Assembly (NCBI GenBank): GCA_900317715.1
Contig: ONHS01000004.1
Location: 18,481-82,480 of the forward strand
DNA: 64,000 nt
DNA from: an uncultured Bacteroidales bacterium
GTDB taxonomy: Bacteria > Bacteroidota > Bacteroidia > Bacteroidales > WCHB1-69
Direction: 5' to 3'
Positions 1-64,000 of this stretch are shown here, piece after piece. The position numbers were made by a program, and so were the translations under genes. A model generated the notes under the pieces. The model did not search any database. It saw nothing but the letters and a program-made list of their open reading frames with translations, and had not been told where the DNA came from. Numbering within the stretch: the stretch's first letter is position 1; each line of letters opens with the position of its first letter.

Positions 1-243
1 GGTTTCCAGCAGATTTTTTGCCACGTCAATGAGATTGATGCTGGCCACTTTCGCTTCGCTTTCATCGCCTAAATTCATGGTACGGATTTCGGGGTTTAGC
101 GTCCCGTTTACGATCACGTCGCTATATTTCACGTCTGTTACGTGGAAAGTGTCGAAATCCACTATCTCAATTGGCGACTTGTGGCAGGTAGTCAAAAACA
201 TTGCCAAAAGGCTGAAATATATCCACTTTTTCATCTTCTTCAT
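1..243 (-). CDS. putative lipoprotein, 5' part only (gene continues beyond left edge)
   Basis: Own translation of the minus strand from the ATG at 243-241 gives MKKMKKWIYFSLLAMFLTTCHKSPIEIVDF... It stays open to position 1 (81 codons). Signal peptide with lipobox-like LTTC. Absent from the ORF track because there is no stop in the window. Confidence 0.6.
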   Translation of the reverse strand, partial: MKKMKKWIYFSLLAMFLTTCHKSPIEIVDFDTFHVTDVKYSDVIVNGTLNPEIRTMNLGDESEAKVASINLIDVAKNLLET

Positions 244-271
244 CGTTTTATGTCCTCACTCTTTTAGATTG

Positions 272-934
272 TTACCATTTATAATATATACTGAAAGAGA
301 AAATGCGTGTAAAGAACTGGTAGATGGCACGTGTGTTGGCCGCTGCGTTAAGAGCGCCCAGCTCTAAAGAGCCGCCCCAGGGACCTTTCCCCACTTCGGC
401 ACCGATCAAGTTGAGATTGATGGCTGGAGCTATGCCGAATTCGCCTTGGTTGTCGAAGGCAAAGAGCGCACCGACTCCTAAACCCGAGTAGAGCCTGACC
501 CAGGGTCGATCAAAATAGGTGAAGCGCGCTGTGAATAATAGGTCCAAATCCCAATTCCTGACTTTTGTCGCCGGCGATATCAGGTTGTGATATCTGTCGA
601 AGGTGCCTTTTTTCCAAAAGATACCCTCCAAATCGGCTTGAATCCCCAAACTTGTCACCTTGGATACGCTGTATTGGTATTCAGCGAAGATATGTCCGGT
701 GTAACCAAAGTCGAAGGTTTCATCATGCCTGTAGTTTTCAGGCAGAGCATCGGGGGTGACCCACTCACCGCTCAGGCTAGGGCGGAAAATCACTGTTTCT
801 GAGAGCATATCCCCCCAGCCGATTCTCACGCTGTGACGGTGGTCCAGGGAGGAGTTGCCGTTTTGACAGAAGGCCGTAGGTATGGCCAACCATGTCATAA
901 TCAGGACTAAGACCACTTTTGTTACTCTTCTCAT
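272..934 (-). CDS. small outer-membrane beta-barrel protein (family not recognised)
   Basis: 220 aa. Signal peptide (LAIPTAFCQ), alternating beta-strand-like pattern with Gly/aromatic-rich segments, C-terminal aromatic residue (...YYKW). Confidence 0.6.
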   Translation of the reverse strand: MRRVTKVVLVLIMTWLAIPTAFCQNGNSSLDHRHSVRIGWGDMLSETVIFRPSLSGEWVTPDALPENYRHDETFDFGYTGHIFAEYQYSVSKVTSLGIQADLEGIFWKKGTFDRYHNLISPATKVRNWDLDLLFTARFTYFDRPWVRLYSGLGVGALFAFDNQGEFGIAPAINLNLIGAEVGKGPWGGSLELGALNAAANTRAIYQFFTRIFSFSIYYKW

Positions 935-1037
935 AGCTTCTCTTTGCGATACTTTTTTTTTGATAAAAAAAATAAAACGGCAAAATACAAAAAAATGCTA
1001 ATGTTAAAGAATTGTTTTTAAGTTTGCCGAAAGCCTT

Positions 1038-2396
1038 TTATGCTTTTTTTACAAACAATTGCGCATTCTCGAACTTGCAGACTTTCACCTTTTCGCCCGC
1101 TTCGATGTAACCGTGTTCGGCGGTGGCGTCGAGAATGTCGCCGTCGATGTTGATTTTGCCGGACGGACGCAGGATAGTCTGTGCAACCCCTTCTTTACCA
1201 ACGTATTGCTCGTTGCGCATATCCTGAGAGGTGAAGCCTTTGTCGCTCTCCAGTCCGGTGCGTAAGGCCAACGAACCGAAACGGGTCTCCGCCAAAATCA
1301 GCTTTTTGCCCAGCCATAGCGAGATAAAGAAGCCCGCCAGACTGCTCACCAAGACCAATATGGTCATTTTGCTGACGTATGCGGAGGCGTTGAATTCGGG
1401 ATTGAAGTTGAATTTGAAGCCGACATTGAAGACCAAAGTCAGCACTAACGATGCGATAATCAGCACGATACCGGAAACGCCTGTGACTCCGAAACCGGGC
1501 ACGACGAAAAACTCCAGCATCAAGAGGATCAGTCCGGCAAGGAAGATGAGGATTTCCCAGTGCGCGGCGAGACCTTCGAGGTAGTGCGGGGCGAAGAAGA
1601 GTAGGGCAGCGGCGATGGCGATGACGGACGGCAGTCCGATGCCGGGGGCTTGCAGCTCGAAGTAGAGTCCGCCCACAATGCACATGATGAGGATGCCGCT
1701 CACCACGGGGTTGACCAGGAAGTTGATGATCTTGTCGATGGTGGAGAGTTCCTGCTCGTGGATTTCAGGTTGGGGGATGCCGGCTTGTTCCAGCACCTCT
1801 TCGCGACTGCTGGCGATGCCTTCGCAAAAGCCGTTTCTCTGGGCTTCTTCGGAGGTGAATGTCAGCACTTTACCGGAATCGCTGATGCCGGGGATTTTCA
1901 CGTCGGGATCGACCATGGCCTGCGCGATGTTGGGGTTGCGACCGTTGTGCTCGGCCGTGGTGCGCATGAGCGAGCGCATGTACGACTGATACTTGTCGGG
2001 CATGATTTCCCCTTCTTGGTTGACCACTGAAGCCGCGCCGATGGAGGCCCCCGGCATCATGTAGATACTGTCGCACGCGATGGAGATGAGCGCGCCCGCC
2101 GATGCCGCGTTGTTGTTGATATAAACGATGCTCGGCACTTTGGTGTTGAGCAGCAACGTGCGGATTTTGTCCGCCGCATCCAATTCGCCCCCGAAAGTGT
2201 TCAGCTCCAGAAACAGATAGTTGTACTTACCCTCTTCGGCCTCTTTCACCGCCTTTTCAGTCAAACGAAGCGCGGGTTTGGAGATGTTGTCGTCGATTTT
2301 GTAGTAATAGACCTGCGTCTTCTGCGCGGAAACGCATTGAATGGATGCAAAAAAGGTCATCAAAACCGCCGCCAGGAAGAAATATGTTTTTTTCAT
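1038..2396 (-). CDS. NfeD-family membrane-bound serine protease (ClpP class)
   Basis: 452 aa. Signal peptide, ClpP-like region (LNTFGGELDAADKI, NNNAASAGALISIACD), central block of TM helices, C-terminal soluble OB-like tail. This is the typical NfeD architecture. Confidence 0.85.
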   Translation of the reverse strand: MKKTYFFLAAVLMTFFASIQCVSAQKTQVYYYKIDDNISKPALRLTEKAVKEAEEGKYNYLFLELNTFGGELDAADKIRTLLLNTKVPSIVYINNNAASAGALISIACDSIYMMPGASIGAASVVNQEGEIMPDKYQSYMRSLMRTTAEHNGRNPNIAQAMVDPDVKIPGISDSGKVLTFTSEEAQRNGFCEGIASSREEVLEQAGIPQPEIHEQELSTIDKIINFLVNPVVSGILIMCIVGGLYFELQAPGIGLPSVIAIAAALLFFAPHYLEGLAAHWEILIFLAGLILLMLEFFVVPGFGVTGVSGIVLIIASLVLTLVFNVGFKFNFNPEFNASAYVSKMTILVLVSSLAGFFISLWLGKKLILAETRFGSLALRTGLESDKGFTSQDMRNEQYVGKEGVAQTILRPSGKINIDGDILDATAEHGYIEAGEKVKVCKFENAQLFVKKA

Positions 2397-2421
2397 TTTT
2401 TTTCAATTTTTGTTCAGGCGG

Positions 2422-2429
2422 CAAAGATA
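2422..2429 (-). promoter_or_regulatory. Bacteroidota -7 box (TAtcTTTG) for nfeD
   Basis: The reverse complement of caaagata matches TAnnTTTG. Lies 26 nt upstream of ATG 2396. Confidence 0.6.
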
Positions 2430-2442
2430 TACTTTTTTAGGC

Positions 2443-2526
2443 AATAGGGAATAGGGAGTAGGCAAAAGTTATACGTCAAGCCAACAGCCAACAGCCAATA
2501 AACAAACCCAACCCAACAAACCGATA
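2443..2526. repeat. heptanucleotide array (12 units: AATAGGG x2, AGTAGGC, ..., CAGCCAA x2, TAAACAA, ACCCAAC...)
   Basis: Counted by hand with strict 7-nt register. Lies between the divergent nfeD and kinase promoters. Confidence 0.85.
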
Positions 2527-2533
2527 AATTTTG

Positions 2534-2541
2534 TATCTTTG
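2534..2541 (+). promoter_or_regulatory. -7 box TAtcTTTG for the kinase gene
   Basis: tatctttg, 19 nt before ATG 2560. Confidence 0.6.
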
Positions 2542-2559
2542 CCGACTAATTTTTTTGCA

Positions 2560-3573
2560 ATGAAAATAGAAAACGTAGAGCAGATTTTTGAAGAGTTCAA
2601 GAACGCTAAAATACTGGTTATCGGGGATGTAATGATTGACTGTTACATCACTGGAAGAGTGTCGCGCATCAGTCCGGAAGCGCCGGTTCCGATCGTAAAT
2701 GTGCAAAGTCGTAGCTATCGTCTCGGCGGCGCGGCCAACGTGGCCCTCAACCTCAAGTCATTGGGCGCCGATCCTATCCTGTGCTCCGTCATCGGTAGCG
2801 ATTCCAAGGCGAAGGTTTTCTATAACTTAATGGAAGACTGTGACTTGACCTCCGATGCCATTGTGCCGATGTTCGGTCGCCGCACCACTATCAAATACCG
2901 TATCATCGGTAACAACTGCCATATCGTGCGTGTGGATGACGAGCGCGTACAATCGCTCAAGGAACGCGAAAAACGCCAGTTCCTGACCACTGTGGAGCAG
3001 ATTATCGACCACAATGAGGTGGATGCCATCATCTTCGAGGATTATGACAAAGGTATTTTCTCCAAGGATTTGATCTCTGAAATCATCAATTTCGCCCATA
3101 AGAAGAACATTTTCGTGGCAGTTGACCCGAAGGAGAAGAACTTCAACAACTACACTCATGTCAACCTCTTCAAACCCAACATGAAGGAACTTTCCAAAGG
3201 CTTGCATGTGGAGGACGGCACGGAACTGTCTCTTGAAGAAATTCACGAATTGGCCAAGGAATTCGCTGAAAAACAGCATATTGACAAGGTGATGGTGACG
3301 ATGTCCTCACGAGGAATCGCGTTCTATGACCACGAAAAGGATGCCTTCCACCACCAACCCGCTTTCCAACGCCGCGTGAGCGATGTGTCGGGTGCCGGCG
3401 ACACGGTAATATCCGTCTCCACCCTTTTCTTGCTGAAAGGACATACTGTGGAGGAAACCTGTCTGGCTTCCAACCTTGCCGGCGGCTTGGTGTGCGAATA
3501 TTCCGGCGTGGTGCCGATCAACAGTGCACAGCTGAAATCCGAGATGGCCAAACACGCTCCGGCGAATTTTTAG
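2560..3573 (+). CDS. PfkB-family sugar kinase, RfaE/HldE domain-I-like (D-glycero-beta-D-manno-heptose-7-phosphate kinase-like)
   Basis: Motifs KILVIGDVMIDCY, ISPEAPVP, RLGGAANVA and C-terminal DVSGAGDT. Start moved to ATG 2560 because the ORF-track TTG at 2539 lies inside the -7 promoter box. Confidence 0.8.
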   Translation: MKIENVEQIFEEFKNAKILVIGDVMIDCYITGRVSRISPEAPVPIVNVQSRSYRLGGAANVALNLKSLGADPILCSVIGSDSKAKVFYNLMEDCDLTSDAIVPMFGRRTTIKYRIIGNNCHIVRVDDERVQSLKEREKRQFLTTVEQIIDHNEVDAIIFEDYDKGIFSKDLISEIINFAHKKNIFVAVDPKEKNFNNYTHVNLFKPNMKELSKGLHVEDGTELSLEEIHELAKEFAEKQHIDKVMVTMSSRGIAFYDHEKDAFHHQPAFQRRVSDVSGAGDTVISVSTLFLLKGHTVEETCLASNLAGGLVCEYSGVVPINSAQLKSEMAKHAPANF

Positions 3574-3638
3574 TCACTTTTGAAGAATAAAACACTAAAT
3601 TGCTCATAATCTCGTTAAAGCATACTTGATTTAGCGTT

Positions 3639-4355
3639 ATGAAAGTGAAAAGAACTATCGGAATCTTGATATTGATGTTAGGGCTGGCTTCCAGCTCCTA
3701 TGCTCAATTTGGCGTGCCCAATTTGCTGAAATACGACAAAAAGCCGTTCCATTTTGGCTTTCAATTTGGCTACGACATGTTCAATTACAACATCTCCTCA
3801 AAACCCGACCTTGCCGAATACGACTCCCTGATGATGATCAACACGCGCGGTATGAGTGGTTTCAGCCTCGGTATCGTCACCGATGTGCGCTTGGGCAAGT
3901 ATTTCGACCTTCGTTTTATCCCCGGACTTTCGTTTGGCGACCGCTACGTCAACTACACCATCCGCTACGCCTCAGGGACAGAAATTGTGACGGCTAAAAA
4001 TGTCGAATCCGTTTATTTGGACCTTCCGATACTCATTAAGTACAAGTCCTCCAGAATGTTGAACAATGTACGGGCGTATGTCGTCGCTGGCGGTCAGTAC
4101 AGCTTCGATATGATTTCCGCCAAGAAGAAGAAAGCGCCCGAAGGTGGTGAGGTGGTGCTGAAACTCAACCCCCACGACGTGCAAGCGCAGGTCGGCGTGG
4201 GCTTCGACTTCTACTGCACCTACTTCAAATTTTCCACCGAACTCAAGATGTCCTTCGGCTTCCTGAATATGCTGGTCCCGGAAGACAACATGTTCGCCAC
4301 CAGCGTCACCTCGCTGAAGTCCAAGAACTTGCAGATATCGTTTATCTTTGAGTGA
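3639..4355 (+). CDS. outer-membrane beta-barrel protein, PorT/OMP_b-brl_2-like
   Basis: 238 aa. Signal peptide ending SYAQ, repeated amphipathic strands (FHFGFQFGYD, DLRFIPGLSFG, QVGVGFDFY), size typical of the PorT family in Bacteroidota. Confidence 0.6.
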   Translation: MKVKRTIGILILMLGLASSSYAQFGVPNLLKYDKKPFHFGFQFGYDMFNYNISSKPDLAEYDSLMMINTRGMSGFSLGIVTDVRLGKYFDLRFIPGLSFGDRYVNYTIRYASGTEIVTAKNVESVYLDLPILIKYKSSRMLNNVRAYVVAGGQYSFDMISAKKKKAPEGGEVVLKLNPHDVQAQVGVGFDFYCTYFKFSTELKMSFGFLNMLVPEDNMFATSVTSLKSKNLQISFIFE

Positions 4356-4363
4356 TGTGTGAC

Positions 4364-4398
4364 TTAAACCTTAAACCCTAAACCCTAAACCTTAAACC
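4364..4398. repeat. heptanucleotide array (5 units TTAAACC/CTAAACC)
   Basis: ttaaacc ttaaacc ctaaacc ctaaacc ttaaacc. Lies between the stop at 4355 and the glyQS ATG at 4403. Confidence 0.9.
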
Positions 4399-4402
4399 AA
4401 AA

Positions 4403-5917
4403 ATGGCAAACAACGAAGACCTTTTCAAACAAATCATTGCCCATGCGAAAGAGTATGGCTTCATTTTCCCATCCAGTGAGATTTATGACGGCTTGAGCGC
4501 GGTCTATGACTATGGTCAGAACGGCGTGGAGCTGAAGAACAATATCAAACAATATTGGTGGAAAGCGATGGTGCAGTACCACGAGAACATCGTCGGTTTG
4601 GACAGCGCCATCTTCATGCACCCCACCATTTGGAAGGCATCCGGACACGTGGATGCGTTCAACGATCCGCTTATTGACAACAAGGATTCCAAGAAGCGTT
4701 ACCGCGCGGATGTGTTGATTGAGGATCATATCCAAAAGATTGAGGATAAGATAGAAAAGGAAGTGGAGAAGGCCAAAAAGCGTTTCGAGAACTTCGACGA
4801 GGCCCTCTACCGCCAAACCAATGGCCGTGTGCTGCAATATCAACAGCAGGTCGATGACATCCGCCATCGTTTTGCGGAGCTGATGAACAACAACGACCTC
4901 GTGGGTCTGAAAGCCTTGATTGAGGAATTGGGCATCGCTTGTCCGATTTCCGGCACGCGCAACTGGACCGACGTGCGTCAGTTCAACCTGATGTTTGCCA
5001 CGAAGTTAGGTTCTGTGGCCGATGGCGCGGACACCATTTACCTCCGTCCCGAGACGGCACAAGGTATCTTCGTGAACTTCCTCAATATTTACAAAACTGG
5101 TCGCATGAAACTGCCGTTCGGTATCGCGCAAATCGGTAAAGCCTTCAGAAATGAGATTGTGGCCCGTCAGTTCATCTTCCGTATGCGCGAGTTCGAGCAG
5201 ATGGAGATGCAATTTTTCGTGAAACCCGGTGAGGAACTCAAGTGGTTCGATTACTGGAAACAGACCCGTCTGCAGTGGCACACGGACCTGGGTATCGCTC
5301 CCGAGAATTATCGTTTCCACGATCACGAGAAGTTGGCGCACTACGCAAATGCCGCCACTGACATCGAGTTCAAGTTCCCGTTTGGTTTCAAAGAGTTGGA
5401 GGGCATTCACTCTCGCACGAACTTCGACCTGTCGCAGCACGAGAAGTACTCCGGCAAGAAACTGCGCTATTTCGATCCCGAAGTCAACGAGAACTACGTT
5501 CCTTACGTCATTGAGACCTCCATTGGAGTCGATCGTATGTTCCTCGCGGTGTTCAGCCACGCATACACGGAAGAGACTTTGGAAGACGGCTCTACCCGCA
5601 CGGTGCTGCGCTTGCCTGCAAAATTGGCGCCTTACAAAGTCGCGGTACTGCCGTTGGTGAAGAAAGACGGTCTGCCGGAAATCGGTCAGGAGGTCTTCGA
5701 CATGTTGAAGAAGGATTTCATGGTGCAGTACGAAGACAAGGATGCCATCGGTCGTCGTTACCGTCGTCAGGATGCCATCGGCACGCCCTTCTGCGTTACC
5801 ATCGACAACCAAACCAAGGAGGATCAGACGGTTACGGTTCGCGAACGCGACACGATGGCGCAATATCGTCTGCCCATCGCCGACCTCACGGTGGAATTGT
5901 TGAAGAAATTACGTTAA
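4403..5917 (+). CDS. glyQS: glycine--tRNA ligase (homodimeric class II type)
   Basis: 504 aa. The N-terminus FKQIIAHAKEYGFIFPSSEIYDGLSAVYDYGQNGVELKNNIK and the motifs RPETAQGIF and FRNE are characteristic of GlyQS. Confidence 0.95.
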   Translation: MANNEDLFKQIIAHAKEYGFIFPSSEIYDGLSAVYDYGQNGVELKNNIKQYWWKAMVQYHENIVGLDSAIFMHPTIWKASGHVDAFNDPLIDNKDSKKRYRADVLIEDHIQKIEDKIEKEVEKAKKRFENFDEALYRQTNGRVLQYQQQVDDIRHRFAELMNNNDLVGLKALIEELGIACPISGTRNWTDVRQFNLMFATKLGSVADGADTIYLRPETAQGIFVNFLNIYKTGRMKLPFGIAQIGKAFRNEIVARQFIFRMREFEQMEMQFFVKPGEELKWFDYWKQTRLQWHTDLGIAPENYRFHDHEKLAHYANAATDIEFKFPFGFKELEGIHSRTNFDLSQHEKYSGKKLRYFDPEVNENYVPYVIETSIGVDRMFLAVFSHAYTEETLEDGSTRTVLRLPAKLAPYKVAVLPLVKKDGLPEIGQEVFDMLKKDFMVQYEDKDAIGRRYRRQDAIGTPFCVTIDNQTKEDQTVTVRERDTMAQYRLPIADLTVELLKKLR

Positions 5918-5939
5918 AATATAATTGAATTACCCCATT

Positions 5940-5976
5940 GTAGAGACGCGCTATGGCACGTCTCTACATTTATTTT
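5940..5976 (+). terminator. rho-independent terminator after glyQS
   Basis: GTAGAGACG-cgctatggca-CGTCTCTAC (9-bp perfect stem) followed by atttatttt. Confidence 0.75.
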
Positions 5977-6017
5977 AAATAGGGCAAATTTGCGGGAAAT
6001 ATATAATGCAAAAAGTG

Positions 6018-6025
6018 TATCTTTG
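6018..6025 (+). promoter_or_regulatory. -7 box TAtcTTTG for the GWxTD gene
   Basis: tatctttg, 34 nt before ATG 6059. Confidence 0.6.
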
Positions 6026-6058
6026 CAGATTCAAAATTAAAATGGAAAAATAGTGGAT

Positions 6059-7519
6059 ATGAAAAAATATACCGTTCTGTTCTTGTTGCTCTTGGCCGCT
6101 ATGAGCCCCTTTGCCCAGGGTCTCAAGACCTTCATCAGCCATAAGGGCTATTGTGCCCATAATCTGCAGCCTTACATCGAATATACGTTCATTGTGGGCG
6201 GAAACACGGTGCAATATGAGCTGAACAAGCAGAATAAGTACGAGGCGGATGTCGAAATCCGGGTGGATATGATGCAGGCCGACACATTGGTGAAGCAGCT
6301 GCACTATATCCTCAGCAGCGACCAGTTCGCGGACTCCGCGCGTGCTGACAAACCCGATTTTGCGGATGTTCAGAATGTCCCGCTACCACAAGGGGAATAC
6401 TTCCTCTATTTCTATATCAAGGATTTGCATGGCGATACCAACTGGCTTACCTATATCGACAAAATCACGCTCGATTTTCCGGAAGACCAGCTGTCGACCT
6501 CCAAGATCTCGCTCTACAAGACCTTCACCCGTGCTCAATCTCAAGGTCTGTTTGTGAAATACGGCTATTTCTTGCCGCCGTTGTATTCCAATTTTGTGCC
6601 GGAATCGCAATACACGCTGCCCTTTGCGCTGGAAGTCTATAATACAGAGCGCGTTTTGGGTAAAGGGAAGCTGAAAGCCAAATGCTTTATCGAGGATGCC
6701 TATACGCGCTTGCTGGTGAACCCCAGTAATGTGCTTGACATGACCTATGAGCCTAAAGAAGTTGTGCTGATTCTCAATGAGTTCAATGTCTTTAGCTTGC
6801 TCTCCGGCAACTATTTTGTGGTCGTGGAACTGCTGGATGAAAACGACAGCCTTCTTCATGTGGACAGAATCTTCTTCCAAAAAAGCAATCCGTCTGTGCA
6901 ACTCAACATTGAAGACTATAACAATTTGGATGTGAATGGCACCTTTGTGGAGTTTGATACCAATCGTAAAGTGTTGATTGAGAATGTGAAATGTCTATTC
7001 CCGATTAGTAATTATGCGGAGAGGCAGTTCTATGATACTCGTTTGAAAGATGTTTCGACAGACCAACTGCAGCGTTTCTTCTATAGCTTTTGGCTGAAAC
7101 GTGACCCTCGCAACCCCGAAGAGGCTTGGCTGAAGTACAAAAAACTGGTGGATTTGGTGGAGATGAAATACGGCAGCATTCAGGTGCGTGGCTATCTCAC
7201 CGATCGCGGTCGCGTGATGCTCCAGTATGGGCAGCCGAATGAAATCAATGAAGTCCCCTCGGATCCTGTGACGCTGCCTTACGAAATTTGGCATTATTAC
7301 TATCTGCATAACCAGACCAATGTGAAGTTCGTGTTTTATGATCCGGTGTTGACGGGTAACGATTATGAACTGCTGCACAGTAACATGTATGGTGAAGTCA
7401 GCAATCCCAACTGGAAGATGATGTTGGTACGCAAGATACAGACCCAACAAGATTTGTATGACCCCAATCCGGTCGATTATTGGGGCAATTCAATGGATGA
7501 TTACTGGAGATACCACTGA
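6059..7519 (+). CDS. GWxTD-domain protein (secreted)
   Basis: Signal peptide MKKYTVLFLLLLAAMSPFAQG. The C-terminal region FWLKRDP...RGYLTDRGRVMLQYGQP...EIWHY matches the GWxTD-domain pattern. ATG 6059 preferred over GTG 6053. Confidence 0.75.
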   Translation: MKKYTVLFLLLLAAMSPFAQGLKTFISHKGYCAHNLQPYIEYTFIVGGNTVQYELNKQNKYEADVEIRVDMMQADTLVKQLHYILSSDQFADSARADKPDFADVQNVPLPQGEYFLYFYIKDLHGDTNWLTYIDKITLDFPEDQLSTSKISLYKTFTRAQSQGLFVKYGYFLPPLYSNFVPESQYTLPFALEVYNTERVLGKGKLKAKCFIEDAYTRLLVNPSNVLDMTYEPKEVVLILNEFNVFSLLSGNYFVVVELLDENDSLLHVDRIFFQKSNPSVQLNIEDYNNLDVNGTFVEFDTNRKVLIENVKCLFPISNYAERQFYDTRLKDVSTDQLQRFFYSFWLKRDPRNPEEAWLKYKKLVDLVEMKYGSIQVRGYLTDRGRVMLQYGQPNEINEVPSDPVTLPYEIWHYYYLHNQTNVKFVFYDPVLTGNDYELLHSNMYGEVSNPNWKMMLVRKIQTQQDLYDPNPVDYWGNSMDDYWRYH

Positions 7520-7524
7520 TCGAT

Positions 7525-8124
7525 ATGAAGCGTCTGTTTGACATATTATCCTCGCTCATCGTGCTGATTATAGGCTTGCCGTTCGGCTTGCTGATTGCGT
7601 TGTGCATTTTGGTGGATTCACGCGGCAAGGTGATCTACAAGCAGAGTAGAGTAGGGCGGAATAATGTTGATTTCCAACTCTATAAGTTTCGCACGATGCG
7701 TACAGATGCGGATAAAGGCAGTCAAATCACGATTGGTGCGCACGATGCTCGCATCACCCATATCGGCGCGTTTTTGAGAAAGTATAAAATCGACGAGTTT
7801 CCGCAGTTCCTGAACATCCTCAAAGGGGAAATGAGTGTTGTGGGACCGCGTCCCGAAGTGCGCAAATACGTGGATATGTACACGCCCGAGCAGATGCGCG
7901 TGTTGAGTGTGCGCCCCGGCCTCACCGACTACGCCTCCATCCGCTACGTGAACGAAAACGAGCTCCTGGCCAAATCTGACAATCCAGAACAGACTTACAT
8001 CCAAGAAATTATGCCCGATAAACTAAAGTTGAACTTGAAGTACGTAGAGGAGCAATCCCTTGGGGTGGACCTGAAGATTATGTGGCAGACCCTGCTGGCG
8101 ATTGTGAAGAAAGATGACGTATGA
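7525..8124 (+). CDS. undecaprenyl-phosphate sugar phosphotransferase (bacterial sugar transferase family, WbaP/EpsL-like)
   Basis: 199 aa. One N-terminal TM helix, then YKFRTM, DEFPQFLNILKGEMSVVGPRP and PGLTDYA motifs. Confidence 0.9.
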   Translation: MKRLFDILSSLIVLIIGLPFGLLIALCILVDSRGKVIYKQSRVGRNNVDFQLYKFRTMRTDADKGSQITIGAHDARITHIGAFLRKYKIDEFPQFLNILKGEMSVVGPRPEVRKYVDMYTPEQMRVLSVRPGLTDYASIRYVNENELLAKSDNPEQTYIQEIMPDKLKLNLKYVEEQSLGVDLKIMWQTLLAIVKKDDV

Positions 8125-8295
8125 CGTATGACGTGAGACGTATGAAGAATGACGAATTAAGAATTAAGAATGACGAATTAAGAATTAAGTATTAAGAATG
8201 ATATGAATAGCCAACAGCTAATAGCCAATAGCCAATAGCTAACAGCCAATAGCCAAAGATTCCCTAAACCTTAAACCATAACCCCTAAACCCTAA
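8114..8295. repeat. heptanucleotide array, 26 consecutive in-phase units (ATGACGT, ATTAAGA, CAATAGC/TAACAGC, CCCTAAA families)
   Basis: Every unit boundary was verified by coordinate. The register is never broken across four motif families. It starts inside the last codons of the sugar transferase and ends 5 nt before ATG 8301. Confidence 0.95.
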
Positions 8296-8300
8296 CCGAT

Positions 8301-9890
8301 ATGTACACAAACGAACAAGGACTTTACGTGGCGCATTGCGAAGAGGGTGCGCTTTCCATTCAAGCTAAGATGGCCAACCGGCACGGTTTGATTGCCGGTG
8401 CGACAGGTACGGGTAAGACCGTCAGTTTGCAAGTGCTGGCCGAAACATTCTCACAAATTGGTGTGCCTTGCTTCATGGCCGACATGAAAGGTGACCTTTC
8501 CGGTATCAGTCAAAAGGGCCAGATGAGCGGTTTTATTGAGAAGCGTCTTCCCGAATTCGGTCTCGAAAGTCCTGAGTTTCAGGCTTGCCCGGTGCGCTTT
8601 TACGATGTCTTTGGCGAACAGGGCCATCCGATTCGCGCCACCATCTCACAGATGGGACCGCAATTGCTGTCGCGACTGCTTGGCCTTAACGAAACGCAGG
8701 ACGGCGTGCTCAACATCGTCTTCCGCATCGCCGACGAGCGTGGGCTGATGATCATCGACCTCAAGGATTTGCGGGCCATGCTGGAGTATGTCTCCAAACA
8801 TGCCAAAGAATATACGACGAAGTACGGCAATGTCTCTTCAGCCTCTATCGGCGCCATCCAACGCGCGCTGTTGCAGTTGGAAGCGCAAGGGGCGGACAAA
8901 TTCCTCGGAGAGCCGAGCTTTGACATCTATGACCTGATCCAGACCGAAAATGGCAAGGGCGTGATGAGCGTTTTGGCCGCTGACAAGCTGATGATGCAGC
9001 CGAAACTCTATAGTACTTTCCTGCTGTGGTTGCTTTCCGAACTCTACACCACGCTTCCTGAAGTCGGCGATTTGGACCAGCCGAAGCTCGTCTTCTTTTT
9101 CGACGAGGCGCACACCTTGTTTGAAGATACCTCTAAAGCCCTGATTGACAAGATAGAACAGGTAATCCGTCTGATTCGAAGCAAGGGCGTGGGTATCTAT
9201 TTCATCACCCAATATCCGACTGATATTCCGGACAACATCCTTGGACAGCTCGGTAACCGCATTCAACACGCTTTGCGTGCCTATACGCCTAAGGATCAGA
9301 AAGCGGTGCGCACAGCAGCCGACACCTTCCGTGCCAATCCGGCGTTCAAAACCGACGAGGCCATCATGAACTTGGAAACCGGCGAAGCTTTGGTTAGCTT
9401 TTTGGACGAGAAGGGAGCGCCGGGCATCGTGCAACGCGCGAAAGTCCTCTTCCCACTGTCGCAAATCGGTGCTATCACCGAGGGACAGCGGATGGACATT
9501 ATCAAGCAGAGCCGCGTCTATGGCAAATACGACACGCCTGTGGATAACGAAAGTGCTTTTGAAATGCTGATTAAAGAGGCGGAAGAGGCTTTGGCTGCAC
9601 AAGAAGAGGAAAAAGCAGCCATCGAAGAGGCCAAGCAGGAGAAGAAAGAAGAGAAGAAAGGGACGAAGAAACAAGGCGTTCTCGGCAAGGTCCTCAAAGC
9701 GATCATCACCGCCATTACGGCCACCATCGCCTCCGCAGTGGGCACCGCCGTCAGCGACAAAGTGACCGGCAAGAAGACAAAGTCCAAAACCTCCACCAAG
9801 GAAAAAGTGATCAAAAACACCACCTCGGCGGCCACCAGAACGATTACGAGAGAGATTTCGAGGGATATTCTGGGGAACATATTAAAATAG
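8301..9890 (+). CDS. HerA-like ATPase, DUF853 (YjgR-like) family
   Basis: 529 aa. Walker A (GATGTGKT), Walker B-like (LVFFFDEAH), YjgR-like N-terminus. Lys/Glu-rich linker and a hydrophobic, Lys-rich C-terminal tail. Confidence 0.8.
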
Positions 9891-9893
9891 TGA

Positions 9894-9968
9894 GTAGTTA
9901 GCAGTTAGAAGTTAGCAGTTAAGCTCCGATGCCGAATCACTACTAACTACTAACTGCTACCTGCTAAC
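9894..9968. repeat. inverted heptamer arms (GCAGTTA-type x4, 19-nt spacer, TGCTAAC/TACTAAC-type x4)
   Basis: Left arm 9894-9921, right arm 9941-9968. They can pair over about 25 bp with 3 mismatches. Confidence 0.85.
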
Positions 9969-9989
9969 TCAACATAGCTATTTCAAAAA

Positions 9990-11036
9990 ATGCGCAAAGT
10001 ATTAGTTATATATACTGGCGGAACCATCGGCATGATGATGGATCCGGAAACGAAGTCCCTGAAACCGTTCGAGTTCAAGGACGTTCATCAGCAGTTGCCT
10101 ATGTTGTCTCTGTTGGACACGGAGTTGACATTTGAGTCGCTGTTGCCGCTGATCGACTCTTCCGACACCAATCCGGATTTCTGGATTCGGTTGGCGAAGG
10201 TGATAGGGGAGAACTACGACCATTTCGACGGTTTCGTGGTGTTGCACGGCACCGATACGATGGCCTACACCGCATCGGCGTTGAGCTTCCTGTTGGAGAA
10301 CTTGGCGAAGCCCGTCATCCTCACAGGCTCGCAACTTCCCTTGGGCGTTATCCGTACCGATGGAAGGCGCAACATATTGAATGCCATAGAGTTTGCCTCT
10401 GCCGTGCAAGACGGGCACCCGATGATTCGCGAGGTGTGCGTCTATTTCCAGAATGCGCTCTACCGCGGTAACCGCACCTACAAGGACGATGCCGCGCGGT
10501 TCAATGCCTTCTATTCGCCAAACTATCCGAAGCTGGCCGATGTGAACACCTTCATCGACTATCACAAACGCTATCTCTTTATCCCGAACAGCAAAAATCC
10601 GCTCATCGTCCACGACAAGATGGACACCAACGTGGCGGTTCTGAAGATTTTCCCAGGCATCAGCGATGTTTTTTTGGAGACTGTTTTCCAGACCAAGGGA
10701 TTGAGGGCAGTGATCATGGAGACCTTCGGCGTGGGCAATGCGCCTACCAATCCCCACTTCTCTCGTATCCTGCAAGATGCTGTCAATCGGGGAATAGTGA
10801 TTGTGAACGTTACCCAATGCAAGGGTGGCGGCGGAGTGCTGATGGGACGCTACTACACGGGCAAGAATCTTTCCGACATTGGTGTCATCAGCGGCCATGA
10901 CATGACTACTGAAGCGGCCATCACCAAACTGATGTACCTCCTCGGCTGTTTCACCGACGTGAAGAAGATCAAGCAGGCGATGGAGGTGCCATTGCGCGGC
11001 GAGCTCACCCTGGAGGACGACATCCTCGATAATTAA
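9990..11036 (+). CDS. ansA: L-asparaginase, type I
   Basis: 348 aa. VIYTGGTIGM catalytic Thr motif, HGTDTMAYTASAL, and LRAVIMETFGVGN. Confidence 0.9.
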   Translation: MRKVLVIYTGGTIGMMMDPETKSLKPFEFKDVHQQLPMLSLLDTELTFESLLPLIDSSDTNPDFWIRLAKVIGENYDHFDGFVVLHGTDTMAYTASALSFLLENLAKPVILTGSQLPLGVIRTDGRRNILNAIEFASAVQDGHPMIREVCVYFQNALYRGNRTYKDDAARFNAFYSPNYPKLADVNTFIDYHKRYLFIPNSKNPLIVHDKMDTNVAVLKIFPGISDVFLETVFQTKGLRAVIMETFGVGNAPTNPHFSRILQDAVNRGIVIVNVTQCKGGGGVLMGRYYTGKNLSDIGVISGHDMTTEAAITKLMYLLGCFTDVKKIKQAMEVPLRGELTLEDDILDN

Positions 11037-11091
11037 TAAAACCTCTTCCTTAAGCAGCCTCGAAGAGGCAACACGCACGCAGTGCAAGTAA

Positions 11092-11119
11092 CCCCACACA
11101 AGCGAAGCGCAGTGTGGGG
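11092..11119. repeat. REP-like hairpin CCCCACAC-N12-GTGTGGGG, copy 1
   Basis: 8-bp perfect stem. The loop AAGCGAAGCGCA contains a GCG-AAG-CGC mini-hairpin. Confidence 0.8.
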
Positions 11120-11129
11120 ATGATGAGAA

Positions 11130-11156
11130 CCCCACAAGGCGAAGCGCAGTGTGGGG
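11130..11156. repeat. REP-like hairpin, copy 2 (tandem)
   Basis: CCCCACA aggcgaagcgcag TGTGGGG. Nearly identical to copy 1 and lies 10 nt downstream of it. Confidence 0.8.
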
Positions 11157-11177
11157 AAACAACAAAACCACAAACCA

Positions 11178-12674
11178 ATGGCGAACAACGAAGTCAAGAA
11201 ACTGGCCGGACAGACGGCCATATACGGCGGTACCACCGTGCTCAGCAGGCTGCTCAACTACCTGCTCGTGCCGCTCCACACCTATCTTTTCAGCAACGCC
11301 GCCGACTACGGTGTCGTGGGCGAGCTCTACGCCTGGACGAGCCTCTTCATCGTGATCCTCACCTACGGCATGGAGACCGCCTTCTTCAAGTTCTCGCAGG
11401 ACGACGAAATCAAGGACCGCGTCTATACCACTGTTGTAGGGTCACTGCTCTGCACCTCCACACTCTTCATCGTGCTCTGCGGAATCTACTCGCAGCCCAT
11501 CGCCGATTGGCTCCAATACCCGAATCATCCCGAATACGTGCGCTGGTTCTCCGTGATCATCGGCGTGGATGCGCTCACCTCCATCTTCTTCGCGCACCTG
11601 CGGTTCCAGAACCGGGCGATGACCTTCGCAGCGGTGAAAATCACCAACATCCTCGTCAACGTGCTGCTCAACCTCTTCTTCCTGCTGCTCTGTCCGTGGC
11701 TGCTCACCAAGAACCCCGACTCCGCCTTCGTCAACGCCATCTACAACCCTGAAATCGGGGTCGGCTACATCTTCATCGCCAACCTCGTGGCCAGCGTCGT
11801 CACCCTGCTGATGCTCTTCCCGGGCATCTTCAAGCAGAAATTCGTCTTCGACTGGCAGCTGTGGAAGAAGATGTTCCGCTACGCCTTCCCGTTGCTGATT
11901 TTCGGTCTGGCCGGCATCGTTAACGAGACGATGGACCGCGTGTTGCTCAAGCGGCTGTCGCTTGCCCCCGATCCGCAAGCCTCCGTGGGTATCTACAGCG
12001 CTTGCTACAAGATCTCTATTATGATGACCATCTTCATCCAAGCCTTCAAGTACGCCGCCGAGCCCTTCTTCTTCCGCAAAGCGAAAGACAAGGACGCGAA
12101 GGAGACCTACGCCGAGGTGATGACCGCCTTCGTGCTGGTCTGCTCCGTCATCTTCGTTGGCATCATGCTCTATATGGACCTCGTGCAGTATTTCGTGGGC
12201 GCGACCTACCGTGTGGGTCTGTCCATCGTGCCCATACTGCTGATGGCCAACCTCTTCCTCGGCATCTTCTACAACCTTTCGATCTGGTACAAGCTCACCG
12301 GTCAGACCAAGTTCGGGGCCTACATCGCCCTCTTCGGCGCGGCCATCACGCTGGTGCTCAACTGGATATTAATCCCGCGTTTCGACTATATGGGTGCTGC
12401 CTGGACCACCTTCGCCTGCTACCTCTCCATGATGGTCGTCTCCTACCTCCTCGGACAGAAGTACTACCATGTGGATTACGACCTCAAGCGCATCCTCTTC
12501 TACCTCTTCTTTGCAGTGGCAGTGTATGGCTTGAGCGTCGGGGTCAACAAACTCTTCGGCATCGAGAGCATGGGTGTCCGTTTAGTGGTCAACACGGTGA
12601 TTTTGATCGGATATTTGGCGGTGTTAGGATTGATGAACAAGGAGATGGTGCGGGGGATAATCCGCCGGAAATAA
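11178..12674 (+). CDS. polysaccharide/oligosaccharide flippase (MOP/Wzx-like, polysaccharide biosynthesis protein)
   Basis: About 499 aa and polytopic (12-14 TM). The N-terminus KKLAGQTAIYGGTTVLSRLLNYLLVP is typical of this family. ATG 11178 preferred over the GTG at 11151, which lies in a hairpin repeat. Confidence 0.8.
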   Translation: MANNEVKKLAGQTAIYGGTTVLSRLLNYLLVPLHTYLFSNAADYGVVGELYAWTSLFIVILTYGMETAFFKFSQDDEIKDRVYTTVVGSLLCTSTLFIVLCGIYSQPIADWLQYPNHPEYVRWFSVIIGVDALTSIFFAHLRFQNRAMTFAAVKITNILVNVLLNLFFLLLCPWLLTKNPDSAFVNAIYNPEIGVGYIFIANLVASVVTLLMLFPGIFKQKFVFDWQLWKKMFRYAFPLLIFGLAGIVNETMDRVLLKRLSLAPDPQASVGIYSACYKISIMMTIFIQAFKYAAEPFFFRKAKDKDAKETYAEVMTAFVLVCSVIFVGIMLYMDLVQYFVGATYRVGLSIVPILLMANLFLGIFYNLSIWYKLTGQTKFGAYIALFGAAITLVLNWILIPRFDYMGAAWTTFACYLSMMVVSYLLGQKYYHVDYDLKRILFYLFFAVAVYGLSVGVNKLFGIESMGVRLVVNTVILIGYLAVLGLMNKEMVRGIIRRK

Positions 12675-12691
12675 TTGTAATAATCTGAATT

Positions 12692-12982
12692 ATGCTGAGA
12701 ATATTCTGGGTCATTTTTGCCATATATGCCATTTTGTTTGTGGTATTGATGTATTTAAGGTATAAAATGATTTTCATTTTGGAAGAACATGGCGTGCGCA
12801 TATCCAAATTTGCACCCGTAAATACCGTTGTTGTTCAATTCAGGAGATTGTTACAGACACAAGATGTGGAGGAATTATCGCCAAATTTCAAGAAATACGC
12901 CGTTACGATAGCCTGGACATGTTGGTATTCGGCGATGTTAATTCTCGTTGGCGTTTTTGTTTACGGGGTGTTTTTGTGGTAG
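12692..12982 (+). CDS. hypothetical small membrane protein
   Basis: 96 aa. Two hydrophobic helices at the N- and C-termini. Visibly lower GC than neighbouring genes. No recognisable family. Confidence 0.45.
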   Translation: MLRIFWVIFAIYAILFVVLMYLRYKMIFILEEHGVRISKFAPVNTVVVQFRRLLQTQDVEELSPNFKKYAVTIAWTCWYSAMLILVGVFVYGVFLW

Positions 12983-13039
12983 CATTTCTGATGGACCCTT
13001 CAGCCCTGACAAGTCTGGTCTGCAGACAGAAAGCGCATG

Positions 13040-13256
13040 TTATACCAGACAAACCCTACGCAACTCTTCGGAGAAACGTGTGATTCCCTCTTGGATACGT
13101 TGAACTGTTTTCGATGACGGGCGGCTTTTCCCCGTGGCATAATGACTGAGCTGATGCCGGTTTATACCTGTAATAGTTTGCAAAAATGAAACCGATTTTG
13201 TGTTTATGTTGCGGCACCGCAGTGTAGCTGCCGTCATTGTTTCGTTCTATGATCAT
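13040..13256 (-). pseudogene. decayed HicB-like antitoxin / HTH protein (frameshifted, internally deleted)
   Basis: Two overlapping minus-strand ORFs in different frames. One starts MIIERNNDGSYTAVPQ (HicB-like N-terminus). The other carries GINRHQLSHYATGKSRPSSKTVQRIQEGITRFSEEL, a C-terminal HTH pattern I recall from roughly 130-aa Bacteroidales HicB-family proteins. The combined length is only about 70 codons. Confidence 0.5.
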
Positions 13257-13282
13257 CGTGAGGTTTTCTATTATTAATTCAC

Positions 13283-13795
13283 TTATACAAAACGTGTTAG
13301 ATTAAAATACATAGGGACGGTTTCTGCATTATCTCTGTCGGATTTTCGCAGCAGGTGGAAACCGTTTTGTTCGTAAAAGTTCACGGCTGAGGGTAAAGCA
13401 TCCACTGTCACAAAGCAACATCCTGTGCGATTATTCGTAATAAAGGCCTTTTTTACAAAGTTAAGAATGGACGTGCCCAAACCTTGTTCCTTAAATCGAT
13501 AGTCCACACCTAAACGACCAATTTTGACGGCTGGGTAATCGCTGCGATGTTTGCGGTGGGGAAAGGCATTTTTTATCCGTCGCCATGTGGCTTTGTCACT
13601 TTCGGCCAAAGAAATACGGTCGTTAGACAGCGAAAAAAAAGCAGCAATTCCATTATCGGATTCAATGAGATATGTAACAGCCAACAGCCTTGATGCGTAC
13701 TCTTTTGCATCTGTAAGCAGAAAATCATTCAAGTCGGACTCTCCACAGTCAAAAGAGCCAAACTGATAGTCCGGCGAAAGACGTATTATTCTCAT
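13283..13795 (-). CDS. GNAT-family acetyltransferase toxin (TacT/KacT/AtaT-like type II TA toxin)
   Basis: 170 aa. FDCGESDLNDFLLTDAKEYA near the N-terminus, PAVKIGRLGVDYRFKEQGLGTSIL acetyl-CoA region. Starts 10 nt downstream of a small upstream ORF. Confidence 0.75.
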   Translation of the reverse strand: MRIIRLSPDYQFGSFDCGESDLNDFLLTDAKEYASRLLAVTYLIESDNGIAAFFSLSNDRISLAESDKATWRRIKNAFPHRKHRSDYPAVKIGRLGVDYRFKEQGLGTSILNFVKKAFITNNRTGCCFVTVDALPSAVNFYEQNGFHLLRKSDRDNAETVPMYFNLTRFV

Positions 13796-13805
13796 GAAAA
13801 GGACG

Positions 13806-13964
13806 TTAGAAAACGAAAGTTAACATAGATTCAAGGAATGCGGCTCCTTGCTCAACACTTTTCTTTTCCTCTTCTGAGGCTTTAGTGCTATTCTCCATTT
13901 CTGAGACGAATTCAAACGCATCGTCTCCTTTTAATACCGGGGTTGCTTCAATTGGTTTTGCCAT
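13806..13964 (-). CDS. putative antitoxin partner of the GNAT toxin (small acidic protein, not obviously DUF1778)
   Basis: 52 aa from ATG 13964 (MAKPIEATPVLKGDDAFEFVSEMENSTKASEEEKKS...). A -7 box lies 35 nt upstream and the stop is 10 nt before the toxin start. The function is inferred from position only. Confidence 0.5.
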   Translation of the reverse strand: MAKPIEATPVLKGDDAFEFVSEMENSTKASEEEKKSVEQGAAFLESMLTFVF

Positions 13965-13998
13965 AATTTCTTTATCTATTTTGTTTTTAAATCGGTTG

Positions 13999-14006
13999 CA
14001 AAAATA
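13999..14006 (-). promoter_or_regulatory. -7 box TAttTTTG for the antitoxin-toxin operon
   Basis: The reverse complement of caaaaata matches. Lies 35 nt upstream of ATG 13964. Confidence 0.6.
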
Positions 14007-14080
14007 CAAAAAAATCTAAACAATCATTTGATTGTATATTATTTTTTCAAAAAAAAATCGACGCGTGTGATTTTTCGGGG

Positions 14081-14088
14081 TATCTTTG
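14081..14088 (+). promoter_or_regulatory. -7 box TAtcTTTG for the sigma/TM gene
   Basis: tatctttg, 29 nt before ATG 14117. Confidence 0.6.
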
Positions 14089-14116
14089 CGATATATTCTA
14101 TACAAAGCGGATAATA

Positions 14117-14857
14117 ATGAAGGAAACGGCTTTTTTGGAACTAATCAAGGAGAATGAGCGGCAAATTCTGCATGTATGCCGATACTATTCGGCTATCGAC
14201 TCGTTGCTTTCCATTGAGGATTTGTTCCAGGAAATTCTCTATCATCTGTGGAAAAGTTACCCTAAATTCACAAAAAGACCTGACTGCAAAATCTCTACGT
14301 GGGTATATCGCGTTGCATTGAATGTTGCCATCTCATTCGCAAGAAAAAGTTCGCCAAAATGCAGTTCTATTGATGATTTGGAAACCATTGACATCGCTGA
14401 AGAGGGTCAAAGCGACATCAAAACGTTGTATGAGTTGATTGGATTGTTGGCCGAAGAGGATCAAGTGCTGCTGTTTTTGTATATAGATGGTAAAACGCAT
14501 CAAGAAATTGCGGAAATAATGGGCATGAGTACCAGCAATGTCGGGAATAAGATCTTTCATTTTCGGAAATCGGAATTCAGCAAATCGGTTGGCCAACATC
14601 TGCTTTCCCACGCATACAATCAGCTCTATTTCACATACGAACGTATGCTTTGGTTGTGGTTGCTTGCACCTGTTTTACTGGTTACGTTTCCCTTGATTGC
14701 GAGTTGGTCGATTGTTGCAAATACTTGGTTGACAATTGTTTATTTCGTCATTTCGGTGGTTTATGGTATTTTGTTATGGGTGTTCAGCAAATCATTATGG
14801 CGAAAAAAGAGTTTCTGGAAGAATGAGATCAATCGATTGTCGAATGAATTGCAATAA
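14117..14857 (+). CDS. ECF-type sigma-70 factor with C-terminal transmembrane extension
   Basis: Region 2 (DLFQEILYHLWKSYPKF...STWVYRVALNVAISFARK) and region 4 (LLFLYIDGKTHQEIAEIMGMSTSNVGNKI) are followed in frame by about 90 aa containing two hydrophobic helices. Confidence 0.75.
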   Translation: MKETAFLELIKENERQILHVCRYYSAIDSLLSIEDLFQEILYHLWKSYPKFTKRPDCKISTWVYRVALNVAISFARKSSPKCSSIDDLETIDIAEEGQSDIKTLYELIGLLAEEDQVLLFLYIDGKTHQEIAEIMGMSTSNVGNKIFHFRKSEFSKSVGQHLLSHAYNQLYFTYERMLWLWLLAPVLLVTFPLIASWSIVANTWLTIVYFVISVVYGILLWVFSKSLWRKKSFWKNEINRLSNELQ

Positions 14858-14908
14858 GGCGAAAGTCCCTGCCTACAAATGGGAAGTTAACAACGAAAAG
14901 ATTACATT

Positions 14909-15253
14909 ATGAACAAAAAATTCGAGATTTTGAACTTGTTTTGGGGAGCACTTGGCATCCTGCTGATATGCGTTTTCCAAAATGGCTGGGGAGCTGCTCC
15001 GGCCGTAGGACTGGCCGTCACAAGCGTTTTCTTTATCCGCCGGGAGTCTTCTGAAGAGGAACTTTCCATGGCAATGAAGCAAAAAAGACGTACGATCAAC
15101 ATCATTTCCGTGGTCTGTTGGGCCATTGCTGCCATATTGTGCTACTTTCTGTCAACTAACCTGCGTGAAAACGGTTTATGGTTTGTTTTGGCCTCCTACA
15201 TTTTTCTGGTTGTTCACGGGGTGTTGTTTGTTTCGTTCTGCACGCACGCCTGA
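14909..15253 (+). CDS. hypothetical membrane protein
   Basis: 114 aa, four predicted hydrophobic helices, directly downstream of the sigma/TM gene. Confidence 0.5.
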   Translation: MNKKFEILNLFWGALGILLICVFQNGWGAAPAVGLAVTSVFFIRRESSEEELSMAMKQKRRTINIISVVCWAIAAILCYFLSTNLRENGLWFVLASYIFLVVHGVLFVSFCTHA

Positions 15254-15288
15254 CGGCGTGCGAATTAAGACGCTGGAAGCGTCTTCTC

Positions 15289-15314
15289 CTACCGAGCTTT
15301 CGCCCCTAACGGGG
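15289..15314. repeat. 26-nt element CTACCRAGCTTT..CCCCTRACGGGG, copy 1
   Basis: ctaccgagctttcgcccctaacgggg, containing the hairpin CCCC-TAAC-GGGG. Confidence 0.7.
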
Positions 15315-15341
15315 CTTGGAGAAACGGGCCTTGTCACCGTT

Positions 15342-15366
15342 CTACCAAGCTTTGACCCCTGACGGG
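15342..15366. repeat. 26-nt element, copy 2 (direct)
   Basis: ctaccaagctttgacccctgacggg. Confidence 0.7.
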
Positions 15367-15402
15367 ACATCCCACTTACGCGAAAAATTTCCGATTCCCC
15401 AT

Positions 15403-15451
15403 TAACTGCTAACTACTAACTGCTAACTAATCACTGTTCCCTGTTCCCTGA
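15403..15451. repeat. heptanucleotide array (TAACTGC, TAACTAC, TAACTGC, TAACTAA, TCACTGT, TCCCTGT, TCCCTGA)
   Basis: 7 in-phase units upstream of the propeller gene. Confidence 0.9.
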
Positions 15452-15459
15452 AAAATTTG

Positions 15460-15467
15460 TATTTTCG
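15460..15467 (+). promoter_or_regulatory. variant -7 box TAttTTCG for the propeller gene
   Basis: ttgtattttcgccc. The same variant context recurs at 39855. One mismatch to the consensus. Confidence 0.4.
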
Positions 15468-15491
15468 CCCCGAATTCTAAAACGTAAAAAT

Positions 15492-16454
15492 ATGATAAAA
15501 TACGTGAGAACCCTGATGGCGATTTGTTTGTGCGTAATATCGAGTGCGTTGTGTACCGGACAGAACGTGAAGATTTACGACACCTCCAATTCCGGACTGA
15601 TTGACAATGACCTTTGGGCCGTGGTAGTGGATCATGACGGCAACAAATGGTTGGGTACCGTCAAATACGGGTTGATCAAATTCGACGGCGACACGTTCAC
15701 CGTTTTCAACAAAGAGAACTCCGCCGTCAAAGGCGATTGCGTGACGACGCTGTTCGTGGATTCAAAAGGAAACCTTTGGGCAGAATATTCACGCCCGGAG
15801 GAGGGAATCGTCAAGTTTGATGGTAAAAATTGGACGGTTTTCACAGCTGCCAGCTTGGGAGTTGAAAACATAGATGTGCGAGACATCCGCGAAACCTCCG
15901 ACGGAGCAATATGGTTCGCTTTTCCTGGCAAAGCGGTGATTTACAAAGACGGATCTTGGTCCACGATGAAAATCCCCTACGATAATATTCTCTGCATGGA
16001 TGTTCGGGAAGACGGTACCATCGCCGTGGGTTGCGATGTGCAGTTGCTCATTTACTCGAACGGGAAATGGAAAAAATACACGGAGAAGAATTCCGAACTG
16101 CAATTGGGCACCATCCGCGGGCTGAAGTTCCGTCCCGACGGCGCTTTGATAATCGGTTATGGCGGTGGTTTCGGCGGCGGTGGACTCTCCGTGCTGAGCA
16201 GCAACCTCAAAGTGTGGACCCACTACAATAAGTCCAACTCTCGGATTCCCGACCACATGATCCGCGACATTGAATACGACGGCAAAAACTACTGGATGGC
16301 CTCAAACAACGGATTGGTGAAAAAGGACGGGGTTGACATCTCTGCGGTTTTCTTCAGAGAAGGGATGTTCAAAAATGTGATCTCTGACATCGCCCTCGAG
16401 GGCAAAACCCTATGGATTGCCACCAATTTCGGTCTAATCAAATATGAACCATAA
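15492..16454 (+). CDS. beta-propeller protein with two-component-regulator propeller (Reg_prop-like) repeats
   Basis: Signal peptide. Repeated units of the type D..G..W.GT..GL.KFDG..W..F. Confidence 0.7.
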   Translation: MIKYVRTLMAICLCVISSALCTGQNVKIYDTSNSGLIDNDLWAVVVDHDGNKWLGTVKYGLIKFDGDTFTVFNKENSAVKGDCVTTLFVDSKGNLWAEYSRPEEGIVKFDGKNWTVFTAASLGVENIDVRDIRETSDGAIWFAFPGKAVIYKDGSWSTMKIPYDNILCMDVREDGTIAVGCDVQLLIYSNGKWKKYTEKNSELQLGTIRGLKFRPDGALIIGYGGGFGGGGLSVLSSNLKVWTHYNKSNSRIPDHMIRDIEYDGKNYWMASNNGLVKKDGVDISAVFFREGMFKNVISDIALEGKTLWIATNFGLIKYEP

Positions 16455-16562
16455 TGTGTTATATGCCCGCACATTATTTGGACGTAGTCAATCGCAAAAA
16501 CAGGTGAAAAAAAACGAGAATGAAAAATAGAAAGAACGTTATAGTATTAAATTAAAATCAAG

Positions 16563-18320
16563 ATGCTTATGAAAAAACATTTACTTTTTTGGGCTGTGAT
16601 GTTTGCGATATCATCCTTTGTGACAGCGCAAACCGTTGTCTTCAGCGACAACTTTGATTCTTACCCGGTGGGCAGCCACCTCTCGCAAGTCAACTCCGCA
16701 TGGACAACCTGGACCGGAACGCCAGGAGGGAGTGACGACGGCATTATTTCCAGCACACAGGCTTATTCCACGCCCAATTCCCTGTACATCGAGGAGGAGA
16801 TAGACCAACTCTACCCTTTTAACAGCTACACCAGCGGACACTACGTCATCGATTTCAAACTATACATCCCCTCTGGGACTCATAACCCTTCAGGTCCTGG
16901 TGCCTATTTTAACGTCCAGCACATCCTGCGCGGCCAATGGGCTTTTGAGTGTTATTTCGACAACGACAGTACGGGTTATCTCCTTGTGGGCAACAGCCAG
17001 CACAACTTCAACTATTCCTACAACACATGGATTCCTGTCCAGGTGGATCTGGACTTGAACAACGACCAAGCCTCCCTTACCATTAACAACAACCTCATTC
17101 ACAGCTGGCCATTCCACTATACGATCAGTACCACCACAGGGGACAATCGGTTGGATGCTGTGAATCTATGTGCAGGAACCGTTGAGAGAAAGATCTTCTA
17201 TGTGGATGATTTTGTGGTGACCGAGGTTTCCGCCGCGCAATACGGCACCTTTGAAGTCTCTCCTGAAAGTATGTTGCTGGGTGTGGCTTCCAATTCCACG
17301 GCCACAGAACCGATTTTCATGGGCAATCCCGGCGAGGGCGCCATTAATTTCAGGGTTGTTCCGACTTACGACATCCCGAACCCGAACCCCACTTCAACAG
17401 GTGTGACCGACTTGCATTATTACCAAGCCCAAAATCCCTATCAAACCATCACCTCCTTCGATGGTAATTCCATTAATCTCGCGGTGGGCTTCCCCTCCTC
17501 CGAATTGCAGTCGCATATCGGAAAAAAGCTCAACGAAATTGATGTTTATTTTTCCAGCAGAGTCGCCAACCCCAAGATAGTTGTCTATGCCATGACCGAC
17601 ATGCTCTTCCAGAAGGGACCAGGTGAGGTGGTTTACGAACAGAACTTCACTCCAGTGGACGGTTGGAACCACATACAGCTCACAACGCCTTATTTGATCG
17701 ACGGAAGCGACCTTTGGTTTGGGATAGCATACGAGGAAACGGGAATAGCCGGCCACATCTACTTGGACGGTTATACGGCTAACGAATACAGTTGTTGGGC
17801 CAATAATGGCAATGGTTGGCAAAACCACTTCACCGGATATGACTACAATTTGATGATTGGCGGTAAGATCGACGGAACGCCCATCACTCCGTGGCTCACT
17901 ATGGAACAAACCGACGGCACCATTGCTCCCGGCGGCACCGTCACGGACAACATTACCGTGAACACCAATGGCATGAGCCTCGGCGAAACCCATACCGCCA
18001 AACTCCATTGCTACTCCAACGATCCGGACAACAATGCGGTGGTGATACCCGTCACCCTCACGATCACATCCGTTTCCGTCAACGAGCACAACCAGGTCGA
18101 GGTGAGTATCTATCCGAACCCGGCTGCCGACTATCTGCAGGTGAGTTCCCAGGCCATCGAGCGCGTAGAGATCCACAATATGTCGGGTCAAAAGGTGTTC
18201 GACGGCTTCTATGGCGACAGCCATGTGGTGATTTCCACCGATGGATTGGCGCCCGGCACATACCTTGTGACCGTGACCGGCAATGGCACAAAAACCACCA
18301 AACAGGTGGTTATCCGATAA
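16563..18320 (+). CDS. secreted protein with T9SS C-terminal sorting domain
   Basis: Signal peptide (AISSFVTAQ). The C-terminal approximately 75 aa (VSIYPNPAADYLQV...LAPGTYLVTVTGNGTKTTKQVVIR) is a canonical Por/T9SS type-A CTD. Confidence 0.85.
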   Translation: MLMKKHLLFWAVMFAISSFVTAQTVVFSDNFDSYPVGSHLSQVNSAWTTWTGTPGGSDDGIISSTQAYSTPNSLYIEEEIDQLYPFNSYTSGHYVIDFKLYIPSGTHNPSGPGAYFNVQHILRGQWAFECYFDNDSTGYLLVGNSQHNFNYSYNTWIPVQVDLDLNNDQASLTINNNLIHSWPFHYTISTTTGDNRLDAVNLCAGTVERKIFYVDDFVVTEVSAAQYGTFEVSPESMLLGVASNSTATEPIFMGNPGEGAINFRVVPTYDIPNPNPTSTGVTDLHYYQAQNPYQTITSFDGNSINLAVGFPSSELQSHIGKKLNEIDVYFSSRVANPKIVVYAMTDMLFQKGPGEVVYEQNFTPVDGWNHIQLTTPYLIDGSDLWFGIAYEETGIAGHIYLDGYTANEYSCWANNGNGWQNHFTGYDYNLMIGGKIDGTPITPWLTMEQTDGTIAPGGTVTDNITVNTNGMSLGETHTAKLHCYSNDPDNNAVVIPVTLTITSVSVNEHNQVEVSIYPNPAADYLQVSSQAIERVEIHNMSGQKVFDGFYGDSHVVISTDGLAPGTYLVTVTGNGTKTTKQVVIR

Positions 18321-18342
18321 CCATCCTGTTCCTGAGGATCAC

Positions 18343-18370
18343 GGGCGGAAAATCTCCGCCCGTTTTTTTT
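18343..18370 (+). terminator. rho-independent terminator after the T9SS cargo gene
   Basis: GGGCGGA-aaatc-TCCGCCC followed by gTTTTTTTT. Confidence 0.85.
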
Positions 18371-18583
18371 GTTCCGGGGATCCAATCGGTCTCTTTTCAT
18401 CAACAGGCATGCCTTCGCCGGTCGTTCTTCATTCCATATCCTGAAAACGTCAGCTGGCGCATAGGCTGCCCTGACATTACACACAAATCAATTTAGTGAA
18501 ATTTTTCCTTTATTTCGCCAAAAATAAAGTATTAACATTTAAAGATACTTGATTATCAATAATTTATATTTCATAAAAAATGT

Positions 18584-18591
18584 TAATTTTG
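18584..18591 (+). promoter_or_regulatory. -7 box TAatTTTG for the glycosyltransferase
   Basis: taattttg, 27 nt before ATG 18618. Confidence 0.6.
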
Positions 18592-18617
18592 CCGCCGTTT
18601 TTTAAAATAGCGTTTAT

Positions 18618-19796
18618 ATGAAAATCCTATTTGTAGTAAACAACTTCTTTTGCGAAGGCAATGGCCTTGACGAGTCGGCAAGACGGACCGTGAAGGCGTT
18701 GCGGGAGGCGGGACAGGAGGTTCGGGTGCTTTCGGGCAAAAACCTCGAGGATCCCAATGGCCCGCACGCGGATTATGAGATGGAGAATTTCGATTTTCCC
18801 CTTGTGCAACCCATGCTCTCCTCCTTCGGCTACCATTTTGCCAAGTGGAAAGGACCGCAGATCGAGGAGGCGGTACGCTGGGCGGACGTCATTCACATGG
18901 AGGAGACCTTCTTCCTCCATCGTGCCGCCATGAAATGGGCGTTGAAACTGGGCAAACCGCTCGTGGGCACCTACCATGTGCATCCGGAGAACATCATCTT
19001 CAACACCCTGGGGTTCCGCGGCGGTTTCCTGACATGCCAGCTGATCTTGCGTCACTGGTGCCGCGTTTTCTACCGCCATTACCTTTATATCCAATGCCCT
19101 ACGGAGAATGTTCGCGAGCGGCTGGTCCGCCATCGCGTCAAAGCGCACTGTTTCACGCTCTCTAACGGTGTGATTCCCGACAAGTGCATCCGTCCGCTCA
19201 CCCCGCCGGAGAACTATTTCGATGAGAACCGTCCGCTCGACCTGATCTACATCGGTCGAACCGCCGTGGAGAAAGACCAGCCAACGCTCTACAAGGCGAT
19301 ACGTCTCAGCAAGTACGCGAAACGTATCCGGCTGCATATTGCGGGCCGCGGTCCCAAGCTGAAAGAATACACGCGCATGGCCGAGAAGCTCTATGAGGAC
19401 GGTGTGGTGGACTACAAGCCGACCGTGGGCTACTACAACCGCGACCAGTTGCGCGAGCTGGCCGCCAACGCCGACCTGGCCGTCCATTGCGCCTACATCG
19501 AAGTGGAGGGCATGAGCATCACGGAAGCCCTCCAGCAGGCCGTCGTGCCCGTGATCGCCACCGCACGACACTCAGGAACCGCCGCCTACGCCCTGGACGA
19601 GCGCAGCAAATTCCCCTCGAAAAATGCCAAAGTCCTCGCCGAGCGCATCGACTACTGGTTCGACCACCCGCAGGAGCGCTGGGAGATGGGCTTCAAATAC
19701 GCCGAATCGATGAACAATTATGACATCAACAACGTGGTCGCAAAACGGCTCGTCGAGATGTATGAGGCGGCGATACGGGAACATAATTCAAAATAA
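18618..19796 (+). CDS. glycosyltransferase, GT4/GT-B fold
   Basis: 392 aa. The N-terminus MKILFVVNNFFCEGNGL is typical of GT-B enzymes. The C-terminal domain has EVEGMSITEALQQAVVPV (E-x7-E-like region). Confidence 0.7.
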   Translation: MKILFVVNNFFCEGNGLDESARRTVKALREAGQEVRVLSGKNLEDPNGPHADYEMENFDFPLVQPMLSSFGYHFAKWKGPQIEEAVRWADVIHMEETFFLHRAAMKWALKLGKPLVGTYHVHPENIIFNTLGFRGGFLTCQLILRHWCRVFYRHYLYIQCPTENVRERLVRHRVKAHCFTLSNGVIPDKCIRPLTPPENYFDENRPLDLIYIGRTAVEKDQPTLYKAIRLSKYAKRIRLHIAGRGPKLKEYTRMAEKLYEDGVVDYKPTVGYYNRDQLRELAANADLAVHCAYIEVEGMSITEALQQAVVPVIATARHSGTAAYALDERSKFPSKNAKVLAERIDYWFDHPQERWEMGFKYAESMNNYDINNVVAKRLVEMYEAAIREHNSK

Positions 19797-19825
19797 TTGC
19801 TATTCTTGCGCCTTCACCCGGTGGC

Positions 19826-19951
19826 TTGACAACCATTGGTAATCACGCTTTCTACCAGTATATCCGCAACGAAGCGTTGTCAGCCGGCGTCTATTTGGTG
19901 CAGTTCGGCAACCGCCCGGCAGAGAAGGTGATGGTGCACCCGAATATGTGA
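19826..19951 (+). pseudogene. orphan fragment of a T9SS C-terminal sorting domain
   Basis: Own translation gives ...TTIGNHAFYQYIRNEALSAGVYLVQFGNRPAEKVMVHPNM*, which resembles the last strands of a T9SS CTD (compare LAPGTYLVTVTGNG...KQVVIR at 18.3 kb). It has no upstream ORF body and is followed by a strong terminator. Confidence 0.4.
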
Positions 19952-19976
19952 TCTGAAGCTTTATCGTAACATAAAT

Positions 19977-20009
19977 CAAAAACGGCAGGCCAGACGGTCT
20001 GCCGTTTTT
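19977..20009. terminator. bidirectional-type terminator hairpin
   Basis: A-run, ACGGCAGGCC-agac-GGTCTGCCGT (11 bp including one G-U), then T5. Confidence 0.75.
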
Positions 20010-20024
20010 GATGATCAATGCCAT

Positions 20025-20061
20025 AAAAAAAAGTGCCCGTAGTCTTGCGGGCACTTTTTTT
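20025..20061 (-). terminator. terminator for the lipoprotein gene 20083-20676 (bidirectional type)
   Basis: A8, GTGCCCG-tagtcttg-CGGGCAC, then T7. Confidence 0.75.
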
Positions 20062-20082
20062 ATGAAGGTATTCGAATAAAGA

Positions 20083-20676
20083 TTATGCATTTGCTGCATC
20101 GCGGTGGAACACCAACGGGAAGCTGATAACGGTGTCTTCATCTTCAGCGTTGGCGAATTGAAGGTTAATGGTGATGGTATCGTCGTTGTCATCGTATGTG
20201 AAGACAATCTGATAGTTGATAGGATCGCCATTCTCATCGGTGCCAACAGCCGTCAACGTACCTGTGTGCGTAGTGCCATCATATACGTATGCAAGATTCA
20301 TACTCTCGATTTCCTCGTTGGTGTAACCGCCAGCTATTTCAATCACATTGATGAGAGCCATGTTTTCGCTGAAGGTGAAGTGAGCGAAATCGGTATCGAA
20401 ATTGAGGTGGAAAACCATATTGGCATCGAAGTTGTCAGGGAATTGGCAACCGAGGTCGTTGAGATTCGTACCTGTCATCGCGTAAACCAAGTCACTGAGG
20501 GGGAGATTGGCCGTCCAATTAGTGCCGATGAGGTCGGAAGTGACCTGAACTTTCGGGGTTGTTACAGGAGTCTCAGTATTATCTCCATTTCCGTTAGGGG
20601 TGATGGCTTCTTTTTGGCATGATGCCATGCAGAGTGCGAAAGCGACTAATGCGATTGCAAAAATGTTTTTTTTCAT
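20083..20676 (-). CDS. hypothetical lipoprotein
   Basis: 197 aa. Lipoprotein signal (LCMASC), then a Thr/Asn/Asp-rich beta-type sequence. Confidence 0.6.
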   Translation of the reverse strand: MKKNIFAIALVAFALCMASCQKEAITPNGNGDNTETPVTTPKVQVTSDLIGTNWTANLPLSDLVYAMTGTNLNDLGCQFPDNFDANMVFHLNFDTDFAHFTFSENMALINVIEIAGGYTNEEIESMNLAYVYDGTTHTGTLTAVGTDENGDPINYQIVFTYDDNDDTITINLQFANAEDEDTVISFPLVFHRDAANA

Positions 20677-20812
20677 ACTTTTTGATTTTTTAATTTGATT
20701 ATTAATTTGATTGATTTTTTTGAATCTATTTAAGAACCAGGCTGCTTAAGCAGGCTTTTCTACTGTAAGAACGTAATAAAGGAACGAAAAACTACAGCCT
20801 CGAAATTTTTTT

Positions 20813-21625
20813 TTATTCTCTGTCAAATTGCAACTGATAGAGATTATCTCCGCCTTCGTCATCAAGGCCTCTGCGGGAGATAATCATAGTGTTGTGGGTG
20901 ATCCAGTTGACATCCCAATTCCCGCTGTTGGGAAGAAGCTCGCAATCAAGTTTCCCATCGTCCGTGAGAGTCCAGCTGGAATTATCCGTCGCAGTAGTAC
21001 CGCCCACTCCATTGATAGTCAACGTCATATTTCCATTGTCGTAGAAGGTGTAATACATAGAACCACCTCCGTCCTCAGGAACATAGAGATCTGAGCCTTG
21101 CAGGGAACCATCTGAGTTTAAATGGTTTACAGAAAGGCAATTGAAATGCCACGTACCGATAATCGAGTTAGAGGTGTTTGCCGACGGAGCGCAGGAATAG
21201 GCCATACCGCTCCACGTGCCATTATCGTAGGTGACAACCACCGTGCGTCCTTCTTCCTCCATCTTTTTCATCCAGGCTTTCATCTCGTCACGATTCGTGG
21301 TGGAGAACGTTTTGGCGGCTTTAGTGCCCTTTGTGTCTTTTTTCGTGAGATATGTCGTTGGGTTCATGTTGTAGAAAGTCACCTCATGGCCGCTCATGGC
21401 CTGGTCACAAAGCATATCCAGCAAAACATCCCACTCACCTTCCGTTTCCAAGGTTTTGCGGATTTCGGTTTGTTCCACTGTGTAAACAATAAGCCGTTCT
21501 CTGGGTTCATTGTTGATTTCACTGCCGCCCGGGTCGTTATTATTGTTCTTGTCGCAAGCTGAGAAGGCAAGCGTAAATGCAGCCAACAAAGCGGTGAATC
21601 TCAATATATTTTTCATCTTTTTCAT
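20813..21625 (-). CDS. hypothetical lipoprotein (lipocalin-like C-terminal half)
   Basis: 270 aa. Lipobox (AFSAC). The C-terminal IIGTWHFNC...SSWTLTDDGKL pattern is seen in lipocalin-like Bacteroidota lipoproteins. 1-nt gap to the upstream gene. Confidence 0.6.
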   Translation of the reverse strand: MKKMKNILRFTALLAAFTLAFSACDKNNNNDPGGSEINNEPRERLIVYTVEQTEIRKTLETEGEWDVLLDMLCDQAMSGHEVTFYNMNPTTYLTKKDTKGTKAAKTFSTTNRDEMKAWMKKMEEEGRTVVVTYDNGTWSGMAYSCAPSANTSNSIIGTWHFNCLSVNHLNSDGSLQGSDLYVPEDGGGSMYYTFYDNGNMTLTINGVGGTTATDNSSWTLTDDGKLDCELLPNSGNWDVNWITHNTMIISRRGLDDEGGDNLYQLQFDRE

Positions 21626-21626
21626 T

Positions 21627-22034
21627 TTATTTTGTTTGTTTCATATTATTCAGTTGATAATCTAACAGGGCATCGTATTGTGCCTCCGTGTCAAGACGGT
21701 AGAAGGCCACGGTACGCCGTTTGTGCGAGGCCACCACGCGCAAGACCGAAGTGCCTGTCCACTTCACACGCTGCGCGGGGTTCTTGAAATCGCCCAGCCA
21801 GCTTACCACCCCGTCTTCTCCCTTGATATTCAATTCTTTGGTCAATTCCTTCCAAGCTGCCTCGTTGTCGGCCACCACGAGCACCACATCCACGCGTTCG
21901 CTTTCGTTAAGCTTAAAACCGCTCACTTGCGCCACGGTGAGATTCTGCCGCGAGGCATAGCGCTTGTACAAGTCGTTCTGCGCCATCGCCACCAACGGAA
22001 GCAACATCATCAATATGATTACTAGTCGTTTCAT
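21627..22034 (-). CDS. hypothetical secreted protein in ECF sigma operon
   Basis: 135 aa. Signal peptide (LPLVAMAQ). Start overlaps the stop of the upstream anti-sigma-like gene by 1 nt. Confidence 0.6.
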   Translation of the reverse strand: MKRLVIILMMLLPLVAMAQNDLYKRYASRQNLTVAQVSGFKLNESERVDVVLVVADNEAAWKELTKELNIKGEDGVVSWLGDFKNPAQRVKWTGTSVLRVVASHKRRTVAFYRLDTEAQYDALLDYQLNNMKQTK

Positions 22035-22303
22035 TATTCCATCAGCATTTCCGAAGCCAAGTCAGCCCATTGCGCATCTGGGGTGCCGACACGGTTACAA
22101 TATACTTTCTCATAATTCCGAGGCTGGCGCTGTTGTAAGGTATAAACGGTAACGGCCACTGACACCACAATCAAGAAGGCAGCTACGATGCTGAACGTTC
22201 GGCGTTGTCTCTGCCTCCATGCAGGGTATTCCGAAGCCAAGCGTTGGCTATAACCTTCTGCCTCAGCCTTTTGCCATAATACATCAAATTCGTTTTCTGT
22301 CAT
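22034..22303 (-). CDS. putative anti-sigma factor (single-pass membrane protein)
   Basis: 89 aa, one central TM helix (FSIVAAFLIVVSVAVTVYTL). 4-nt ATGA overlap with the sigma gene. Confidence 0.55.
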   Translation of the reverse strand: MTENEFDVLWQKAEAEGYSQRLASEYPAWRQRQRRTFSIVAAFLIVVSVAVTVYTLQQRQPRNYEKVYCNRVGTPDAQWADLASEMLME

Positions 22304-22740
22304 ATATTCATCGTTTTTCTTAATTTCTCCTTAATTCTCACCAGTCTCACGCTCACATTTTTCTCCGTCATGCCCACCAGATCACCAATCTCTTTGTAGT
22401 TGTAACCTTCCAGCTGGAGCTTGACAATCGAACGATCGGGCTCGTCAAGCAGAGCAATTCGTTCGTGGAGTTCGCGCAACAGAGTACGGTCCTCATCAGC
22501 CACTTCATAACCTTCGGGCAGAGCTTCCGTTTCTTTCACGCGCCGCAGACAGTCAATCACCGCGTTACGCCCTATCTTCCATATCAAGGCCGTCTGTGGC
22601 ACTGCCGACAGGGACAGAAGTCGCTCGTGATCGCGCCAGAGTGCCACGGTGGCCTCCTGCAACAGGTCTTCAACTTCTAATCCCCGCCGACTGTAATGCC
22701 GGCATAGAGAGAAGAGCAATCCCCGATGACGGTGGAGCAT
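22300..22740 (-). CDS. ECF-type RNA polymerase sigma factor
   Basis: Region 2 (DLLQEATVALW...ALIWKIGRNAVIDCLRR) and region 4 (IVKLQLEGYNYKEIGDLVGMTEKNVSVRLVRIKEKL). The ORF-track start at 22833 is rejected because that extension contains the aqpZ terminator. ATG 22740 is used here, but GTG 22767 is also possible. Confidence 0.8.
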   Translation of the reverse strand: MLHRHRGLLFSLCRHYSRRGLEVEDLLQEATVALWRDHERLLSLSAVPQTALIWKIGRNAVIDCLRRVKETEALPEGYEVADEDRTLLRELHERIALLDEPDRSIVKLQLEGYNYKEIGDLVGMTEKNVSVRLVRIKEKLRKTMNI

Positions 22741-22807
22741 GACTTCAAAAGGGTCCTTTGGTCTCACAAATAGTATAACGTAAAAAAAGTTCCAAAAACT
22801 ACATCCG

Positions 22808-22847
22808 AAAAAAAAAATACGAACGGTCTTCACAAAACCGTCCGTAT
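22808..22847 (-). terminator. terminator after aqpZ
   Basis: The minus strand reads ATACGGACGGT-tttgtgaag-ACCGTTCGTAT followed by T10. It lies inside the rejected 5' extension of the sigma ORF. Confidence 0.7.
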
Positions 22848-22870
22848 TTACGAATTGCTATAGGTTCAAC

Positions 22871-23563
22871 TTACTCTTTGTTGCACGCAAGTCCTTTCCA
22901 AACCAATGCAGAAAGAGCAGCACCGATCATGGGAGCCACGATGAACACCCAAACCACTGACAAGGCCTCGCCACCTGCGAAGAGTGCCGGTCCGAAAGAA
23001 CGAGCCGGGTTCACAGAAGTGCCGGTGAGGTTAATGCAGACGAGGTGTACCAGAATGAGGGTAAGGCCGATAGCCAGGCCGGCGAGGTTGCCAGCGCCCA
23101 ATTTGCTGTCGGTAGTGCCGAGCACCACAAGTACAAAGATAAAGGTAGCGATGATCTCCACGAGGCATGCACCCCAAACACCGCCGGCATTATCCACGCC
23201 GTTGCAGCCGAGACCCATCATACCTTCCGCAATGCCCTCAGCACTGGGAGTCACAATGTTGACGAGTGCCAACAGACAAGCACCTGCGAGGATACCGCCA
23301 ATGAATTGGCCAATCCAATAGATGCAAGCCTCTTTCCATGTCATACGGCCGGAAAGCGCCACTGCAAAGGTGATGGCGGGGTTAATGTGGCAGCCCGTGA
23401 TGCCGCCAATAGTGTAAGCCATGGCCACTACAGTGAGACCAAATGCAACAGCTGTGCCAACAACGCCCGCGGGAGTGGCACAACCCAAGAACATCGCCGT
23501 TCCGCAACCCAGCAGGGTGAGAACAAATGTTCCAATCAATTCAGCGAATAACTTTTTTGTCAT
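22871..23563 (-). CDS. aqpZ: aquaporin Z (MIP family channel)
   Basis: 230 aa. Two NPA boxes (HINPAITFA, SVNPARSFGPALF) and six TM segments. Confidence 0.9.
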   Translation of the reverse strand: MTKKLFAELIGTFVLTLLGCGTAMFLGCATPAGVVGTAVAFGLTVVAMAYTIGGITGCHINPAITFAVALSGRMTWKEACIYWIGQFIGGILAGACLLALVNIVTPSAEGIAEGMMGLGCNGVDNAGGVWGACLVEIIATFIFVLVVLGTTDSKLGAGNLAGLAIGLTLILVHLVCINLTGTSVNPARSFGPALFAGGEALSVVWVFIVAPMIGAALSALVWKGLACNKE

Positions 23564-23611
23564 AATGCTTTTATTTTGGTGAAAATTTACGTGAGTTCAT
23601 TTTTCAATTTG

Positions 23612-23619
23612 CAAAAGTA
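23612..23619 (-). promoter_or_regulatory. -7 box TActTTTG for aqpZ
   Basis: The reverse complement of caaaagta matches. Lies 49 nt upstream of ATG 23563. Confidence 0.55.
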
Positions 23620-23682
23620 AAAAAAAAATCACAAAGATGTTCACGATAATTTTTCACCGAAATGAACAGGTTGGTTTCATTA

Positions 23683-24366
23683 CTATCTCAACACTTTCAG
23701 AAGTTCACGCACGGCCTCCGTGTCCGTTTCCCACGCCCCATCCGGGCGCGTGATCTTACAAGAGCCATGAATTTCGGGGACCGCCGTTTGCTGCTTCAAC
23801 GCGGCCGCATTTTCGGGTGTGATGCCGCTGCCAGCAAGGATGGCAATACGACCATCTGCTTGTTTCACAAGCTGTTGAAGTAGGCCTGCGCCCTCCACAG
23901 CGGTAGGTTGACAACCAGAAGTCAGGATGCGGGCGCAACCACAGTCGATGATCTGCTCTAATGCCTTCAAGGGTTCGGCACAACGATCGAAAGCCCGGTG
24001 GAAGGTGACTGGCAGCGGGGCGGAGAGTTCCACAAAACGGCGGGTCAGCTCGGTGTCGATATTGCCGCCGGGATGCAGGAATCCGACTACGATACCTGCA
24101 GCGCCCGCTTTTTTGCAGTAGGCCACATCCTCCTCCATCATTTTGATTTCCAATTCGTTGTAGCAGAAGTCGCCTCCGCGTGGGCGCACCAGCACAAAAG
24201 CTTTCATGCCTAATTCACGCACCGCATAGTCTATCATGGCGGGCGACGGCGTGGTGCCGCCCTCTATCAATCCTTGGCAAAGTTCCACGCGCACGGCGCC
24301 GCCGGCTTTCGCATTCGCCACCGACTGGATGCTGCCGCAGCAGATTTCGATGTGTTCTATATTCAT
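23683..24366 (-). CDS. cutC: copper homeostasis protein CutC
   Basis: 227 aa. IEICCGS...RVELCQGL..GGTTPS...VLVRPRGGDF.Y...GIVVGFL...VTFHRAFD is the CutC TIM-barrel signature. Confidence 0.9.
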   Translation of the reverse strand: MNIEHIEICCGSIQSVANAKAGGAVRVELCQGLIEGGTTPSPAMIDYAVRELGMKAFVLVRPRGGDFCYNELEIKMMEEDVAYCKKAGAAGIVVGFLHPGGNIDTELTRRFVELSAPLPVTFHRAFDRCAEPLKALEQIIDCGCARILTSGCQPTAVEGAGLLQQLVKQADGRIAILAGSGITPENAAALKQQTAVPEIHGSCKITRPDGAWETDTEAVRELLKVLR

Positions 24367-24434
24367 TGTTATCGTTTTTTAATTGCATTGTACCTCCTTG
24401 CATTGCGCGACTGCGTCGTTTACCATGGGCGATT

Positions 24435-24461
24435 CCCACACTGCGCCTTCGGCTTGGGTGG
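24435..24461. repeat. REP-like hairpin, degenerate inverted copy
   Basis: cccacactgcgccttcggcttgggtgg shares a 12-nt identical core (CCCACACTGCGC) with the reverse complement of copy 1. Confidence 0.55.
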
Positions 24462-24564
24462 ATCTCTTCAAGCCCCCAGCAGGGCGGCGGCTACCTGGCT
24501 CGTGCGGCTGGTCGTCTAAGTTCTCGGTCGGCAGGGCAAAGGGTCCCTTGTAAGCATGGAAGGA

Positions 24565-25416
24565 CTATTGTTCGCCGTTGGCAGGCCAAGGATTGGTCTC
24601 AATGCCGGCCATGCGCACCATGGCAGCGTGCGCTTCTTGGCAAACGCGGTCGAGCTCCTCCTTGCGGTTCTTGGTCTTGTCGAAAAAGATCGGTTCCCCG
24701 ACGTGCAAGGTGACGCAAGGAGAATTTTTCTTGCCGAACAGACGGTAAATACCCTTTCTCTCGCGGAATGTATAGACATTGGGGATGATGGGACGGTCGT
24801 ATTTGTAGGCCATTGAGAAGGCACCGCGTTTGAACGGACGAATCGGGACGTACATGTTCCATCTGACCGTTTCAGGGAAGATGATGAACCAGAGTTTACG
24901 GCGATTAAACTCGTCGAAAGCTTCGTTGAATTTGCGGATGCCTTCGCGGGTTTCGGGAATGGGAATGCCGCCCGCTTGCCACAAAATCCACCAGGCACGT
25001 CCATTGAAGTGCTTGGCGAACATCGGGATACGCACCTGTTTGTAACGCTGCCATGCTGCATTCACGCCCAATGCATCGAACACGAAAACGTGGTTGCATA
25101 TGCACATAGCCCCCTTGTCGGCCAATTCCTTCTTGTATTTTCGGATAATATCCTTGCCTTCGATTTTTAAGCCGAAATGGCAACGGTTGTGGATGGCCAC
25201 CAACAGCCATTTCACGATAAATCCGCCAATGCAGTTTAACTTGAAACGCCACGAATCATCCAGATAGGGATATGTCTCGTCGAACTGGAAGCGTCCTTTG
25301 GTGGAATCTTCCACTTCCACGTTGAGCAGACGTTTGTAAGGATTGTCGGTAGGGTAGTCGATACCGATGTCGGGGATATAGACCCCGTCTTTCACTTTGA
25401 GGGTGCCATATTCCAT
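24565..25416 (-). CDS. lysophospholipid/1-acyl-sn-glycerol-3-phosphate acyltransferase family protein (PlsC-like)
   Basis: 283 aa. HX4D-type motif (CNHVFVFD), FPETVRW and RPFKRGAF blocks. Confidence 0.75.
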   Translation of the reverse strand: MEYGTLKVKDGVYIPDIGIDYPTDNPYKRLLNVEVEDSTKGRFQFDETYPYLDDSWRFKLNCIGGFIVKWLLVAIHNRCHFGLKIEGKDIIRKYKKELADKGAMCICNHVFVFDALGVNAAWQRYKQVRIPMFAKHFNGRAWWILWQAGGIPIPETREGIRKFNEAFDEFNRRKLWFIIFPETVRWNMYVPIRPFKRGAFSMAYKYDRPIIPNVYTFRERKGIYRLFGKKNSPCVTLHVGEPIFFDKTKNRKEELDRVCQEAHAAMVRMAGIETNPWPANGEQ

Positions 25417-25422
25417 GTAGGA

Positions 25423-25953
25423 CTATTTTTTAACGATATTGCTCAGTTTGTAGGTGGTCACCGTGCCGTTGAACTCTTCAAGCACCATTTCCACAGGAAG
25501 ATTGTCGGATTTACGTGCGGTGACGATGATCTTGGAGTAACCACGCGGCGCCTGCTTCTTGGCAGTGATGGTGACAACCTTGTTGCCGCCTTTTTCCGTA
25601 ATGGTGATGTCCGCATTGTTGTCGGTTGCCGCCTGTTTCCAGTTGCCGTGGATGCAGTTCAGGAGCGTGTTGCGATAGGTACGCATAGCGGCGTTCTTCT
25701 CGGTGTCCATCACGGATTTCTTGCCTCTGAGGTTCATTTTGATGGATTTGCCGTCGATGATGAAGTAGTCGCCTGCAGGTTTGGTGTAGGTCATTTCCAT
25801 TTTGTCTTTACCCACCAATTTCAGGGTGCCTTCCGATTCGATGGTTTTGCCGGAAGCCTTGATGAATGTGCTTTGTTTAAACTGACAGTTAACGGTTTGT
25901 GCCGACGCGATAAAGCCAGCCAGCATCAAACAAACAAACATTAATTTTCTCAT
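25423..25953 (-). CDS. LolA-like outer-membrane lipoprotein carrier / lipid-binding protein
   Basis: 176 aa. Signal peptide (GFIASAQ). The size and strand pattern (F.Q...SG...ES.G.L.L) resemble LolA-fold proteins. 6-nt gap to the acyltransferase gene. Confidence 0.5.
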   Translation of the reverse strand: MRKLMFVCLMLAGFIASAQTVNCQFKQSTFIKASGKTIESEGTLKLVGKDKMEMTYTKPAGDYFIIDGKSIKMNLRGKKSVMDTEKNAAMRTYRNTLLNCIHGNWKQAATDNNADITITEKGGNKVVTITAKKQAPRGYSKIIVTARKSDNLPVEMVLEEFNGTVTTYKLSNIVKK

Positions 25954-25988
25954 ATTCTTTGATATTTATTTCCTTGAAAAAACGGCGG

Positions 25989-25996
25989 CAAAAATA
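25989..25996 (-). promoter_or_regulatory. -7 box TAttTTTG for the LolA-like/acyltransferase operon
   Basis: The reverse complement of caaaaata matches. Lies 36 nt upstream of ATG 25953. Confidence 0.6.
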
Positions 25997-26069
25997 CATA
26001 AATTTTCATTGTTGTGACCTGATGAATCGGCTGCCGTACAACCCTCTAAAAATGCAATGATTCATGCCT

Positions 26070-26651
26070 CTAGTACGATACACGTTGGAACGCCATGCCC
26101 ACACTTTTCGCACCGTCGCCGTCAGTGTCTTTCCTGTCACCAACCATCAGACATTCAGACGGTTGACAACCAATTTCCTGGCATATCTTCTCGAAAGATT
26201 CCTTGCAGGGTTTCAGTCCGCCGAGGGCGGGCGCTTCGAAAAGGTGGTCCGCCCATTCAAGCTTGAAACCGATGGCCTTCAGCTTCTCACGCACACATCC
26301 ATAGTCGGAAAAGATGACCACTTTCTGACTGTAGGCACGGATTTCCGCCATTTTTTTTCCCACCCACGGGGCAATCCGATAATGTTCACGCAAAATACGC
26401 ACCATGTCGGGCATGTAGGTCTCAAAGTACCACCTCCGGGCCAGTTCCGGACGGGCGAAATGGGCGAAAAAGGCTTCGTAGAAGGCCTCTTCGCTATCGT
26501 AGTGATGCCCGCGCAACATTTTGCGTACCTCGCGCTCGCGTTTGAGCATACCCAAACCACCTTTCCGCAGCTGACTCAACATCAGGCGTCGTGCCAACCC
26601 GGATTTGTCATAAAGGGTGCCGTCTAGATCGAATATAATGGCTTTGTACAT
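26070..26651 (-). CDS. HAD-superfamily hydrolase (subfamily IA-like)
   Basis: 193 aa. Motif I (IIFDLDGTLYD), motif III/IV region (GLKPC...MVGDRKDTDGDGA). Confidence 0.85.
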   Translation of the reverse strand: MYKAIIFDLDGTLYDKSGLARRLMLSQLRKGGLGMLKREREVRKMLRGHHYDSEEAFYEAFFAHFARPELARRWYFETYMPDMVRILREHYRIAPWVGKKMAEIRAYSQKVVIFSDYGCVREKLKAIGFKLEWADHLFEAPALGGLKPCKESFEKICQEIGCQPSECLMVGDRKDTDGDGAKSVGMAFQRVSY

Positions 26652-26747
26652 GTTTTTGTCGGCTCGTCAGAGGTTCATTAGGCCTACTCTTTTTGCGGTT
26701 TTCGGCACCCCCGCTTTTCTGCTGAAATTTTATAAAGAATTAAACGG

Positions 26748-26755
26748 CAAATGTA
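26748..26755 (-). promoter_or_regulatory. -7 box TAcaTTTG, candidate for the HAD gene
   Basis: The reverse complement of caaatgta matches. Lies 97 nt upstream of ATG 26651. Confidence 0.45.
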
Positions 26756-26836
26756 CAAAAATTCGAATATTCAACAGCAAAAAAATAATCGCGATGGAGA
26801 TGCGATGAATAATGGTAGAGGAAAGATACTTTTTTG

Positions 26837-26844
26837 TATTTTTG
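26837..26844 (+). promoter_or_regulatory. -7 box TAttTTTG for the AI-2E transporter
   Basis: tatttttg, 41 nt before ATG 26885. Confidence 0.55.
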
Positions 26845-26884
26845 CGCTTTGATTTCTCTATGGATAATATATAACATTTTTGAT

Positions 26885-28039
26885 ATGGAAAAAGAACGCA
26901 GTATTGATCGTCTCGCCCGGTACATTATTTTGATTGGTGCCATTGCACTTGTCGCTGCGACCTGCTACTACTTCAGCAGCGTGCTTGCTTACATCATCCT
27001 GGCCTTCGTGGTCTCGCTGATCGGTCAGCCTGTGCTTCGGTTGCTCCGGCGAATCAAAATCAAGGGGAAATCAGCTCCTGACGCTGTTTTGGCGATTATC
27101 ACCCTTGTGGTCATCTTTGCCTTGTTTTTCGAGATCGTCATGCAGGTAGTCCCTGTTGTTACCAGCATTGTTGGGGAAGCCTCTTTGATGAGTGCTCAGG
27201 AATCCTTTGATAGTCAAAATATTATCGACCAAACCAACGGTTGGATCATCCAAGTGCTTCCATGGGTGGGCGAAGATTTCGACGGTGTGGCGCTGCTGAT
27301 GGAGAAAGTCTCCGAAGTGGTGGACTTGTCGAACATTTCGGGTATTCTGGGCTCCGTGGCTTCTGCTGTCGTGGGCGTTGCGGTTGGACTTTTTTCCGTC
27401 ATTTTCATCTCTTTCTTTTTCATCAAAGACGACACGCTTTTTAGACGGATTGTGGGCGCAATGGTCCCTGATGCCATCGAGGAAAGAGTGAAAAACACCA
27501 TTCATGACATTGAACGATTGCTTTCCCGCTATTTCGTGGGACTGATTGTGGAGATTCTCGGCGTGGTGCTCCTCAACTGCCTCGGACTCTGGCTTATCGC
27601 CCGTGTCGATTTCTCCTACGCCCTTGGCATTGCCTTTATTGCTGGACTTCTGAACGTTATCCCGTACGTGGGACCGCTGATTGGCGAGGTGTTAGGGGTA
27701 GTGCTTTGCATCATTTTGAAATACGGTGCAGGCATCGGACTGGGCGTGAATATTTGGGTTTTTGCTCTGATTGTCCTCGGTATTATGCTGGTCACCCAGT
27801 TGGTGGATGTTTTCATCTATCAGCCGCTCATCTATTCAACGAGCATTAAAGCGAACCCGCTGGAGATATTCGTTGTGTTGCTCATTGCGGGGCATGTAGG
27901 TGGTGTGGTAGGTATGCTCATCGCCATTCCCGCTTATACGGTCGTCCGTGTCATCGCTAGCCGCTTCTTCTACGACTTCAAACCCGTGAAACGGCTGATT
28001 CCGGATGTGGAGAAGGAAAACACCGACCCGTTGATTTAA
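26885..28039 (+). CDS. AI-2E family transporter (PerM/UPF0118)
   Basis: About 384 aa and polytopic, with a typical AI-2E helix layout (GLLNVIPYVGPLIG). ATG 26885 lies downstream of the -7 box at 26837-26844, and the ORF-track start overlaps that box. Confidence 0.8.
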   Translation: MEKERSIDRLARYIILIGAIALVAATCYYFSSVLAYIILAFVVSLIGQPVLRLLRRIKIKGKSAPDAVLAIITLVVIFALFFEIVMQVVPVVTSIVGEASLMSAQESFDSQNIIDQTNGWIIQVLPWVGEDFDGVALLMEKVSEVVDLSNISGILGSVASAVVGVAVGLFSVIFISFFFIKDDTLFRRIVGAMVPDAIEERVKNTIHDIERLLSRYFVGLIVEILGVVLLNCLGLWLIARVDFSYALGIAFIAGLLNVIPYVGPLIGEVLGVVLCIILKYGAGIGLGVNIWVFALIVLGIMLVTQLVDVFIYQPLIYSTSIKANPLEIFVVLLIAGHVGGVVGMLIAIPAYTVVRVIASRFFYDFKPVKRLIPDVEKENTDPLI

Positions 28040-28058
28040 GCGAGTCGGTGTTTTGTGT
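28020..28058. terminator. hairpin at the convergent gene ends (AI-2E transporter / hydrolase)
   Basis: ACACCGAC-N16-GTCGGTGT followed by tttgtgtt. The loop is large. Confidence 0.45.
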
Positions 28059-28070
28059 TCCTAATAATTG

Positions 28071-29504
28071 TTAAAAGCCGATGCGTGTTGCACCGGGAGG
28101 GTGATTTAACAGCCACCAGAAATCCAACCACTGAACGATTTCGTTCAATGCCAATGGGTCGATAGTGGTCTCAATTTTTCCGTATTCCTCCACGCTGCCC
28201 GTCGTGCAAGGCTGAAGCAGGTGGTTGTCCCCTTTTAGTATTGTAAAGGTGTTCAGATGGTAATGGTACTTGTCTTTCAGGTACTTGCGCATGTTCTTTT
28301 GTGCTGAAATCGCTTCCACTTGCAGGTCTTTTTCGCCGGAAATGGCCAAGACGGGCGTTTTTACCTTCTTGAGGTAGGGAATGGGGTTGATATGGAACAG
28401 CGTGAAATACCATGGCGAACTGAACGTTTGCAGGAGCGTGATTTTCCCTTCGGGAGTGAAATTGTAGTTGATTTTCTCTTCTTCTGATAATTGTGATGCG
28501 ATTTTGTCCCAATATTGCTCCAATTTGGCCATACATTGGTTTTTGTCTTTGCTTTTCTTGATGATTTGATAGATATCCTTGTTTATTTTGGTGGAATATT
28601 CTATTTGGCTGTCGGTGAGTTTGTTAGAGGCTTTTGCCAATGCGATATTTTGATAAAGCAGGATTTCGTCGAAGGGTTGCGCGACTCCGCCGAGATGTAT
28701 GGTGAATTGAACTCTGGAATCTTCTGCCGCCACCATGAAGGCCACGAGGCTGCCTTCGCTGTGTCCTAAGAGGCCCGTTTTAACATATTTTAAATCAGGT
28801 CGGAGAGAGAGGGAGTCGAGGATGAGTTTCACCGCATCCGCAAAATCGTAGGTGGTGGATTTGCGGAAAACTGCCGAGGGGAGGTCGTCGTAGCGGAAGG
28901 TGGCATAGCCGGCCTTCGTCAAGGTGTCAGCGATGACGGCGAAGGGTTTGTGCCCGCAGATACTCTCGTCACGGTCCTGCCAGCCGGAACCGCTGATGAA
29001 GACGACCAATGCTTTCGGGGTAGAGTCGGGAAGGGTGAGTGTGCCCAGAATCAGCGGATATTTGCCAGCCCGGTTCTTGAACGTAATATCCTCAGTATGA
29101 TACGGATAGGGTGGAGTGGGGGTCTGTGGTCGGCGGAAGACCTTGCGCGTGGCCCCGCGTGCGAGCGTGCACGGAAGGTGAATCTTGTGCTGCACGCATT
29201 CGCCCTGGAAAGTCGCCGTCACCGCGTCGTATTTCCCAGAAAAGCTTAGACCGATGTTGCTCACCCGAAACGACAGTGTGGAATCCTGAAAACGAATGTC
29301 CGAGGCCTGCGCCCCGACGTAATACTGGTCGGGACTGTCCATCTCAACATACAGCGTGTCGTTGCGGTATTCAACTTGCACGCCAATCGTCAGCGAGTCC
29401 TTCTTGGAAATGGCGATTTTCCCCTCCCAATACCCGGCAATCTCCTGCGCGGAAACCGCCGTCGCCGCAAACACTATAATGGTGTATATCAATACTCGTT
29501 TCAT
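28071..29504 (-). CDS. alpha/beta-hydrolase (secreted, S9/S33-like)
   Basis: 477 aa. Signal peptide and nucleophile elbow (LLGHSEGSLVA). The C-terminal half has an alpha/beta-hydrolase layout. Confidence 0.75.
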   Translation of the reverse strand: MKRVLIYTIIVFAATAVSAQEIAGYWEGKIAISKKDSLTIGVQVEYRNDTLYVEMDSPDQYYVGAQASDIRFQDSTLSFRVSNIGLSFSGKYDAVTATFQGECVQHKIHLPCTLARGATRKVFRRPQTPTPPYPYHTEDITFKNRAGKYPLILGTLTLPDSTPKALVVFISGSGWQDRDESICGHKPFAVIADTLTKAGYATFRYDDLPSAVFRKSTTYDFADAVKLILDSLSLRPDLKYVKTGLLGHSEGSLVAFMVAAEDSRVQFTIHLGGVAQPFDEILLYQNIALAKASNKLTDSQIEYSTKINKDIYQIIKKSKDKNQCMAKLEQYWDKIASQLSEEEKINYNFTPEGKITLLQTFSSPWYFTLFHINPIPYLKKVKTPVLAISGEKDLQVEAISAQKNMRKYLKDKYHYHLNTFTILKGDNHLLQPCTTGSVEEYGKIETTIDPLALNEIVQWLDFWWLLNHPPGATRIGF

Positions 29505-29507
29505 TTT

Positions 29508-29553
29508 AATTCATAATTCATAATTCATAATTCATAATTCATAATGCATAATT
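29508..29553. repeat. heptanucleotide array (AATTCAT x5, AATGCAT)
   Basis: Spans the 20-nt gap between the NUDIX stop and the hydrolase start and extends into the NUDIX 3' end. Confidence 0.9.
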
Positions 29554-30064
29554 GGTCGTTCCACAATCCCTTAAGCGACGGATACGAATCCTGCATACGG
29601 CCAGACACCTCCTTGCGCGGCACCCATACCGCTTGTGCGATGTCCTCTTCGGTTTGCGGGGTCAACGTCTGTTGCGGGGCGTGCATCTCGTACCAGTGGG
29701 TGACTTTCAGGATGTCCGTATCACGCAGGGTGTAGGTGTGATACGTGTTTGGCAACGGTTGATGGAGTTCGATGTTATGCAGTCCGGTCTCCTCTTCCAC
29801 CTCGCGCACGGCAGCCTCCTCGAAGGATTCACCCTCCTCAACTTTGCCTTTGGGGAAGTCCCAATAACCGAGACGGAAGATCATCAGAATCTCGTCGTTT
29901 TCGTTGTGCACGATGCCGCCTGCGGCGTGGATCAGCTTGTAATCTTTGGAAAACTGCTGCCACTCCTCTTTGTCTTGGATGCTGACAGGCAGGTTGTTAC
30001 GAAAGACTGTCAGCGGAAACGCCGGCAGGAAGGTCGCTTGTTCTTTATTGTCTGAATGGTTCAT
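29525..30064 (-). CDS. NUDIX hydrolase
   Basis: Nudix box (GKVEEGESFEEAAVREVEEETGL). The last six codons (IMNYEL*) are encoded by the TTCATAA heptamer array. Confidence 0.9.
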   Translation of the reverse strand: MNHSDNKEQATFLPAFPLTVFRNNLPVSIQDKEEWQQFSKDYKLIHAAGGIVHNENDEILMIFRLGYWDFPKGKVEEGESFEEAAVREVEEETGLHNIELHQPLPNTYHTYTLRDTDILKVTHWYEMHAPQQTLTPQTEEDIAQAVWVPRKEVSGRMQDSYPSLKGLWNDQLCIMNYEL

Positions 30065-30087
30065 AATCGTTTGTCAATTTTGCGGCG

Positions 30088-30095
30088 CAAAGGTA
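30088..30095 (-). promoter_or_regulatory. -7 box TAccTTTG for the NUDIX gene
   Basis: The reverse complement of caaaggta matches. Lies 24 nt upstream of ATG 30064. Confidence 0.6.
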
Positions 30096-30125
30096 CAAAA
30101 AAATGCGATTTTCCCCGAAATATGT

Positions 30126-30133
30126 TATCTTTG
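30126..30133 (+). promoter_or_regulatory. -7 box TAtcTTTG for the transglutaminase-like gene
   Basis: tatctttg, 22 nt before ATG 30155. Confidence 0.6.
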
Positions 30134-30154
30134 CGGCCTAAATATTTTTGGCTT

Positions 30155-32782
30155 ATGTGTAAAAAATCATTACCACAGTTGTTCTTCAACTTCTTGATAT
30201 GCTTTTTGTTGGCTTCTACGACCTTCGCGCAAACCGACTACTGGAGTGCGGTGTATCTGGATTGTCAAAACCGTCCCGGGGTGTCGCAAAATATATACGA
30301 GAAGATTTCGAATTATAGCATCATGTCCGACGTCCACAGTCGCGATATGGCGCAATATCTCACCTTTTTGTACGCCTACATGCCGCAGAGCGACCTCGCT
30401 GATTATGATTTAAAGTTCTTCGAGGATCAGGTGAAAGTGGCGTTGGAGGCGCGGGAGACTTTCTCTTGGGGCAAAACCATTCCCGACGACATCTTCCGCC
30501 ATTTCGTGGTCGTCTATCGCGTGAACAACGAGAATCTGGACACCGCGCGGTCGTATATCTTTCACCAGCTGAAAGACCGCATCAAGAATATGAGCATGTA
30601 CGATGCCGCGTTGGAGGTGAACCATTGGTGCCACGAATACGTTGACTATCAGCCTGCTGATGTGCGTACATCGGCGCCGTTGGCCACGTTGAAGACTTCG
30701 CACGGGCGTTGCGGCGAGGAGAGCACCCTCACGGTGACGGCGTTGCGCGCTGTGGGCATCCCAGCCCGTCAGTGCTACACCCCGCGCTGGGCGCACTGCG
30801 ACGATAACCACGCATGGGTGGAGGTCTGGGTCGATGGCAAGTGGTGGTTCCTCGGTGCCTGCGAGCCCGATCCCGACCTCAATATGGGCTGGTTTGCTTA
30901 TCCCTCCACGCGCACGATGATGGTACACACCAACGTCTTCGGCCGCTACGAGGGTCCCGAAGAGGTCAACAAGAAGACGCGGTACTATTCCTGCATCAAT
31001 GTATTGTCCAATTACGCTGATACGGTACATCTTACCATTACGGTGGTCGATGAGCAGCACCAGCCCGTCAAGGATGCTTTGGTGCGTTTCAAACTATATA
31101 ACTATGCCGAATACTACACGTTGGCCGCCAAGTTGACCGACGAGAATGGTCAGGCTTCGCTCGTCACGGGCAAGGGCGATCTGTTAGTGTGGGTTAGCAA
31201 GGATGGTATGTATGGTTATGATATAATTGATGGTCGCACCCCAAAAGGGTGTACTATAATGTTGTTCCCAAACTATATTACAGGAACACCTCTCATTCAC
31301 ATGAATGCAGAGTATTATGAGGATTTCACCATTGTGCCGCCCGTGGGCAATCCTGACATTCCCGCACCGGATCCCGTCCGTCAGGCGCGTTGCGAGCAGC
31401 GCAAGCAGTATGAGGACTCTTTGCGCGAGGCCTACCGTGCCACGTTCCCCACGGAAGCGTGGGTGAAAGCGAACCTGAAAAGCGAGTACTTCACCGACGA
31501 GGAACTCTACGACATCGTGCGCCGCAGTGAGGGCAACTATCTTGAAATCATCCTATTTCTGCAAAAGTATGACAAGAAGGAGGATGGACTTTATCTGAAA
31601 GAATTTATCAACGCATTGTCGGATAAGGATTTGCGAGATACGAAGTGGCAAACCTTGGAGCGACAGCTCACCTACTACCACGAGGGTGACTATCCGTTAG
31701 ATGTATATTTCAAAGGCATTTTGCCGGCACGAATTTCCAATGAACTGATTCGTGGTTGGCGGGGTGTAATGAGTCGCGGCTTTCATTTGTTTGATGAGGA
31801 CCGTTCCATAAAAACAATCTATGATTTCGTCAAGAAAACCATTGTGGTGGACAATGAGTGCAATTACTATAATTGTCCCATAAGTCCGATAGGCGTTATA
31901 CGTTTCAATCGGGCAGACGCCCACTCCCGCGATATTTTCTTCGTAGCGCTTTGCCGTGCTTTGAACAAACCCTGTTATTTAGACAATGCCTCCAACGAAA
32001 TATATGCGTGGGAGAACGGCAAATGGAATTTGGTGACCTTCGAAGAAAAGCCCGTTGAGGAGTACAAAACGCTTATCCTAAATAATCCCAACAAGATGGG
32101 GTATTACACGCAATACACACTGCAACGTTTTGAGAACGGGGAATTTGTGAGCTTCGATTTCGAGAACGACCCGCGTGTGGAGACCAACCCCATCGTGCTC
32201 TCCGTGCCTGCGGGTTACTATTGTCTCTCCCTGGGCGAGCGCCAACCAGACGGCAGTGTTTTCTCGCAAATGCAGTTCTTCAACGTAACGAAGGATACCA
32301 CCGTGCGTGAGATCAGCAGGGAGGTGAATCAAGATGTTGTCGTTTTTGCGAATGTACGTGAATCCGCCGGAACCATCAACATGAAGAAGACGAAAGTCGG
32401 AAATGTTTCTTTGGCTAATATTCTGAAGAAGAGCGGTAAAGAGCATCTTATACTATGTCTAGGGAAGCCTGGTACCGAACCTGTCAACCACCTGATGAAA
32501 GAGATGGCAGCCAAGCAAGAGGGTTATGAAACATGGAATGGCCCGATGTTTTTCGTTAAGAAAGAGGGACAGTGGAAAAGTGAAGCCAAACAGCCGAAAA
32601 ATCTGAATGTGGTTGAGGAGGGCTATGATGAACTCGTCGCCATTTTTAAGAAAGCGTTGAATGGCGAACTGTCCGAATGGAGCCCGATGTGCTTTGTCAT
32701 CGACAAGAATGGCCATATCCTTTACTTCTCCGAAGGCTACAACATCGGGGTGGGGGACAGGATGCTGGAAATCGTGAAATAG
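30155..32782 (+). CDS. transglutaminase-like domain protein (secreted, multi-domain)
   Basis: Signal peptide from ATG 30155 (MCKKSLPQLFFNFLICFLLASTTFAQ). Cys-His-Asp transglutaminase core (HGRCGEESTL...DNHAWVEVWVDGKWWFLGACEPD). The -7 box at 30126-30133 excludes the ORF-track start at 30056. Confidence 0.85.
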   Translation: MCKKSLPQLFFNFLICFLLASTTFAQTDYWSAVYLDCQNRPGVSQNIYEKISNYSIMSDVHSRDMAQYLTFLYAYMPQSDLADYDLKFFEDQVKVALEARETFSWGKTIPDDIFRHFVVVYRVNNENLDTARSYIFHQLKDRIKNMSMYDAALEVNHWCHEYVDYQPADVRTSAPLATLKTSHGRCGEESTLTVTALRAVGIPARQCYTPRWAHCDDNHAWVEVWVDGKWWFLGACEPDPDLNMGWFAYPSTRTMMVHTNVFGRYEGPEEVNKKTRYYSCINVLSNYADTVHLTITVVDEQHQPVKDALVRFKLYNYAEYYTLAAKLTDENGQASLVTGKGDLLVWVSKDGMYGYDIIDGRTPKGCTIMLFPNYITGTPLIHMNAEYYEDFTIVPPVGNPDIPAPDPVRQARCEQRKQYEDSLREAYRATFPTEAWVKANLKSEYFTDEELYDIVRRSEGNYLEIILFLQKYDKKEDGLYLKEFINALSDKDLRDTKWQTLERQLTYYHEGDYPLDVYFKGILPARISNELIRGWRGVMSRGFHLFDEDRSIKTIYDFVKKTIVVDNECNYYNCPISPIGVIRFNRADAHSRDIFFVALCRALNKPCYLDNASNEIYAWENGKWNLVTFEEKPVEEYKTLILNNPNKMGYYTQYTLQRFENGEFVSFDFENDPRVETNPIVLSVPAGYYCLSLGERQPDGSVFSQMQFFNVTKDTTVREISREVNQDVVVFANVRESAGTINMKKTKVGNVSLANILKKSGKEHLILCLGKPGTEPVNHLMKEMAAKQEGYETWNGPMFFVKKEGQWKSEAKQPKNLNVVEEGYDELVAIFKKALNGELSEWSPMCFVIDKNGHILYFSEGYNIGVGDRMLEIVK

Positions 32783-32941
32783 TTAGCAGTTAGCAGTTAG
32801 TAGTTAGCAGTTATGGCCAACAGCAAACCGTCAACAGCCAAAAGCTAAAAGCCAACAGCTAATAGCTAACGGCCAATAGCCAAAGTTCAAAGTTCAAGGT
32901 TCAAGGTTCAAAGTTCAAGGTTCAAAGTTCTACCATCTCCC
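32781..32941. repeat. heptanucleotide array, 23 in-phase units (AGTTAGC x4, then GCCAACA/GCTAATA family x10, then TTCAAAG/TTCAAGG x6)
   Basis: 161 nt = 23 x 7, verified unit by unit. It runs from within the stop codon at 32780-32782 to the base before ATG 32942. Confidence 0.95.
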
Positions 32942-33382
32942 ATGCTCGCAAAATTAGGATTATTCGGTCTGTTCATAGGGTGTATGCTCTCTGCCACGGT
33001 AATTCCGTTTTCTTCGGAGGCATTGCTGGCGGGAGCGTTGCTGCTCGACTATCCCACGTGGATTGTTATCCTCGTGGCATCGTTGGGCAATACGGCGGGC
33101 GGAATGATCAGCTTCGCCATGGGCTGGTTCTGCAAATGGTCGTGGATAGAGAAATACCTGAAAGTCAAGGAGGAATCCTTGGAAAAGGCACGACTGAAGG
33201 TGGAAAAATACGGCGTGCTGGCGGCGCTGCTCACCTGGCTGCCCGTCGTCGGCGATGTAATCGCCATCGCCATGGGACTCATGCGCATCCGCCCCTTCTG
33301 GACTTCCGTGCTGATGTTTGTAGGAAAAGCCGCAAGGTATATCGTGGTAGCGGGAGTGATGGGGATGGCGGTTAGCTTTTAG
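32942..33382 (+). CDS. YqaA/DedA-related small membrane protein
   Basis: 146 aa, four TM helices. The patterns VIPFSSEALL and LTWLPVVGDVIAIAMG are typical of the YqaA family. Confidence 0.75.
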   Translation: MLAKLGLFGLFIGCMLSATVIPFSSEALLAGALLLDYPTWIVILVASLGNTAGGMISFAMGWFCKWSWIEKYLKVKEESLEKARLKVEKYGVLAALLTWLPVVGDVIAIAMGLMRIRPFWTSVLMFVGKAARYIVVAGVMGMAVSF

Positions 33383-33459
33383 CAGTTAGCAGTTAGAAGT
33401 TAGTAGTTAGCAGTTAATGGCCAACAGCTAACAGCCAACAGCCAATAGCTAATAATTAA
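33383..33459. repeat. heptanucleotide array, 11 units (CAGTTAG family x5, then CAGCCAA/TAGCTAA family x5...)
   Basis: Begins immediately after the stop at 33380-33382. The first 45 nt or so are nearly identical to 32781-32824. Confidence 0.9.
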
Positions 33460-33471
33460 CAAAAAAAAATG

Positions 33472-33479
33472 TACCTTTG
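33472..33479 (+). promoter_or_regulatory. -7 box TAccTTTG for the fatty-acid CoA ligase
   Basis: tacctttg, 51 nt before ATG 33530 and directly after the heptamer array. Confidence 0.55.
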
Positions 33480-33529
33480 CGCCTTGAAATAGACATCCTC
33501 TAATTACCAGACAATCAATTAGAAACAAT

Positions 33530-35194
33530 ATGAAAAAGAAAAAGAAACAGATTGAGCCGACGAGGCATTTTTTTACATACTACAACCGGACTATTCCTGA
33601 GAATTGGAATTCGCCTGCTCTTACAGATTACAATGGCACAACCAGTTACACCTATGGTGAGATGGCTGCACAGATTGTGAAGCTGCAAATGATGATGCAA
33701 GACTGTGGCTTGGGACGCGGCGATAAGGTCGTGATTTGCAGCCGTAATTGCTCCAATTGGGCGGTCGCGCTACTGGCCATTGCCGCCAATCGTGGTGTTA
33801 TCGTCTCCATCATGGATGCTTTTGCGCCCACCGACATCGAAAATTTGACCAACCACTCGGATGCCAAAGCGATGTTTGTGAGCCAGAACGTATGGAAAAA
33901 CATTGATGTACAGCATTTGGAGAATGTCAACTTGATTCTCGACACCGATGATTTCCAGTTGTTGTACGCACGTGACGAGCAACAGGAGAGGGCTTTCGGG
34001 CAATATAAGGACAAATATCGCGAAAAATATCCGCGCGGACTGAATCGCGAGGACATCAATTTCCCGACCGACAATTTGGACGATTTGATGATCATCAACT
34101 ATACCTCGGGCACTACGGGTGCACCGCGCGGCGCGATGCTGAGCTATCGCAACATCTCCGCCAATGTGCAGTACAGTCAGGAGGAGATCCCCAACCACGC
34201 GGGCTGGACGGAAGTCTGCATGCTGCCTCTTGCACACATGTTCGGGATGACCATCGAATTTCTCTACCAGGTGGCGGGAGGTTGTCACGTCTATTTCTTG
34301 GGTAAAACCCCGTCCCCGGCCACGCTGTTGAAGTGCTACGCCGAGACCAAACCTTACATGATTCTGACGGTGCCGTTGGTGATTGAGAAGATATTCAAGG
34401 CCAAGATTTTCCCCGCTTTGGCGAAACCGAGCGTGAAGGTGCTGTGGAATACACCGATATTGTGCAAAGTGGTAGAGAAAAAGATTTACCAGCAGCTGAT
34501 GAATGCCTTCGGAGGCAACCTGATATGGCTGATCACAGGCGGTGCCGCGCTGAACCAGGAAGTTGAGCGCGTGTTGCGTCGCATCAAGTTCCCGTTGGTG
34601 GTGGGCTACGGCATGACGGAAGCAGGTCCGTTGGTGAGTTACGAGCATTGGTACAAACAGACGCTCGGCTCCTGTGGCAAAGTGGTGACGCGCAACGAAA
34701 TCATGGTCAACTCGCCCAACCCGAGACAAGAAGTCGGCGAAATCCTCTTCCGTGGCGAGCACGTGATGATGGGCTACTACAAGAACGAGGAAGCCACAAA
34801 AGCTGCCATCGACAGCGAAGGTTGGCTGCACACTGGCGACCTCGGACTCATGGACAAGTTGGGCAACATCTATATCAAAGGTCGTAGCAAAGCGATGATT
34901 CTCACCGCCGGCGGCCAAAATATCTATCCCGAGGAGTTGGAGGCCAAACTCAGCAACCTGCCGGGTGTCTCCGAAGCACTGGTGGTGGGTCGCAACGGTA
35001 AGCTCGTGGCGTTGGTCTATCCCGATCCCGCCTTCGATTGGAGCGCCATCTCCGTTGAGGAACAGATGAAACAGAATTTGCAGCAAATCAATACTTTGGT
35101 GGCTAAGTACGAACAGATTGCCGCCATTGAAACCGTCGATCAGGAGTTTGCGAAGACCCCGAAGCGGTCGATCAGGAGGTTCTTGTATAAGTAA
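33530..35194 (+). CDS. long-chain fatty acid--CoA ligase (AMP-binding family)
   Basis: 554 aa. AMP-binding motif (YTSGTTGAPRGAMLSYRN), GYGMTE, and TGDLG...YIKGRSK. Confidence 0.85.
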   Translation: MKKKKKQIEPTRHFFTYYNRTIPENWNSPALTDYNGTTSYTYGEMAAQIVKLQMMMQDCGLGRGDKVVICSRNCSNWAVALLAIAANRGVIVSIMDAFAPTDIENLTNHSDAKAMFVSQNVWKNIDVQHLENVNLILDTDDFQLLYARDEQQERAFGQYKDKYREKYPRGLNREDINFPTDNLDDLMIINYTSGTTGAPRGAMLSYRNISANVQYSQEEIPNHAGWTEVCMLPLAHMFGMTIEFLYQVAGGCHVYFLGKTPSPATLLKCYAETKPYMILTVPLVIEKIFKAKIFPALAKPSVKVLWNTPILCKVVEKKIYQQLMNAFGGNLIWLITGGAALNQEVERVLRRIKFPLVVGYGMTEAGPLVSYEHWYKQTLGSCGKVVTRNEIMVNSPNPRQEVGEILFRGEHVMMGYYKNEEATKAAIDSEGWLHTGDLGLMDKLGNIYIKGRSKAMILTAGGQNIYPEELEAKLSNLPGVSEALVVGRNGKLVALVYPDPAFDWSAISVEEQMKQNLQQINTLVAKYEQIAAIETVDQEFAKTPKRSIRRFLYK

Positions 35195-35238
35195 AAGTAA
35201 GGGCTGCCGCATTGCGACAGCCCTATTCATTTCGCCGA

Positions 35239-37695
35239 CTACCGTCCGCCTTGGCCGCTGCTCTCGCTGGCGGCGCCTTGACGGGCTTGGTTCTCCAGCT
35301 CCATCTTGCCGAATCTGAGCGTGAAGCCCAACGCCACTGTGCGGGAGTTGTATTTGTAAGTGCCGTGCGACACGTAGTACGGACTGTCGTTGTCGAAACC
35401 CCAGCTGTTCCAGTTGAAGATGTCGTTGGCGTTCAGATAGACCGAAAGCATTTTGTCGAAGAAGTCGCAACGCAGACCCGCATTGATGCTGTAGTGGGCG
35501 TGGGTGCTGCTGAACAGAGAAATCGAAGGTGAGCCGTAATAGCCGGACACGTTGATTTCCAGACGTTTCCAAAGCTTAGCCCATACGCTCATGTTGAAGC
35601 TGTATGACCACATCTGCTGCTTGTAGAATTCGTTGTCGTACATCGTTTCTATGTAACGATGATAGACGTTGGCATAGAGGCGTATGTTGAACATGGCGTT
35701 CGGACGGTACATGGTGTTGAGTTCCAAGCCGGTGTTCATCGCCTTGCCCACATTCACGGGATAGGTGAAGGAAACCTGACGTCCGTAAATCTCGTGGTAG
35801 GCGGGAACCGTGATTTCGTCGATGTCCCGGGTTTTGGCGCGGTAGTAGAGCGTCACGCCCACAGAACCGAACTTTTCCCAGTATTTCTGCCAACCCGCTT
35901 CCACGGAATGTGTCAGGATGGAGTTCAGGTCGGGGTTGCCCCCGTAGAAGCTCTCCTCTTCGAATTTGATAAAGCGGGTGAGATTTTCGGCTTCCGGATT
36001 GCTGCTGCGGAAGGTGTAGCTCAAGCGGAAGTTGTGCATCGATTTGGTGCGGTACGACAGGTGCAGCGACGGGCGCACGTGGAAGAAGTGCCGCCGCACA
36101 GCAAAGGTGTCGGGCACGATTTCGGGGTAGAGGATGCTGGTGTAGGTGTGCTCCAAGCGCACTCCAGGCTTGATGGTGAAGTTGCCGAATTTATGCTGCA
36201 ACGTGAAAAACACCTGGTTCTCGACTTCCGGTGCCATGCTCCTGTAGCTTCGCATCTCGTCTTTCACCCAAACCCCATTGTTCAGCGTGTCCAAATAGCT
36301 GTATTCATTGGACTGGGTGTATCCGCCGTAATAGCCAAGCGTAATCTCGCCGTTTTCCGAGTATGGACGGTTGTAGGTCAATTCGGCGCTCAAGTCAAAA
36401 GAGCCGCTGCGGTTTTTCCCGTCCATGTATCGCGTATATTCGGTTGGTGAGAGGTAGATTTTGTCTGTTTTGTCAACATTTCCCCATCCCCAGCTGCTTC
36501 CATTCACATCCAAGGAGATGTTGTGCCCGTTTTGGTCGAAATTGTGCAGATAATAGAACCCGAAACCAGCCCAATGGCTTTTACTTCTGCTCGGAGATGA
36601 CGTTCGATAATGGGTAAGGGAACTGTCGATAAACATTTCGCGATAGACCTCGGAATAGCCGTTGAAGTTGCGCAAGCTCGGCCAAAAACCGCTCCACAAC
36701 GAGATGCTGTTCATGCTGTCGATTTCGTAATCCATGTTGAAATGGAGTCCGCCCCCGAAGTTGTGGCCTCTGGAATAGGTGGAGTCCTTCTCGAAACTCA
36801 CGGTGTCGCGGCCTTCCAACCCGGGTTGGAAAATGGTGATGTCGGACATGTTCTGATACCGATCCATCGAATAGGAGAAGTTGCTGTAGAGGTTGATGGA
36901 GAGCTTTTCGTTGCTCCAAACGTATGAAATCCAAGGACTTGCATACGGTTTGATGGAGGCGTTGGCACCGAAGCTGATAAACTGGTTCTTCATCACCTTG
37001 GTGGTGGTCACAATGTTGATGATGCCGTCGGCTTTGGAACCGTAACGCGCTGAGGGGTTGGTGATGACCTCCACGTGGTCGATGCTGTTGGCGGGCATCT
37101 GCTGGAGGTAGGTCTTGAGGTTCTCGGCGTTCATGTGCGAGGGTTTGTTGTTGATCCATATCTCCACACTGGAAGCGCCGCGCAGGGTGACGTTGCCCTC
37201 CACATCCACGGAAACGCCCGGTGCGTTTTGCAGTACGTCAGAGGCGGTACCGGTCTGCACCGTAGGGTCTTCGGCGGTGTTATAGTAGGTTTTCTCACCA
37301 TCGACGGCGAACAAAGGCCGCTCGCCCTTCACCACCACCTCCCCAATGGTAGCCGTGCCCGGCTTGATCTTGATGGTTCCCAAATCAATGTTTTTATCCA
37401 CCGATAGCGGTCGCACATAGTTCTCGTATCCCACAAAGAAGACCACCATGCGGTAGTTCCCATTCGGTACTGCCTGCAGGGTGAACGCCCCTTTGTCGTC
37501 GGCCGCCGTGTAGGCTACCAGTACGCTGTCGCTCTGCCGCAGTAAACTCACATTGGCGTATTGCACCGGCTTGCCGGAGTTCTCATCCAGCAATTTGCCT
37601 GTAACGGTGCTTTGAGAAAAAACCGACATACTGCAAGCCAACAGGGTCAGCAGGATGCCCAAAGTTCGTCTTGTTTGGTGTTTCAAATGGGTCAT
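35239..37695 (-). CDS. outer-membrane beta-barrel receptor with CarboxypepD_reg N-terminal domain (TonB-dependent-receptor-like)
   Basis: Start at ATG 37695 (MTHLKHQTRRTLGILLTLLACSMSVFSQ), downstream of the -7 box at 37749-37756. N-terminal VTGKLLDENSGKPVQYANV fold, plug-like region, long beta-barrel. Confidence 0.8.
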   Translation of the reverse strand: MTHLKHQTRRTLGILLTLLACSMSVFSQSTVTGKLLDENSGKPVQYANVSLLRQSDSVLVAYTAADDKGAFTLQAVPNGNYRMVVFFVGYENYVRPLSVDKNIDLGTIKIKPGTATIGEVVVKGERPLFAVDGEKTYYNTAEDPTVQTGTASDVLQNAPGVSVDVEGNVTLRGASSVEIWINNKPSHMNAENLKTYLQQMPANSIDHVEVITNPSARYGSKADGIINIVTTTKVMKNQFISFGANASIKPYASPWISYVWSNEKLSINLYSNFSYSMDRYQNMSDITIFQPGLEGRDTVSFEKDSTYSRGHNFGGGLHFNMDYEIDSMNSISLWSGFWPSLRNFNGYSEVYREMFIDSSLTHYRTSSPSRSKSHWAGFGFYYLHNFDQNGHNISLDVNGSSWGWGNVDKTDKIYLSPTEYTRYMDGKNRSGSFDLSAELTYNRPYSENGEITLGYYGGYTQSNEYSYLDTLNNGVWVKDEMRSYRSMAPEVENQVFFTLQHKFGNFTIKPGVRLEHTYTSILYPEIVPDTFAVRRHFFHVRPSLHLSYRTKSMHNFRLSYTFRSSNPEAENLTRFIKFEEESFYGGNPDLNSILTHSVEAGWQKYWEKFGSVGVTLYYRAKTRDIDEITVPAYHEIYGRQVSFTYPVNVGKAMNTGLELNTMYRPNAMFNIRLYANVYHRYIETMYDNEFYKQQMWSYSFNMSVWAKLWKRLEINVSGYYGSPSISLFSSTHAHYSINAGLRCDFFDKMLSVYLNANDIFNWNSWGFDNDSPYYVSHGTYKYNSRTVALGFTLRFGKMELENQARQGAASESSGQGGR

Positions 37696-37748
37696 ATCTT
37701 TGATTTTTAAATGGTTAATCTCGATTGTCTTTTTTCTGAAAAAGTTTG

Positions 37749-37756
37749 CAAACATA
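37749..37756 (-). promoter_or_regulatory. -7 box TAtgTTTG for the OM receptor gene
   Basis: The reverse complement of caaacata matches. Lies 54 nt upstream of ATG 37695. Confidence 0.5.
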
Positions 37757-37914
37757 TACAAAATTATAATATAAGAGACGTCGTTTATCTTTTTCCTCAT
37801 TACATATCCTTAGACACAAAAGTGCGCGTTTTCTTACATTTTATAGACGAAAAAATACGATTATCGTGCCAAACTTTATAATATGTTGGATGACAATGTG
37901 TTATATATTGTAAA

Positions 37915-37951
37915 AACGGGATTGTCCGTCAAATTTTTGGACAACCCCGTT
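37915..37951 (-). terminator. terminator for the 38121-39659 gene (bidirectional type)
   Basis: AACGGGATTGTCC-N11-GGACAACCCCGTT (13 bp, 1 mismatch), flanked by an A-run and a T-run. Confidence 0.7.
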
Positions 37952-37980
37952 TGATTTTGTATGTTTTTTGTACATTTTTG

Positions 37981-37988
37981 TACATTTG
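37981..37988 (+). promoter_or_regulatory. orphan -7 box TAcaTTTG with TTTG about 21 nt upstream; no plus-strand ORF downstream
   Basis: tacatttg preceded by tttg at 37956-37959, and followed by two hairpins and a T-run (see findings). Confidence 0.3.
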
Positions 37989-38099
37989 TATTCCTAGGGC
38001 TCGCTATCGCTCACCCTAGGCTGACACGTGGTCGGGCTTTCAGCCCTTTTTGGAAAATGTTTTTAATGTATTTTTTGTTTAACGTATGTACTACCACGT

Positions 38100-38127
38100 T
38101 AACTGCTAACTACTAACTGCTCACTCC
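38100..38127. repeat. heptanucleotide array (TAACTGC, TAACTAC, TAACTGC, TCACTCC)
   Basis: On the minus strand it reads CAGTTAG-type units directly after the stop of the 38121-39659 gene. Confidence 0.8.
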
Positions 38128-39659
38128 TCGATTGCGTATTTCGTCATATAGACCTCGCCGCCTCTGATGCCGGAGGCGTAGAAGTTGTCGCCGTCGGTGA
38201 AATCCACATAGCGGAGCAGCTGCTTGGTCTCAGGGAATACGCGCTGAGTGAGTTTCTGGTCGGGGGTGAGGCGCATCAGCACGCTTTTCCAGTTGTTGGT
38301 GATACCGAAACCGGCGAAAGTGCAGACCGCATCCTTTCCGGGGTAGGGGATGTTCTTGGTGTCGTCGTTGAAGAGGAAGTACATATCGTCCCCATGGGCG
38401 AAGGCGGTGTAGGAGACGCAGACGGGCCGCCAGTCGTCGTCAGGGAAGGTGCCCTTGGACGACATCTGTTGCTTCTCCACCATGGTGAAGTTGGACGTGC
38501 CGTCGGTCTTGAGGGTGGAGACCAGTATGTTTTTGGTGAGCATCTGGTAGGTGTAGCTGTGCATGTTGCCGTCATAAATCTCCTTGATGAAGCGGTGTTC
38601 GCCGCAAAGCACCAGATTGCCGTTTGCCAACTCGAAGATGTCGCCCGCGCTGATGGAGTACTGCTGGTTGCCGAGTACGGAGGAGAAACGGGCCCACGCC
38701 GTCTTCTCCACGTAGTCGCTGGCGAAGGGGAAGTTTTTCAGGTCAGTGATGTTCTCCGACTTAGTGTCGAACTTGTAAAAGTAGTAGCCGCTCGTCTGAA
38801 TGGCGGTGTTGGTCATGGATTCTGTGTAGTAGCCCGCAACGGCGATGTTGCCGTCCTTGAGCACCTTGGCGGTGAAATTCTGCGGGGTGCCGAAGCTCAC
38901 TTCCTCCGTGTAGGTTTCGGTGCCGTCTTCGGTGGTCTTGGTCATCATAAGGTTGACATTGGATATGTTCTTGCCGCTCACCTGGCAGGTGTAGGCCGGC
39001 AGGTAGAGGGTACCGTTGTTGTCCATCGTGAGGTTGCCCAACGAGAAGCTCTTTCCTCCGAATTCTGGGGTGACGGCCCCGTTCCACACGACCTCGCCTT
39101 GGTTGTTGATTACCAATGCGGAAAGGCTCTCTAACTGGCTGTCTTTTCCGGTGACCATCACTAATACCGCCAGCAGCTTGCCGTCCGGAGATTTGGCGGT
39201 CTTGAACTCCGGCCAGTATTTGGCGTTGGTCGGAACGGTAACCGTAGTGGCATTGTCCAAAGTCACCTGCTTGGCGTTTCTGTCAATATTGGCGATGGTG
39301 AAGATGGCTTGGTCACCCTTCTTGGACAGGCTCTGGTACAATGCGATGACTCCGTCCTCGGAAAGGATGGCATCCAGCATCGTGTGGGTGTTGGGTGTGG
39401 TGACGGGAATATCCGTTTTGGCCATCGTGTTCTTGTCGATGAAGAAAACATGCTCGGTCCAGGTTTTCGGTTTGAAAGAGTCTGAATGACGGGGCGACAG
39501 GTAGTAGTAGAGGGTCTCTTCATCCTGTCCGATGGATGTTCCGATGATAGTGGAACGTCTGATCCAACAATTGGAGAAAGGTTCGCAAAGCGTTACGCTT
39601 TGTGCCATCATGCTGATCGACAGCGCGATAAAAACGGTTAAAAAGGTTAATTTTTTCAT
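38121..39659 (-). CDS. hypothetical secreted protein (beta-rich, no family recognised)
   Basis: 512 aa. Signal peptide (LSISMMAQ). Coding-like composition throughout, with its own -7 box and terminator. Confidence 0.6.
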   Translation of the reverse strand: MKKLTFLTVFIALSISMMAQSVTLCEPFSNCWIRRSTIIGTSIGQDEETLYYYLSPRHSDSFKPKTWTEHVFFIDKNTMAKTDIPVTTPNTHTMLDAILSEDGVIALYQSLSKKGDQAIFTIANIDRNAKQVTLDNATTVTVPTNAKYWPEFKTAKSPDGKLLAVLVMVTGKDSQLESLSALVINNQGEVVWNGAVTPEFGGKSFSLGNLTMDNNGTLYLPAYTCQVSGKNISNVNLMMTKTTEDGTETYTEEVSFGTPQNFTAKVLKDGNIAVAGYYTESMTNTAIQTSGYYFYKFDTKSENITDLKNFPFASDYVEKTAWARFSSVLGNQQYSISAGDIFELANGNLVLCGEHRFIKEIYDGNMHSYTYQMLTKNILVSTLKTDGTSNFTMVEKQQMSSKGTFPDDDWRPVCVSYTAFAHGDDMYFLFNDDTKNIPYPGKDAVCTFAGFGITNNWKSVLMRLTPDQKLTQRVFPETKQLLRYVDFTDGDNFYASGIRGGEVYMTKYAIEE

Positions 39660-39707
39660 ATTTTATAATTTTATTGTTTTATCCAATACGTCTTTTTTTT
39701 GAGGGTG

Positions 39708-39715
39708 CAAAAGTA
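39708..39715 (-). promoter_or_regulatory. -7 box TActTTTG for the 38121-39659 gene
   Basis: The reverse complement of caaaagta matches. Lies 49 nt upstream of ATG 39659. Confidence 0.55.
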
Positions 39716-39854
39716 ATAAACTTTTAGAATAGGATGCAAGAAATCGAAAAGGTTGCAGTGGGTTGAAAAATTTTTTTTTCACGAGATGTTTCTTGGTTTC
39801 TTGACATTTCAATAAAAAACCATCTATGTATCAATAGGATATGCAAAAATTTTG

Positions 39855-39862
39855 TATTTTCG
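39855..39862 (+). promoter_or_regulatory. variant -7 box TAttTTCG for SulP
   Basis: ttgtattttcgcgcc, 73 nt before ATG 39935. Confidence 0.4.
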
Positions 39863-39934
39863 CGCCCAATTTCAAAAGGCGGGAATTTGACCGCGATTTG
39901 ATTTTTAATGTGTTGAATATAAAAAAGTTAAGAT

Positions 39935-41638
39935 ATGGCATTTATTAAAACTGACAACTTAAAAGGAGACATATTTGGCGGCATTACCGCGGGAATCGTG
40001 GCCTTGCCGCTGGCTTTAGCATTCGGTATTCAGGCGTTTGGAGGCATCGACGATCCTGCGGCCAGCTCCATGGGCGCACTCGCGGGCCTCGTGGGCGCAA
40101 CCTTTTTGGGCTTTTTCGCCTCTCTCTTCGGCGGCACCCACTCGCAAATCAGCGGACCTACGGGTCCCATGACCGTCATCACCGCATCGTTGCTCAGCGG
40201 TGTGTGGGCGGCGCAACACTCCATGAGCGCGGTGCTCATCAGCATGTCGCTCGCCGGCCTCTTCTGCGGTCTCTTCCAGATTCTCTTCGGAATCCTGAAA
40301 ATCGGCAAATACGTACGATACATCCCTTATCCCGTGCTCTCCGGCTTCATGAGCGGTATCGGTGTCATCATCATTATCCAACAGTTGTATCCCCTAATTG
40401 GTTGTAAATCACCAGTTTTGGTGGTTGATATGATTACCCAATTGCCAGAGCGTATTGCCGACGGCATTTCTATCACCGCATTGTTGCTGGGTTTGGGCAC
40501 GATTGCCATTATCTACCTTTTCCCTCTGATTACCAAGAAGATACCTGCTACTTTGGTGGCCCTCTTGGTAATGACCATCATCTCCCTCTTCCTCAATATG
40601 GATGAAAAACTGCTCATCGGCCAAATTCCTTCTGGATTCCCGATGCCTTTCTTCGCGAAAGAGGGTCTTAACTTAGGCGAAATTGACTGGGGTGTGGTAC
40701 TGAAAGCCTCTGTGATTCCGGGGCTTACGCTTGCCGGTTTGGGCAGCATCGACACGTTGCTTACCTCTGTGGTGGCCGACAATATCACCAAGACGCAGCA
40801 TAACAGCAATCGCGAGCTGATAGGGCAGGGTATAGGCAATATGGTGAGCGGTCTGTTCTGCGGTATCAGCGGCGCAGGCGCCACCATGCGTACGGTTGTG
40901 AATGTGAAGAGCGGCGGTCGCACCCAAATCAGCGGTATGACCCATTCTCTGCTGTTGTTGGCCGTGTTGCTCGGTTTGGGCAGCCTTGTGAAATACGTTC
41001 CGCTGTCCGTTTTGGCTGGCATCCTGATCACCGTCGGTTGGGGAATCATCGATTTCAAAGGATTCAAGGATCTTCTCAAGATTCCGCGCGCCGATGCAGT
41101 CGTCCTCGTCATCGTGTTCTTGCTCACCGTTTTCGTGGATTTGCTCACGGCGGTCGGTATCGGTATGGTGATTGCTTGCGTGCTCTTCATGAAGCGCGCC
41201 AGCGACCTTGTGGAAGGCGGTTACAGCTCCTCCGAGATGACCAATTTCGACAAGGAGAGCCCGTGGCAGGATGAAGGCGGCATGCCGGATAAAGTGCAGC
41301 ATAAGATTTACATCCAACGTTTGAACGGCCCCATCTTCTTCGGCACCATCACCAAGTTCCAGCATGTGATGAACGACGTGCCCGAGGATGCCAAAGTCGT
41401 CATTATCCGTATGCGCCTGGTGAGCTTCATGGACCAATCCGGATTGTACGCCATGGAGACCGCCATCAAGGAGCTACAGGCCCGCGGCGTGCTGGTGCTG
41501 ATGACCATCATCCAACCGCAGCCCATGTACATGCTCAAGACCATGAACGTCATCCCGCTGATCGTCCCCGAAGAGCACACCTTCGCCACATTTGAAGACT
41601 GCACCGACTATCTGAAAGAGAGGTTTGAGAATTCATAA
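39935..41638 (+). CDS. SulP-family inorganic anion transporter with C-terminal STAS domain
   Basis: 567 aa. The N-terminus DIFGGITAGIVALPLALAFG and polytopic core are followed by a STAS-like tail (IYIQRLNGPIFFGT...VVIIRMRLVSFMDQSGL). Confidence 0.9.
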   Translation: MAFIKTDNLKGDIFGGITAGIVALPLALAFGIQAFGGIDDPAASSMGALAGLVGATFLGFFASLFGGTHSQISGPTGPMTVITASLLSGVWAAQHSMSAVLISMSLAGLFCGLFQILFGILKIGKYVRYIPYPVLSGFMSGIGVIIIIQQLYPLIGCKSPVLVVDMITQLPERIADGISITALLLGLGTIAIIYLFPLITKKIPATLVALLVMTIISLFLNMDEKLLIGQIPSGFPMPFFAKEGLNLGEIDWGVVLKASVIPGLTLAGLGSIDTLLTSVVADNITKTQHNSNRELIGQGIGNMVSGLFCGISGAGATMRTVVNVKSGGRTQISGMTHSLLLLAVLLGLGSLVKYVPLSVLAGILITVGWGIIDFKGFKDLLKIPRADAVVLVIVFLLTVFVDLLTAVGIGMVIACVLFMKRASDLVEGGYSSSEMTNFDKESPWQDEGGMPDKVQHKIYIQRLNGPIFFGTITKFQHVMNDVPEDAKVVIIRMRLVSFMDQSGLYAMETAIKELQARGVLVLMTIIQPQPMYMLKTMNVIPLIVPEEHTFATFEDCTDYLKERFENS

Positions 41639-41658
41639 TTCATAATTCATAATTCATA
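41631..41658. repeat. heptanucleotide array (ATTCATA x4)
   Basis: Contains the SulP stop codon (TAA 41636-41638). Confidence 0.85.
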
Positions 41659-41712
41659 ATGGGGTGTTTAAACTTCTTAAGTCGTGGGGAGTCTAAACAT
41701 ATTATTAAGCAG

Positions 41713-41738
41713 CCCCGTTAGGGGCAAGAGCTTGGTAG
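41713..41738. repeat. 26-nt element, copy 3 (inverted)
   Basis: The reverse complement reads ctaccaagctcttgcccctaacgggg. Confidence 0.7.
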
Positions 41739-41778
41739 TAGTAGTAGCAAACGAACAAATTAAAAAACAATATCAAAT

Positions 41779-42342
41779 ATGAAAAGATTGATTTTATTGG
41801 CTTTAGTGAGCCTGATCACGCTGGGTGCAAGTGCTCAGCAGACCAAAGCGGCCTCCAAGAATGAGCAGACCGTGACGATTCAAACCAACGGCGTTTGTCA
41901 GAAATGTGCAGACAAGTTCGCAGAGAATGTCCCTTATTTCAAGGGCGTTAAGTCTTACACCTACGACATGAAGACCGCGAAGCTGACGATTACCTATGAT
42001 TCAAAGAAAACCAATCCTGACCAGTTGCGTCAGCAAATCAGCAAGTTAGGTTACAATGCTGACGATGTGAAGGCTGATGCTGCTGCACGTGCCAAACTGC
42101 CTGCTTGCTGCCGTGTGGAAAAGAGCACGAGCGGTTGTGGTGGCTGTTCCGGTCACGGCAACGGTCAAGGCTGCGGTAATCATGGCAACGGCCAAGGATG
42201 CGGTAACCATGGAAATGCTCAGAAGAGCTGCAGCGGCCACAGCAATGGTCAAGGCTGCGGAAATCACGGTGATGCTCAAAAGAGCTGCGGTAACCACGGT
42301 AATGGCCAAGGTTGCGGCAATCACACCGACCAAAAGAAATAA
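41779..42342 (+). CDS. heavy-metal-associated (HMA) domain protein with Cys/His/Gly-rich repeat tail
   Basis: Signal peptide. HMA-like fold with GVCQKC in place of GMxCxxC. The C-terminal approximately 70 aa consist of CGNHGNGQG / CGNHG(N/D)AQKS repeats. Confidence 0.7.
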   Translation: MKRLILLALVSLITLGASAQQTKAASKNEQTVTIQTNGVCQKCADKFAENVPYFKGVKSYTYDMKTAKLTITYDSKKTNPDQLRQQISKLGYNADDVKADAAARAKLPACCRVEKSTSGCGGCSGHGNGQGCGNHGNGQGCGNHGNAQKSCSGHSNGQGCGNHGDAQKSCGNHGNGQGCGNHTDQKK

Positions 42343-42369
42343 TTCGTCAGGTTACAATTAACGAAAAAG

Positions 42370-42406
42370 GAGCATGGGGTTCGTAAGGGTCTCATGCTTT
42401 TTTTTG
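42370..42406 (+). terminator. candidate terminator after the HMA gene
   Basis: GAGCATG-N16-CATGCTT followed by T8. Large loop. Confidence 0.45.
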
Positions 42407-42996
42407 TATCTTTGCACCGTCAAAATACATCGGATCACCGCATGGCAAAGGTCAAAACAAACATCTACATGGGAATCTGTGATCTGTAACAATGAGGAAA
42501 CAACCAATGCAATCTTTAACGAAGGCATCAGCTCTTTGGTGAAATACCCCATCGGCATACAGACATTCGAGAAGATTCGCACGGAAGGTTACGCCAGGTG
42601 ATGGGGAAGCTGGAAATCTATTTCCAGAACACGTTGTCGGTCATCTTCAAGCTGATGGGGTTGTATGTACAGGTGGAGCGTCACACGAGCCGCGGCCGCA
42701 TGGACGTGACCATCCAGACTCGCGACTATGTCTATGTCATGGAGTTGAAAGTCGATAAGTCCGCTGACGAGGCCCTGAAGCAGATTGAGGACAAACAGTA
42801 CGCCGCCCCCTTCGCCGCCGACCCGAAGCAGTTGTTCAAAGTCGGGGTCTGTTTCGGCAGCGAAAGCAAGGGCATTGTTTGCCACTCTCTGTCCGGCCAA
42901 CAACAAAAACCCTATTGGATGCTCTACGGTCTCGACCAGTTGTTGCATCAGTTGGTGATTGTCGGGATTTGGTATTGTTGCTGCATGAACTTCTGA
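42374..42996 (+). pseudogene. internally deleted paralog of the AAA-ATPase-like / PD-(D/E)XK (DUF1703-type) gene
   Basis: One frame ends KYPIGIQTFEKIRTEGYAR*, which matches the N-terminus of the family (compare KYPVGIQTFSRLREEGY at 43.08 kb). The next frame continues with the C-terminal nuclease part RGRMDVTIQTRDYVYVMELKVDKSADEALKQIEDKQY. About 400 codons of the middle are missing. Confidence 0.7.
42407..42414 (+). promoter_or_regulatory. -7 box TAtcTTTG upstream of the decayed AAA-ATPase-like paralog
   Basis: tatctttg. Confidence 0.5.
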
Positions 42997-43035
42997 GAAA
43001 TAACATTAGAAGTTGCGCCCGACACGGATTTTTTG

Positions 43036-43043
43036 TATCTTTG
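43036..43043 (+). promoter_or_regulatory. -7 box TAtcTTTG for the intact AAA-ATPase-like gene
   Basis: tatctttg, 21 nt before ATG 43064. Confidence 0.6.
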
Positions 43044-43063
43044 CGCCGTTAAAACCCGTACTG

Positions 43064-44644
43064 ATGGAACCCGATCGCAAATACCCCGTTGGCATTCAGA
43101 CCTTCTCCCGCCTCCGCGAAGAAGGCTATCTTTATATTGACAAAACAGACTTGATTTGGAAGATGACCAAGGAGAGTCCCTTTGTCTTCCTCAGCCGTCC
43201 GCGCAGGTTCGGAAAATCGCTGCTGACCACTACCTTGGACGCATACTTCAAGGGGCAGAAAGAACTTTTCGAGGGGTTGAAAATCATGGATCTGGAAACG
43301 GAGTGGGTTTCATATCCCGTGCTCCATTTCGATTTGAGCGGTGCCAAGCATCTGCCCGTCGAACAGGTCAAAGCGGAGTTGGTGAGACAACTCGCCATCC
43401 TGGAGAAGGACTACGGTAGAGACGAGACGGAGGTCTCCCCGGGCATGAGACTGGCTGGTCTGATCCAGCGATCCTTTCAGAAGTCCGGTCGCCAGGCAGT
43501 GGTCGTCATTGACGAATACGACGCTCCGCTGTTGGATGTGCTTCACGACCCGGAACGGTTAGAAGCGGCCCGCGAAGTGATGCAAGAGTTTTACCAACGA
43601 CTGAAAATGTGCGAGGGGATGATCCGCTTCTGCTTCATCACCGGCATCACCAAATTCTCGCAGCTGAGCATCTTCTCCACCATCAACAACCTTACCAATA
43701 TCTCGATGGACTCCAAGTACGCCGCCATTTGCGGTATCACGGAGGAGGAGTTCGTCACCCAGATGGCTCCCGACATCGCCATGCTGGCCAGGGAGTACGA
43801 GTGCACCCCTGAAGAGATGCATGCCAAGTTGAAACGGCAATACGACGGTTATCGTTTTGCCAAGATGTCCCCCGATGTCTATAATCCCTTCAGCCTGTTG
43901 AAATGTTTCAATCAAAGGGATATCGCCAACTACTGGTTCGACAGTGGCACTCCAACCTTCCTCATACGTCAGATGCAGCATTTCCGCACCGACATCACCT
44001 CCATGGATCACATTGAAGCGTCAGCATCTTCCTTTGACAGACCCACAGAGGCCATGACCACTGCTCTCCCGCTGCTTTACCAAAGCGGCTATCTCACCAT
44101 CAAGGATTATGACCGGAGATCCAACTCCTACATTCTCGCCATTCCCAACAACGAAGTGCGTGTGGGACTTACCGACGGTCTGATTCCGAGCTATACGGGA
44201 CTGGATGGCAGTAGTGTTCAAGATGGATTCGCCCTCAAGTTTTGGAGGGCGTTAGACAGGAATGACATCCATGCTGCCATGCAGGAGATGAAAGCGTTTC
44301 TTGCTGGCATCCCATACGTGGAGGGTTTCAAGGAAAAGCTGAAGGAGGTGAAAAACTACGAGGGCTTCTATGAATATACCTTCTGGCTGATATTCAACAT
44401 GCTGAATCTCTATGCCCGTACCCAAGTGAAGTGCGCGGGCGGCAGAATTGACTTTGTGGTCTGGATGCCCGACACCACCTACGTCTTCGAGCTGAAGGTG
44501 AACGGCACCGCGCAGGAGGCCATGGATCAGATCAACAGCAAAGGCTATTTCCTGCCTTACGAGACCGAAGGCTGCACCGTCGTCAAAGTCGGTGTGCAGT
44601 TCGACAGGGAGACGATGACGGTGGGCGAGTATTTGGTTGGTTAG
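43064..44644 (+). CDS. AAA-ATPase-like domain protein with C-terminal PD-(D/E)XK nuclease domain (DUF1703 type)
   Basis: Start at ATG 43064 after the -7 box at 43036-43043. YPVGIQTFSRLREEGYLYIDKT, Walker-A-like SRPRRFGKS, VVVIDEYDAPL. C-terminal GGRIDFVVWMPDTTYVFELKV nuclease core. Confidence 0.85.
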   Translation: MEPDRKYPVGIQTFSRLREEGYLYIDKTDLIWKMTKESPFVFLSRPRRFGKSLLTTTLDAYFKGQKELFEGLKIMDLETEWVSYPVLHFDLSGAKHLPVEQVKAELVRQLAILEKDYGRDETEVSPGMRLAGLIQRSFQKSGRQAVVVIDEYDAPLLDVLHDPERLEAAREVMQEFYQRLKMCEGMIRFCFITGITKFSQLSIFSTINNLTNISMDSKYAAICGITEEEFVTQMAPDIAMLAREYECTPEEMHAKLKRQYDGYRFAKMSPDVYNPFSLLKCFNQRDIANYWFDSGTPTFLIRQMQHFRTDITSMDHIEASASSFDRPTEAMTTALPLLYQSGYLTIKDYDRRSNSYILAIPNNEVRVGLTDGLIPSYTGLDGSSVQDGFALKFWRALDRNDIHAAMQEMKAFLAGIPYVEGFKEKLKEVKNYEGFYEYTFWLIFNMLNLYARTQVKCAGGRIDFVVWMPDTTYVFELKVNGTAQEAMDQINSKGYFLPYETEGCTVVKVGVQFDRETMTVGEYLVG

Positions 44645-44736
44645 GAGGCAACCCATAATAAACTTCAGCTGCCTGACGTTATTCGCGGTATAAAAACCGC
44701 CATTATGTCCAAAACCACCTCTGTTTTTCTTGCTAT

Positions 44737-44790
44737 GTGGACGAATACGACAAGCCACTGCTGGAAACCAAGGCGTCTTTCTCGTTTTAG
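44737..44790 (+). pseudogene. short remnant of another AAA-ATPase-like paralog
   Basis: Own translation VDEYDKPLLETKASFSF* matches the Walker-B block (IDEYDAPLLD) of the adjacent gene. No ORF body surrounds it. Confidence 0.4.
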
Positions 44791-44912
44791 TCTTCTTTTG
44801 GAATATGCCCATCCTGTCACGTAAGGCCGCTTCGTAACTTTCAGTAATTTCACTACGCTTTTGTTTTTTTTCGGCATGGGTGAACAGCGCACCATGACGA
44901 GTGGAAGGTGCG

Positions 44913-47444
44913 CTAAAACTCCACCATGAACTTCACGTTGATCAGTCGTCCCGTGAGGTAGGTGGGGATGGGACGCTGGTAGTTGTGGATGTCGGTAATC
45001 CACATGTATGACGACACGTTGTTGGTGCCCAGCAGGTTGAAGACTTCCACGTAGATGCCGGCGTTGCGGATGGTGCGCAGGAATTCTGATTTGTGCTTCA
45101 TGCGGTCGCGACTCTGCTCCAATAACATGAACGAAAGGCCCAAATCCACGCGACGGTACCAGGTGGAACGGAATACGCGCATGGCCGGCTCTGAGTTGGG
45201 CGGGCCGAACGGCAAACCGCTGGCAAACACAAAGTTAAGGTGCACGCGGAACTGCGGGAAACTCGGAATGTGGTCTTGGAAGAAGAGGTTGAAGGAGACC
45301 CGCTGGTCGGTGGGACGCGGAATATAACCCACCTCCACCTCGTTGCCGTTGGCATCGACGGTGTAGTCCCCGATGACATCCTCCATGGTCTTCATGATGG
45401 ATACGGAAAACCACGACTCCAGTCCGCGCACAAACTCGCCGCTGATGCGCATGTCCAAACCTGCCGCATACCCCTTCGCATTGTTATATCCGCTGTAAAT
45501 GATCTGCACGTTGTTCACGTTGTAGGTGATCAGGTTGGAGAGGTGCTTGTAATAAGCTTCCGCAATGAACTTGAATGGTCGTCTCCACAGCGTGAAACGG
45601 TATTCGCTGCCTAACACCACCTGCGCAGAACGCTGCGATTTGATATCGGGGTTAAGCGTGCCGTCGGGATAGCGCATCTCACGATAGAAAGCCGGCTGGT
45701 AGTAAAGACCGGTACGGAGGCTGAACTGCCAATCGTGCTTCCAACGAGGCTTGTAGATGAACGCCAGGCGCGGGGAAACGGTGAACTCCTTCGGGTTGTA
45801 GGTCCAGAAATGGAAACGCACACCGCCCGTGAGCGAGAAACGGTTCAGACTGTCGCCGTCAATCATCCAAGTGTCTTGGATGTAGCCGGTGTAACGGAAG
45901 GTGTTCAAGGTGTTGTAGGATTTCAGATAGTTGTTCTCGCCAAAGGAGAGCTGTCGTGCGGTGTCGCCAAAAACAACGATTTCGCCGGGTGTGGTGGGAA
46001 TCATAGGTAGCGTATAGCCCGATGAGTCAATCATGATCCACTCGGTAATACGATCTTGTATGTACTCGTTTTGCACTTTCACACCCCATTCCAGCTTGTT
46101 GTTCGCGGGTAGATGGTGCACGCCTTGCAGGTCGGCCGCAGTGACCACGGAAGTGAGGTGGTTTCGCGCATGTTCGAGGTAAGAACCGTAACCTAAAGCA
46201 TCTCCTTCCTCCACAGTGCCGTCGCCGCCCAAACGGATTTCGTTCAGCCAATATTGCGCCAAAATATCGTAAGTCTCACTCTCTTTGGCATAATAAGAGG
46301 AAATAATCAGGCGGTAAAGGTTGTTTGGGTCTTCTTGGTAGGTGAAAGTCAGACCGCCGAGATAGTTTTGGTAACGGTCCACCTCCTGACCTTCGTAAAA
46401 AGCACGCAAGCGCTGGGATTGTTCTAAGGTGCCGAAATTCTTGCTCACACTGTCAGGCTGGAAAAGGTAGTAATTGTGGGAGAAGATACCGAGCAGGCTG
46501 ACACTCCACTTAGGGTTGATTTTCCAATTTAGCAGCATTTGCGCGTCAAAGAAGCGCGGTTTATAGTTGCCCGAGGTCTCCAAAGAGTTCAGCAAGTAGG
46601 CGTTGGATTTGAAACGGAGACCCACCAAGAAGGAGAAGTGGTCGGTCTTGCCTTCCGCATGGGCTGTAGCGCCCAACAAGCTGGCCGATACGGAACCCCC
46701 GAATCGGGTGGGCTCGCGGTAGGTGACATCCAGCACGGACGACATCTTGTCGCCATATTTCGCATCGAAACCGCCGGCGGAGAACATCACGTTGCCCGTC
46801 AAGTCGCTGTTGATGAAGCTCAGACCTTCCTGTTGTGCGTTGCGCACCAAGAAGGGACGGTAAATCTGTATTCCGTTGACAAACACCAGGTTCTCGTCGA
46901 AGTTGCCGCCGCGCACGTTGTACTGTGAACTCAGCTCGTTGGAGGAAGAGGTGCCGGGCAACATCTTGATGAGCGATTCCACGCTGCCGGTAGGCGAGGG
47001 GAGCTGGAACGTCAGTTTGGGGTTCACCTGGATGTAGCCGTTGTCGACAGCGCCTTGGATGTTGACGGCCTCCAAACGCTCTCCTGTGATCGGCAACGTA
47101 AGGTTAACCGTGCGAACCTCCTTGGCGTTCAGCTTGATGGTGATCAGCGTGTCGTGGTGACTTATATGCTGATAAAACAGCTGGATATCACGTCCTGACG
47201 GCACGGAAAGACTGTATTGGCCGTACTCGTTCGTGATGGTCTGCTGCTCGAAATTGATTCCCCTGACAATGACGTTCTCGACGGGATCACCGAATTCATT
47301 GGAAATAACTCCCTTGACAGTAGCGTTTTGCGCAAAAGCAGCCACTGTCGTCAGCAATAATAATGTAATATATATAAGATGTTTCAAACTATCTGAACTT
47401 GAATATGTATTACGTATTATTGTCGGAATTATTGTGCTTAACAA
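44913..47444 (-). CDS. TonB-dependent receptor with CarboxypepD_reg domain
   Basis: 843 aa. NATVKGVISNEFGDPVENVIVRG N-domain, plug, 22-strand-type barrel ending ...NVKFMVEF. There is no ATG start: candidates are TTG 47444 or TTG 47387, and the latter gives MKHLIYITLLLLTTVAAFAQ. The start is therefore uncertain. Confidence 0.85.
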   Translation of the reverse strand: MLSTIIPTIIRNTYSSSDSLKHLIYITLLLLTTVAAFAQNATVKGVISNEFGDPVENVIVRGINFEQQTITNEYGQYSLSVPSGRDIQLFYQHISHHDTLITIKLNAKEVRTVNLTLPITGERLEAVNIQGAVDNGYIQVNPKLTFQLPSPTGSVESLIKMLPGTSSSNELSSQYNVRGGNFDENLVFVNGIQIYRPFLVRNAQQEGLSFINSDLTGNVMFSAGGFDAKYGDKMSSVLDVTYREPTRFGGSVSASLLGATAHAEGKTDHFSFLVGLRFKSNAYLLNSLETSGNYKPRFFDAQMLLNWKINPKWSVSLLGIFSHNYYLFQPDSVSKNFGTLEQSQRLRAFYEGQEVDRYQNYLGGLTFTYQEDPNNLYRLIISSYYAKESETYDILAQYWLNEIRLGGDGTVEEGDALGYGSYLEHARNHLTSVVTAADLQGVHHLPANNKLEWGVKVQNEYIQDRITEWIMIDSSGYTLPMIPTTPGEIVVFGDTARQLSFGENNYLKSYNTLNTFRYTGYIQDTWMIDGDSLNRFSLTGGVRFHFWTYNPKEFTVSPRLAFIYKPRWKHDWQFSLRTGLYYQPAFYREMRYPDGTLNPDIKSQRSAQVVLGSEYRFTLWRRPFKFIAEAYYKHLSNLITYNVNNVQIIYSGYNNAKGYAAGLDMRISGEFVRGLESWFSVSIMKTMEDVIGDYTVDANGNEVEVGYIPRPTDQRVSFNLFFQDHIPSFPQFRVHLNFVFASGLPFGPPNSEPAMRVFRSTWYRRVDLGLSFMLLEQSRDRMKHKSEFLRTIRNAGIYVEVFNLLGTNNVSSYMWITDIHNYQRPIPTYLTGRLINVKFMVEF

Positions 47445-47479
47445 AAAAAAACTGCTGTTTTTGCAGCAGTCCTTTTTTT
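47442..47479 (-). terminator. terminator after rpmB (bidirectional type)
   Basis: A9, ACTGCTG-tttttg-CAGCAGT, cc, then T7. Confidence 0.75.
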
Positions 47480-47499
47480 GTCCTTAAGTCAGGAAAAGA

Positions 47500-47733
47500 T
47501 TATAAGATACCCTTTTCGCTGGCTTCGATCAGGCATTGATAAATACCTTTTTTGTTGATATTGCGCATGCCGTGCGCAGACACCTTCAAATAAATCCATT
47601 CATCCAATTCAGGAACATAGAATTTTTTGGTGTGCAAATTGGGGTTGAATTTTCTCTTGGTTTTGATGTTGGAGTGAGAAACGTTATTGCCCACAATCGC
47701 TTTTTTCCCAGTAATTTCGCAAACTCTTGACAT
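47500..47733 (-). CDS. rpmB: 50S ribosomal protein L28
   Basis: 77 aa. [33 protein letters not shown] is the L28 signature. Confidence 0.95.
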
Positions 47734-47779
47734 TTTTTATCCTTTCTTTATTATATTTCTACTTGATTTTTTCGAGCGG

Positions 47780-47787
47780 CAAAAATA
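47780..47787 (-). promoter_or_regulatory. -7 box TAttTTTG for rpmB
   Basis: The reverse complement of caaaaata matches. Lies 47 nt upstream of ATG 47733. Confidence 0.6.
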
Positions 47788-47897
47788 CACTTTTTTTTGA
47801 TATAACCACTATAAAATTATCACCAATAATATGTTAATTTGTTGAAACGCATTGTTTTCCCCATTCAAGCGGATTTTCGCCAGCTATCCAGGCCTGA

Positions 47898-49211
47898 TTA
47901 ATAGTTGGAGTACGCAATTTCCAGTCTCAATCGGGTGGGGGAGTTCGGGTCTGTTCCGTCGAAAATGAGACGGTTTGGACGAACGGCAGATCCACGCACC
48001 ACAAGATTGATGTAGTTGCTCCAATCGCCCTGATTCAAGATAAGCTGCTGCACATAGCTCGTGATACGGAAACGGTACTCGTGGGTTTTACTGTTATAGC
48101 TGCCGCCAAAGTAGGATGAGCTGGTGTAGTAGTCGTCATCGGGCAGGAATCGGATGGCACCGTCGGATTTGCGCACGCCTTGGATGGTCAGCAAGCTAGG
48201 CTGTATCAAATACACTTCGTTGGGCGCCACATTGGTGATGACCAGTTCGGCACTGTGAATGACGATGCGATCGCTGTATTGATCGAAGGTGCTTTCCAGA
48301 TAGGGGAACGTGATGCGAGTCTTCACACCGCCGCCACCTTGCAGAAAGAGTATGTCTTCACCAAAATCCTTATTACCTTGAAGCACTTCTTGAACGAAAG
48401 AAACATCCGTAGAAGCAGAATAGTTATGGTCTAAATGGGTGAAACGGGCGCATTCTTCGGTGCAAGGGAAGGTATAACGTTTGTTATTCTCATTATCATT
48501 ATGATAATATACGGTCAATCCGGTGAGAGAGCTGTTCATGTTGGTGGTCAGCATGTAACCGCAGCTGCCGGTGTGTGAAGTGGCTTCGATGTATAACCCT
48601 TTGAGGAAACTGTTGAAATCGCTATTGATTTCATCTTGACGATTCAGCAGGTCTTGTCCAAATGATTGGGAGAGACGGATACGCAAATGCGCGTTGATTA
48701 ACGCGGTATCGACTACGATGGGCGTATTGGGACGCAGATTATAGCCCGTGAGACTATAATTCAATACGTTGGGGTCGTATTCTACTGTACTGGTTTGGTA
48801 ATATTGATCTGTGGTGCTCAGATCTTCTGTCAGCTTGTGCACTCTGATGCCCACATATGAGTTGGTATCTCCGTAATAGCCGGATATTTGCAAGGTAAGT
48901 ACGATTGAGTCGATGACGGGGTTGCTGCCAAAGTTGACAGTAGAGCCTGACAGCGAGAGTTGCGTGTAGATGCCTGCGCTGCTGTGACCGAATACGGGGT
49001 CGCTGATGTCCCCTAAAATGTCGGCAGATGATTGGGTGGTGTTAATGGTATCCTCCAACATCGAATAAGCTTCGAGGGTGATGGTATCCATAAAGTAGGT
49101 GCCAACTTTGTTGTCAATCAAGTCCAGTCCGATGGGTGAAGTCTCATTCGTGCAGGCTGTGAACAAGGCGCAGGAGAGCGCCGTTACAATGCAAAGCAGG
49201 ATTCTTTTCAT
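47898..49211 (-). CDS. DUF4270-family lipoprotein
   Basis: 437 aa. Lipobox (LFTAC). The N-terminal IGLDLIDNKVGTYFMDT pattern, and its position downstream of the short glycogen-synthase-like gene, follow an arrangement I recall as common in Bacteroidota. Confidence 0.7.
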   Translation of the reverse strand: MKRILLCIVTALSCALFTACTNETSPIGLDLIDNKVGTYFMDTITLEAYSMLEDTINTTQSSADILGDISDPVFGHSSAGIYTQLSLSGSTVNFGSNPVIDSIVLTLQISGYYGDTNSYVGIRVHKLTEDLSTTDQYYQTSTVEYDPNVLNYSLTGYNLRPNTPIVVDTALINAHLRIRLSQSFGQDLLNRQDEINSDFNSFLKGLYIEATSHTGSCGYMLTTNMNSSLTGLTVYYHNDNENNKRYTFPCTEECARFTHLDHNYSASTDVSFVQEVLQGNKDFGEDILFLQGGGGVKTRITFPYLESTFDQYSDRIVIHSAELVITNVAPNEVYLIQPSLLTIQGVRKSDGAIRFLPDDDYYTSSSYFGGSYNSKTHEYRFRITSYVQQLILNQGDWSNYINLVVRGSAVRPNRLIFDGTDPNSPTRLRLEIAYSNY

Positions 49212-50035
49212 TAGGCTTGTTCTGTTTCTCTGGCGGCTAATAGTTCATCGTAAAATTCGTCGTACATATCCACGTAGTTGTCGTCATCGGGATGTTGCAG
49301 CACGGGTTTGCCGGACTTCTCGACGTAAGTCAGCAGTTTCTTCTTGATGTCTTTTGTAAGGGCGACGCCGTCGGAATAATCGATGGCGGCTTGGACGATT
49401 TGGTCGTAACCGGCCTTGCGGAAGTGTTTGAGTCCCGACGTGGGAATGTTGGTTTGTTTCAGTTTTTTCGCAAAATTGAGCGAGAACTTGTCGGGAAATT
49501 CGTCGGGCAGTATGGAATAGACCACCTGCGTGCCTTGCAACAACGGGTCGTCCTTATAGACGGTCTTCACGAAAAGCGGCACCAGCGCGGAAATCCAGCC
49601 GTGACAATGGATGATGTCCGGATCCCAACCGAGCTTCCTGACGGTTTCAATGACTCCTTTGGCGTAAAAAATAGCGCGGGAATCATTGTCGGGATAGAAT
49701 ACGCCATCCGCATCGTGATATTGCGTCTTCCGTTTGAAAAAGTCTTCGCTATCAATGAAATAGATCTGCATTCTGACGTTTTGCAGCGAGGCCACCTTGA
49801 TAATCAACGGGTGGTCGGTGTCTTCAATGATGATATTTTGTCCGGACAGCCTGATGACCTCGTGCAGCATGTGCTTGTGGTCGTTCACGCAGCCGAATTT
49901 CGGCATGAAAGTGCGGATTTCGTTCTCTCTTTCTTGGATTCCTTGAGGGAGAAAACGGCAAATATTAGCGATGTACCCCTCGGGAAAATAGGGATAAATC
50001 TCTGGTGTGATGAATAAAACCTTCTTCTGAGCCAT
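49211..50035 (-). CDS. glycogen/starch-synthase-like protein (N-terminal catalytic-domain-only type)
   Basis: Start at ATG 50035 (MAQKKVLFITPEIYPY...). DIIHCHGWISALVP motif. About 274 aa, with no C-terminal GT-B half. Confidence 0.7.
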   Translation of the reverse strand: MAQKKVLFITPEIYPYFPEGYIANICRFLPQGIQERENEIRTFMPKFGCVNDHKHMLHEVIRLSGQNIIIEDTDHPLIIKVASLQNVRMQIYFIDSEDFFKRKTQYHDADGVFYPDNDSRAIFYAKGVIETVRKLGWDPDIIHCHGWISALVPLFVKTVYKDDPLLQGTQVVYSILPDEFPDKFSLNFAKKLKQTNIPTSGLKHFRKAGYDQIVQAAIDYSDGVALTKDIKKKLLTYVEKSGKPVLQHPDDDNYVDMYDEFYDELLAARETEQA

Positions 50036-50052
50036 TATAATAAATTTGTCGG

Positions 50053-50060
50053 CAAATATA
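50053..50060 (-). promoter_or_regulatory. -7 box TAtaTTTG for the glycogen-synthase-like/DUF4270 operon
   Basis: The reverse complement of caaatata matches. Lies 18 nt upstream of ATG 50035. Confidence 0.6.
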
Positions 50061-50120
50061 CGTTTTTTTTCGATACAAAAATTTTTTTTTTCAAAGTGGT
50101 ACACCATATCAAAAAAATTG

Positions 50121-50128
50121 TATTTTTG
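50121..50128 (+). promoter_or_regulatory. -7 box TAttTTTG for tRNA-Leu
   Basis: tatttttg, 14 nt before tRNA position 1. Confidence 0.6.
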
Positions 50129-50141
50129 CCGCGTCTTTCAA

Positions 50142-50228
50142 GCCCAGGTGGTGGAATTGGTAGACACGCTACTTTGAGGGGGTAGTGGGAGTACTCCCGT
50201 GCAAGTTCGACTCTTGTCCTGGGCACCA
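50142..50228 (+). tRNA. tRNA-Leu (anticodon GAG), CCA encoded
   Basis: Manual fold: acceptor GCCCAGG/CCTGGGC; anticodon stem CTACT/GGTAG with loop TTGAGGG (GAG); long variable arm GGGAG-TA-CTCCC; T arm GCAAG-TTCGACT-CTTGT; discriminator A plus CCA. Confidence 0.9.
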
Positions 50229-50230
50229 CA

Positions 50231-50261
50231 AAAAATCCGACCATTCGGTCGGATTTTTTTA
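50231..50261 (+). terminator. terminator after tRNA-Leu
   Basis: AATCCGACC-attc-GGTCGGATT followed by T7. Confidence 0.85.
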
Positions 50262-50264
50262 TTT

Positions 50265-50283
50265 CCACACTGCGCTTCGCTTC
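50265..50283. repeat. REP-like element, half copy (inverted orientation)
   Basis: ccacactgcgcttcgctt is identical over 18 nt to the reverse complement of 11094-11111. Confidence 0.65.
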
Positions 50284-50381
50284 TATAGAGTTTATTGCGC
50301 TTCACACATTTTGTCTCTTCAATACTACTTAAGGAATTGTATTCCAATAAGTTTTAATCATTGACGGATGTACTACCCCAA

Positions 50382-50416
50382 CAACTGCTAACTACTAACT
50401 GCTAACTTCTAACTGA
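50382..50416. repeat. heptanucleotide array (CAACTGC, TAACTAC, TAACTGC, TAACTTC, TAACTGA)
   Basis: Encodes the last codons (..VRS*) and the 3' flank of the minus-strand patB-like gene. Confidence 0.85.
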
Positions 50417-51517
50417 ACAGATTCGTCGCAGTCCCTCCAGCACCGTCTCCCTGTTTGTTCCGATGTTCATCCGCATAAATCCTTCGCCTTCAGGACCGAA
50501 ATCCGTGCCGTTGTTGAGACCGATTTTGGCATCGTAAATCAATTTTCTTTCCAAATCTTTCTGCGAAAGGTGCCATGCGCGGAAATCCATCCACAACAAA
50601 AAGGAGGCCTGCGGGCGCATGAAGGTGATTTCCGGACAGTTTTCTTTCAGGAATTGTTCCGCCGTGTCAATGTTGCCTTGCAGGTATTCGAGCAACTGCT
50701 GCAGCCATTCTTCGCCGTGCGCGAAGGCCGCCTCCGCCGCGTAATAACCGAAAATGTTCCCTAACGACAACTCGTTGTGGTCCAGGAATCCGAAAAATGT
50801 CTTGCGGATTTCTTCATCCGGCACGTAACAGACCGACGAGGCCAATCCCGCCATATTGAAGGTCTTGCTCGGTGCGAAAAAGGTGATGGAGTTGTGCAAC
50901 GCCGCCTCCGACACCGTAGTGAAGGAGGTGTGATGAAACTCGGGGTAGGTGAGGTCGGCATGGATCTCATCCGAAATAACCAACACTTTGTGTTTGAGAC
51001 AAATATCGGCCACCTGCGACAGCTCCTCTTTCGTCCAAACCGTGCCGCCGGGATTGTGGGGATTGCTGAGAATCATCACCTTGCAACCTTGCGCTTTGCG
51101 GTCCAAATCCTCGAAATCGAAGGTGAAGCGACCGTTGTCCGTCTTCAGGGGACTGCTCACGAAGACGCGTCCCGTACGATGCGGCACGTTGATGAAAGGG
51201 GGATACACCGGCGTGGTGATCAGCACCTTATCGCCAGGGACGGTAAACGTTTGCAGCACAAAGGCAATGCCCTGCACGATACCCGGAATGAAGTGCATCT
51301 TGTTCCATTTCGTTGCGATTCCGTATCGTTTCTGAAACCAGTTCAATACGGCCATCTTGTAGCTGTCGGGCGCAAACGTATAACCCAGCACCTCATGGTC
51401 GCAACGCTTCCGTATCGCATCCAGAATGAAATCCGGCGTTTTGAAATCCATATCTGCCACCCACATCGGCAGCAAATCCTCCGTCCCGAAAACCTCACGG
51501 GTCATGTCGTGCTTCAC
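50402..51517 (-). CDS. PLP-dependent C-S lyase / aminotransferase (MalY/PatB family)
   Basis: CVKHDMTREVFGTEDLLPMWVADMDF aligns with the PatB SVKWD...LPMWVADMDF block, and a PLP-enzyme body follows. The ORF as given starts at GTG. The conserved first 8 codons (MNYDFNTI) lie out of frame upstream (see findings). Confidence 0.8.
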   Translation of the reverse strand: MKHDMTREVFGTEDLLPMWVADMDFKTPDFILDAIRKRCDHEVLGYTFAPDSYKMAVLNWFQKRYGIATKWNKMHFIPGIVQGIAFVLQTFTVPGDKVLITTPVYPPFINVPHRTGRVFVSSPLKTDNGRFTFDFEDLDRKAQGCKVMILSNPHNPGGTVWTKEELSQVADICLKHKVLVISDEIHADLTYPEFHHTSFTTVSEAALHNSITFFAPSKTFNMAGLASSVCYVPDEEIRKTFFGFLDHNELSLGNIFGYYAAEAAFAHGEEWLQQLLEYLQGNIDTAEQFLKENCPEITFMRPQASFLLWMDFRAWHLSQKDLERKLIYDAKIGLNNGTDFGPEGEGFMRMNIGTNRETVLEGLRRICSVRS

Positions 51518-51550
51518 GCAGCGGGGATGGTGTTGAAATCGTAGTTCATA

Positions 51551-51596
51551 ATGATGAATGATGAATGATGAATGAATGATGAATTATGAATGATTA
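51551..51596. repeat. heptanucleotide array (ATGATGA x3, 4-nt phase slip, ATGATGA, ATTATGA, ATGATTA)
   Basis: Left flank of the four-helix-bundle gene. It is the inverted complement of the array at 52053-52094. Confidence 0.9.
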
Positions 51597-51660
51597 TTTT
51601 TAATACAATAATAGGGGTTGTTCGTTGAGGATTGTATGTTTAACAAAATATATTTCTATT

Positions 51661-52603
<943 letters not shown>

Positions 52604-52607
<4 letters not shown>

Positions 52608-53836
52608 TCTTCTTCGGGGTCAAAAATGAGGGTGGAAAATCGGGAAAGGTCGAATATCTCGTTCGCTACTTCGATAAGCTGGTCTGCGGTGATATTTTCG
52701 ATGGTTTGGATGTCCTCGTCCATGTCGGAAACCTCGTCGTAGAAGAGCGCCAAGTGACCTGCGGCAAGCAGTTCGTTGAGCTTGCTCTCCTGGGAGAGCG
52801 CCAACTGTCCAAGATACTGTTTTTTAGCGTAATAGAGCTGCATGGAGCCCAGTTTCTGACGTTTCAGCTTCTCGATTTCGCGATACACGAGGTTCAGGCA
52901 GTGGTCGCGTTCGTGCGCGTCGCACCCGAAATAGACGCTGAAGAGCCCGCAGTCGGAGAAGGCGTTGAAGTAGGATTCCACGGTGTAGGCCAGTCCCATC
53001 TTCTCGCGCACGCTCATGTTGAGTCGCGTGTTCTGTCCCTGACCTCCTAAGATGTTGTTTAACAGCATGAAAGGAATGCGTTTCGGGTCGCGGATGTCGT
53101 AGGCAAGGGTGCCCGTGACCACGTTGGTCTGCGAGGTGCTTTTGCGCACATTGCGCGTCTGTGGCTGGAAACTCGTGAAAGGTTTCCGGCGACGGGTGCC
53201 TTCCGTTAACTTGCTGCTCCCGAAGTACTTGTCGCACAATCGCACTAACTTTTCGGTGGAGATATTTCCCACGGAAGCCAACACCACATTCTCTAACGTG
53301 TAATTCTTCGAGATGAAGTCCATAACATCTTCACGGTGAATATCTTGCACACTCTCTTTCGTGCCCAATACAATCTTGCCCATGTCATGTTGATGGAATA
53401 CCAAAGATTCAAAATCGTCAAAAATCAGCTCCGACGGACTGTCATTATAATAGTTGATTTCCTCGAAAATGACGGTTTTCTCCTTCTCAATCTCCTTTTT
53501 CGGGAAGGTGGCGTGGTAGAAGATGTCCGCGAGGAGTTCCACCGCGCGGGGATAATCGGGCGATAGGAAGGAGGCGTAGAAGTCGGTTTCCTCTTTGGAG
53601 GTGCTGGCGTTCAGGTCGCCGCCGACGCTCTCCATACGGTTGATGACGCGGTAGGCGTTGCGCTTTTCCGTCCCTTTGAAGATCGTATGTTCCACAAAAT
53701 GAGCCAAGCCCGGATGTGCTTCGGGCTCGTCACGCGTACCGGCATCGATGAGGATGCCGAAATGGGAAATGGGCGACGCGGTGGGGATGTGCAGCAGCCT
53801 AAGACCGTTTTGCAGTCTTATAACACGGTGCGACAT
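52604..53836 (-). CDS. M16-family zinc peptidase (insulinase-like)
   Basis: 410 aa. HxxEH zinc motif ([14 protein letters not shown]). 4-nt overlap with the recR start. Confidence 0.9.
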
Positions 53837-55044
53837 GGATCTACGGTGATGGTTTGGATAGTGTTTATAATATCTTCACTATAAGGAACTTGCACTCTGA
53901 TGTAATTGTCGGTAAAACCGGACAGCATATCGTCTGCCACCTGAGATTCCACCAACACGGGACGCTCTTGACCGGCGCATTGTTCGTAGAAAATGCGCTT
54001 CTTCTCGTTGGAGAGGGCGATGAGGCGCTCGCTGCGTTCGCTCTTCACATCCTCGGAAATCTGATCCTCCATGATGTTGGCGGCGGTACGGGGACGACGT
54101 GAGTAGCTGAACACGTGCATATAGCTGATAGGCAGATCGGAAAGGAAGTTGTAAGTCTCTTCGAACTCCTCGTCGGTTTCGCCAGGGAAGCCTACAATGA
54201 CATCGCAAGCGACGCAGGCATCGGGCATCAACTTCTTGATTTTCTTGACCTTTTCAGCGTATTGCTCGGTGGTGTAACGACGACGCATCTCGGTGAGGAT
54301 GCGGTCGCAACCCGACTGCAGCGGCAGGTGGAAGTGCGGCATCAGCATCTCGTTCTTGGCCACCAGTTTGATGACATCGTCCGTGAGCAGTTCAGGTTCG
54401 ATGGAGGAGATGCGCACGCGCTCAATGGCCTTCTGTTTCACGATGGCCTTCATGAGTTTGGTGAAATCCTCGTTGGTGCCACGACCGAAGTCGCCGATGT
54501 TCACGCCCGTGAGATTCACTTCATGAACGCCTTGATCGGCAATCTCTTTGATATTCTTGAGCACGCCGTCGATGGTGTCGCTGCGACTCTTGCCGCGGGC
54601 GATCCACACGGTGCAGTAAGTACAGTGGGTGTTGCAGCCGTCCTGGATTTTGAGGAACGAGCGGGTGCGGTCGTGAATCGAGTAGGTGGCGAAGAAGTTG
54701 GGGGAAGGTTTCACTTCGCGGGTGACGATGTAATCGACGACGCTCATCTTGTTGTGGCTGCCGAAAACCTTATCGACACCGGCCCAGCGCTCGAGCAGTT
54801 CGGGCTTGAGGGCGCTGTAGCAGCCGATAAGCATGATAGCGGCCAGCGGGTTCTCGCGGTGGAGTTTGGAAACCAGGTTACGGGTCTTCTTCTCGGCAGA
54901 ACCGGTCACCGCGCAAGTGTTCACGATGACGATTTCGGGCACGCCGCCTTGGGTCCAGCCGCGTTTCTCCAGTTCAGCGGCAATCGCGGATGACTCGCTG
55001 AAATTCAGCTTGCATCCTAACGTATGTATTACAAAATTCTTCAT
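53818..55044 (-). CDS. mtaB: tRNA (t6A37) methylthiotransferase MtaB (radical SAM, MiaB-like)
   Basis: 408 aa. N-terminal UPF0004 Cys pattern (TLGCKLN...NTCAVT...GC) and radical-SAM motif (CNTHCTYC). The shortened C-terminal TRAM-like end is typical of MtaB. Confidence 0.8.
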   Translation of the reverse strand: MKNFVIHTLGCKLNFSESSAIAAELEKRGWTQGGVPEIVIVNTCAVTGSAEKKTRNLVSKLHRENPLAAIMLIGCYSALKPELLERWAGVDKVFGSHNKMSVVDYIVTREVKPSPNFFATYSIHDRTRSFLKIQDGCNTHCTYCTVWIARGKSRSDTIDGVLKNIKEIADQGVHEVNLTGVNIGDFGRGTNEDFTKLMKAIVKQKAIERVRISSIEPELLTDDVIKLVAKNEMLMPHFHLPLQSGCDRILTEMRRRYTTEQYAEKVKKIKKLMPDACVACDVIVGFPGETDEEFEETYNFLSDLPISYMHVFSYSRRPRTAANIMEDQISEDVKSERSERLIALSNEKKRIFYEQCAGQERPVLVESQVADDMLSGFTDNYIRVQVPYSEDIINTIQTITVDPCRTVL

Positions 55045-55103
55045 TTACTCAGTCTCTTAACAATACAAAATACCCTTAAAATTAATCAAATTTTTTGGGC
55101 GTG

Positions 55104-55111
55104 CAAAATTA
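55104..55111 (-). promoter_or_regulatory. -7 box TAatTTTG for the mtaB/M16/recR operon
   Basis: The reverse complement of caaaatta matches. Lies 60 nt upstream of ATG 55044. Confidence 0.55.
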
Positions 55112-55142
55112 CACTTTTTTTTTGAATTGTCAAAGAGAAAAA

Positions 55143-57578
55143 TTATGCTTTGCCTCCGAGATGCTCCACTCTCCGCTTCATGAACGGGATTTTCATGAGC
55201 CAACGGAAGAATAGCGGCTGTAACGTATAGGTAATCAGGATGGTGGAAATCATGCCGATCAACGCGCATTCGCCGATGGAGACGATGGTCGGATGTTTCG
55301 CGAACAGCATGGCCGCCATCACGACAATCAACACCAAGCCCGAAAAGAAAATGGCCACCTTATGGTACTCCAACAGTTTGCTTCCCTTCATACACTCTTT
55401 GTTGATCAACCCTTTCATGACGAAAATGCTGTAATCGACACCGATACCGAAGATGAAGGTGGAAATCACAATGTTGATCATGTTGAAGGAAAGACCGAGA
55501 ATCGCCATCCAACCTTGCACCACATACCAACTCACAAACATCGGCATGAAGGCGAGCAGCGATATCAAAAGGTCTCTAAAAGAGAAGAGTAGCACCACAA
55601 ACACGAAGATGGAAGAAATGAGCAATGCCATCTTGAAGTCTTTGTGAATCAGGGCAATCATGCCTCCTGTGTAATATAAGGGGTCCATCACCACGACATG
55701 CGGTCTGGAGGCGACCAAATCGCTGACATCGCCCACTTTGTCTTTGTTCAACTGCGGAGCGTTGAAGATCAAATATTTGCCATCGGTTTCTTCAATAAAG
55801 TTGCAGAGCAGTCCTTCGGGGACAATTTCTGACTCGTAAAGGTTGCCGGGCTCGTATTCCGCCTCGATCATCGCCTGGAACGGCACGAAAATGTCGGGTG
55901 AGAGCTCGTTTTTCGCTGCAGCTGATTTCACGGCGGCCATGGCTTGGGCCACCTTCTCTGGGGTCCAATAACGCTGCCAAGCGGCGATACGGCGTTCCTG
56001 TTCCGCCTGCGACTGGAACATGAGCGACGCCACCGGCGTGTAGTTGATCAGGTCGCCGGTCTTGCGCAAGGAATCCAAAGTGGCGGAAATCGCCATGTTG
56101 GCATCCAACGCCTGATCCAATTCCGTGGCCGTTACCGCATAATAACGTTGCACACCGCCGTGATCGTTTTTCTCGGCATACAATTGTTGGGATTTCTTGA
56201 AAGCTTCGCTCTCATAACCGATGTTTTTCAAATCATTGTCAAACTGCACCTTGCCGGAAAAGATGAACCCGACGACGATGACAATGCACAAAGCGGTGAT
56301 GATAATCGGATTACGGTCGTATGGGTAATTGTTGATTTTGTCAATCAATTTGAACGCTTTTTTACTGTGTTTGGCATCCTTGACATTCAGGAAATGAGGC
56401 AGGAAGACCAATGCGAAGAAGGTGCTGCCGATGAGTGCGAAGGTGGCGAACAGACCGAAATCCTTCAGCAGCTCACTGTCGGTAAACATCAGACCCAAAA
56501 ACGCGCCGATGGTGGTGAGACAACCGAGACATACGGGGATGGCCTCTTCTTTCAACATCTGTTCCACATCGCCCACAAACCGCTGATGTACAATCACATG
56601 CAAGCAATAGCTGAGCGCAACACCCAAAATCACGGAACCCACGCCCAACGCCATCAACGACATGCCACCCTTGATCCAGTACATGCAGGCCAAAGCGAAA
56701 ATAGTGCCGTAGAGGATGGGCAGCAGATTCTGCCAGATGATATTGTAGCTCTTGAAACTGAGGCACAAATAGAGGAGGATCAGCACTAAAGAGACACCGA
56801 TGGTGAGGGCAATGTCCCGTTTCATGGTGCTGGCGTTGTTGGCGGATTCCACCACTGCGCCATGCATCAGCACTTCCACCTCTGGGTGCTTCTCGTTGAA
56901 TTCTTGGATACAATCGCGAAGATGGTTGATGAGTTTACCGCCTTCTTGAGAGTTGAAAGTCTGGAAATCAGGAGAGATGAAGATCAACGCCACAGTGCTG
57001 TCGGCGCAGAAAAGATGTCCGTCGATGAGGGTGAAGCCCATGCCGCCGGCGACATCGGGCATCAGGCACTCGCGCAGTCCTAGCGGGTCGGTGGAGACCA
57101 ACTCGGAGACCATGCCGGTTTCATCGTTCATGATCATTTCGTAGTTGCGGGCCATCGTCTCGTCGGCGTGCGCGATAGCAGAGTCGAAACGGGCGTACAT
57201 CGTCGTGTCCACGAACGACGGTACATGCATCATCGCGTAGTCGAGCGCGTTGAGCGCCATGTCGGGCTCCAGACGATAGAGCGTGTTGGCGATGCCTTCG
57301 TCGTTGGTGAGGATGGAATCCATCAGTTCATCCACATATCCGACCAACGCCTCGGGTTCCGCACCCGTCATCTGCATGAAGAGTTTGTCCTTGACTTTCA
57401 CATTGCCGAATACCAAATCGCACTCCGATTTGTCAGTTTTTGGTAAAAGTTTCATCAAATCTTCCTCAAAATGCGCCTTTGATGCGAAAAAGGCAAAAAC
57501 GGCACTACTTATAATAATTAAGGTATATAACAGCCATTTGTGCTGCGTGAAAAATCGGTAAATCTTTACAAAAAACAT
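55143..57578 (-). CDS. MMPL/RND-superfamily predicted lipid exporter
   Basis: 811 aa. Two blocks of about 6 TM helices, each preceded by a large soluble loop, as in COG4258-type predicted exporters. Confidence 0.8.
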   Translation of the reverse strand: MFFVKIYRFFTQHKWLLYTLIIISSAVFAFFASKAHFEEDLMKLLPKTDKSECDLVFGNVKVKDKLFMQMTGAEPEALVGYVDELMDSILTNDEGIANTLYRLEPDMALNALDYAMMHVPSFVDTTMYARFDSAIAHADETMARNYEMIMNDETGMVSELVSTDPLGLRECLMPDVAGGMGFTLIDGHLFCADSTVALIFISPDFQTFNSQEGGKLINHLRDCIQEFNEKHPEVEVLMHGAVVESANNASTMKRDIALTIGVSLVLILLYLCLSFKSYNIIWQNLLPILYGTIFALACMYWIKGGMSLMALGVGSVILGVALSYCLHVIVHQRFVGDVEQMLKEEAIPVCLGCLTTIGAFLGLMFTDSELLKDFGLFATFALIGSTFFALVFLPHFLNVKDAKHSKKAFKLIDKINNYPYDRNPIIITALCIVIVVGFIFSGKVQFDNDLKNIGYESEAFKKSQQLYAEKNDHGGVQRYYAVTATELDQALDANMAISATLDSLRKTGDLINYTPVASLMFQSQAEQERRIAAWQRYWTPEKVAQAMAAVKSAAAKNELSPDIFVPFQAMIEAEYEPGNLYESEIVPEGLLCNFIEETDGKYLIFNAPQLNKDKVGDVSDLVASRPHVVVMDPLYYTGGMIALIHKDFKMALLISSIFVFVVLLFSFRDLLISLLAFMPMFVSWYVVQGWMAILGLSFNMINIVISTFIFGIGVDYSIFVMKGLINKECMKGSKLLEYHKVAIFFSGLVLIVVMAAMLFAKHPTIVSIGECALIGMISTILITYTLQPLFFRWLMKIPFMKRRVEHLGGKA

Positions 57579-57629
57579 ATCAAATCTTTATAATTCTATA
57601 CAAAAAAAACTCTGCTAATTTAGCGGCGG

Positions 57630-57637
57630 CAAAAGTA
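57630..57637 (-). promoter_or_regulatory. -7 box TActTTTG for the MMPL exporter
   Basis: The reverse complement of caaaagta matches. Lies 52 nt upstream of ATG 57578 and forms one half of a palindrome with 57651-57658. Confidence 0.6.
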
Positions 57638-57650
57638 CACAAATTTTGTG

Positions 57651-57658
57651 TATCTTTG
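57651..57658 (+). promoter_or_regulatory. -7 box TAtcTTTG for the Spt-like/SDR operon
   Basis: tatctttg, 145 nt before ATG 57803. Confidence 0.55.
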
Positions 57659-57766
57659 CCGCTTCTTAAATTGATTGGTTTAGTGGGGCTTAGAAATGTT
57701 AAAAAAACTGAAAATCAGAAAAATGAGGGAATGGCTAGACCGATTCGATTTTTTGATTATGCATGA

Positions 57767-59790
<2,024 letters not shown>

Positions 59791-59814
59791 CGGGAATATT
59801 CAATGTTCCCACAG

Positions 59815-59853
59815 GTAGAGACGCGCCAATGGCACGTCTCTACTTTTGTTTTT
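59815..59853 (+). terminator. terminator after the SDR gene; near-identical copy of the glyQS terminator
   Basis: GTAGAGACG-cgccaatggca-CGTCTCTAC followed by ttttgttttt. Confidence 0.75.
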
Positions 59854-60967
59854 ACATGTGGCGTTTATACGCTCTTCTGCGCATGAACGGGTGGGTGATA
59901 TATTCGCCGAACAACGATTGCACCTTGTAATTTTCCTCCAGTTGCGGGTTCATGATGATGGTGTCGATACCTCGTTTGATGCAGTTTTCATGCAGGTATT
60001 TGAACATCAACATCGGAATGCCACATTGTTGATACTCAGGTAACACGCCCATGATCAAGGCTTCCAGGGTGTCGTTTTTCTTCAACGCCTTCATGATGCG
60101 GATGAAACCGAAGGGGAACAGACGACCGTTGGATTTTTTCACCGCTTTCGAGAGGGATGGCACGCAGAAAAGGAAGCCTATCGGCTGGTCTTTGTCGTTG
60201 ACGGCCACCGCCACGAAATCCTTGTCCAAAATAGGTACGTAAGTTTTCAGATACGAATCTATCTGCTTGTCAGTCAGGGGTGAAAAACCGTGCAAAGGAG
60301 CAAACGCTTCGTTGTACATGTGGAAAATTTCCATGCCGTAGCGCTTGCACATGTCGTTCATGCTTTTCGGCTGGACAACGTGCACGTGGAATCTATCCTC
60401 AATCAATTTAGAGAATTCGAACATTTTGGGCAATGTCTTGCTCACCTCCAGCGTACGTTGGGTCCAATCCACCTCTTTCGTAAAGCCAAGCTTCTCCAAC
60501 ATGGGTCCGTAGTAAGGATAGTTGTAGAGGCAGGTGAAGGGGCTCAAATGTTCGAAACCTTCCACCAGCAAGCCTTCCTTGTCCATGTCGGTGAAACCCC
60601 ACGGACCGCGCATGTCGGTGCGATCGCGTTGGCGACCCCATTCCGCAACGGTGTCGATCAGGGCTTTGAGAACTTCTTCGTCTTCGATGAAGTCCAACCA
60701 TCCGAAACGTACGATATGTTGCTCGTTGGTGGCCTTGTGGTTGATGATAGCGGCCACGCGACCTACGATCTCATCGCCGCGATACGCTAAGAAACAGTCG
60801 GCTTCGCAAAAGTCGTAAGCCCCGTTTTTCTTAGGTTTGAAGGTGTCGTATTCATCGCCTTCCAAAGCGGGCACCCAATTGGCACAATCTTTATATAAAT
60901 GAAGAGGAAAAGTCACAAACAGCTTCATCTGCTTGCGACTTTCCACCTTGACGATATTGATATTCAT
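59852..60967 (-). CDS. GNAT-fold N-acyltransferase-like protein (371 aa, family not firmly recognised)
   Basis: Two-lobed protein. The N-lobe pattern is FPLHLYKDCANWVPALEGDEYDTF...GDEIVGRVAAIIN. The C-lobe carries an acyl-CoA-binding-like LPEYQQCGIPMLMF motif (Q/R-x-x-G-x-G/A-like). It is the last gene of the ligase-ACP operon. Confidence 0.6.
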   Translation of the reverse strand: MNINIVKVESRKQMKLFVTFPLHLYKDCANWVPALEGDEYDTFKPKKNGAYDFCEADCFLAYRGDEIVGRVAAIINHKATNEQHIVRFGWLDFIEDEEVLKALIDTVAEWGRQRDRTDMRGPWGFTDMDKEGLLVEGFEHLSPFTCLYNYPYYGPMLEKLGFTKEVDWTQRTLEVSKTLPKMFEFSKLIEDRFHVHVVQPKSMNDMCKRYGMEIFHMYNEAFAPLHGFSPLTDKQIDSYLKTYVPILDKDFVAVAVNDKDQPIGFLFCVPSLSKAVKKSNGRLFPFGFIRIMKALKKNDTLEALIMGVLPEYQQCGIPMLMFKYLHENCIKRGIDTIIMNPQLEENYKVQSLFGEYITHPFMRRRAYKRHM

Positions 60968-60981
60968 ATTTTAATTTTTTT

Positions 60982-61065
60982 GGGAGTAGGGAATAGGGAG
61001 TAGGCTTTAGACCACCTGAACCATAAACCATAAACCTTAAACTCTATACCATAAACTAAATAGTG
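60982..61065. repeat. heptanucleotide array, 12 units (GGGAGTA/GGGAATA x3, ..., TAAACCA/TAAACCT/TAAACTC family)
   Basis: Fills the spacer between the ACP stop (61056-61058) and the start of the GNAT-like gene (60967). Confidence 0.9.
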
Positions 61066-61298
61066 GAATGAGCCGTGATGTAGTCAATCACTTCGCCTAC
61101 GGTCTCGAATTTTGGGGTCCCTTCGAATTTGAATCCGAACTTGTTCTCAACGGCGAGGCTGAGCAACAGGATGGTGAGGGAATCAAGACCGACATCGCGG
61201 ACGAGTTGTGACTCCTCCGTGACCGTAGTCAGATCCATAGAGGGCTTTATGAGTGTCAGAATCTCTTTCAATTCTTTTAAGATAGCTTCTCTTTCCAT
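61056..61298 (-). CDS. acyl carrier protein
   Basis: 80 aa. Phosphopantetheine attachment motif DVGLDSLT. Starts 4 nt downstream of the ligase stop. Confidence 0.85.
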   Translation of the reverse strand: MEREAILKELKEILTLIKPSMDLTTVTEESQLVRDVGLDSLTILLLSLAVENKFGFKFEGTPKFETVGEVIDYITAHSTI

Positions 61299-61302
61299 TG
61301 AT

Positions 61303-62799
61303 TTATTGATTACGTGAAACTTTCAGAGCACCGGTACGTTTGAAGTCCTCCTTGCGCACGGTGATTTTGCTGACTTGGTGCGTGCTCGGCAGCGTGGCGT
61401 TGACCTTGCCGACGAGTTCCTTGAAGTAGGCCTCGACCTCTTCCCAAGGTGCGTTACCGAATTCGTCGATACGCGGCAGGATTTCGATGGCGATCACCTT
61501 GCGGCCGTCCATTTCGTCTTCCTTCACCAAGCAGTCGCGGAGTTTGTTGTCCTTGTAGAACGGTTCCTCGATGCTTTCGGGGCTGATGTTCTCGCCGTTG
61601 GAGAGGATGATCAGGTTCTTGATGCGGCCCACGATGTACATGAAGCCGTCTTCGTCGAAGCGGACGAGGTCGCCGGTTTTGACCCAGCCGTCGGGCGTGA
61701 GAGTCTCAGCGGTCTTTTCGGGCTCGCCATAGTAGCCGAGGAAGACGTTGTCGCCACGGAACCACAATTCGCCATCAACCACCTTGGCTTCCTGTTCGGG
61801 ATAGAGCTTACCGACAGACGTGGGTCTGGTTTTCACGTCGATGTTGCCGGTGGTGAGGTTAGCACCTTCGGTCATGCCGTAGCCGCCGAAGAGGTTGATG
61901 CCCAGCTCGTCGAATTCGCCGATGAGTTTCGGGGGCACGTTGGCAGCGCCGGAAATGATGACTTTGAGTGCGCCGCCAAGGAAGTTCTTGCCGTACATTT
62001 TAATGAGTCCCAGCAAGATTTCGCAGATACCGGGAACCGCCACAATCATGGTAGGTCTGATCACAGGCAACTTGCCGATGGTGTCTTTGGTGTTACCCAC
62101 AGAAAACCAGGAAGCACCTTTATAAAGAACTGACAATGTGCTGAAAATCAATCCGAAAACGTGGCTGAGCGGCAACACGCATGCGTAACGGTGGCAACCG
62201 AGTTGATGTCCCGGAGCGTAGAGGCCGTTCAGTGCGCCGCGCATCAAAGCACGGTGAGGCAGGATAGCGCCTTTCGGTGCGCCCGTCGTGCCGCCCGTAA
62301 AGAAGATGGCAGCTGGATCGTTCTTGTCAACCGTGGCAACCGGTGCGGTGTGGTCGGCCATATCCGAAATGGCGATCACCTTGCAGGGAGCCTCTTTCAC
62401 TGCTTCGATGAAGGATGGGCCGGCGGCCAGCACCTTCACGCCGAACTTCATGCAGCAGCCGACGATAGCCTGTGCGGGCAGCATAGCCGGCAAGTTGATG
62501 GCTACATAACCGCCAGAGGTGGCAGCGAGGAAATACTCCACAGCATCGGTGGTGGAGTTGTCCAAGATGGCGACTTTATCGCCTTTTTGCAGACCGAAGC
62601 TGTTGAGGAGGGCGCGTTTGCGTGCCACACGGTCACAGACTTGGCTGTATGTATAAGTGTTCACCGTATCGGAAAGACACGGCAGATCGGACCATTTTTG
62701 TTCAATCCAGGTTACAAATTCGGGAAGAGTGGGAATGTACTTCACCTGCGCGAGCTCCTCGGCAGGAAGCATTGAAGGGAAATAATTATTTTCTTGCAT
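61303..62799 (-). CDS. AMP-dependent synthetase/ligase (acyl-ACP synthetase / fatty-acyl-AMP ligase-like)
   Basis: 498 aa. FFTGGTTGAPKGAILPHRAL, GYGMTEG, and TGDLVRFDEDGFMYIVGRIKN. Confidence 0.85.
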   Translation of the reverse strand: MQENNYFPSMLPAEELAQVKYIPTLPEFVTWIEQKWSDLPCLSDTVNTYTYSQVCDRVARKRALLNSFGLQKGDKVAILDNSTTDAVEYFLAATSGGYVAINLPAMLPAQAIVGCCMKFGVKVLAAGPSFIEAVKEAPCKVIAISDMADHTAPVATVDKNDPAAIFFTGGTTGAPKGAILPHRALMRGALNGLYAPGHQLGCHRYACVLPLSHVFGLIFSTLSVLYKGASWFSVGNTKDTIGKLPVIRPTMIVAVPGICEILLGLIKMYGKNFLGGALKVIISGAANVPPKLIGEFDELGINLFGGYGMTEGANLTTGNIDVKTRPTSVGKLYPEQEAKVVDGELWFRGDNVFLGYYGEPEKTAETLTPDGWVKTGDLVRFDEDGFMYIVGRIKNLIILSNGENISPESIEEPFYKDNKLRDCLVKEDEMDGRKVIAIEILPRIDEFGNAPWEEVEAYFKELVGKVNATLPSTHQVSKITVRKEDFKRTGALKVSRNQ

Positions 62800-62825
62800 A
62801 TCGTAGATATTAAGATTTAAGGCTG

Positions 62826-62833
62826 CAAAGATA
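62826..62833 (-). promoter_or_regulatory. -7 box TAtcTTTG for the ligase-ACP-GNAT operon
   Basis: The reverse complement of caaagata matches. Lies 27 nt upstream of ATG 62799. Confidence 0.6.
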
Positions 62834-63000
62834 TAAAAATCTTAATATCTGTTAATTTTCCTGTTTTTTGACGTTAACTGGTTGAAAAACAATGCATTTT
62901 TTGGAAGCGGCCTTTTGATGAGGATGACGTGAAAACATCATAATTTGGATGTTTTCACACCATCGCTGACAATTTCACTCTTCCTTATTCAATATTTTTT

Positions 63001-63008
63001 TAACTTTG
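63001..63008 (+). promoter_or_regulatory. -7 box TAacTTTG for the 63033 gene
   Basis: taactttg, 25 nt before ATG 63033. Confidence 0.6.
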
Positions 63009-63032
63009 CACCCGAATTTTTAACCCCTCATT

Positions 63033-63350
63033 ATGGAACTTCAAAACATCCAAGAATTCGAGCTTTACGCCCTGTTGTATGTGGCGGCGCTGGATATGAA
63101 AACCAGTAAGGAAGAACAAAAGTTGATTAACGCCAAGATGGCGGGCGAATCATTTGAGCATGTGAAGGACATGTTCGAGCAAGACAATGATGCCCAGCGA
63201 GTGCAAACGATTACGCAGGCGGCTGCAAAGTATCTCAAGACCGACGAACAAAGAGCAGCGTTTATGGACGAGCTCAAAAAGATGGCCGCAGCCGACAGCA
63301 CCACTCCCTTTGAGGCCGTCGCCCTTTCCATGTTGGAGAATCTTCTTTAA
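63033..63350 (+). CDS. hypothetical small helical protein
   Basis: 105 aa, all-helical and acidic, with its own -7 box 25 nt upstream. No family recognised. Confidence 0.5.
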   Translation: MELQNIQEFELYALLYVAALDMKTSKEEQKLINAKMAGESFEHVKDMFEQDNDAQRVQTITQAAAKYLKTDEQRAAFMDELKKMAAADSTTPFEAVALSMLENLL

Positions 63351-63483
63351 TTCATAATTCATAATGCATAATGCATAATTTAGGCCAACAGCTAACAGCT
63401 AACAGCTAAAAGCTAACAGCCAATAGCCAATAGCTAACAGCCAAAAGCCAATAACAAACAGACAATAATTAAATTAACGAAAT
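63351..63483. repeat. heptanucleotide array, 19 units (TTCATAA x2, TGCATAA x2, then CAACAGC/TAACAGC/CAATAGC family x10, A-rich tail)
   Basis: Exactly 133 nt = 19 x 7 from the base after stop 63348-63350 to the base before the lpdA ATG at 63484. Confidence 0.95.
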
Positions 63484-64000
63484 ATGGAAAATAACTATGA
63501 TGTTATCGTGATCGGAAGTGGTCCTGGCGGCTATGTGGCTGCGATTCGGGCCAGTCAGTTGAACCTCAAAACCGCTGTGGTGGAGCGCGCCGAACTGGGC
63601 GGTATCTGCCTCAACTGGGGCTGCATCCCCACCAAAGCGTTGCTGAAGAGTGCGCAAGTATATAAATATATGTCACACGCTGCCGACTATGGCATCACCC
63701 TCGAAGGCACTGTCGCCCCCGACTTCCAAGCCGTGGTGAAACGCAGTCGCGGTGTGGCCGAGCAGATGAGCAAGGGCGTGCAGTTCCTGCTCAAGAAGAA
63801 CAATGTGGATGTGATTGCCGGTTTCGGTAAACTCGCTGGAAATCATCAGGTTGAAGTGACCGCCGCTGATGGTACGAAGACCCTCTACGAGGCCAAGCAC
63901 ATTATCCTCGCCACGGGTGCGCGTTCCCGCAGTCTGCCCAACGTGCCGCAAGACGGCAAGAAGATCATCGGTTACCGCGAGGCTTTGACGCTTCCCGAAC
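63484..64000 (+). CDS. lpdA: dihydrolipoyl dehydrogenase, 5' part (continues beyond right edge)
   Basis: Own translation gives MENNYDVIVIGSGPGGYVAAIRASQLNLKTAVVERAELGGICLNWGCIPTKALL... FAD GxGxxG motif and redox-active CLNWGCIP disulfide. Open to the window end. Confidence 0.9.
   Translation, partial: MENNYDVIVIGSGPGGYVAAIRASQLNLKTAVVERAELGGICLNWGCIPTKALLKSAQVYKYMSHAADYGITLEGTVAPDFQAVVKRSRGVAEQMSKGVQFLLKKNNVDVIAGFGKLAGNHQVEVTAADGTKTLYEAKHIILATGARSRSLPNVPQDGKKIIGYREALTLPE

Follow-up and report, generated by a model that had tools for sequence, protein, structure and literature searches.

Composite heptanucleotide arrays in the intergenic DNA of a rumen Prevotella relative, including one that fills the gap between the genes for a sugar transferase and a HerA-like ATPase

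The locus

The DNA considered here, referred to as the window, is a stretch of 64,000 nucleotides from an uncultured rumen relative of Prevotella/Xylanibacter, a member of the Prevotellaceae (GenBank assembly GCA_900317715.1, contig ONHS01000004.1, positions 18,481 to 82,480). A gene for a bacterial sugar transferase is followed on the same strand by a gene for a HerA-like ATPase (Table 1), and the 176-nt spacer between them (8125-8300) is filled by a tandem array of 7-nt units, the target array. Direct reading of the sequence and Tandem Repeats Finder (TRF) both bear out an initial annotation of this DNA, which described 8114-8295 as 26 consecutive 7-mers set head to tail. TRF resolves four abutting period-7 sub-arrays, designated A to D, with 0% indels in each. 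It also finds 21-nt super-repeats that are 93-100% identical; the one held by sub-array B is 100% identical.

The repeat reaches into the upstream gene, whose TGA stop (8122-8124) and last codons fall within the first two ATGACGT units. The sugar-transferase ortholog at locus L001 has another C-terminus (..IKNEECVVVET, then the stop) because its frame continues through AAGAATG units. The spacer 8125-8300 contains no TAnnTTTG motif, no match to a sigma-70-type promoter and no terminator match, suggesting that the HerA-like gene is probably co-transcribed with the sugar-transferase gene.

Table 1. Positions and strands of the genes flanking the target array, its sub-arrays and the other arrays of the window
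Feature	Position	Strand	Basis or context
Bacterial sugar transferase, upstream gene	7525..8124	+	ORF list; Pfam PF02397, E=1e-59
Sub-array A, ATGACGT x3 then GAGACGT, ATGAAGA	8114..8154	+	TRF, composition; stop-side block
Sub-array B, ATTAAGA/ATGACGA (AAGAATT family)	8145..8199	+	TRF, register analysis
Sub-array C, CAATAGC/TAACAGC (AACAGCC family)	8206..8256	+	TRF (also AATAGCC/CAATAGC)
Sub-array D, CCCTAAA/CCTTAAA, G-free	8262..8295	+	TRF; ends 5 nt before ATG at 8301
HerA-like ATPase, downstream gene	8301..9890	+	Pfam PF05872, E=1e-212
TAGGGAA then AGCCAAC	2436..2505	.	TRF and sensitive period scan
CTTAAAC/CCTAAAC	4361..4403	+	Fills 47-nt spacer as far as ATG at 4403
Inverted pair (AGTTAGC)x4 ... 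(ACTAACT/GCTAACT)x4	9886..9970	+	Directly 3' of HerA stop; hairpin
TAACTGC/TAACTAC then CTGTTCC	15401..15452	+	About 40 nt upstream of start at 15492
TAATTCA x6.7	29503..29554	-	Entire 20-nt spacer and 3' end of NUDIX gene
AGTTAGC then AACAGCC then AAAGTTC, composite	32777..32933	+	Fills 159-nt spacer; TAG stop overlaps first unit
GTTAGCA then GCCAACA, composite	33371..33455	+	3' of stop at 33382
AGTTAGC/AGTTAGT (mRNA sense)	38097..38129	-	At stop of gene 38121-39659
AATTCAT x4.4	41624..41663	+	Overlaps stop at 41638
AGCAGTT/AGTAGTT (mRNA sense)	50382..50416	-	At stop of gene 50402-51517
AATGATG	51547..51596	.	Divergent spacer
ATTCATC x6.4	52048..52100	.	Fills 38-nt spacer, two convergent stop codons
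TTTATGG/TTTAAGG then CCTACTC/CCTATTC (mRNA sense)	60979..61046	-	Between stop and start of gene 59852-60967
TAATTCA/TAATGCA then AACAGCT/AATAGCC, composite	63344..63467	+	3' of stop at 63350

Arrays throughout the window

Period 7 dominates the repeats of the window. When 28-nt windows that match themselves at 85% or more were counted at periods 1 to 24, there were 137 at period 7, 56 at 14, 69 at 21 and 0 at all others, and twenty shuffles gave 0; a signal is thus seen at 7, 14 and 21 only, and none in shuffled sequence. A more sensitive scan (528 positive windows versus 4.45 in shuffles) yields exactly 15 arrays at the places listed in the initial annotation, and their sum of 1,122 nt agrees with its estimate of about 1.1 kb. 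The arrays touch 15 of the 47 spacers; of their 1,122 bases, 989 are outside genes and the remainder overlap gene ends. Spacers had been described as filled almost base for base, which is so for 8125-8300, 32783-32941, 4356-4402, 29505-29524 and 52060-52097; the spacer 63351-63483, also named in that connection, is only about 80% repeat.

The same units are used repeatedly: AGTTAGC occurs at 6 sites, AACAGCC at 5, AATTCAT at 5 and CCCTAAA at 4. The AACAGCC family, represented in the target by sub-array C, is found by TRF and the period scan also at 2479, 32816, 33420 and 63384. Slippage alone gives no reason for such a small, reused vocabulary of units in each genome. The arrays at 51547 and 52048 are inverted partners on opposite sides of a PF05635 gene. 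Two others stand upstream of promoter elements: the TAGGGAA array, whose unit is CCCTATT when read on the strand of the minus-strand gene 1038-2396, is upstream of that gene's TATCTTTG promoter element, and the composite at 33371-33455 is upstream of the TACCTTTG promoter element of the next gene. By Pfam, the neighbor genes include those for a sugar transferase, the HerA-like ATPase, an asparaginase, a tRNA synthetase, RecR, SulP and others; one further neighbor encodes an acyl-carrier-like protein with no Pfam family on record.

Variation between strains and related species

The target array measures 166, 166, 173, 187, 187, 187 and 215 nt in seven assemblies, making 6 alleles, and the adjacent HerA genes are 99.4-100% identical. 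In two assemblies whose 1,590-nt HerA genes are 100% identical, exactly one 21-nt block is missing from sub-array B. Sub-arrays B and C are hypervariable between strains, B through unit indels of 7-28 nt, and sub-arrays A and D do not change across the seven assemblies. At the 60979 locus the spacer is 81, 88, 95, 102 or 116 nt long (8 alleles in 10 assemblies); its TTTATGG/TTTAAGG part is hypervariable, with 2-7 units, and its CCTACTC/CCTATTC part is invariant. The spacer of the 63351 array is 105, 119, 126 or 133 nt in six assemblies with flanks at least 99.6% identical. The initial annotation had taken 63351-63483 to be exactly 19 x 7 nt from stop to start, a fit that is coincidental, since the spacers of other strains have 105, 119 or 126 nt. 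Together, the three polymorphic loci have 5-8 alleles each, and every length difference is a multiple of 7. The suggestion that the arrays are prone to slippage is therefore upheld, at the target among others. All of these alleles come from short-read metagenome assemblies, in which each sub-array is shorter than one read.

At the target, the blocks that touch the stop and the start are constant and the middle varies; at the 60979 locus it is the start-side block that is constant. It is also in the invariant blocks that the repeats are least pure, and selection and a lower propensity to slip are therefore inseparable as causes. Other arrays are stable as a whole: the inverted pair at 9886-9970 is constant in 7 assemblies, and the composite at 32777-32933 has the same sequence in 5.

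In sister species, orthologous spacers have either exact 7-nt or 14-nt indels or other families, and the same spacer can hold wholly different units. The L001 array orthologous to sub-array D is one 7-nt indel apart, and the L086 ortholog of the 32777 array has an exact 14-nt indel in AAAGTTC.

Thus, the arrays grow, shrink and diversify through the gain or loss of units or blocks of 7, 14, 21 or 28 nt, and their turnover far exceeds the rate of base substitution in the flanking genes. Whole-unit length alleles beside near-identical flanks identify the arrays as hypermutable heptanucleotide microsatellites, and the whole-unit changes are consistent with slipped-strand mispairing or unequal recombination. 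An assembly artefact was considered and rejected: identical or allelic arrays are present in many independent metagenome assemblies, and similar ones are present in the cultured isolate Prevotella sp. MA2016 (L015).

Unit families and register

In 174 of 237 pairs of adjacent sub-arrays the two units align best at shift 0, for which chance is 1 in 7, and in 146 of the 237 they are one base apart. In-register pairs separated by a single substitution are the pattern expected of point mutation followed by re-amplification, and comparison of the units indicates that this is how new families arise. The target provides an example, in which sub-array B derives from sub-array A in register: the change from ATGACGT to ATTAAGA is bridged by the intermediates ATGACGA and ATGAAGA. 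Sub-array C is unrelated in sequence to B whatever the register, and the last two family transitions have 5/7 and 7/7 in-register mismatches, with other shifts fitting better. The target comprises three independent abutting arrays, namely ATGACGT to ATTAAGA, CAATAGC and CCCTAAA. The statement that the register never slips therefore applies to the first transition only, and at the other two the register is undefined rather than conserved. It had also been argued that slippage would give homogeneous arrays, and hence that a concatenation of families betrays a dedicated architecture. The proportions of in-register and single-substitution pairs, together with the whole-unit indels between strains, refute this argument.

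In 970 kb of related Prevotella loci, there are at least 139 different canonical units in 194 exact runs, and fixed-length scans show that period 7 predominates there also. The 80 species compared differ in array density, which runs from 0 to 21 nt per kb.

Strand orientation, composition and RNA folding

Read in mRNA sense, stop-adjacent arrays contain 11% C versus 21% in the background, with G exceeding C in 40 of them and falling below it in 13. From the stop to the start, the successive sub-arrays of the target have 32, 18, 14 and 0% G and 12, 4, 27 and 41% C. For comparison across phyla, orientation statistics alone were used, since these contain an internal control. Among the matches listed, AGTTAGC is found within 21 nt after a stop 58 times in the favored orientation versus 5 times in the other; the counts are 22 versus 9 for AACAGCC, and for CCCTAAA they are 26 versus 6 after a stop and 26 versus 4 before a start. 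An inverted partner was rejected as the cause of the AGTTAGC polarity, because a complementary array lies downstream in just 5 of about 100 of the matches listed. AGTTAGC/GTTRGCN after stops and CCCTAAA and GCTAACT before starts keep the same mRNA-sense orientation in more than a dozen phyla among the matches listed. Units are shared with distant phyla in these matches, and the composite of AGTTAGC followed by AACAGCY recurs in an Anaerolinea MAG (L146), which weighs against a largely neutral origin by slippage.

Translation initiation in Bacteroidota relies on weak secondary structure and on adenines upstream (Baez 2019). A weak fold is predicted for the sense RNA of 8151-8300 (MFE -10.4 kcal/mol, z -1.5). 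An unstructured, G-poor leader, as had been suggested, is thus an apt description of the start-proximal part, which is G-free and predicted to be nearly unstructured, but not of the stop-side arrays, which are C-poor instead.

About 10 inverted array pairs were counted; a reversed-sequence control for such pairs is flawed because low-complexity units match their own reversal. The pair at 9886-9970 has a predicted RNA fold of -32.1 kcal/mol (z -5.6), with no U-tract and no terminator call. The L001 ortholog also has a hairpin (z -4.9), made of different units; thus, the structure is kept and the sequence is not. The strong stop/start polarity and the invariant edge blocks could mean a positive function instead of tolerance.

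Relation to known heptamer repeats

The arrays belong to a class already described, the intergenic heptanucleotide tandem repeats or long simple sequence repeats (SSRs): they have an exact period of 7, are non-coding, change copy number by whole units and show strand polarity at stops and starts. What is new is their occurrence in rumen Prevotella. In the literature searched, we found no description of rumen Prevotella, of composite spacer-filling arrays or of a strain-level allelic series. The initial annotation knew of no described function, which agrees with the literature, but the phenomenon itself has been described repeatedly. According to MacGregor 2015 and Rehm et al. 2015, heptanucleotides were the most abundant prokaryotic long-SSR class in the survey of Mrázek et al. 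2007, and the SPADE survey (Mori et al., bioRxiv 309039) names heptamers as the most abundant intergenic periodic repeat in many prokaryotes. Polymerase slippage is the origin reportedly proposed in these sources for prokaryotic heptanucleotide repeats. Both are genome-survey statements.

The closest comparison is with the G-rich heptameric SSRs of Xanthomonas (GGGAATC) and Nostoc PCC 7120 (GGGGAYT) (Rehm et al. 2015, PMC4692102). There, the G-rich strand is in mRNA sense up to 50 bp after a stop, often overlapping it, and the C-rich strand is in sense before ORFs, a polarity that the present arrays show as well. Their neighbors come from all functional classes, and no regulatory role was found (PMC4692102). 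Both sets are abundant intergenic tandem 7-nt repeats, those of Rehm et al. mostly between co-directional genes, with inverted pairs capable of forming hairpins and with length and sequence that differ among related genomes. Unlike them, the target array has no G-tracts, and therefore G-quadruplexes cannot be its rationale; in the window, GGG occurs only in TAGGGAA (2438-2462) and GGGAGTA (60982-61004), in 3-4 copies each. Further differences are that here many unit families per genome are concatenated to fill whole spacers and that the host, a member of the Bacteroidota, does without Shine-Dalgarno sequences.

TAACTGA direct repeats are known from marine Beggiatoaceae, cyanobacteria and some Bacteroidetes (MacGregor 2015, PMC4679880). 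They are mostly intergenic, lie forward a few nt upstream of starts or over upstream stops, provide stops in three frames and have neighbors without a functional pattern. The TAACTGC/TAACTAC units of the window (15403, 38100, 50383) are one or two mismatches away, but TAACTGA itself is absent from the window arrays. TAACTNC arrays stand forward 20-40 nt upstream of starts at 9939-9969 and 15403-15436; the others are reverse, after stops. Beggiatoaceae have one dominant heptamer in 2-6 copies per set, whereas here there are at least 8 families and long composites. MacGregor (PMC4679880) invoked horizontal transfer. The wide spread of units over phyla among the matches listed argues for independent origin instead.

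The STRR heptanucleotides of Calothrix and Anabaena are attributed in other literature to Mazel et al. 1990. They too comprise several families of tandem heptanucleotides scattered through the intergenic DNA of one genome; the host here is a member of the Prevotellaceae rather than a heterocystous cyanobacterium, and the unit set differs, so the arrays are not STRR in the strict sense. The STRR3 unit, which we take to be CAACAGT, is one base from the CAACAGC of the window. Like REP/BIME elements, the inverted pairs (9886-9970 and the AGTTAGC to GCYAACA composites) give hairpins directly after stops. They have neither a conserved palindromic consensus nor a U-tract.

Origin and possible functions

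We consider it probable that the target is a composite heptanucleotide microsatellite, generated by whole-unit slippage or recombination and by in-register mutation, and that it is largely neutral spacer DNA filtered at the level of mRNA. The arrays would be self-propagating and would persist only where a promoter, a terminator and a reading frame stay undisturbed. They are taken to be transcribed because their spacers lack promoter and terminator motifs; because they would lie within mRNAs, selection may filter their orientation and edges. Beside a stop codon, the mRNA-sense strand would be kept C-poor, with the stop often supplied by a unit. Beside a start, a G-poor or G-free, A-rich unit would make an unstructured leader suited to Shine-Dalgarno-independent initiation in Bacteroidota, and some arrays would be inverted pairs that form hairpins after the stop. 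Any function may thus be generic (spacing, lack of structure, 3' stem-loops) rather than that of a dedicated sequence-specific device. Slippage alone gives no reason for the favored 7-nt period; the literature offers a single idea, that the footprint of the polymerase affects slippage.

A dedicated post-transcriptional element is a different and, in our judgment, unlikely explanation. Such an element could be a binding lattice for S1, a Csp- or CsrA-like protein or Rho, or a tunable spacer for coupling or mRNA stability, with slippage as a rheostat. The rules of position and orientation at stops and starts in this clade and other phyla, the invariance of the edge blocks around a variable middle, and the recurrent unit vocabulary of each genome are in its favor. 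MacGregor 2015 (PMC4679880) proposed this role for TAACTGA repeats, and, according to a preprint on Nostoc, heptamer repeats influence the expression of recF and recO. However, with 139 different units in one clade no single sequence-specific binder fits, and this, together with copy number that drifts freely among near-identical strains, is hard to square with the protein-binding lattice raised in the initial annotation. Moreover, sister species hold different families in the same spacer, the neighbor genes have no common function, and the regulatory role sought for comparable repeats was not found by Rehm et al. 2015 (PMC4692102). Slightly less likely still is a universal, evolvable UTR element, which would combine a C-poor trailer acting against Rho or nucleases, a G-free landing pad for ribosomes and length tuning in steps of 7 nt.

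An all-frame stop pad, selected to catch read-through and frameshifted ribosomes, is very unlikely. Since 7 is coprime with 3, a unit that bears a stop closes three frames in 21 nt, and MacGregor 2015 (PMC4679880) also pointed out the stops in all frames. Several window genes terminate inside arrays (stops at 8122-8124, 32780-32782 and 41636-41638), and in 29 of 67 stop-adjacent AGTTAGC arrays across phyla, among the matches listed, the stop of the gene is the TAG of the array itself. It is correct, as had been observed, that a stop occurs on one or both strands of nearly every unit (132 of 147), but composition alone predicts 115 +/- 4, and the excess on the sense strand is weak (50 of 80 versus 44 +/- 3.4 expected, about 1.7 sd). 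In addition, the abundant families AACAGCC and AAAGTTC/AAGGTTC have no sense stop, nor does the post-stop GGCTGTT of other phyla among the matches listed. Arrays are also found in divergent spacers and upstream of promoters, and they exceed 180 nt where 21 nt would suffice.

Phase-variation contingency loci, in which unit number would switch neighbor genes as in Haemophilus or Neisseria, are more improbable again. The arrays share with such SSR loci a hypermutable copy number, here among co-occurring strains, but they lie outside reading frames, in intercistronic spacers devoid of promoters, 3' of stops or upstream of a -7 element. None stands between -33 and -7 promoter elements, and the large array spacers, like the target spacer, have no TAnnTTTG, sigma-70-type promoter or terminator match. 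The neighbors are housekeeping genes (those for the tRNA synthetase, RecR, asparaginase, acyl-carrier-like protein and HerA-like ATPase), with no association with surface, virulence or restriction-modification genes. A classical contingency element, as the initial annotation had envisaged, is thus improbable on grounds of both neighbors and placement, and Rehm et al. 2015 (PMC4692102) were equally negative about their own heptamers.

Least probable of all is that a small mobile element, MITE- or REP-like, inserts the arrays into spacers, as fragments of itself or as cargo. In favor of this, the 38097 and 50382 arrays have in common a 20-nt flank that is not repeat (38079 and 50361, 84% identity; family D7), both spacers flanking a VTT-domain gene bear one composite including its junction (likewise in L087, with different families), and the HerA-like gene of L048 and L067 has an in-frame insertion of about 87 nt. 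However, the arrays lack consistent ends, target duplications and an associated transposase, and an Rfam scan finds nothing in them (its sole match in the window, a DUF805b motif, is unrelated). Strains differ by internal unit indels and not in whether an element is present, the units are very diverse, and local gene conversion or template switching accounts equally well for the shared composites.

Significance

No other periodic repeat is reportedly as common as tandem heptamers in the intergenic DNA of prokaryotes. The case of this rumen Prevotella lineage is unusually rich: 13% of the intergenic DNA of the window consists of arrays, and whole spacers are built from them. Its near-identical, co-occurring strains constitute a natural allelic series for slippage rates and for effects on the expression of flanking genes. 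If true, the UTR-element reading would make the arrays a widespread intercistronic rheostat. In metagenome assemblies the arrays are hotspots of strain-level length variation, and they change protein C-termini and generate spurious ORFs. Crude ORF calls place 58 arrays inside ORFs. These look like chance 21-nt matches or spurious antisense ORFs and are most likely artefacts, apart from the in-frame insertions in L048 and L067, which consist of inverted heptamer arrays.

Organization and spread of the heptanucleotide arrays

The target array (8114-8295) consists of four period-7 sub-arrays, each with 0% indels (Table), and contains 21-nt super-repeats of 93-100% identity, as seen with Tandem Repeats Finder. 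The 26 consecutive 7-mers described in the initial annotation are indeed present. A scan of the window for periods 1-24 (28-nt windows, self-match at least 85%) gave 137 passing windows at period 7, 56 at period 14, and 69 at period 21, with none at any other period in that range and none in 20 block shuffles. A more sensitive scan (528 positive windows versus 4.45 in shuffles) recovered exactly the 15 array positions listed in the initial annotation, totaling 1,122 nt. Arrays make up 13% of the intergenic DNA of the window and occur in 15 of its 47 spacers.

Table. Sub-arrays of the target, array loci compared among assemblies, and copies of a dispersed palindrome
Feature	Position	Basis	Flank identity	Lengths (nt)	Alleles
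Sub-array ATGACGT	8114-8154	Tandem Repeats Finder, period 7
Sub-array AAGAATT/ATTAAGA	8145-8199	Tandem Repeats Finder, period 7
Sub-array AATAGCC/CAATAGC	8206-8256	Tandem Repeats Finder, period 7
Sub-array CCCTAAA	8262-8295	Tandem Repeats Finder, period 7
Target array	8114-8295	7 assemblies	HerA gene 99.4-100%	166, 166, 173, 187, 187, 187, 215	6
Spacer	63351-63483	6 assemblies	at least 99.6%	105, 119, 119, 119, 126, 133	5
Spacer	60979-61046	10 assemblies	93-99.4%	81, 88, 95, 102 (x3), 116 (x4)	8
AAGCTTnnGCCCCTAACGGGGC (n=3)	15294-15315 (+), 15347-15368 (+), 41712-41733 (-)

The window matches ENA ERZ1049613 scaffold_16 with at least 99.9% identity, and its HerA-like protein shares 93% identity with rumen Bacteroidales MAG proteins and ~81% with the Xylanibacter ruminicola protein. 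Period 7 also dominates in 970 kb of sequence drawn from 80 related species of rumen Prevotella, where 36 runs of three or more exact copies have period 7, 13 have period 4, and no other period has more than 4. Across these species, array density varies between 0 and 21 nt per kb, and the 194 exact runs comprise 139 different canonical units. Within the clade, the period is conserved but the sequence is not. The 7-nt rule is strong without being absolute; in sister species, loci L087 (1000-1200) and L086 (1640-1800) hold some period-6 (GTCTAA) or mixed 6/7 (GTCAAA/GTCAAAA/GTTCAAG) arrays beside normal heptamer arrays.

Such repeats belong to a known class. According to papers citing Mrázek 2007, heptanucleotide repeats outnumber every other class of long SSR in many bacteria. 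Three families were reported in Calothrix in 1990 (cited in Rehm et al. 2015, PMC4692102), G-rich heptamers in Xanthomonas and Nostoc (Rehm et al. 2015), and TAACTGA repeats in Beggiatoaceae, cyanobacteria, and five Bacteroidetes (MacGregor 2015, PMC4679880). A literature search on Prevotella and heptamer repeats found nothing relevant. The window arrays are a genuine and striking case of a class that is known but unexplained, here in rumen Prevotella, where they stand out by their very high density, many families per genome, concatenated spacer-filling composites, and demonstrable strain-level hypervariability.

Mechanism of array change

The same loci were recovered from independent metagenome assemblies through contigs encoding exactly identical flanking protein. 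Unit-number polymorphism in steps of 7, which the initial annotation had proposed seeking across strains, was found at three loci including the target (Table). Target alleles differ by whole ATTAAGA/ATGACGA or CAATAGC/TAATAGC units gained or lost, the sole other difference being one within-unit base substitution (ATTAAGT/ATTAAGA); exactly one 21-nt block is missing from two assemblies that show 100% identity across the 1,590-nt HerA gene. Indels at 63351-63483 are likewise in register, and the 19 x 7 nt length first noted for this spacer is simply one allele among several. At 60979-61046, alleles differ solely in how many TTTAAGG/TTTATGG units they have and in what order. In sister species (93-94% protein identity), orthologous arrays differ by indels of exactly 7 or 14 nt, and in some of these species the same spacer holds different families. 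The arrays are thus hypermutable in whole-unit steps, as judged from alleles in short-read assemblies in which each sub-array is shorter than a read. Such steps would be expected of slipped-strand mispairing or unequal recombination. No variation was seen in four window arrays among the few assemblies compared, or in the hairpin pair at 9886-9970 across 7 assemblies.

It had been argued that slippage would yield only homogeneous arrays and would not concatenate different families in register. Adjacent homogeneous sub-arrays, taken from the window together with the Prevotella and cross-phylum loci, contradict this: 174 of 237 adjacent pairs align best without a phase shift (chance, 1 in 7), and 146 of those differ by a single substitution. 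Most family changes are therefore mutated units re-amplified in place, the expected product of slippage. Within the target, ATGACGA and ATGAAGA form in-register intermediates between ATGACGT and ATTAAGA, and here the described constancy of register holds. It does not extend to the other two junctions, ATTAAGA to CAATAGC (5/7 in-register mismatches) and CAATAGC to CCCTAAA (7/7), where other shifts fit better; these are independent arrays abutting, and register is meaningless between unrelated units. The analysis shows that the arrays change by whole-unit slippage together with in-register mutation.

Strand polarity and stop content

In the mRNA sense, stop-touching arrays contain 11% C, compared with 21% in DNA that follows stops but has no array, and G exceeds C in 40 of them and falls below it in 13; start-touching arrays lean the opposite way. 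From stop to start, the target sub-arrays run 32, 18, 14, and 0% G and 12, 4, 27, and 41% C. When 185,579 species genomes were scanned for exact three-unit AGTTAGC, AACAGCC, and CCCTAAA arrays, the matches listed included Bacteroidota, cyanobacteria, Planctomycetota, Chloroflexota, Acidobacteriota, Pseudomonadota, Bacillota, Spirochaetota, Patescibacteria, and other phyla, and had the same polarity as the window and Prevotella arrays. Among these listed matches, AGTTAGC in sense begins no more than 21 nt from a stop 58 times, versus 5 for the opposite orientation, the G-rich complement of AACAGCC is the stop-adjacent strand in 22 versus 9, TTTAGGG follows stops in 26 versus 6, and CCCTAAA precedes starts in 26 versus 4. 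Because both strands of these units contain stops, the opposite orientation provides an internal control. From this polarity we infer that the arrays are not fully neutral, and the strong statistics argue for an orientation filter at the mRNA level. The rule itself is not new: Rehm et al. 2015 (PMC4692102) describe it for the GGGAATC / GGGGAYT heptamers of Xanthomonas and Nostoc, which their account presents as mostly transcribed and without a link to particular gene classes.

As for the suggested stop pad, 132 of 147 units do carry a stop triplet on one strand or both (115 +/- 4 predicted from composition alone), a real property also remarked on by MacGregor 2015 (PMC4679880), but the sense-strand excess is weak (50 of 80 units versus 44 +/- 3.4 predicted), and the abundant sense-strand families AACAGCC and AAAGTTC contain no stop. 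Stop content is at most a weak selective factor.

Genomic setting of the target

The target fills the 176-nt spacer between the genes for a sugar transferase (PF02397; 7525-8124) and a HerA-like ATPase (PF05872; 8301-9890). The first two ATGACGT units contain the final codons and TGA stop of the transferase, and 5 nt separate the end of the CCCTAAA block from the ATG of the HerA-like gene. The spacer is most likely intercistronic, because it contains neither the Bacteroidota -7 promoter motif TAnnTTTG nor a sigma-70-type promoter match or terminator-like hairpin, whereas non-syntenic HerA-like orthologs carry TAnnTTTG 25-40 nt upstream of the start. The start-side RNA (8151-8300), G-free at its start side, is predicted to be nearly unstructured (-10.4 kcal/mol, z -1.5). 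This low structure, together with A at -6 and at -12 to -14, fits the Shine-Dalgarno-independent initiation described for Bacteroidota (Baez 2019).

Array turnover has rewritten the C-terminus of the sugar transferase: it ends ..KKDDV* in the window (8104-8124), with the stop within an ATGACGT unit, and ..IKNEECVVVET* in a 93%-identical relative (L001:5890-5945), where AAGAATG units are read through.

Other arrays adjoin unrelated housekeeping genes, among them those for a class II tRNA synthetase, asparaginase, RecR, a SulP transporter, a VTT/DedA-domain protein, and an acyl-carrier-like protein with no Pfam family on record. Array-bearing spacers are co-directional, convergent, and divergent.

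Inverted pairs and copied composites

The set of 135 arrays includes about 10 inverted pairs. In the window, (AGTTAGC)n...(GCTAACT)n at 9886-9970 immediately follows the HerA stop and is predicted to fold into a hairpin (-32.1 kcal/mol, z -5.6) with no U-tract; in the L001 ortholog, the hairpin is made of different units. Because GCTAACT is one base from GCTAACA, the composites of AGTTAGC followed by AACAGCY (32777, 33371) are imperfect palindromes, with folds at z -2.5 to -3.4. This composite is also present in an Anaerolinea MAG (L146:2000-2250), and both it and AGTTAGC-type inverted pairs are found among genomes of Chloroflexota, Acidobacteriota, and Bacillota (L146, L121, L129, L189), a recurrence that points to convergent assembly of one imperfect palindromic arrangement.

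Direct copies of the AGTTAGC to AACAGCC composite lie on both sides of the VTT/DedA gene (32942-33382) and have the junction GCAGTTA(A)TGGCCAACAGC in common; in L087, this gene is bracketed by a different shared composite. The PF05635 gene (51625-52059; 23S rRNA intervening-sequence protein family) lies between (AATGATG)n and (ATTCATC)n arrays (51547-51596 and 52048-52100), mutual reverse complements resembling terminal inverted repeats. Such bracketing suggests that sequence was copied locally from one neighbouring spacer to the other. Two different minus-strand genes carry AGTTAGC-type arrays at their 3' ends (38079-38128 and 50361-50410), and these arrays have in common a 20-nt non-repeat flank, TTRACGKATGTACTACC (84% identity), which hints that array and flank were copied between these loci.

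The HerA-like coding sequences of L048 (3085-3195) and L067 (6255-6365), orthologs of 8301-9890, carry an in-frame insertion of ~87 nt composed of inverted heptamer arrays, (CCATTGA)n, a loop, and (TCAATGG)n. It adds ~29 residues (..FPIDHSTLTIDHS..KGNGQWSMVNGQSI..) and has a predicted hairpin of -43.8 kcal/mol (z -7.9); in L048 it is flanked by a short AGTTC repeat. A MITE-like insertion or a palindromic expansion in situ could account for it.

Other elements in the window

A second dispersed element, AAGCTTnnGCCCCTAACGGGGC, has no relation to the heptamers and combines a short, GC-rich palindrome with a conserved flank; all three copies (Table) lie in spacers that also hold heptamer arrays, and shuffles gave no match. 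The motif GCGAAGCGCAGTGTGG has two copies within a 37-nt tandem repeat (11097-11173) and a third near tRNA-Leu (50265-50280, minus strand); the L003 spacer upstream of the HerA ortholog, the counterpart of the target array, carries an insertion of related sequence. Near the 5' end of a transglutaminase-like gene, five base differences within 33 nt (30221-30253) set the window apart from four assemblies otherwise 99.9% identical over 6.4 kb and may be a small recombination or conversion tract. An Rfam search of the window gave a DUF805b RNA motif (26681-26715, minus strand; 37.9 bits, above the gathering score) and no other match. Finally, a coding tandem repeat of 27/57 nt (42153-42324) lies within the gene for an HMA-domain (heavy-metal-associated) protein (41779-42342).

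Follow-up and report, generated by a model that had tools for sequence, protein, structure and literature searches.

The yqaA region of the window, by which we refer to the whole 64,000-nucleotide stretch of DNA analysed, consists of a 441-nt yqaA/DedA gene located between two copies of a composite heptanucleotide microsatellite. The following features can be recognized in this region:

30155..32782, + strand: transglutaminase-domain gene (Pfam Transglut_core on the identical gene in L001)
32781..32813, + strand: CAGTTAG array, 4.7 copies, in sense orientation directly after the transglutaminase stop (TRF, period-7 scan)
32816..32884, + strand: CCAACAG/CTAAAAG/CCAATAG array, ~9.7 degenerate copies (TRF)
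32881..32930, + strand: GTTCAAR array, 7.1 copies, with 11 nt between its end and the yqaA ATG (TRF)
32942..33382, + strand: yqaA/DedA-family membrane protein gene, 146 aa (PF09335 VTT_dom)
33371..33416, + strand: CAGTTAG array, 6.6 copies; two degenerate units at its start overlap the yqaA 3′ end (TRF)
33420..33454, + strand: CCAACAG/CTAACAG array, 4.3 copies (TRF, composite alignment)
33472..33479, + strand: Bacteroidetes-type -7 promoter box TACCTTTG of the AMP-ligase gene, 3′ of the arrays (motif scan)
33530..35194, + strand: AMP-binding (long-chain acyl-CoA synthetase-like) gene (Pfam AMP-binding; names of cluster members)

The first unit of the array behind the transglutaminase gene is in phase with the TAG stop codon of this gene (32780-32782), while the final codons and TAG stop of yqaA are themselves supplied by array units, and the C-terminus of the YqaA protein varies by species (...MAVSF*, ...ALFN*, ...MVAG*). 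The array at 32816..32884 complements the CAGTTAG units imperfectly and is predicted to pair with the CAGUUAG arm. Together, the arrays at 33384-33416 and 33420-33454 form a copy of the upstream composite. The near-identity of the two yqaA flanks, as originally predicted, is borne out by alignment, with 63 of 69 columns identical between 32781-32849 and 33384-33452, and the match spans the non-periodic junction CAGTTA(A)TGGCCAACAGC. The downstream composite is found only in the window species, corresponds to the upstream composite of the sister species less one 7-nt unit, and was copied from ~70 nt of the older upstream composite. The composite CAGTTA(A)TGGCCAACAG occurs at no other locus among 238 array-bearing loci; the proposed order of stop codon, CAGTTAG and CCAACAG describes the yqaA locus but recurs nowhere else in this set.

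Across the window, 23 period-7 arrays with a total length of 901 bp were identified using TRF and our own period-7 scan, against a mean of ~0.03 expected by chance in shuffled intergenic sequence, while the same scan returned no arrays of period 8-12 in the window. Intergenic DNA accounts for 88% of the array bases in a window of which 13.6% is non-coding, and ~9% of the intergenic DNA is made up of arrays. Arrays were recovered at all of the positions originally named, and the gene identities likewise hold, namely HerA_C (formerly DUF853), Transglut_core, VTT_dom (YqaA/DedA) and class I/II aminotransferase. By TRF and period-7 scan, four families are distributed as follows:

CAGTTAG family: 9896-9921, 32781-32813 and 33371-33416 (+); 38100-38118 and 50383-50415 (minus sense)
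CCAACAG family: 2479-2498, 8206-8256, 32816-32884, 33420-33454 and 63384-63467
GGGAATA family: 2438-2462 and 60982-61004
GTTCAAR family: 32881-32930

Beyond yqaA, the sites that bear on orientation are:

2438..2498, + strand: GGGAATA then CCAACAG array, between two divergent -7 promoter boxes (2422-2429, minus strand; 2534-2541, plus strand; motif scan)
9894..9969, + strand: CAGTTAG array after the HerA_C stop, followed by the reverse complement CTAACTG array (sequence)
15403..15436, + strand: TAACTGC array (CAGTTAG family reversed), 55 nt 5′ of a plus-strand gene (TRF, intergenic map)
38100..38118, - strand: CAGTTAG array (minus sense) directly behind the stop codon of a minus-strand gene at 38121-39659 (TRF, intergenic map)
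50383..50415, - strand: CAGTTAG array (minus sense) that overlaps the TAG stop codon of the aminotransferase gene (50402-51517)
60982..61056, + strand: GGGAGTA and AACCATA arrays (TRF, intergenic map)
63348..63467, + strand: TAATTCA array then ~12-unit CCAACAG array, 18 nt upstream of a dihydrolipoyl-dehydrogenase-like gene

At 9894..9969 the CAGTTAG and CTAACTG arrays form a long inverted repeat, the latter array lying 20 nt before the asparaginase start. The 60982..61056 arrays are situated between the minus-strand gene 59852-60967 and a small minus-strand ORF which appears ACP-like on reading of its translation, and on the sense strand of this operon they read as G-rich sequence following the stop and as C-rich sequence preceding the start. 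Most arrays occupy promoter-less, presumably co-transcribed spacers, as judged from a promoter-box scan. In two spacers, 2397-2538 and 33383-33529, the arrays are followed by a Bacteroidetes -7 box (TAnnTTTG) before the downstream gene is reached; here the arrays are located upstream of the promoter and do not constitute leaders.

All five CAGTTAG arrays listed in the original prediction start at or overlap a stop codon in the same sense. The family, however, comprises seven arrays in the window, and the two omitted, at 9939-9969 and 15403-15436, have the opposite orientation: their plus-strand reading is TAACTGC, and the starts of plus-strand genes follow at distances of 20 and 55 nt. A genome sample of 118 NAGTTAG loci from over 100 species, in which genes in foreign loci were called simply as long ORFs, reveals that arrays abutting a same-strand stop are in sense orientation in 68 cases versus 7 (p ~1e-13), with the bias present for every N, and in viral contigs the corresponding counts are 33 versus 10. 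Other heptamer families located after stops have G>C on the sense strand in 77 versus 17 cases, as compared to 341 versus 281 for array-free control sequence. Before starts, the lean towards G-poor sequence is significant in the NAGTTAG family (25 versus 9, p = 0.009) and weak in the other, unselected families (30 versus 19, p = 0.15). Convergent arm pairs number seven and divergent pairs zero. The orientation is therefore non-random: the G-rich, stop-bearing strand, read in the 5′ to 3′ direction, leads away from the neighboring ORF, so that directly behind the stop the mRNA carries a G>C unit, either NAGUUAG or another. Before a start, the mRNA tends to carry CUAACUN or another G-poor unit, significantly so for the NAGTTAG family only.

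This rule is real and valid across phyla and viral contigs, including phages and prophages, and extends far more widely than the original prediction could have known. Its claim that the orientation of array families is set in relation to genes is thereby upheld, and replication strand does not enter into it: both orientations are found inside one replichore of the window, with no replication-strand bias there. The claim that CCAACAG units lie in sense orientation 5′ of genes fared less well, as it holds for 5/5 cases in the window but the units are unbiased in 120 metagenome loci (17 versus 12 in co-directional spacers; 12 sense versus 23 antisense at stops in this broad sample). Exceptions to the rule can also be observed in the window, where AATTCAT and TAATTCA arrays have C>G after the plus-strand stops at 41630 and 63348, and the GTTCAAR array, directly 5′ of the yqaA start, has G>=C.

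The arrays are heptanucleotide simple-sequence arrays of the kind called STRR in cyanobacteria, and not gene cassettes. The STRR heptanucleotide sequences of heterocystous cyanobacteria, reportedly described by Mazel et al. in 1990, similarly comprise head-to-tail 7-nt units of many unit sequences in intergenic positions, with several families per spacer. The window host is, in contrast, an uncultured rumen Bacteroidales bacterium, and its dominant CAGTTAG, CCAACAG, GTTCAAR and TAATTCA units are not among the classical STRR1-3 units. CCAACAG does differ by only one base from the STRR3 unit CAACAGT. NAGTTAG arrays were also found by genome scan in Nostoc, Calothrix, Rivularia and other Nostocales. 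That 7-nt SSRs are over-represented in the genomes of some bacteria is said to have been noted by Mrazek et al. in 2007. Such over-representation is also summarized in PMC4692102.

This class of intergenic 7-nt arrays was thus known before, as STRR, as TAACTGA repeats in Beggiatoaceae, cyanobacteria and some Bacteroidetes (PMC4679880), and as GGGNATC repeats in Xanthomonas and Nostoc (PMC4692102). The TAACTGA repeats are likewise intergenic with stops in all frames, but differ by one base from the TAACTGC and TAACTAC units of the window, where exact TAACTGA is unused. Forward TAACTGA copies are located just upstream of starts (PMC4679880), as are the window arrays at 9939 and 15403, and reverse copies follow stop codons in Flexibacter (MacGregor 2015, PMC4679880). 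The Beggiatoaceae sets are mostly start-proximal, whereas the window and 118-locus arrays are mainly stop-proximal in the NAGTTAG reading. Composite heptamer assemblages and lineage-specific gains have furthermore been described in Bacteroidetes (MacGregor 2015, PMC4679880).

The GGGNATC repeats follow the same rule as the window arrays, being located on the coding strand <=50 bp after stops and on the non-coding strand <=50 bp before starts, a geometry reported for GGGAATC repeats by Rehm et al. 2015 (PMC4692102). They share with the window arrays frequent stop-codon overlap, convergent pairs that form inverted repeats, scarcity between divergent genes, variable copy number among close relatives and the absence of replication-strand bias (PMC4692102). 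The GGGAATA-type pair originally noted in the window is confirmed, with the arrays at 2438 and 60982 representing relatives of the GGGNATC family that obey its rule. Most window arrays, unlike GGGNATC, lack G-tracts and are unable to form quadruplexes, and even the GGGAATA arrays contain only about three G-tracts; the G4 explanation offered for GGGNATC can therefore not account for the common rule.

REP/BIME elements resemble the window arrays in lying 3′ of genes and between operon genes, in their gene-relative orientation and in forming a stem-loop where two arms occur, but are palindromes of 20-40 nt disseminated by a RAYT transposase rather than 7-nt tandem arrays. Stop-proximal REPs reportedly affect translation (Liang, Rudd and Deutscher, 2015). 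A GTAG-tagged REP class of enterobacteria is described in PMC3733652. Phase-variable 7-bp repeats are also located in the 5′ regions of Haemophilus influenzae hmw1/hmw2 (PMC8262952, PMC12721329) and resemble the window arrays in placing 7-nt units between promoter and start, where copy number could tune expression. They are reported to be hypervariable contingency loci restricted to a few surface-protein genes, whereas the window arrays lie beside housekeeping genes genome-wide and show no copy-number difference among three assemblies of the species.

Comparison with relatives demonstrates that the arrays are mutational products with a turnover much faster than that of their flanks. The three assemblies of the window species share 99.8-99.96% identity, differ by no indel and have identical arrays. 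Between species, arrays come and go, change length in 7-nt steps or give way to another family in one intergenic slot; they may be present where close relatives have none, and overwrite the last few codons and stop of the upstream gene. The CAGTTAG pad after the transglutaminase gene is lacking in the sister strain L004 and consists of three units in L005-L007, while the GTTCAAR array upstream of yqaA has ~5 copies in L004 and is absent from L005-L007 and the outgroup. The CAGTTAG array at 33371..33416 is absent from the sister species and outgroup; downstream of yqaA, all sister strains carry a TTAAGAA array, and the outgroup has a 64-nt spacer without arrays but with the same promoter box. 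The AMP-ligase -7 box (TATCTTTG) is kept in both despite other arrays or none. Between conserved flanks, the arrays at 29507, 38100 and 41630 diverge from their counterparts in the sister species by whole units or family, with one extra unit at the same place in the sister species at 38100, while the hairpin terminator at 35195-35238 is identical in the two. The lpd leader array has 12 units in the window and three degenerate units, downstream of a promoter box, in the relative L254. Such turnover at the same gene ends is hard to reconcile with arrays that serve as conserved functional pads.

At the RNA level, folding is predicted for 9886-9975 (-32.1 kcal/mol, z = -5.6) and for the composites upstream (-31.8 kcal/mol, z = -4.3) and downstream (-18 kcal/mol, z = -3.0) of yqaA, the CAGTTAG and CTAACAG units of which are 8/9 complementary. 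The suggestion that the arrays form unstructured leaders is tenable for the pure C-rich array leader at 4356-4402, with a predicted minimum free energy of 0, but not for the yqaA composite. Rumen metatranscriptome contigs contain arrays, with one spanning the transglutaminase 3′ end into the array, although these are unstranded assemblies that may contain DNA.

Overall, the arrays are probably best explained as tolerated heptamer passengers which arise locally and whose orientation is filtered by selection on the transcript. Slipped-strand mispairing, together with ectopic copying on a local scale, would generate them where intergenic DNA tolerates them, the tolerant sites being mostly intra-operon spacers and 3′ trailers without promoters. 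The orientation rule would then represent a selective filter on the transcript, favoring stops in every frame and C-poor sequence after an ORF, sequence that is unstructured and low in G ahead of the following start, in a phylum whose translation initiation does not use Shine-Dalgarno pairing, and a stem-loop where both complementary arms exist. The arrays would accordingly be passengers with side effects on C-termini and spacing, rather than conserved dedicated elements or cassette boundaries. RNA-level selection behind the orientation is plausible, although a rule that is symmetric at ORF boundaries, irrespective of the direction of the ORF, would be more economically explained by a single DNA-level process than by two RNA-level filters.

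Alternatively, the arrays may be dedicated, positively selected RNA elements, with the CAGUUAG trailer functioning as an all-frame ribosome stop and the CCAACAG or C-rich array as an unstructured landing leader. The strong sense bias after stops, the start-proximal G-poor lean of the NAGTTAG family, the zero predicted free energy of 4356-4402 and the location of arrays mainly in promoter-less spacers are consistent with this, and translational regulation by start-adjacent TAACTGA repeats has been proposed (MacGregor 2015, PMC4679880). However, a stop-pad role alone does not account for the orientation as originally suggested, since the reverse CTAACTG also provides TAA stops in all three frames; stop supply can therefore not explain 68 versus 7, and the after-stop bias remains where both orientations have equal stop content (31 versus 9). 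With pads that differ between sister species, two array sets upstream of promoters, CCAACAG units without the expected bias and a composite predicted to be folded, we consider this reading possible but unlikely.

The rule could also reflect polarity at the DNA level, through growth or deposition that proceeds directionally from the edges of ORFs, or through a polar activity that binds DNA or forms structures, with incidental RNA effects. Whether the nearest ORF presents its stop or its start, it is the 5′ end of the G-rich strand that points towards it (cf. PMC4692102), the rule extends to phages, prophages and many phyla, and some arrays are found in untranscribed DNA upstream of promoters. 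The unit degeneracy at the 5′ flank of arrays, however, is not clearly different from that at the 3′ flank and hence gives no sign of polar growth, replication-strand bias is absent both in the window and in Rehm et al. (PMC4692102), and no candidate enzyme or binding protein was identified, making this explanation rather doubtful.

That the CAGUUAG/CUAACWG stem-loop is itself the functional unit, REP- or terminator-like, acting as 3′-end stabilizer, processing site or barrier to translation or transcription after the stop, appears improbable. The predicted folds, the exclusively convergent arm pairs and the 70-75 convergent pairs per Xanthomonas genome (Rehm et al., PMC4692102) argue for such a unit, but many arrays lack a complementary partner (e.g. 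38100, 50383 and most arrays at other loci), single arrays also obey the rule, every stem unit contains an A-A mismatch, no U-tract follows the stems, and the genome has its own hairpin terminators and REP-like palindromes.

Finally, recombination between arrays that moves genes such as yqaA as cassettes, for which the direct repeats around yqaA, the adjacency of AMP-ligase and lpd in some relatives (both preceded by CCAACAG arrays in the window) and a speculation on repeats in gene rearrangement (MacGregor 2015, PMC4679880) could be cited, is highly improbable and largely refuted by the gene-order comparison, as the transglutaminase-yqaA-AMP-ligase order is the same in three related species with differing or absent arrays, yqaA lacks flanking arrays in a more distant array-rich relative, the composite is confined to one locus, a 2.6-kb indel between sister species has no arrays at its edges, and no yqaA-deleting joint distinguishable from contigs of other loci was found in reads of four rumen runs.

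Separate from the arrays, REP-like palindromes (GTAGAGACG...CGTCTCTAC) are located at 5940-5967 and 59815-59843, and ordinary hairpin terminators are also carried by this genome.

Twenty-three tandem arrays of period seven, together comprising 901 bp, were identified in our own scan of the window, in which arrays of period 8-12 were absent, while 200 shuffles of the intergenic sequence yielded a mean of 0.03 arrays. The array bases are predominantly intergenic (793/901), the non-coding share of the window being 13.6%, and heptamer arrays occupy ~9% of the intergenic DNA, of which they represent a major part in this uncultured rumen Bacteroidales bacterium. Runs containing the window sequence derive from bovine and sheep gut or rumen samples, and the members of the YqaA protein cluster are named as 'Bacteroidales bacterium' MAG proteins. 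For each coordinate in the original prediction, Tandem Repeats Finder (TRF) reported an array of period 7 (2.7 to 9.7 copies), and our own scan concurs. Genes were mapped by combining gene calls on identical metagenome contigs and Pfam with direct reading of the spacers. At least nine unit families occur within the window, and several of these are strung together in the composite spacers located by TRF and the intergenic map:

8114-8295, composite spacer
32781-32930, composite spacer
60982-61056, composite spacer
63348-63467, composite spacer

The arrays of the window are heptanucleotide SSR arrays of the cyanobacterial STRR type, a further member of a class known since 1990. They share with this type the head-to-tail arrangement of 7-nt units in at least three copies, the excess of period 7 and of non-coding location, the concatenation of unrelated families in one spacer and the change by whole units between relatives. 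REP/BIME elements are 20-40-nt imperfect palindromic units dispersed as such, whereas the window arrays are 7-nt direct repeats. Read on the other strand, the CCCTAAA and CTTAAAC arrays (8262-8295 and 4363-4398) give the plant-type telomere repeat TTTAGGG, a likeness which is probably coincidental.

All five CAGTTAG arrays proposed in the original prediction to follow a stop codon in the sense of the upstream gene start at or overlap a same-strand stop, with the TAG of the upstream gene in phase with the array in four. The family, however, has seven members in the window, and the two not included in the prediction are reversed, reading TAACTGC on the plus strand:

9939-9969, TAACTGC array, 20 nt upstream of a plus-strand start
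15403-15436, TAACTGC array, 55 nt upstream of a plus-strand start

With TAACTGN taken as the forward reading, five of the seven arrays are in reverse orientation after a stop and two in forward orientation 5' of genes. The five CCAACAG and two GGGAATA arrays have the positions and orientations claimed for them.

The NAGTTAG family, in which the first base is free, was sought by comparing four AGTTAGN units against species-representative genomes, which yielded at least 118 stretches. Hosts among the matches listed include Nostocales, many Bacteroidota, Ignavibacteria, Balneolaceae, Clostridia and Planctomycetota, amongst others. In a strand-symmetric test, long-ORF stops within -30 to +25 nt of the array 5' end on the same strand were compared with those beside the 3' end on the other strand. 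Among the matches listed from these stretches, arrays after stops are in sense orientation in 68 cases and in antisense in 7 (p about 1e-13), a bias that is present for each first base (G, A, T and C). Subdivided by host, the same matches gave the following counts:

Bacteroidota and FCB-group relatives, 20 sense and 3 antisense
Cyanobacteria, 32 sense and 0 antisense
Other hosts, 16 sense and 4 antisense

Start-proximal arrays among these matches favour the TAACTGN reading (18 vs 6), and the family is more often stop-proximal than start-proximal (68 vs 18). Viral contigs of IMG/VR show the same tendencies, with 33 vs 10 after stops and 16 vs 6 before starts. Strand polarity relative to ORF boundaries is therefore real and general, and the original observation is largely confirmed and stronger than could be seen from the window.

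The bias extends to families that the scan did not target. All other heptamer families within the genome-scan loci, when beside a stop, carry more G than C on the sense strand in 77 vs 17 cases, while NAGTTAG arrays follow the same rule in 83 vs 9, both among the matches listed; in the control, array-free sequence after stops, the counts are 341 vs 281. Complementary arm pairs are convergent in seven cases and divergent in none. With regard to polar growth, no clear asymmetry in unit degeneracy was observed across 133 NAGTTAG arrays beyond the 5' as compared with the 3' end, save for a partial 3' unit. The commonest variant across phyla (loci L011-L128 of the genome scan) is GAGTTAG, with 99/396 arrays among the matches listed, and its sense reading contains one Shine-Dalgarno-like AGGAG per unit; the first base in the CAGTTAG-family arrays of the window is mostly C, T or A. 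The sense orientation of CCAACAG 5' of genes, which holds for 5 of 5 arrays in the window, did not extend beyond it: no significant bias was found among 120 taxonomically mixed metagenome stretches, with 17 sense vs 12 antisense arrays in co-directional spacers and 12 sense vs 23 antisense arrays abutting stops. Many of the CCAACAG matches lie inside long ORFs, as neither strand of the unit carries a stop codon.

The same geometry has been described for the GGGAATC and GGGGAYT repeats of Xanthomonas and Nostoc, which lie closest to the 5'-neighbouring ORF whatever its orientation, on the coding strand after stops, often overlapping the stop, and on the non-coding strand before starts (Rehm et al. 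2015; PMC4692102). Both GGGAATA arrays of the window obey this positional rule. The orientation rule, earlier reported for one G-rich family, appears to be general, encompassing NAGTTAG with any first base, untargeted families, over 100 species from several phyla and viral contigs. A start-proximal class of TAACTGA repeats has furthermore been described, as have lineage-specific gains and composite heptamer spacers in Bacteroidetes (MacGregor 2015; PMC4679880). The window units TAACTGC, TAACTAC and TAACTTC differ from TAACTGA by one base, but while the TAACTGA repeats are mostly forward and a few nucleotides upstream of starts, the window family is mainly reverse after stops. In the literature after 2015, we found nothing on the function of heptamer arrays or on their occurrence in Bacteroidales.

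Comparison with close relatives indicates how the arrays change. Three metagenome contigs code for the YqaA protein; their identity to the window is 99.8-99.96%, without an indel. The transglutaminase-yqaA-AMP-ligase gene order is shared by a sister species (YqaA 94% identical), represented by strains L004 to L007, and a third species serving as outgroup (YqaA 91% identical), while the flanks of yqaA differ among them:

Sister strains L005-L007, upstream of yqaA three CAGTTAG units, AATGG and a CCAACAG array without GTTCAAR; downstream three TTAAGAA units
Sister strain L004, upstream CCAACAG and five GTTCAAR units without the CAGTTAG pad; downstream three TTAAGAA units
Outgroup, upstream other weak heptamers; downstream a 64-nt spacer without arrays and the same promoter box

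Whole-unit changes with conserved flanks comprise a single unit at 38100, where the sister species has one more, and at 29507, where the copy number of the TAATTCA array is unlike that of the sister, as well as a 7-nt indel between the composites. One family has been replaced by another in the slot after yqaA and at 41630, where four AATTCAT units in the window correspond to GAATTAA/GAATGAT units in the sister between conserved flanks. The lpd leader of a further relative has three degenerate CCAATAG units downstream of a promoter box vs ~12 units in the window. Copy number within a population or species varies in phase-variable contingency SSRs; here, at the level of consensus assemblies, three window-species assemblies lack indels over 4-20 kb, and the sister-species strains have 0 or 3 CAGTTAG units. 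An ordinary hairpin terminator (35195-35238) is identical in the window and the sister. Arrays thus turn over fast, in whole-unit steps. They also invade the last codons of genes: YqaA ends in MAVSF, ALFN and MVAG, each directly before the stop, in the three species, as its final codons and its stop come from the array, and the terminal and stop codons of ordinary genes are in this way rewritten. In a distant array-rich genome, yqaA lies tightly between cotH and nqrA without arrays, and a CAGTTAG array directly follows the stop of another gene.

The composites flanking yqaA were read directly from 32400-33800. The transglutaminase gene ends AAA TAG, followed by 4.7 copies of TTAGCAG, a TTA-TGG junction and a degenerate CCAACAG/CTAAAAG/CCAATAG array; seven GTTCAAR units and 11 nt then precede the ATG of yqaA, which codes for a 146-aa VTT/DedA protein. 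Its 3' end (GCG GTT AGC TTT TAG) is already array sequence and leads into five CAGTTAG units, a TTAA-TGG junction, 4.3 copies of CCAACAG, an A-run and TACCTTTG, with the AMP-ligase ATG 50 nt beyond. The proposed near-identity of the two composites is borne out by 63/69 matching columns (32781-32849 vs 33384-33452) and a common non-periodic junction. Since removal of one 7-nt unit from the L005-type upstream composite gives the downstream composite of the window, the upstream composite is ancestral, and the downstream one is a local copy present only in the window species. When four relative orders and orientations were tried at 238 array-bearing loci, the NAGTTAG-then-CCAACAG composite was found only at the yqaA locus of this species and the sister. 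The alternative that genes such as yqaA are shuffled as mobile cassettes between arrays fails, given the gene order kept in the three species and the absence of the composite from all other loci searched. In four rumen runs compared with 32300-34000, many skips of 494-644 nt arise from contigs of other loci sharing these arrays and the one skip of 603 nt could not be told apart from the downstream composite, leaving no unambiguous yqaA-deletion joint. Arrays may be mistaken for cassette boundaries, as well as for regulatory motifs, and they break short-read assemblies.

Two larger differences in gene arrangement were observed. Between its NUDIX and transglutaminase genes, the sister species (L004, 4575-7269) carries 2.6 kb with two extra genes (69 and 683 aa), where the window has a 90-nt spacer (30065-30154); there are no heptamer arrays at the borders of this indel. 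In relatives such as L254 (2574-5668; nucleotide identity ~84% for AMP-ligase and 91% for the lpd 5' region), lpd lies beside AMP-ligase with 26 nt between them, while in the window AMP-ligase (33530-35194) and lpd (63485-64000) lie 28 kb apart, with a CCAACAG array before each.

The original prediction that the arrays act at the RNA level is supported in part. In its favour, the polarity is general and no structure is predicted in the pure C-rich leader at 4356-4402. Against it, the composites are predicted to fold and two sets of arrays lie upstream of promoters. According to a motif scan, about twenty window genes have a Bacteroidetes -7 promoter box (TAnnTTTG) 20-60 nt upstream; one box, at 33472, comes after the arrays downstream of yqaA, and the GGGAATA and CCAACAG arrays at 2397-2538 lie between two divergent boxes, so that neither set is in the leader of the gene that follows. 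The majority of spacers with arrays lack a -7 box and look intra-operonic. CAGUUAG and CUAACAG are complementary at 8/9 positions per unit, with predicted folds of -31.8 kcal/mol (z = -4.3) for the composite upstream of yqaA, -18 kcal/mol (z = -3.0) for that downstream and -32.1 kcal/mol (z = -5.6) for the perfect inverted pair at 9886-9975. A role as intrinsic (Rho-independent) terminator, which has a G+C-rich hairpin and then a U-tract, is discounted by the mismatch in each unit and the A-rich sequence after the fold, and no Rfam family matches any array. Rumen metatranscriptome and metagenome contigs are 50-250 times deeper over array bins than over their flanks and carry many different flanking sequences, indicating that the same arrays occur at hundreds of rumen loci. 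Among the unstranded assembled RNA contigs, in which transcript ends are not locatable, one covers the 3' end of the transglutaminase gene and continues into the CAGTTAG array, and none spans a whole spacer within 7500-11100.

We infer that the arrays would originate by slippage and ectopic copying, and that their polarity would come from selection on transcripts for a stop-rich, C-poor trailer and a G-poor leader, with a stem-loop on the transcript where both complementary arms exist. A cause at the DNA level is a less likely alternative, kept in play by the symmetry of the orientation rule about ORF boundaries. A G-quadruplex explanation is removed by the extension of the rule beyond the G-rich family: G4-forming GGGNATC repeats need at least four tracts of at least three G, while the CAGTTAG, CCAACAG and GTTCAAR units have no G-tracts and the GGGAATA arrays of the window ~3. 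The supply of stops as sole cause is excluded, since stops are provided by NAGTTAG whichever way it reads and the G>C bias is still 31 vs 9 in strata matched for stops (both orientations or neither), as is a replication-strand bias, the GC skew being positive window-wide yet the arrays in both orientations. Beyond selection on transcripts, we consider it unlikely that heptamer arrays are a cross-phylum, strand-polar punctuation of ORF boundaries, with the G-rich, stop-bearing reading always outward and recognised by some machinery. Candidates would be a polar DNA process or, on NAGUUAG-type trailers, a ribonuclease or an RNA-binding protein; if so, the machinery would be common to Bacteroidota, cyanobacteria, some Firmicutes and their phages, and neighbouring cistrons would be insulated in lineages with little Shine-Dalgarno pairing. 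RNase E loosely prefers a purine and any base, then cleaves before A/U-U-U, and, purely as speculation, NAGUUAG would fit this in the sense but not the antisense reading. The polarity of heptamer repeats, a 35-year-old question, is now open to clean experiment.

Several other elements occur in the window. Directly 3' of genes, at 5940-5967 and 59815-59843 and at about 5670-5750 in L254, there are REP-like palindromes (GTAGAGACGCGC...GGCACGTCTCTAC), of which an array-poor relative has two in tandem after the AMP-ligase gene. These palindromes are separate from the heptamer arrays and similar to the GTAG-tagged REP class. Another small dispersed element forms hairpins (CCCCACA...GCGAAGCGCAGTGTGGGG) twice in tandem after the asparaginase gene (11093-11158), with partial reverse-complement copies (CCACACTGCGC) in the spacers at 24436 and 50265. 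The window has a single Rfam match, a DUF805b RNA motif (26681-26715, minus strand; 37.9 bits, gathering score 35.6), which closely precedes the HAD-hydrolase gene on the minus strand (26070-26651). Within the HMA-domain gene 41779-42342, tandem repeats of 27 and 57 nt (42153-42324) are coding and unrelated to the heptamer arrays. The 670-nt stretch following this gene (42343-43063), which contains a promoter box (42407) as well as short ORFs called as PDDEXK_9 fragments on identical contigs, precedes an AAA-ATPase_like/PDDEXK_9 gene and may represent a disrupted or split gene. Two minus-strand genes are separated by a 20-nt spacer that is filled entirely by the TAATTCA array at 29505-29553. 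This array also supplies the final residues and the TGA stop of the NUDIX gene and reads TGAATTATGAATTA... on the minus strand, thereby placing ATG codons just before the start of the next gene. Longest-ORF start calling tends to go astray at arrays that carry stops in every frame. For the pfkB kinase gene, the start called from the longest ORF (TTG, 2539-2541) falls inside the -7 promoter box TATCTTTG, and the true start must therefore be further downstream.

Follow-up and report, generated by a model that had tools for sequence, protein, structure and literature searches.

A predicted dihydroceramide gene cluster with its own ligase and carrier protein in an uncultured Bacteroidales bacterium

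In a 64-kb stretch of DNA from an uncultured Bacteroidales bacterium, referred to here as the window, six open reading frames are recovered at 55143-62799 by listing of the ORFs, and each of the domains expected across them is confirmed by Pfam (Table 1). The ORF coordinates, the ATGA at which the stop codon of the spt gene overlaps the start codon of the SDR gene and couples the two translationally, the 4 nt between the TAA stop of the ligase gene and the ATG of the ACP gene, and the DSL motif at residues 39-41 of the ACP all lie where the original prediction had placed them. The arrangement is not a matter of chance: in L087, L090 and L091, three relatives recovered independently from metagenomes, the five biosynthetic genes also adjoin one another, in two different gene orders.

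Table 1. Positions of the genes and intergenic regions discussed, counted from the first nucleotide of the window.
Feature	Position	Strand	Basis or remark
PlsC-like acyltransferase	24565-25416	-	tblastn with L088 partner; Pfam Acyltransferase
LolA-like protein	25423-25953	-	tblastn with L088 partner; Pfam LolA
MMPL/RND-type membrane transporter, 811 aa	55143-57578	-	Pfam MMPL; membership in the system doubtful
Divergent MMPL/Spt intergenic region, 224 nt	57579-57802		Presumed promoter region for both genes
Alpha-oxoamine synthase, Spt of CFB/Bacteroidota type, 398 aa, PLP-lysine K244	57803-58999	+	NCBIfam, Pfam and PDB matches
KdsR-like SDR, 264 aa, candidate 3-ketodihydrosphingosine reductase, cytoplasmic	58996-59790	+	Best NCBIfam family; motifs
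Convergent spacer, 61 nt	59791-59851		Two hairpins, with UUUU after the second
bCerS/YghO-family tandem-GNAT N-acyltransferase, 371 aa, candidate bacterial ceramide synthase	59852-60967	-	BLASTP, hhalign, AF2
ACP, 80 aa, phosphopantetheine serine in DSL	61056-61298	-	Pfam PP-binding; motif
Acyl-AMP-forming ligase (ANL superfamily), 498 aa, candidate acyl-ACP synthetase for the adjacent ACP	61303-62799	-	Pfam AMP-binding; motifs

The convergent spacer has a predicted RNA folding energy of -30.6 kcal/mol, compared with an average of -11.4 for shuffled sequences (z = -7.74), none of the 200 shuffles being as stable; it would end the Spt-SDR unit and separate it from the convergent bCerS unit. At the divergent region, one sigma-70-like match is found at 57565-57594, such matches being no more numerous than in shuffled sequences.

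The PLP enzyme clears the 640-bit cutoff of the NCBIfam model NF047600 SerpalmtaseCFB with a score of 659 bits, matches Pfam Aminotran_1_2 over its full length, and carries the PLP-lysine motif TFSKS at residues 241-245. Its top PDB sequence match is the Sphingobacterium multivorum SPT (3a2b/8guh) with 545 bits, compared with 304 bits for the best-scoring BioF/KBL-type chains, 262 bits for E. coli KBL (1fc4), about 211 for BioF, and 262 and 240 bits for the cysteate-C-fatty acyltransferases 28eh and 7u7h, the latter of which we take to be Alistipes SulA. E. coli B Spt shares 35% identity with the enzyme (E 2e-79). By these scores the protein, earlier called Spt-like, resembles Sphingobacterium SPT much more than it resembles cysteate acyltransferases, KBL or BioF, and the choice between serine and cysteate, regarded in the original prediction as unreadable from the sequence, can be read to a fair degree.

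A sulfonolipid (capnine/sulfobacin) pathway, which had been proposed alongside a sphingolipid one, would assign the PLP enzyme to CapB/SulA, the SDR to a CapC-like dehydrocapnine reductase, and the GNAT protein to an N-acyltransferase. The enzyme classes, alpha-oxoamine synthase and SDR among them, are identical in the two pathways, and the use of acyl-ACP by Alistipes SulA would be consistent with an ACP reserved for the pathway. This assignment was nevertheless rejected as extremely improbable, because the PLP enzyme passes a curated Spt model and its score against bona fide SPT is roughly double those against the cysteate acyltransferases; moreover, no cysteate synthase was recognised in Pfam scans of the larger ORFs of the window. 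The sphingolipid (dihydroceramide) half of the earlier proposal is thus retained, and the sulfonolipid half is given up.

The best NCBIfam family of the SDR is NF049977 KdsR, a model derived from B. thetaiotaomicron BT_0972, with a score of 333 bits that is below the cutoff of 400 and approximately 100 bits above the next family. A 12-residue motif and YSASK are present, as is a basic motif after beta-2, GTVRR, a feature that suggests NADP(H) preference in SDRs. The Rossmann fold begins at residue 2, indicating that there is no signal peptide, and comparison with the CerR-type epimerase of E. coli B gave no match. The protein is therefore KdsR-like (BT_0972 type) rather than CerR-like. The Spt-SDR pair is kept, with differing flanks, in six independent contexts beyond the window contig (L007, L087 and L090-L093), and the SDR accordingly remains the reductase candidate that it was originally taken to be.

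BLASTP aligns the 371-aa protein with YghO of E. coli BL21 (28% identity over residues 3-371, E 2e-43), and a family profile of 48 sequences matches YghO from end to end in hhalign (probability 100%, E 6.6e-53). Each of the 83 GNAT loci retrieved matches YghO as well, with values of roughly E 1e-38 to 1e-46 for the top and window matches, and the AF2 model of the protein (pLDDT 77.7) matches the tandem-GNAT structures 5kf1, 2wpw and 7q3a. In four other Bacteroidota loci (L030, L051, L070 and L072), homologues lie between spt and a cerR-type gene. Together, these matches and operon contexts place the protein, for which a bCerS role had been only one option, in the bCerS/YghO family. Its connection to the experimentally studied ceramide synthases of Caulobacter and B. 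fragilis was made through E. coli B YghO as an intermediate: in PMC9386255, yghO is listed as the 'aca' equivalent of Caulobacter CC_1154 (bCerS); CC_1154 would correspond to CCNA_01212, judging from a constant numbering offset between two Caulobacter strains; and a search with CCNA_01212 led to B. fragilis CerS BF9343_4218, the knockout of which accumulates 3-KDS (bioRxiv 10.1101/2023.05.23.541633).

The ACP matches Pfam PP-binding at 24.1 bits (cutoff 20.8), its NCBIfam matches are generic ACP families that all score under cutoff, and BLASTP finds no resemblance between it and E. coli B AcpR. The ligase contains the motifs TGGTTGAPK and GYGMTE and matches Pfam AMP-binding at 188 bits, while its best NCBIfam matches are long-chain fatty-acid ligase families, all far under their cutoffs, and its best PDB match reaches only 116 bits. 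With E. coli B AasR it shares 25% identity (E 1e-17), and AasR used as a tblastn query scores higher against the other, FadD-like ligase of the window (71 bits) than against the cluster ligase (59 bits). The pair is thus not orthologous to the Rhodobacterial AasR/AcpR, and recruitment independent of that pair would be the best explanation. The ligase and ACP genes are adjacent in 15 related loci, L087, L090 and L091 among them, and this conservation, together with the 4-nt gap, agrees with the earlier proposal of a dedicated pair.

Which enzyme this pair serves can be approached through the neighbors of the pair. In 13 GTDB species-level loci the pair adjoins the bCerS clade of the window, and spt lies either over 10 kb from it or on a different contig. 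Conversely, two relatives whose Spt-SDR pairs are 83-84% identical to those of the window, L092 and L093, have no ligase-ACP nearby, and in L092, where Spt and SDR are each 84% identical, the bCerS belongs to another clade (38% identity). Because it is this bCerS clade, rather than spt, that the pair accompanies from genome to genome, its probable role is to provide acyl-ACP to the N-acylation step. It is also possible, although distinctly less probable, that the pair feeds Spt, with acyl-ACP condensed with serine as in the AasR/AcpR systems of Caulobacter and E. coli B and with bCerS taking acyl-CoA. It is Spt and not bCerS that the dedicated ACP serves in Rhodobacteria, and no other role of such an ACP/ligase pair in the sphingolipid synthesis of bacteria has been established by experiment (PMC9386255); in L090 the pair is also next to Spt-SDR; the distribution of neighbors described above and the lack of orthology to AasR/AcpR argue against it.

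The distance of the ligase-ACP-GNAT triad from spt, more than 10 kb in most of the related genomes sampled, and the lack of a curated functional model for the GNAT family could also be taken to indicate an independent N-acyl amine or lipoamino acid module that lies beside Spt-SDR by chance. This is very unlikely, because the window GNAT clade groups with other Bacteroidota bCerS, to the exclusion of E. coli YghO, and the basal branches of this Bacteroidota group are spt-adjacent, both in a neighbor-joining tree without support values. Furthermore, triad and Spt-SDR form a single co-directional unit in L090 (Spt-SDR-ligase-ACP-bCerS) and are adjacent in the window, L087 and L091, and no second bCerS candidate is visible in the window, the 64 kb of this genome that, together with short flanks, the analysis covered.

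Comparison with known systems indicates how far this organization departs from those described. In Bacteroides, spt and the genes for the reductase and bCerS lie at separate places in the genome (PMC9278070, PMC11334938), in agreement with the original statement that Spt and reductase are unclustered there; the genes concerned are SPT BT_0870 and KDSR BT_0972 in B. thetaiotaomicron and CerS BF9343_4218 and CerR BF9343_4240 in B. fragilis. The window Spt is of the same CFB type as that of Bacteroides and passes the same equivalog model, and Bacteroides species have a full-length bCerS-family homologue with 40-44% identity, which stands alone in the fetched loci, with no ligase-ACP within the up to 10 kb retrieved on either side. 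The window, by contrast, has Spt and reductase in translational coupling, with ligase-ACP-bCerS next to them. Clustering as such is not foreign to the phylum, for which the original prediction could not place the arrangement: Draconibacterium (L030), Sediminibacterium (L072) and two MAGs (L051 and L070) carry spt-bcerS-cerR operons. These operons share with the window an adjacent spt and bCerS-family gene of the same protein families, but they encode a CerR-type epimerase-family reductase and no ligase or ACP, whereas the window has a KdsR-type SDR and ligase-ACP.

The Rhodobacterial ceramide cluster, represented by Caulobacter CC_1154/1162-1165 and E. coli B yghO-aasR-epi-acpR-spt (NC_012971.2, 2989282-2994885), likewise encodes together an Spt, a bCerS/YghO-family N-acyltransferase, a reductase, a dedicated ACP and an acyl-AMP ligase. 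The claim that Caulobacter uses exactly these enzyme classes therefore holds for the five roles and fails as an exact match: Spt and bCerS are true homologues (the latter at 28% over the full length), but the reductase of the window is a classical KdsR-type SDR instead of an epimerase-type CerR, its ligase is no nearer to AasR than is a housekeeping FadD-like ligase, and the ACP/ligase pair is tied to bCerS, whereas acpR lies beside spt in Rhodobacteria. The genes flanking the E. coli cluster are paralogues of lptF and lptG, not an MMPL gene.

The MMPL protein (Pfam MMPL, 47.9 bits) has at least 11 hydrophobic segments and two long non-hydrophobic stretches between them in a crude hydropathy scan. 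In domain, RND-like topology and best NCBIfam similarity it resembles the hopanoid transporter HpnN, yet it scores far under the HpnN cutoffs (135 bits against 752; 76 against 1100). By analogy with HpnN, it could be a dedicated sphingolipid exporter taking ceramide out of the inner membrane and passing it on to the outer membrane, possibly via a LolA-like protein; in the window and in L087 it is divergent to spt over the shared 224-nt region, and no described Bacteroidota sphingolipid transporter was found in the literature searched, LptFG paralogues being implicated in sphingolipid transport in Caulobacter only (2026 preprint, 10.64898/2026.04.12.717747). We nonetheless regard this role, which the original prediction had proposed for it, as unlikely. 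The gene adjoins spt in only two of 10 independent contexts, the window contig and L087, and no MMPL lies within 8 kb in four relatives anchored on Spt. Orthologues with 69-86% identity (L088, L089, L094 and L095) instead occur in DUF4249-MMPL-LolA-acyltransferase modules without spt nearby, the usual setting of this gene. When the LolA and acyltransferase partners of L088 were used as tblastn queries, counterparts with 72% and 74% identity were located in the window approximately 30 kb from MMPL, which indicates rearrangement. Most likely, MMPL is an unrelated or loosely related lipid-export gene that was placed beside spt in this way.

Taken together, the sequence comparisons make it very probable that the genes at 57803-62799, closely packed in this uncultured rumen or gut Bacteroidales bacterium, form a cluster that serves to make dihydroceramide, the backbone of sphingolipids. 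Spt, as identified by the curated model and by similarity to solved SPTs, would condense L-serine with a long-chain acyl thioester to yield 3-ketodihydrosphingosine (3-KDS), which the coupled cytoplasmic SDR would reduce to sphinganine with NAD(P)H, in a eukaryote-like and B. thetaiotaomicron-like order suggested by the KdsR match, by the coupling to spt that relatives retain, and by the lack of a signal peptide. The ligase, given its spacing from and conserved pairing with the ACP, may adenylate a free fatty acid and load it onto this carrier. The tandem-GNAT enzyme, by homology and operon context, would then N-acylate the long-chain base to dihydroceramide, presumably with this acyl-ACP as donor. 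The pathway itself is already known; its packaging in one gene cluster with a ligase and a carrier protein is new for Bacteroidales.

Sphingolipids of Bacteroidota affect host immunity and metabolism, and their genes have so far been studied where they are scattered, in Bacteroides, Prevotella and Porphyromonas. The order of the reactions is debated, with reduction placed either before N-acylation (the KdsR route) or after it (the CerR route). In the window, the six genes from the MMPL gene to the ligase gene were recovered by the ORF map at exactly the coordinates originally predicted, together with the ATGA overlap between spt and the SDR gene, the 4-nt gap between the ligase and ACP genes, and the catalytic motifs. 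Each domain of this region is backed by Pfam.

Genes of the sphingolipid cluster and its MMPL neighbour, with positions in the window
Feature	Coordinates	Strand	Basis
MMPL	55143-57578	-	ORF map, Pfam
Alpha-oxoamine synthase (Spt), 398 aa	57803-58999	+	ORF map, Pfam, NCBIfam
SDR	58996-59790	+	ORF map, Pfam
GNAT-fold protein, 371 aa	59852-60967	-	ORF map
ACP, 80 aa	61056-61298	-	ORF map, Pfam, DSL motif
AMP-ligase	61303-62799	-	ORF map, Pfam

Between the SDR and GNAT genes, which converge, lies a 61-nt spacer that folds as two strong hairpins, with a U-run after the second (-30.6 kcal/mol, z = -7.7); these were missed by the promoter and terminator consensus scans, whose counts equalled background, and were revealed by folding. 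Base composition is uniform over the 64-kb window, which bears no sign of a mobile element. An identical contig is found among ENA metagenome assemblies, and the closest genomes are Bacteroidales MAGs from rumen and gut. The spacer between the ACP and GNAT genes contains heptad tandem repeats with the units AACCATA and GGGAGTA (61019-61056 and 60982-61004); in the related contig L087 (5490-5627) it is enlarged to a longer GGTTATTG-like repeat, read by gene callers as a 45-aa ORF. Just past the ligase gene, a 105-aa ORF (63033-63350, plus strand) is conserved among contigs L001-L004, which are identical or nearly identical; it matches no Pfam or NCBIfam model, and the related loci L005-L084 gave no hit to it.

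By family identity, the PLP enzyme is a serine palmitoyltransferase, predicted to condense L-serine with a long-chain acyl thioester. Over residues 5-394 of 398 it scores 659 bits against NF047600, the NCBIfam model of the CFB-type serine palmitoyltransferase, a small margin over the cutoff of 640; Pfam Aminotran_1_2 covers residues 44-386 (E 1.5e-58), and a TFSKS motif carries the PLP-binding K244. The enzyme was placed among SPT, KBL, BioF and cysteate acyltransferases by comparison of bit scores with PDB chains, in which it reached 545 bits with the SPT of Sphingobacterium multivorum (3a2b/8guh), against 304 with the top BioF/KBL-type chains, 262 with E. coli KBL (1fc4) and about 211 with BioF, so that the Spt assignment of the original prediction withstood the comparison with BioF and KBL. 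That prediction had also held that serine and cysteate could not be told apart from the sequence, leaving room for a sulfonolipid pathway of the CapB/SulA-CapC type. The scores lean clearly to serine over cysteate, since the Spt model is passed and the SPT score lies far above those of the cysteate acyltransferases, namely 262 bits with 28eh (a cysteate-C-fatty acyltransferase) and 240 bits with 7u7h, which we take to be Alistipes SulA; on these grounds the sulfonolipid reading was rejected. Pfam scans of the larger ORFs of the window, which covers 64 kb of the genome, recognised no cysteate synthase.

Judged by its nearest family, the SDR translationally coupled to Spt is KdsR-like, not CerR-like. 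The top NCBIfam family is NF049977 (KdsR, BT_0972 type), at 333 bits, about 100 bits above the next family and below the equivalog cutoff of 400. The protein carries the motifs TGISSGFG (residues 6-13), NNAG (73-76) and YSASK (139-143), and its Rossmann fold begins at residue 2 without a signal peptide, which points to a cytoplasmic enzyme. A CerR-type identity was rejected: the SDR gave no significant alignment with epi of E. coli B, a reductase of the NAD-dependent epimerase/dehydratase type like CerR of Caulobacter (CCNA_01222), and a tblastn search with epi found no match in the 64-kb window and found matches in the comparison loci L030, L032, L051, L070 and L072. Besides the overlap in the window, the adjacency of the SDR gene to spt is retained in six further loci (L007, L087, L090, L091, L092 and L093).

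The 371-aa protein is a member of the bCerS/YghO family, and is predicted to N-acylate 3-ketodihydrosphingosine (3-KDS) or sphinganine. It aligns end to end with YghO of E. coli B (BLASTP, residues 3-371, 28% identity, E 2e-43), and a profile of 48 family sequences matches YghO with an hhalign probability of 100% (E 6.6e-53). The reference cluster, yghO-aasR-epi-acpR-spt of E. coli BL21(DE3), was chosen on the correspondence reported in PMC9386255, where yghO (aca), aasR, epi, acpR and spt of E. coli B are matched with Caulobacter CC_1154 and CC_1162-1165; the tie of the 371-aa protein to the bCerS of Caulobacter and B. fragilis goes through YghO. CC_1154 would be CCNA_01212 (bCerS), to go by the constant numbering offset between two Caulobacter strains. 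With CCNA_01212 as the query, the B. fragilis homologue BF9343_4218 had been found, the deletion of which leads to accumulation of 3-KDS (bioRxiv 10.1101/2023.05.23.541633). The AF2 model of the 371-aa protein (pLDDT 77.7, pTM 0.73) matches the tandem-GNAT structures 5kf1, 2wpw and 7q3a (E about 1e-12, TM about 0.55-0.66), and weak Pfam GNAT matches fall in both halves; a PDB sequence search returned nothing significant, the placement as a tandem GNAT being made by fold search only. The family comprises 5256 representatives at 50% clustering, mostly of about 375 aa, and has no dedicated NCBIfam or Pfam model, YghO itself being without any Pfam match. Its role is confirmed by genomic context, because homologues occupy spt-bcerS-cerR operons: in Draconibacterium, Sediminibacterium and several MAGs (L030, L040, L051, L070 and L072) spt lies directly upstream of the bCerS homologue, and in all of these but L040 a CerR-type gene follows directly downstream. 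Full-length homology to YghO and this operon context together sustain the bCerS-class assignment suggested at the outset.

Variant forms of the family were also observed. Protein cluster P0122 (548 aa; members P0283-P0295), present on more than 100 contigs, contains a bCerS-family domain with 48% identity over residues 3-367, and its extra C-terminal part may be MsrA-like, on the basis of one cluster member only, a 186-aa protein of 'Candidatus Phocaeicola merdigallinarum' annotated as methionine sulfoxide reductase MsrA. In the contig L090 (11734-13857) the bCerS reading frame extends without a break into a protein of the Peptidase_C10 / Por_Secre_tail type, called at 707 aa; the cause is the loss of a stop codon or else an artefact of assembly or gene calling. 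Two copies occur in a single locus in L071, and two tandem paralogues (35% and 42% identity to the window protein) stand consecutively with spt and a CerR-type gene in the Bacteroidales chromosome OY781965.2 (L070, 7628-12079).

The MMPL protein had been suggested as the cluster's own exporter, a reading that has adjacency as its sole basis and is weak. The protein matches PF03176 (47.9 bits, cutoff 20.5) and, in a crude hydropathy scan, has 11 or more hydrophobic segments along with two long stretches that are not hydrophobic, an RND-like topology; it fails the HpnN equivalogs (135 against 752 bits for TIGR03480, 76 against 1100 for NF052374). Across six MMPL-anchored and four Spt-anchored contexts, the gene adjoins spt in no more than two, the window contig and L087 (where the orthologue is divergent from spt and followed by a LolA-like gene), and conserved membership in the cluster was rejected on this count of two in ten. 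In L088, L089, L094 and L095, orthologues with 69-86% identity belong to a module of DUF4249, MMPL, LolA and a PlsC-like acyltransferase with no spt nearby, and none of the four Spt-anchored contexts (L090-L093) has an MMPL gene within 8 kb. On its minus strand at 24565-25953 the window itself has, side by side, genes for a LolA-like protein (25423-25953) and for a PlsC-like acyltransferase (24565-25416), with 72-74% identity to those of L088; in relatives this pair comes directly after the MMPL orthologue. The simplest reading is that the position of MMPL beside spt is the product of a rearrangement in a narrow lineage. The DUF4249 module was sampled in several rumen Bacteroidales metagenome contigs and is widespread in the order. 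Beside the E. coli B sphingolipid cluster (L085, 4921-7067; NC_012971.2, 2994920-2997066), lptG and lptF are annotated, presumably as extra copies of LPS-export permeases, in agreement with the report that homologues of LptFG transport sphingolipids in Caulobacter (preprint 10.64898/2026.04.12.717747).

According to NCBIfam and PDB sequence comparison, the cluster ligase is a divergent ANL enzyme. Its close spacing to the ACP gene, whose product carries the phosphopantetheine serine in its DSL motif, belongs to a pair kept in at least 15 loci. Orthology with AasR and AcpR, the corresponding proteins of E. coli B, was rejected: the ligase shares 25% identity with AasR (E 1e-17) and is no nearer to it than a second ligase of the window, which AasR matched slightly better in tblastn, and the ACP gave no alignment with AcpR at E <= 100. 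This second AMP-binding ligase, a FadD-like protein of 554 aa (33530-35194, plus strand), is presumably a housekeeping acyl-CoA or acyl-ACP synthetase.

When one genome for each GTDB species was scanned with search patterns from 15 sequences, 80 loci with the GNAT family were obtained; the six window proteins were mapped onto them, followed by those of E. coli B. The first layout is the canonical spt-bcerS-cerR operon. The second is a lone bCerS homologue (40-44% identity) in Bacteroides, Phocaeicola and Prevotella, in agreement with the literature, which describes these genes as dispersed (PMC9278070, PMC11334938). In the third, ligase and ACP stand beside the GNAT gene in 13 species-level loci, within a clade of Bacteroidales from rumen and gut that includes the window and is monophyletic in a neighbour-joining tree without support values. 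Spt-anchored look-ups at 83-88% identity added four contexts: co-directional Spt-SDR-ligase-ACP-GNAT (L090), the convergent layout of the window (L091), GNAT-Spt-SDR behind a CDP-alcohol phosphotransferase and without ligase-ACP (L092), and Spt-SDR only (L093). From these four layouts it follows that the Spt-SDR pair is the invariant core. Candidate enzymes for the head groups of phosphosphingolipids lie beside Spt-SDR in L092 (5681-9991) and L093 (5903-9988): both have a CDP-alcohol phosphotransferase there, and L092 has in addition a GtrA-like protein, an acyltransferase and a regulator of the TetR type.

In the pathway proposed here, Spt would convert serine to 3-KDS, which the coupled cytoplasmic SDR would reduce to sphinganine; the ligase would charge the dedicated ACP with a free fatty acid, and bCerS would N-acylate the long-chain base to dihydroceramide, probably with that acyl-ACP. 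In its occurrence ligase-ACP follows the bCerS clade and not Spt, and the GNAT protein of L092 comes from another clade (38% identity to the window protein, 45-47% to the Bacteroides type). AasR and AcpR of Rhodobacteria offer a functional analogy, with an adjacent ligase and small ACP within the sphingolipid cluster as here, and the chief alternative within this model has the acyl-ACP delivered to Spt, as happens there. We hold the chances that the acyl-ACP is the donor for bCerS to be evenly balanced and its delivery to Spt to be rather unlikely; what weight is left falls on service to both enzymes or to neither.

All enzyme families concerned are already known, and the product class is the one expected for Bacteroidota. 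The literature searched yielded no account of a ligase-ACP-bCerS or Spt-KdsR cluster in this phylum, and three features are new against it, namely the clustered layout in Bacteroidales, the operon in which the reductase paired with Spt is of KdsR type and not of CerR type, and a ligase-ACP pair that was recruited independently and is linked to a bCerS clade. The survey corrects a generalisation of the literature, clustered ceramide genes being present in many uncultured Bacteroidales, and in other Bacteroidota, with no fewer than three different layouts; it also flags the widespread DUF4249-MMPL-LolA-acyltransferase module. The block of about 5 kb, in which Spt is translationally coupled to a reductase of KdsR type and ligase-ACP stands beside bCerS, is a clonable unit for testing the reaction order and the acyl donor. 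As a tentative and somewhat doubtful proposal, a Bacteroidales ceramide-synthase clade may depend on a private acyl-ACP, a non-AasR ligase loading free fatty acids of dietary, host or rumen origin and the ACP serving as the N-acyl donor of bCerS. If true, this would be a second independent invention of ACP-gated entry into bacterial sphingolipids, at N-acylation rather than at Spt, and, with the Spt-coupled KdsR-type reductase, the reaction order in these organisms would be fixed as Spt, KdsR and then bCerS.
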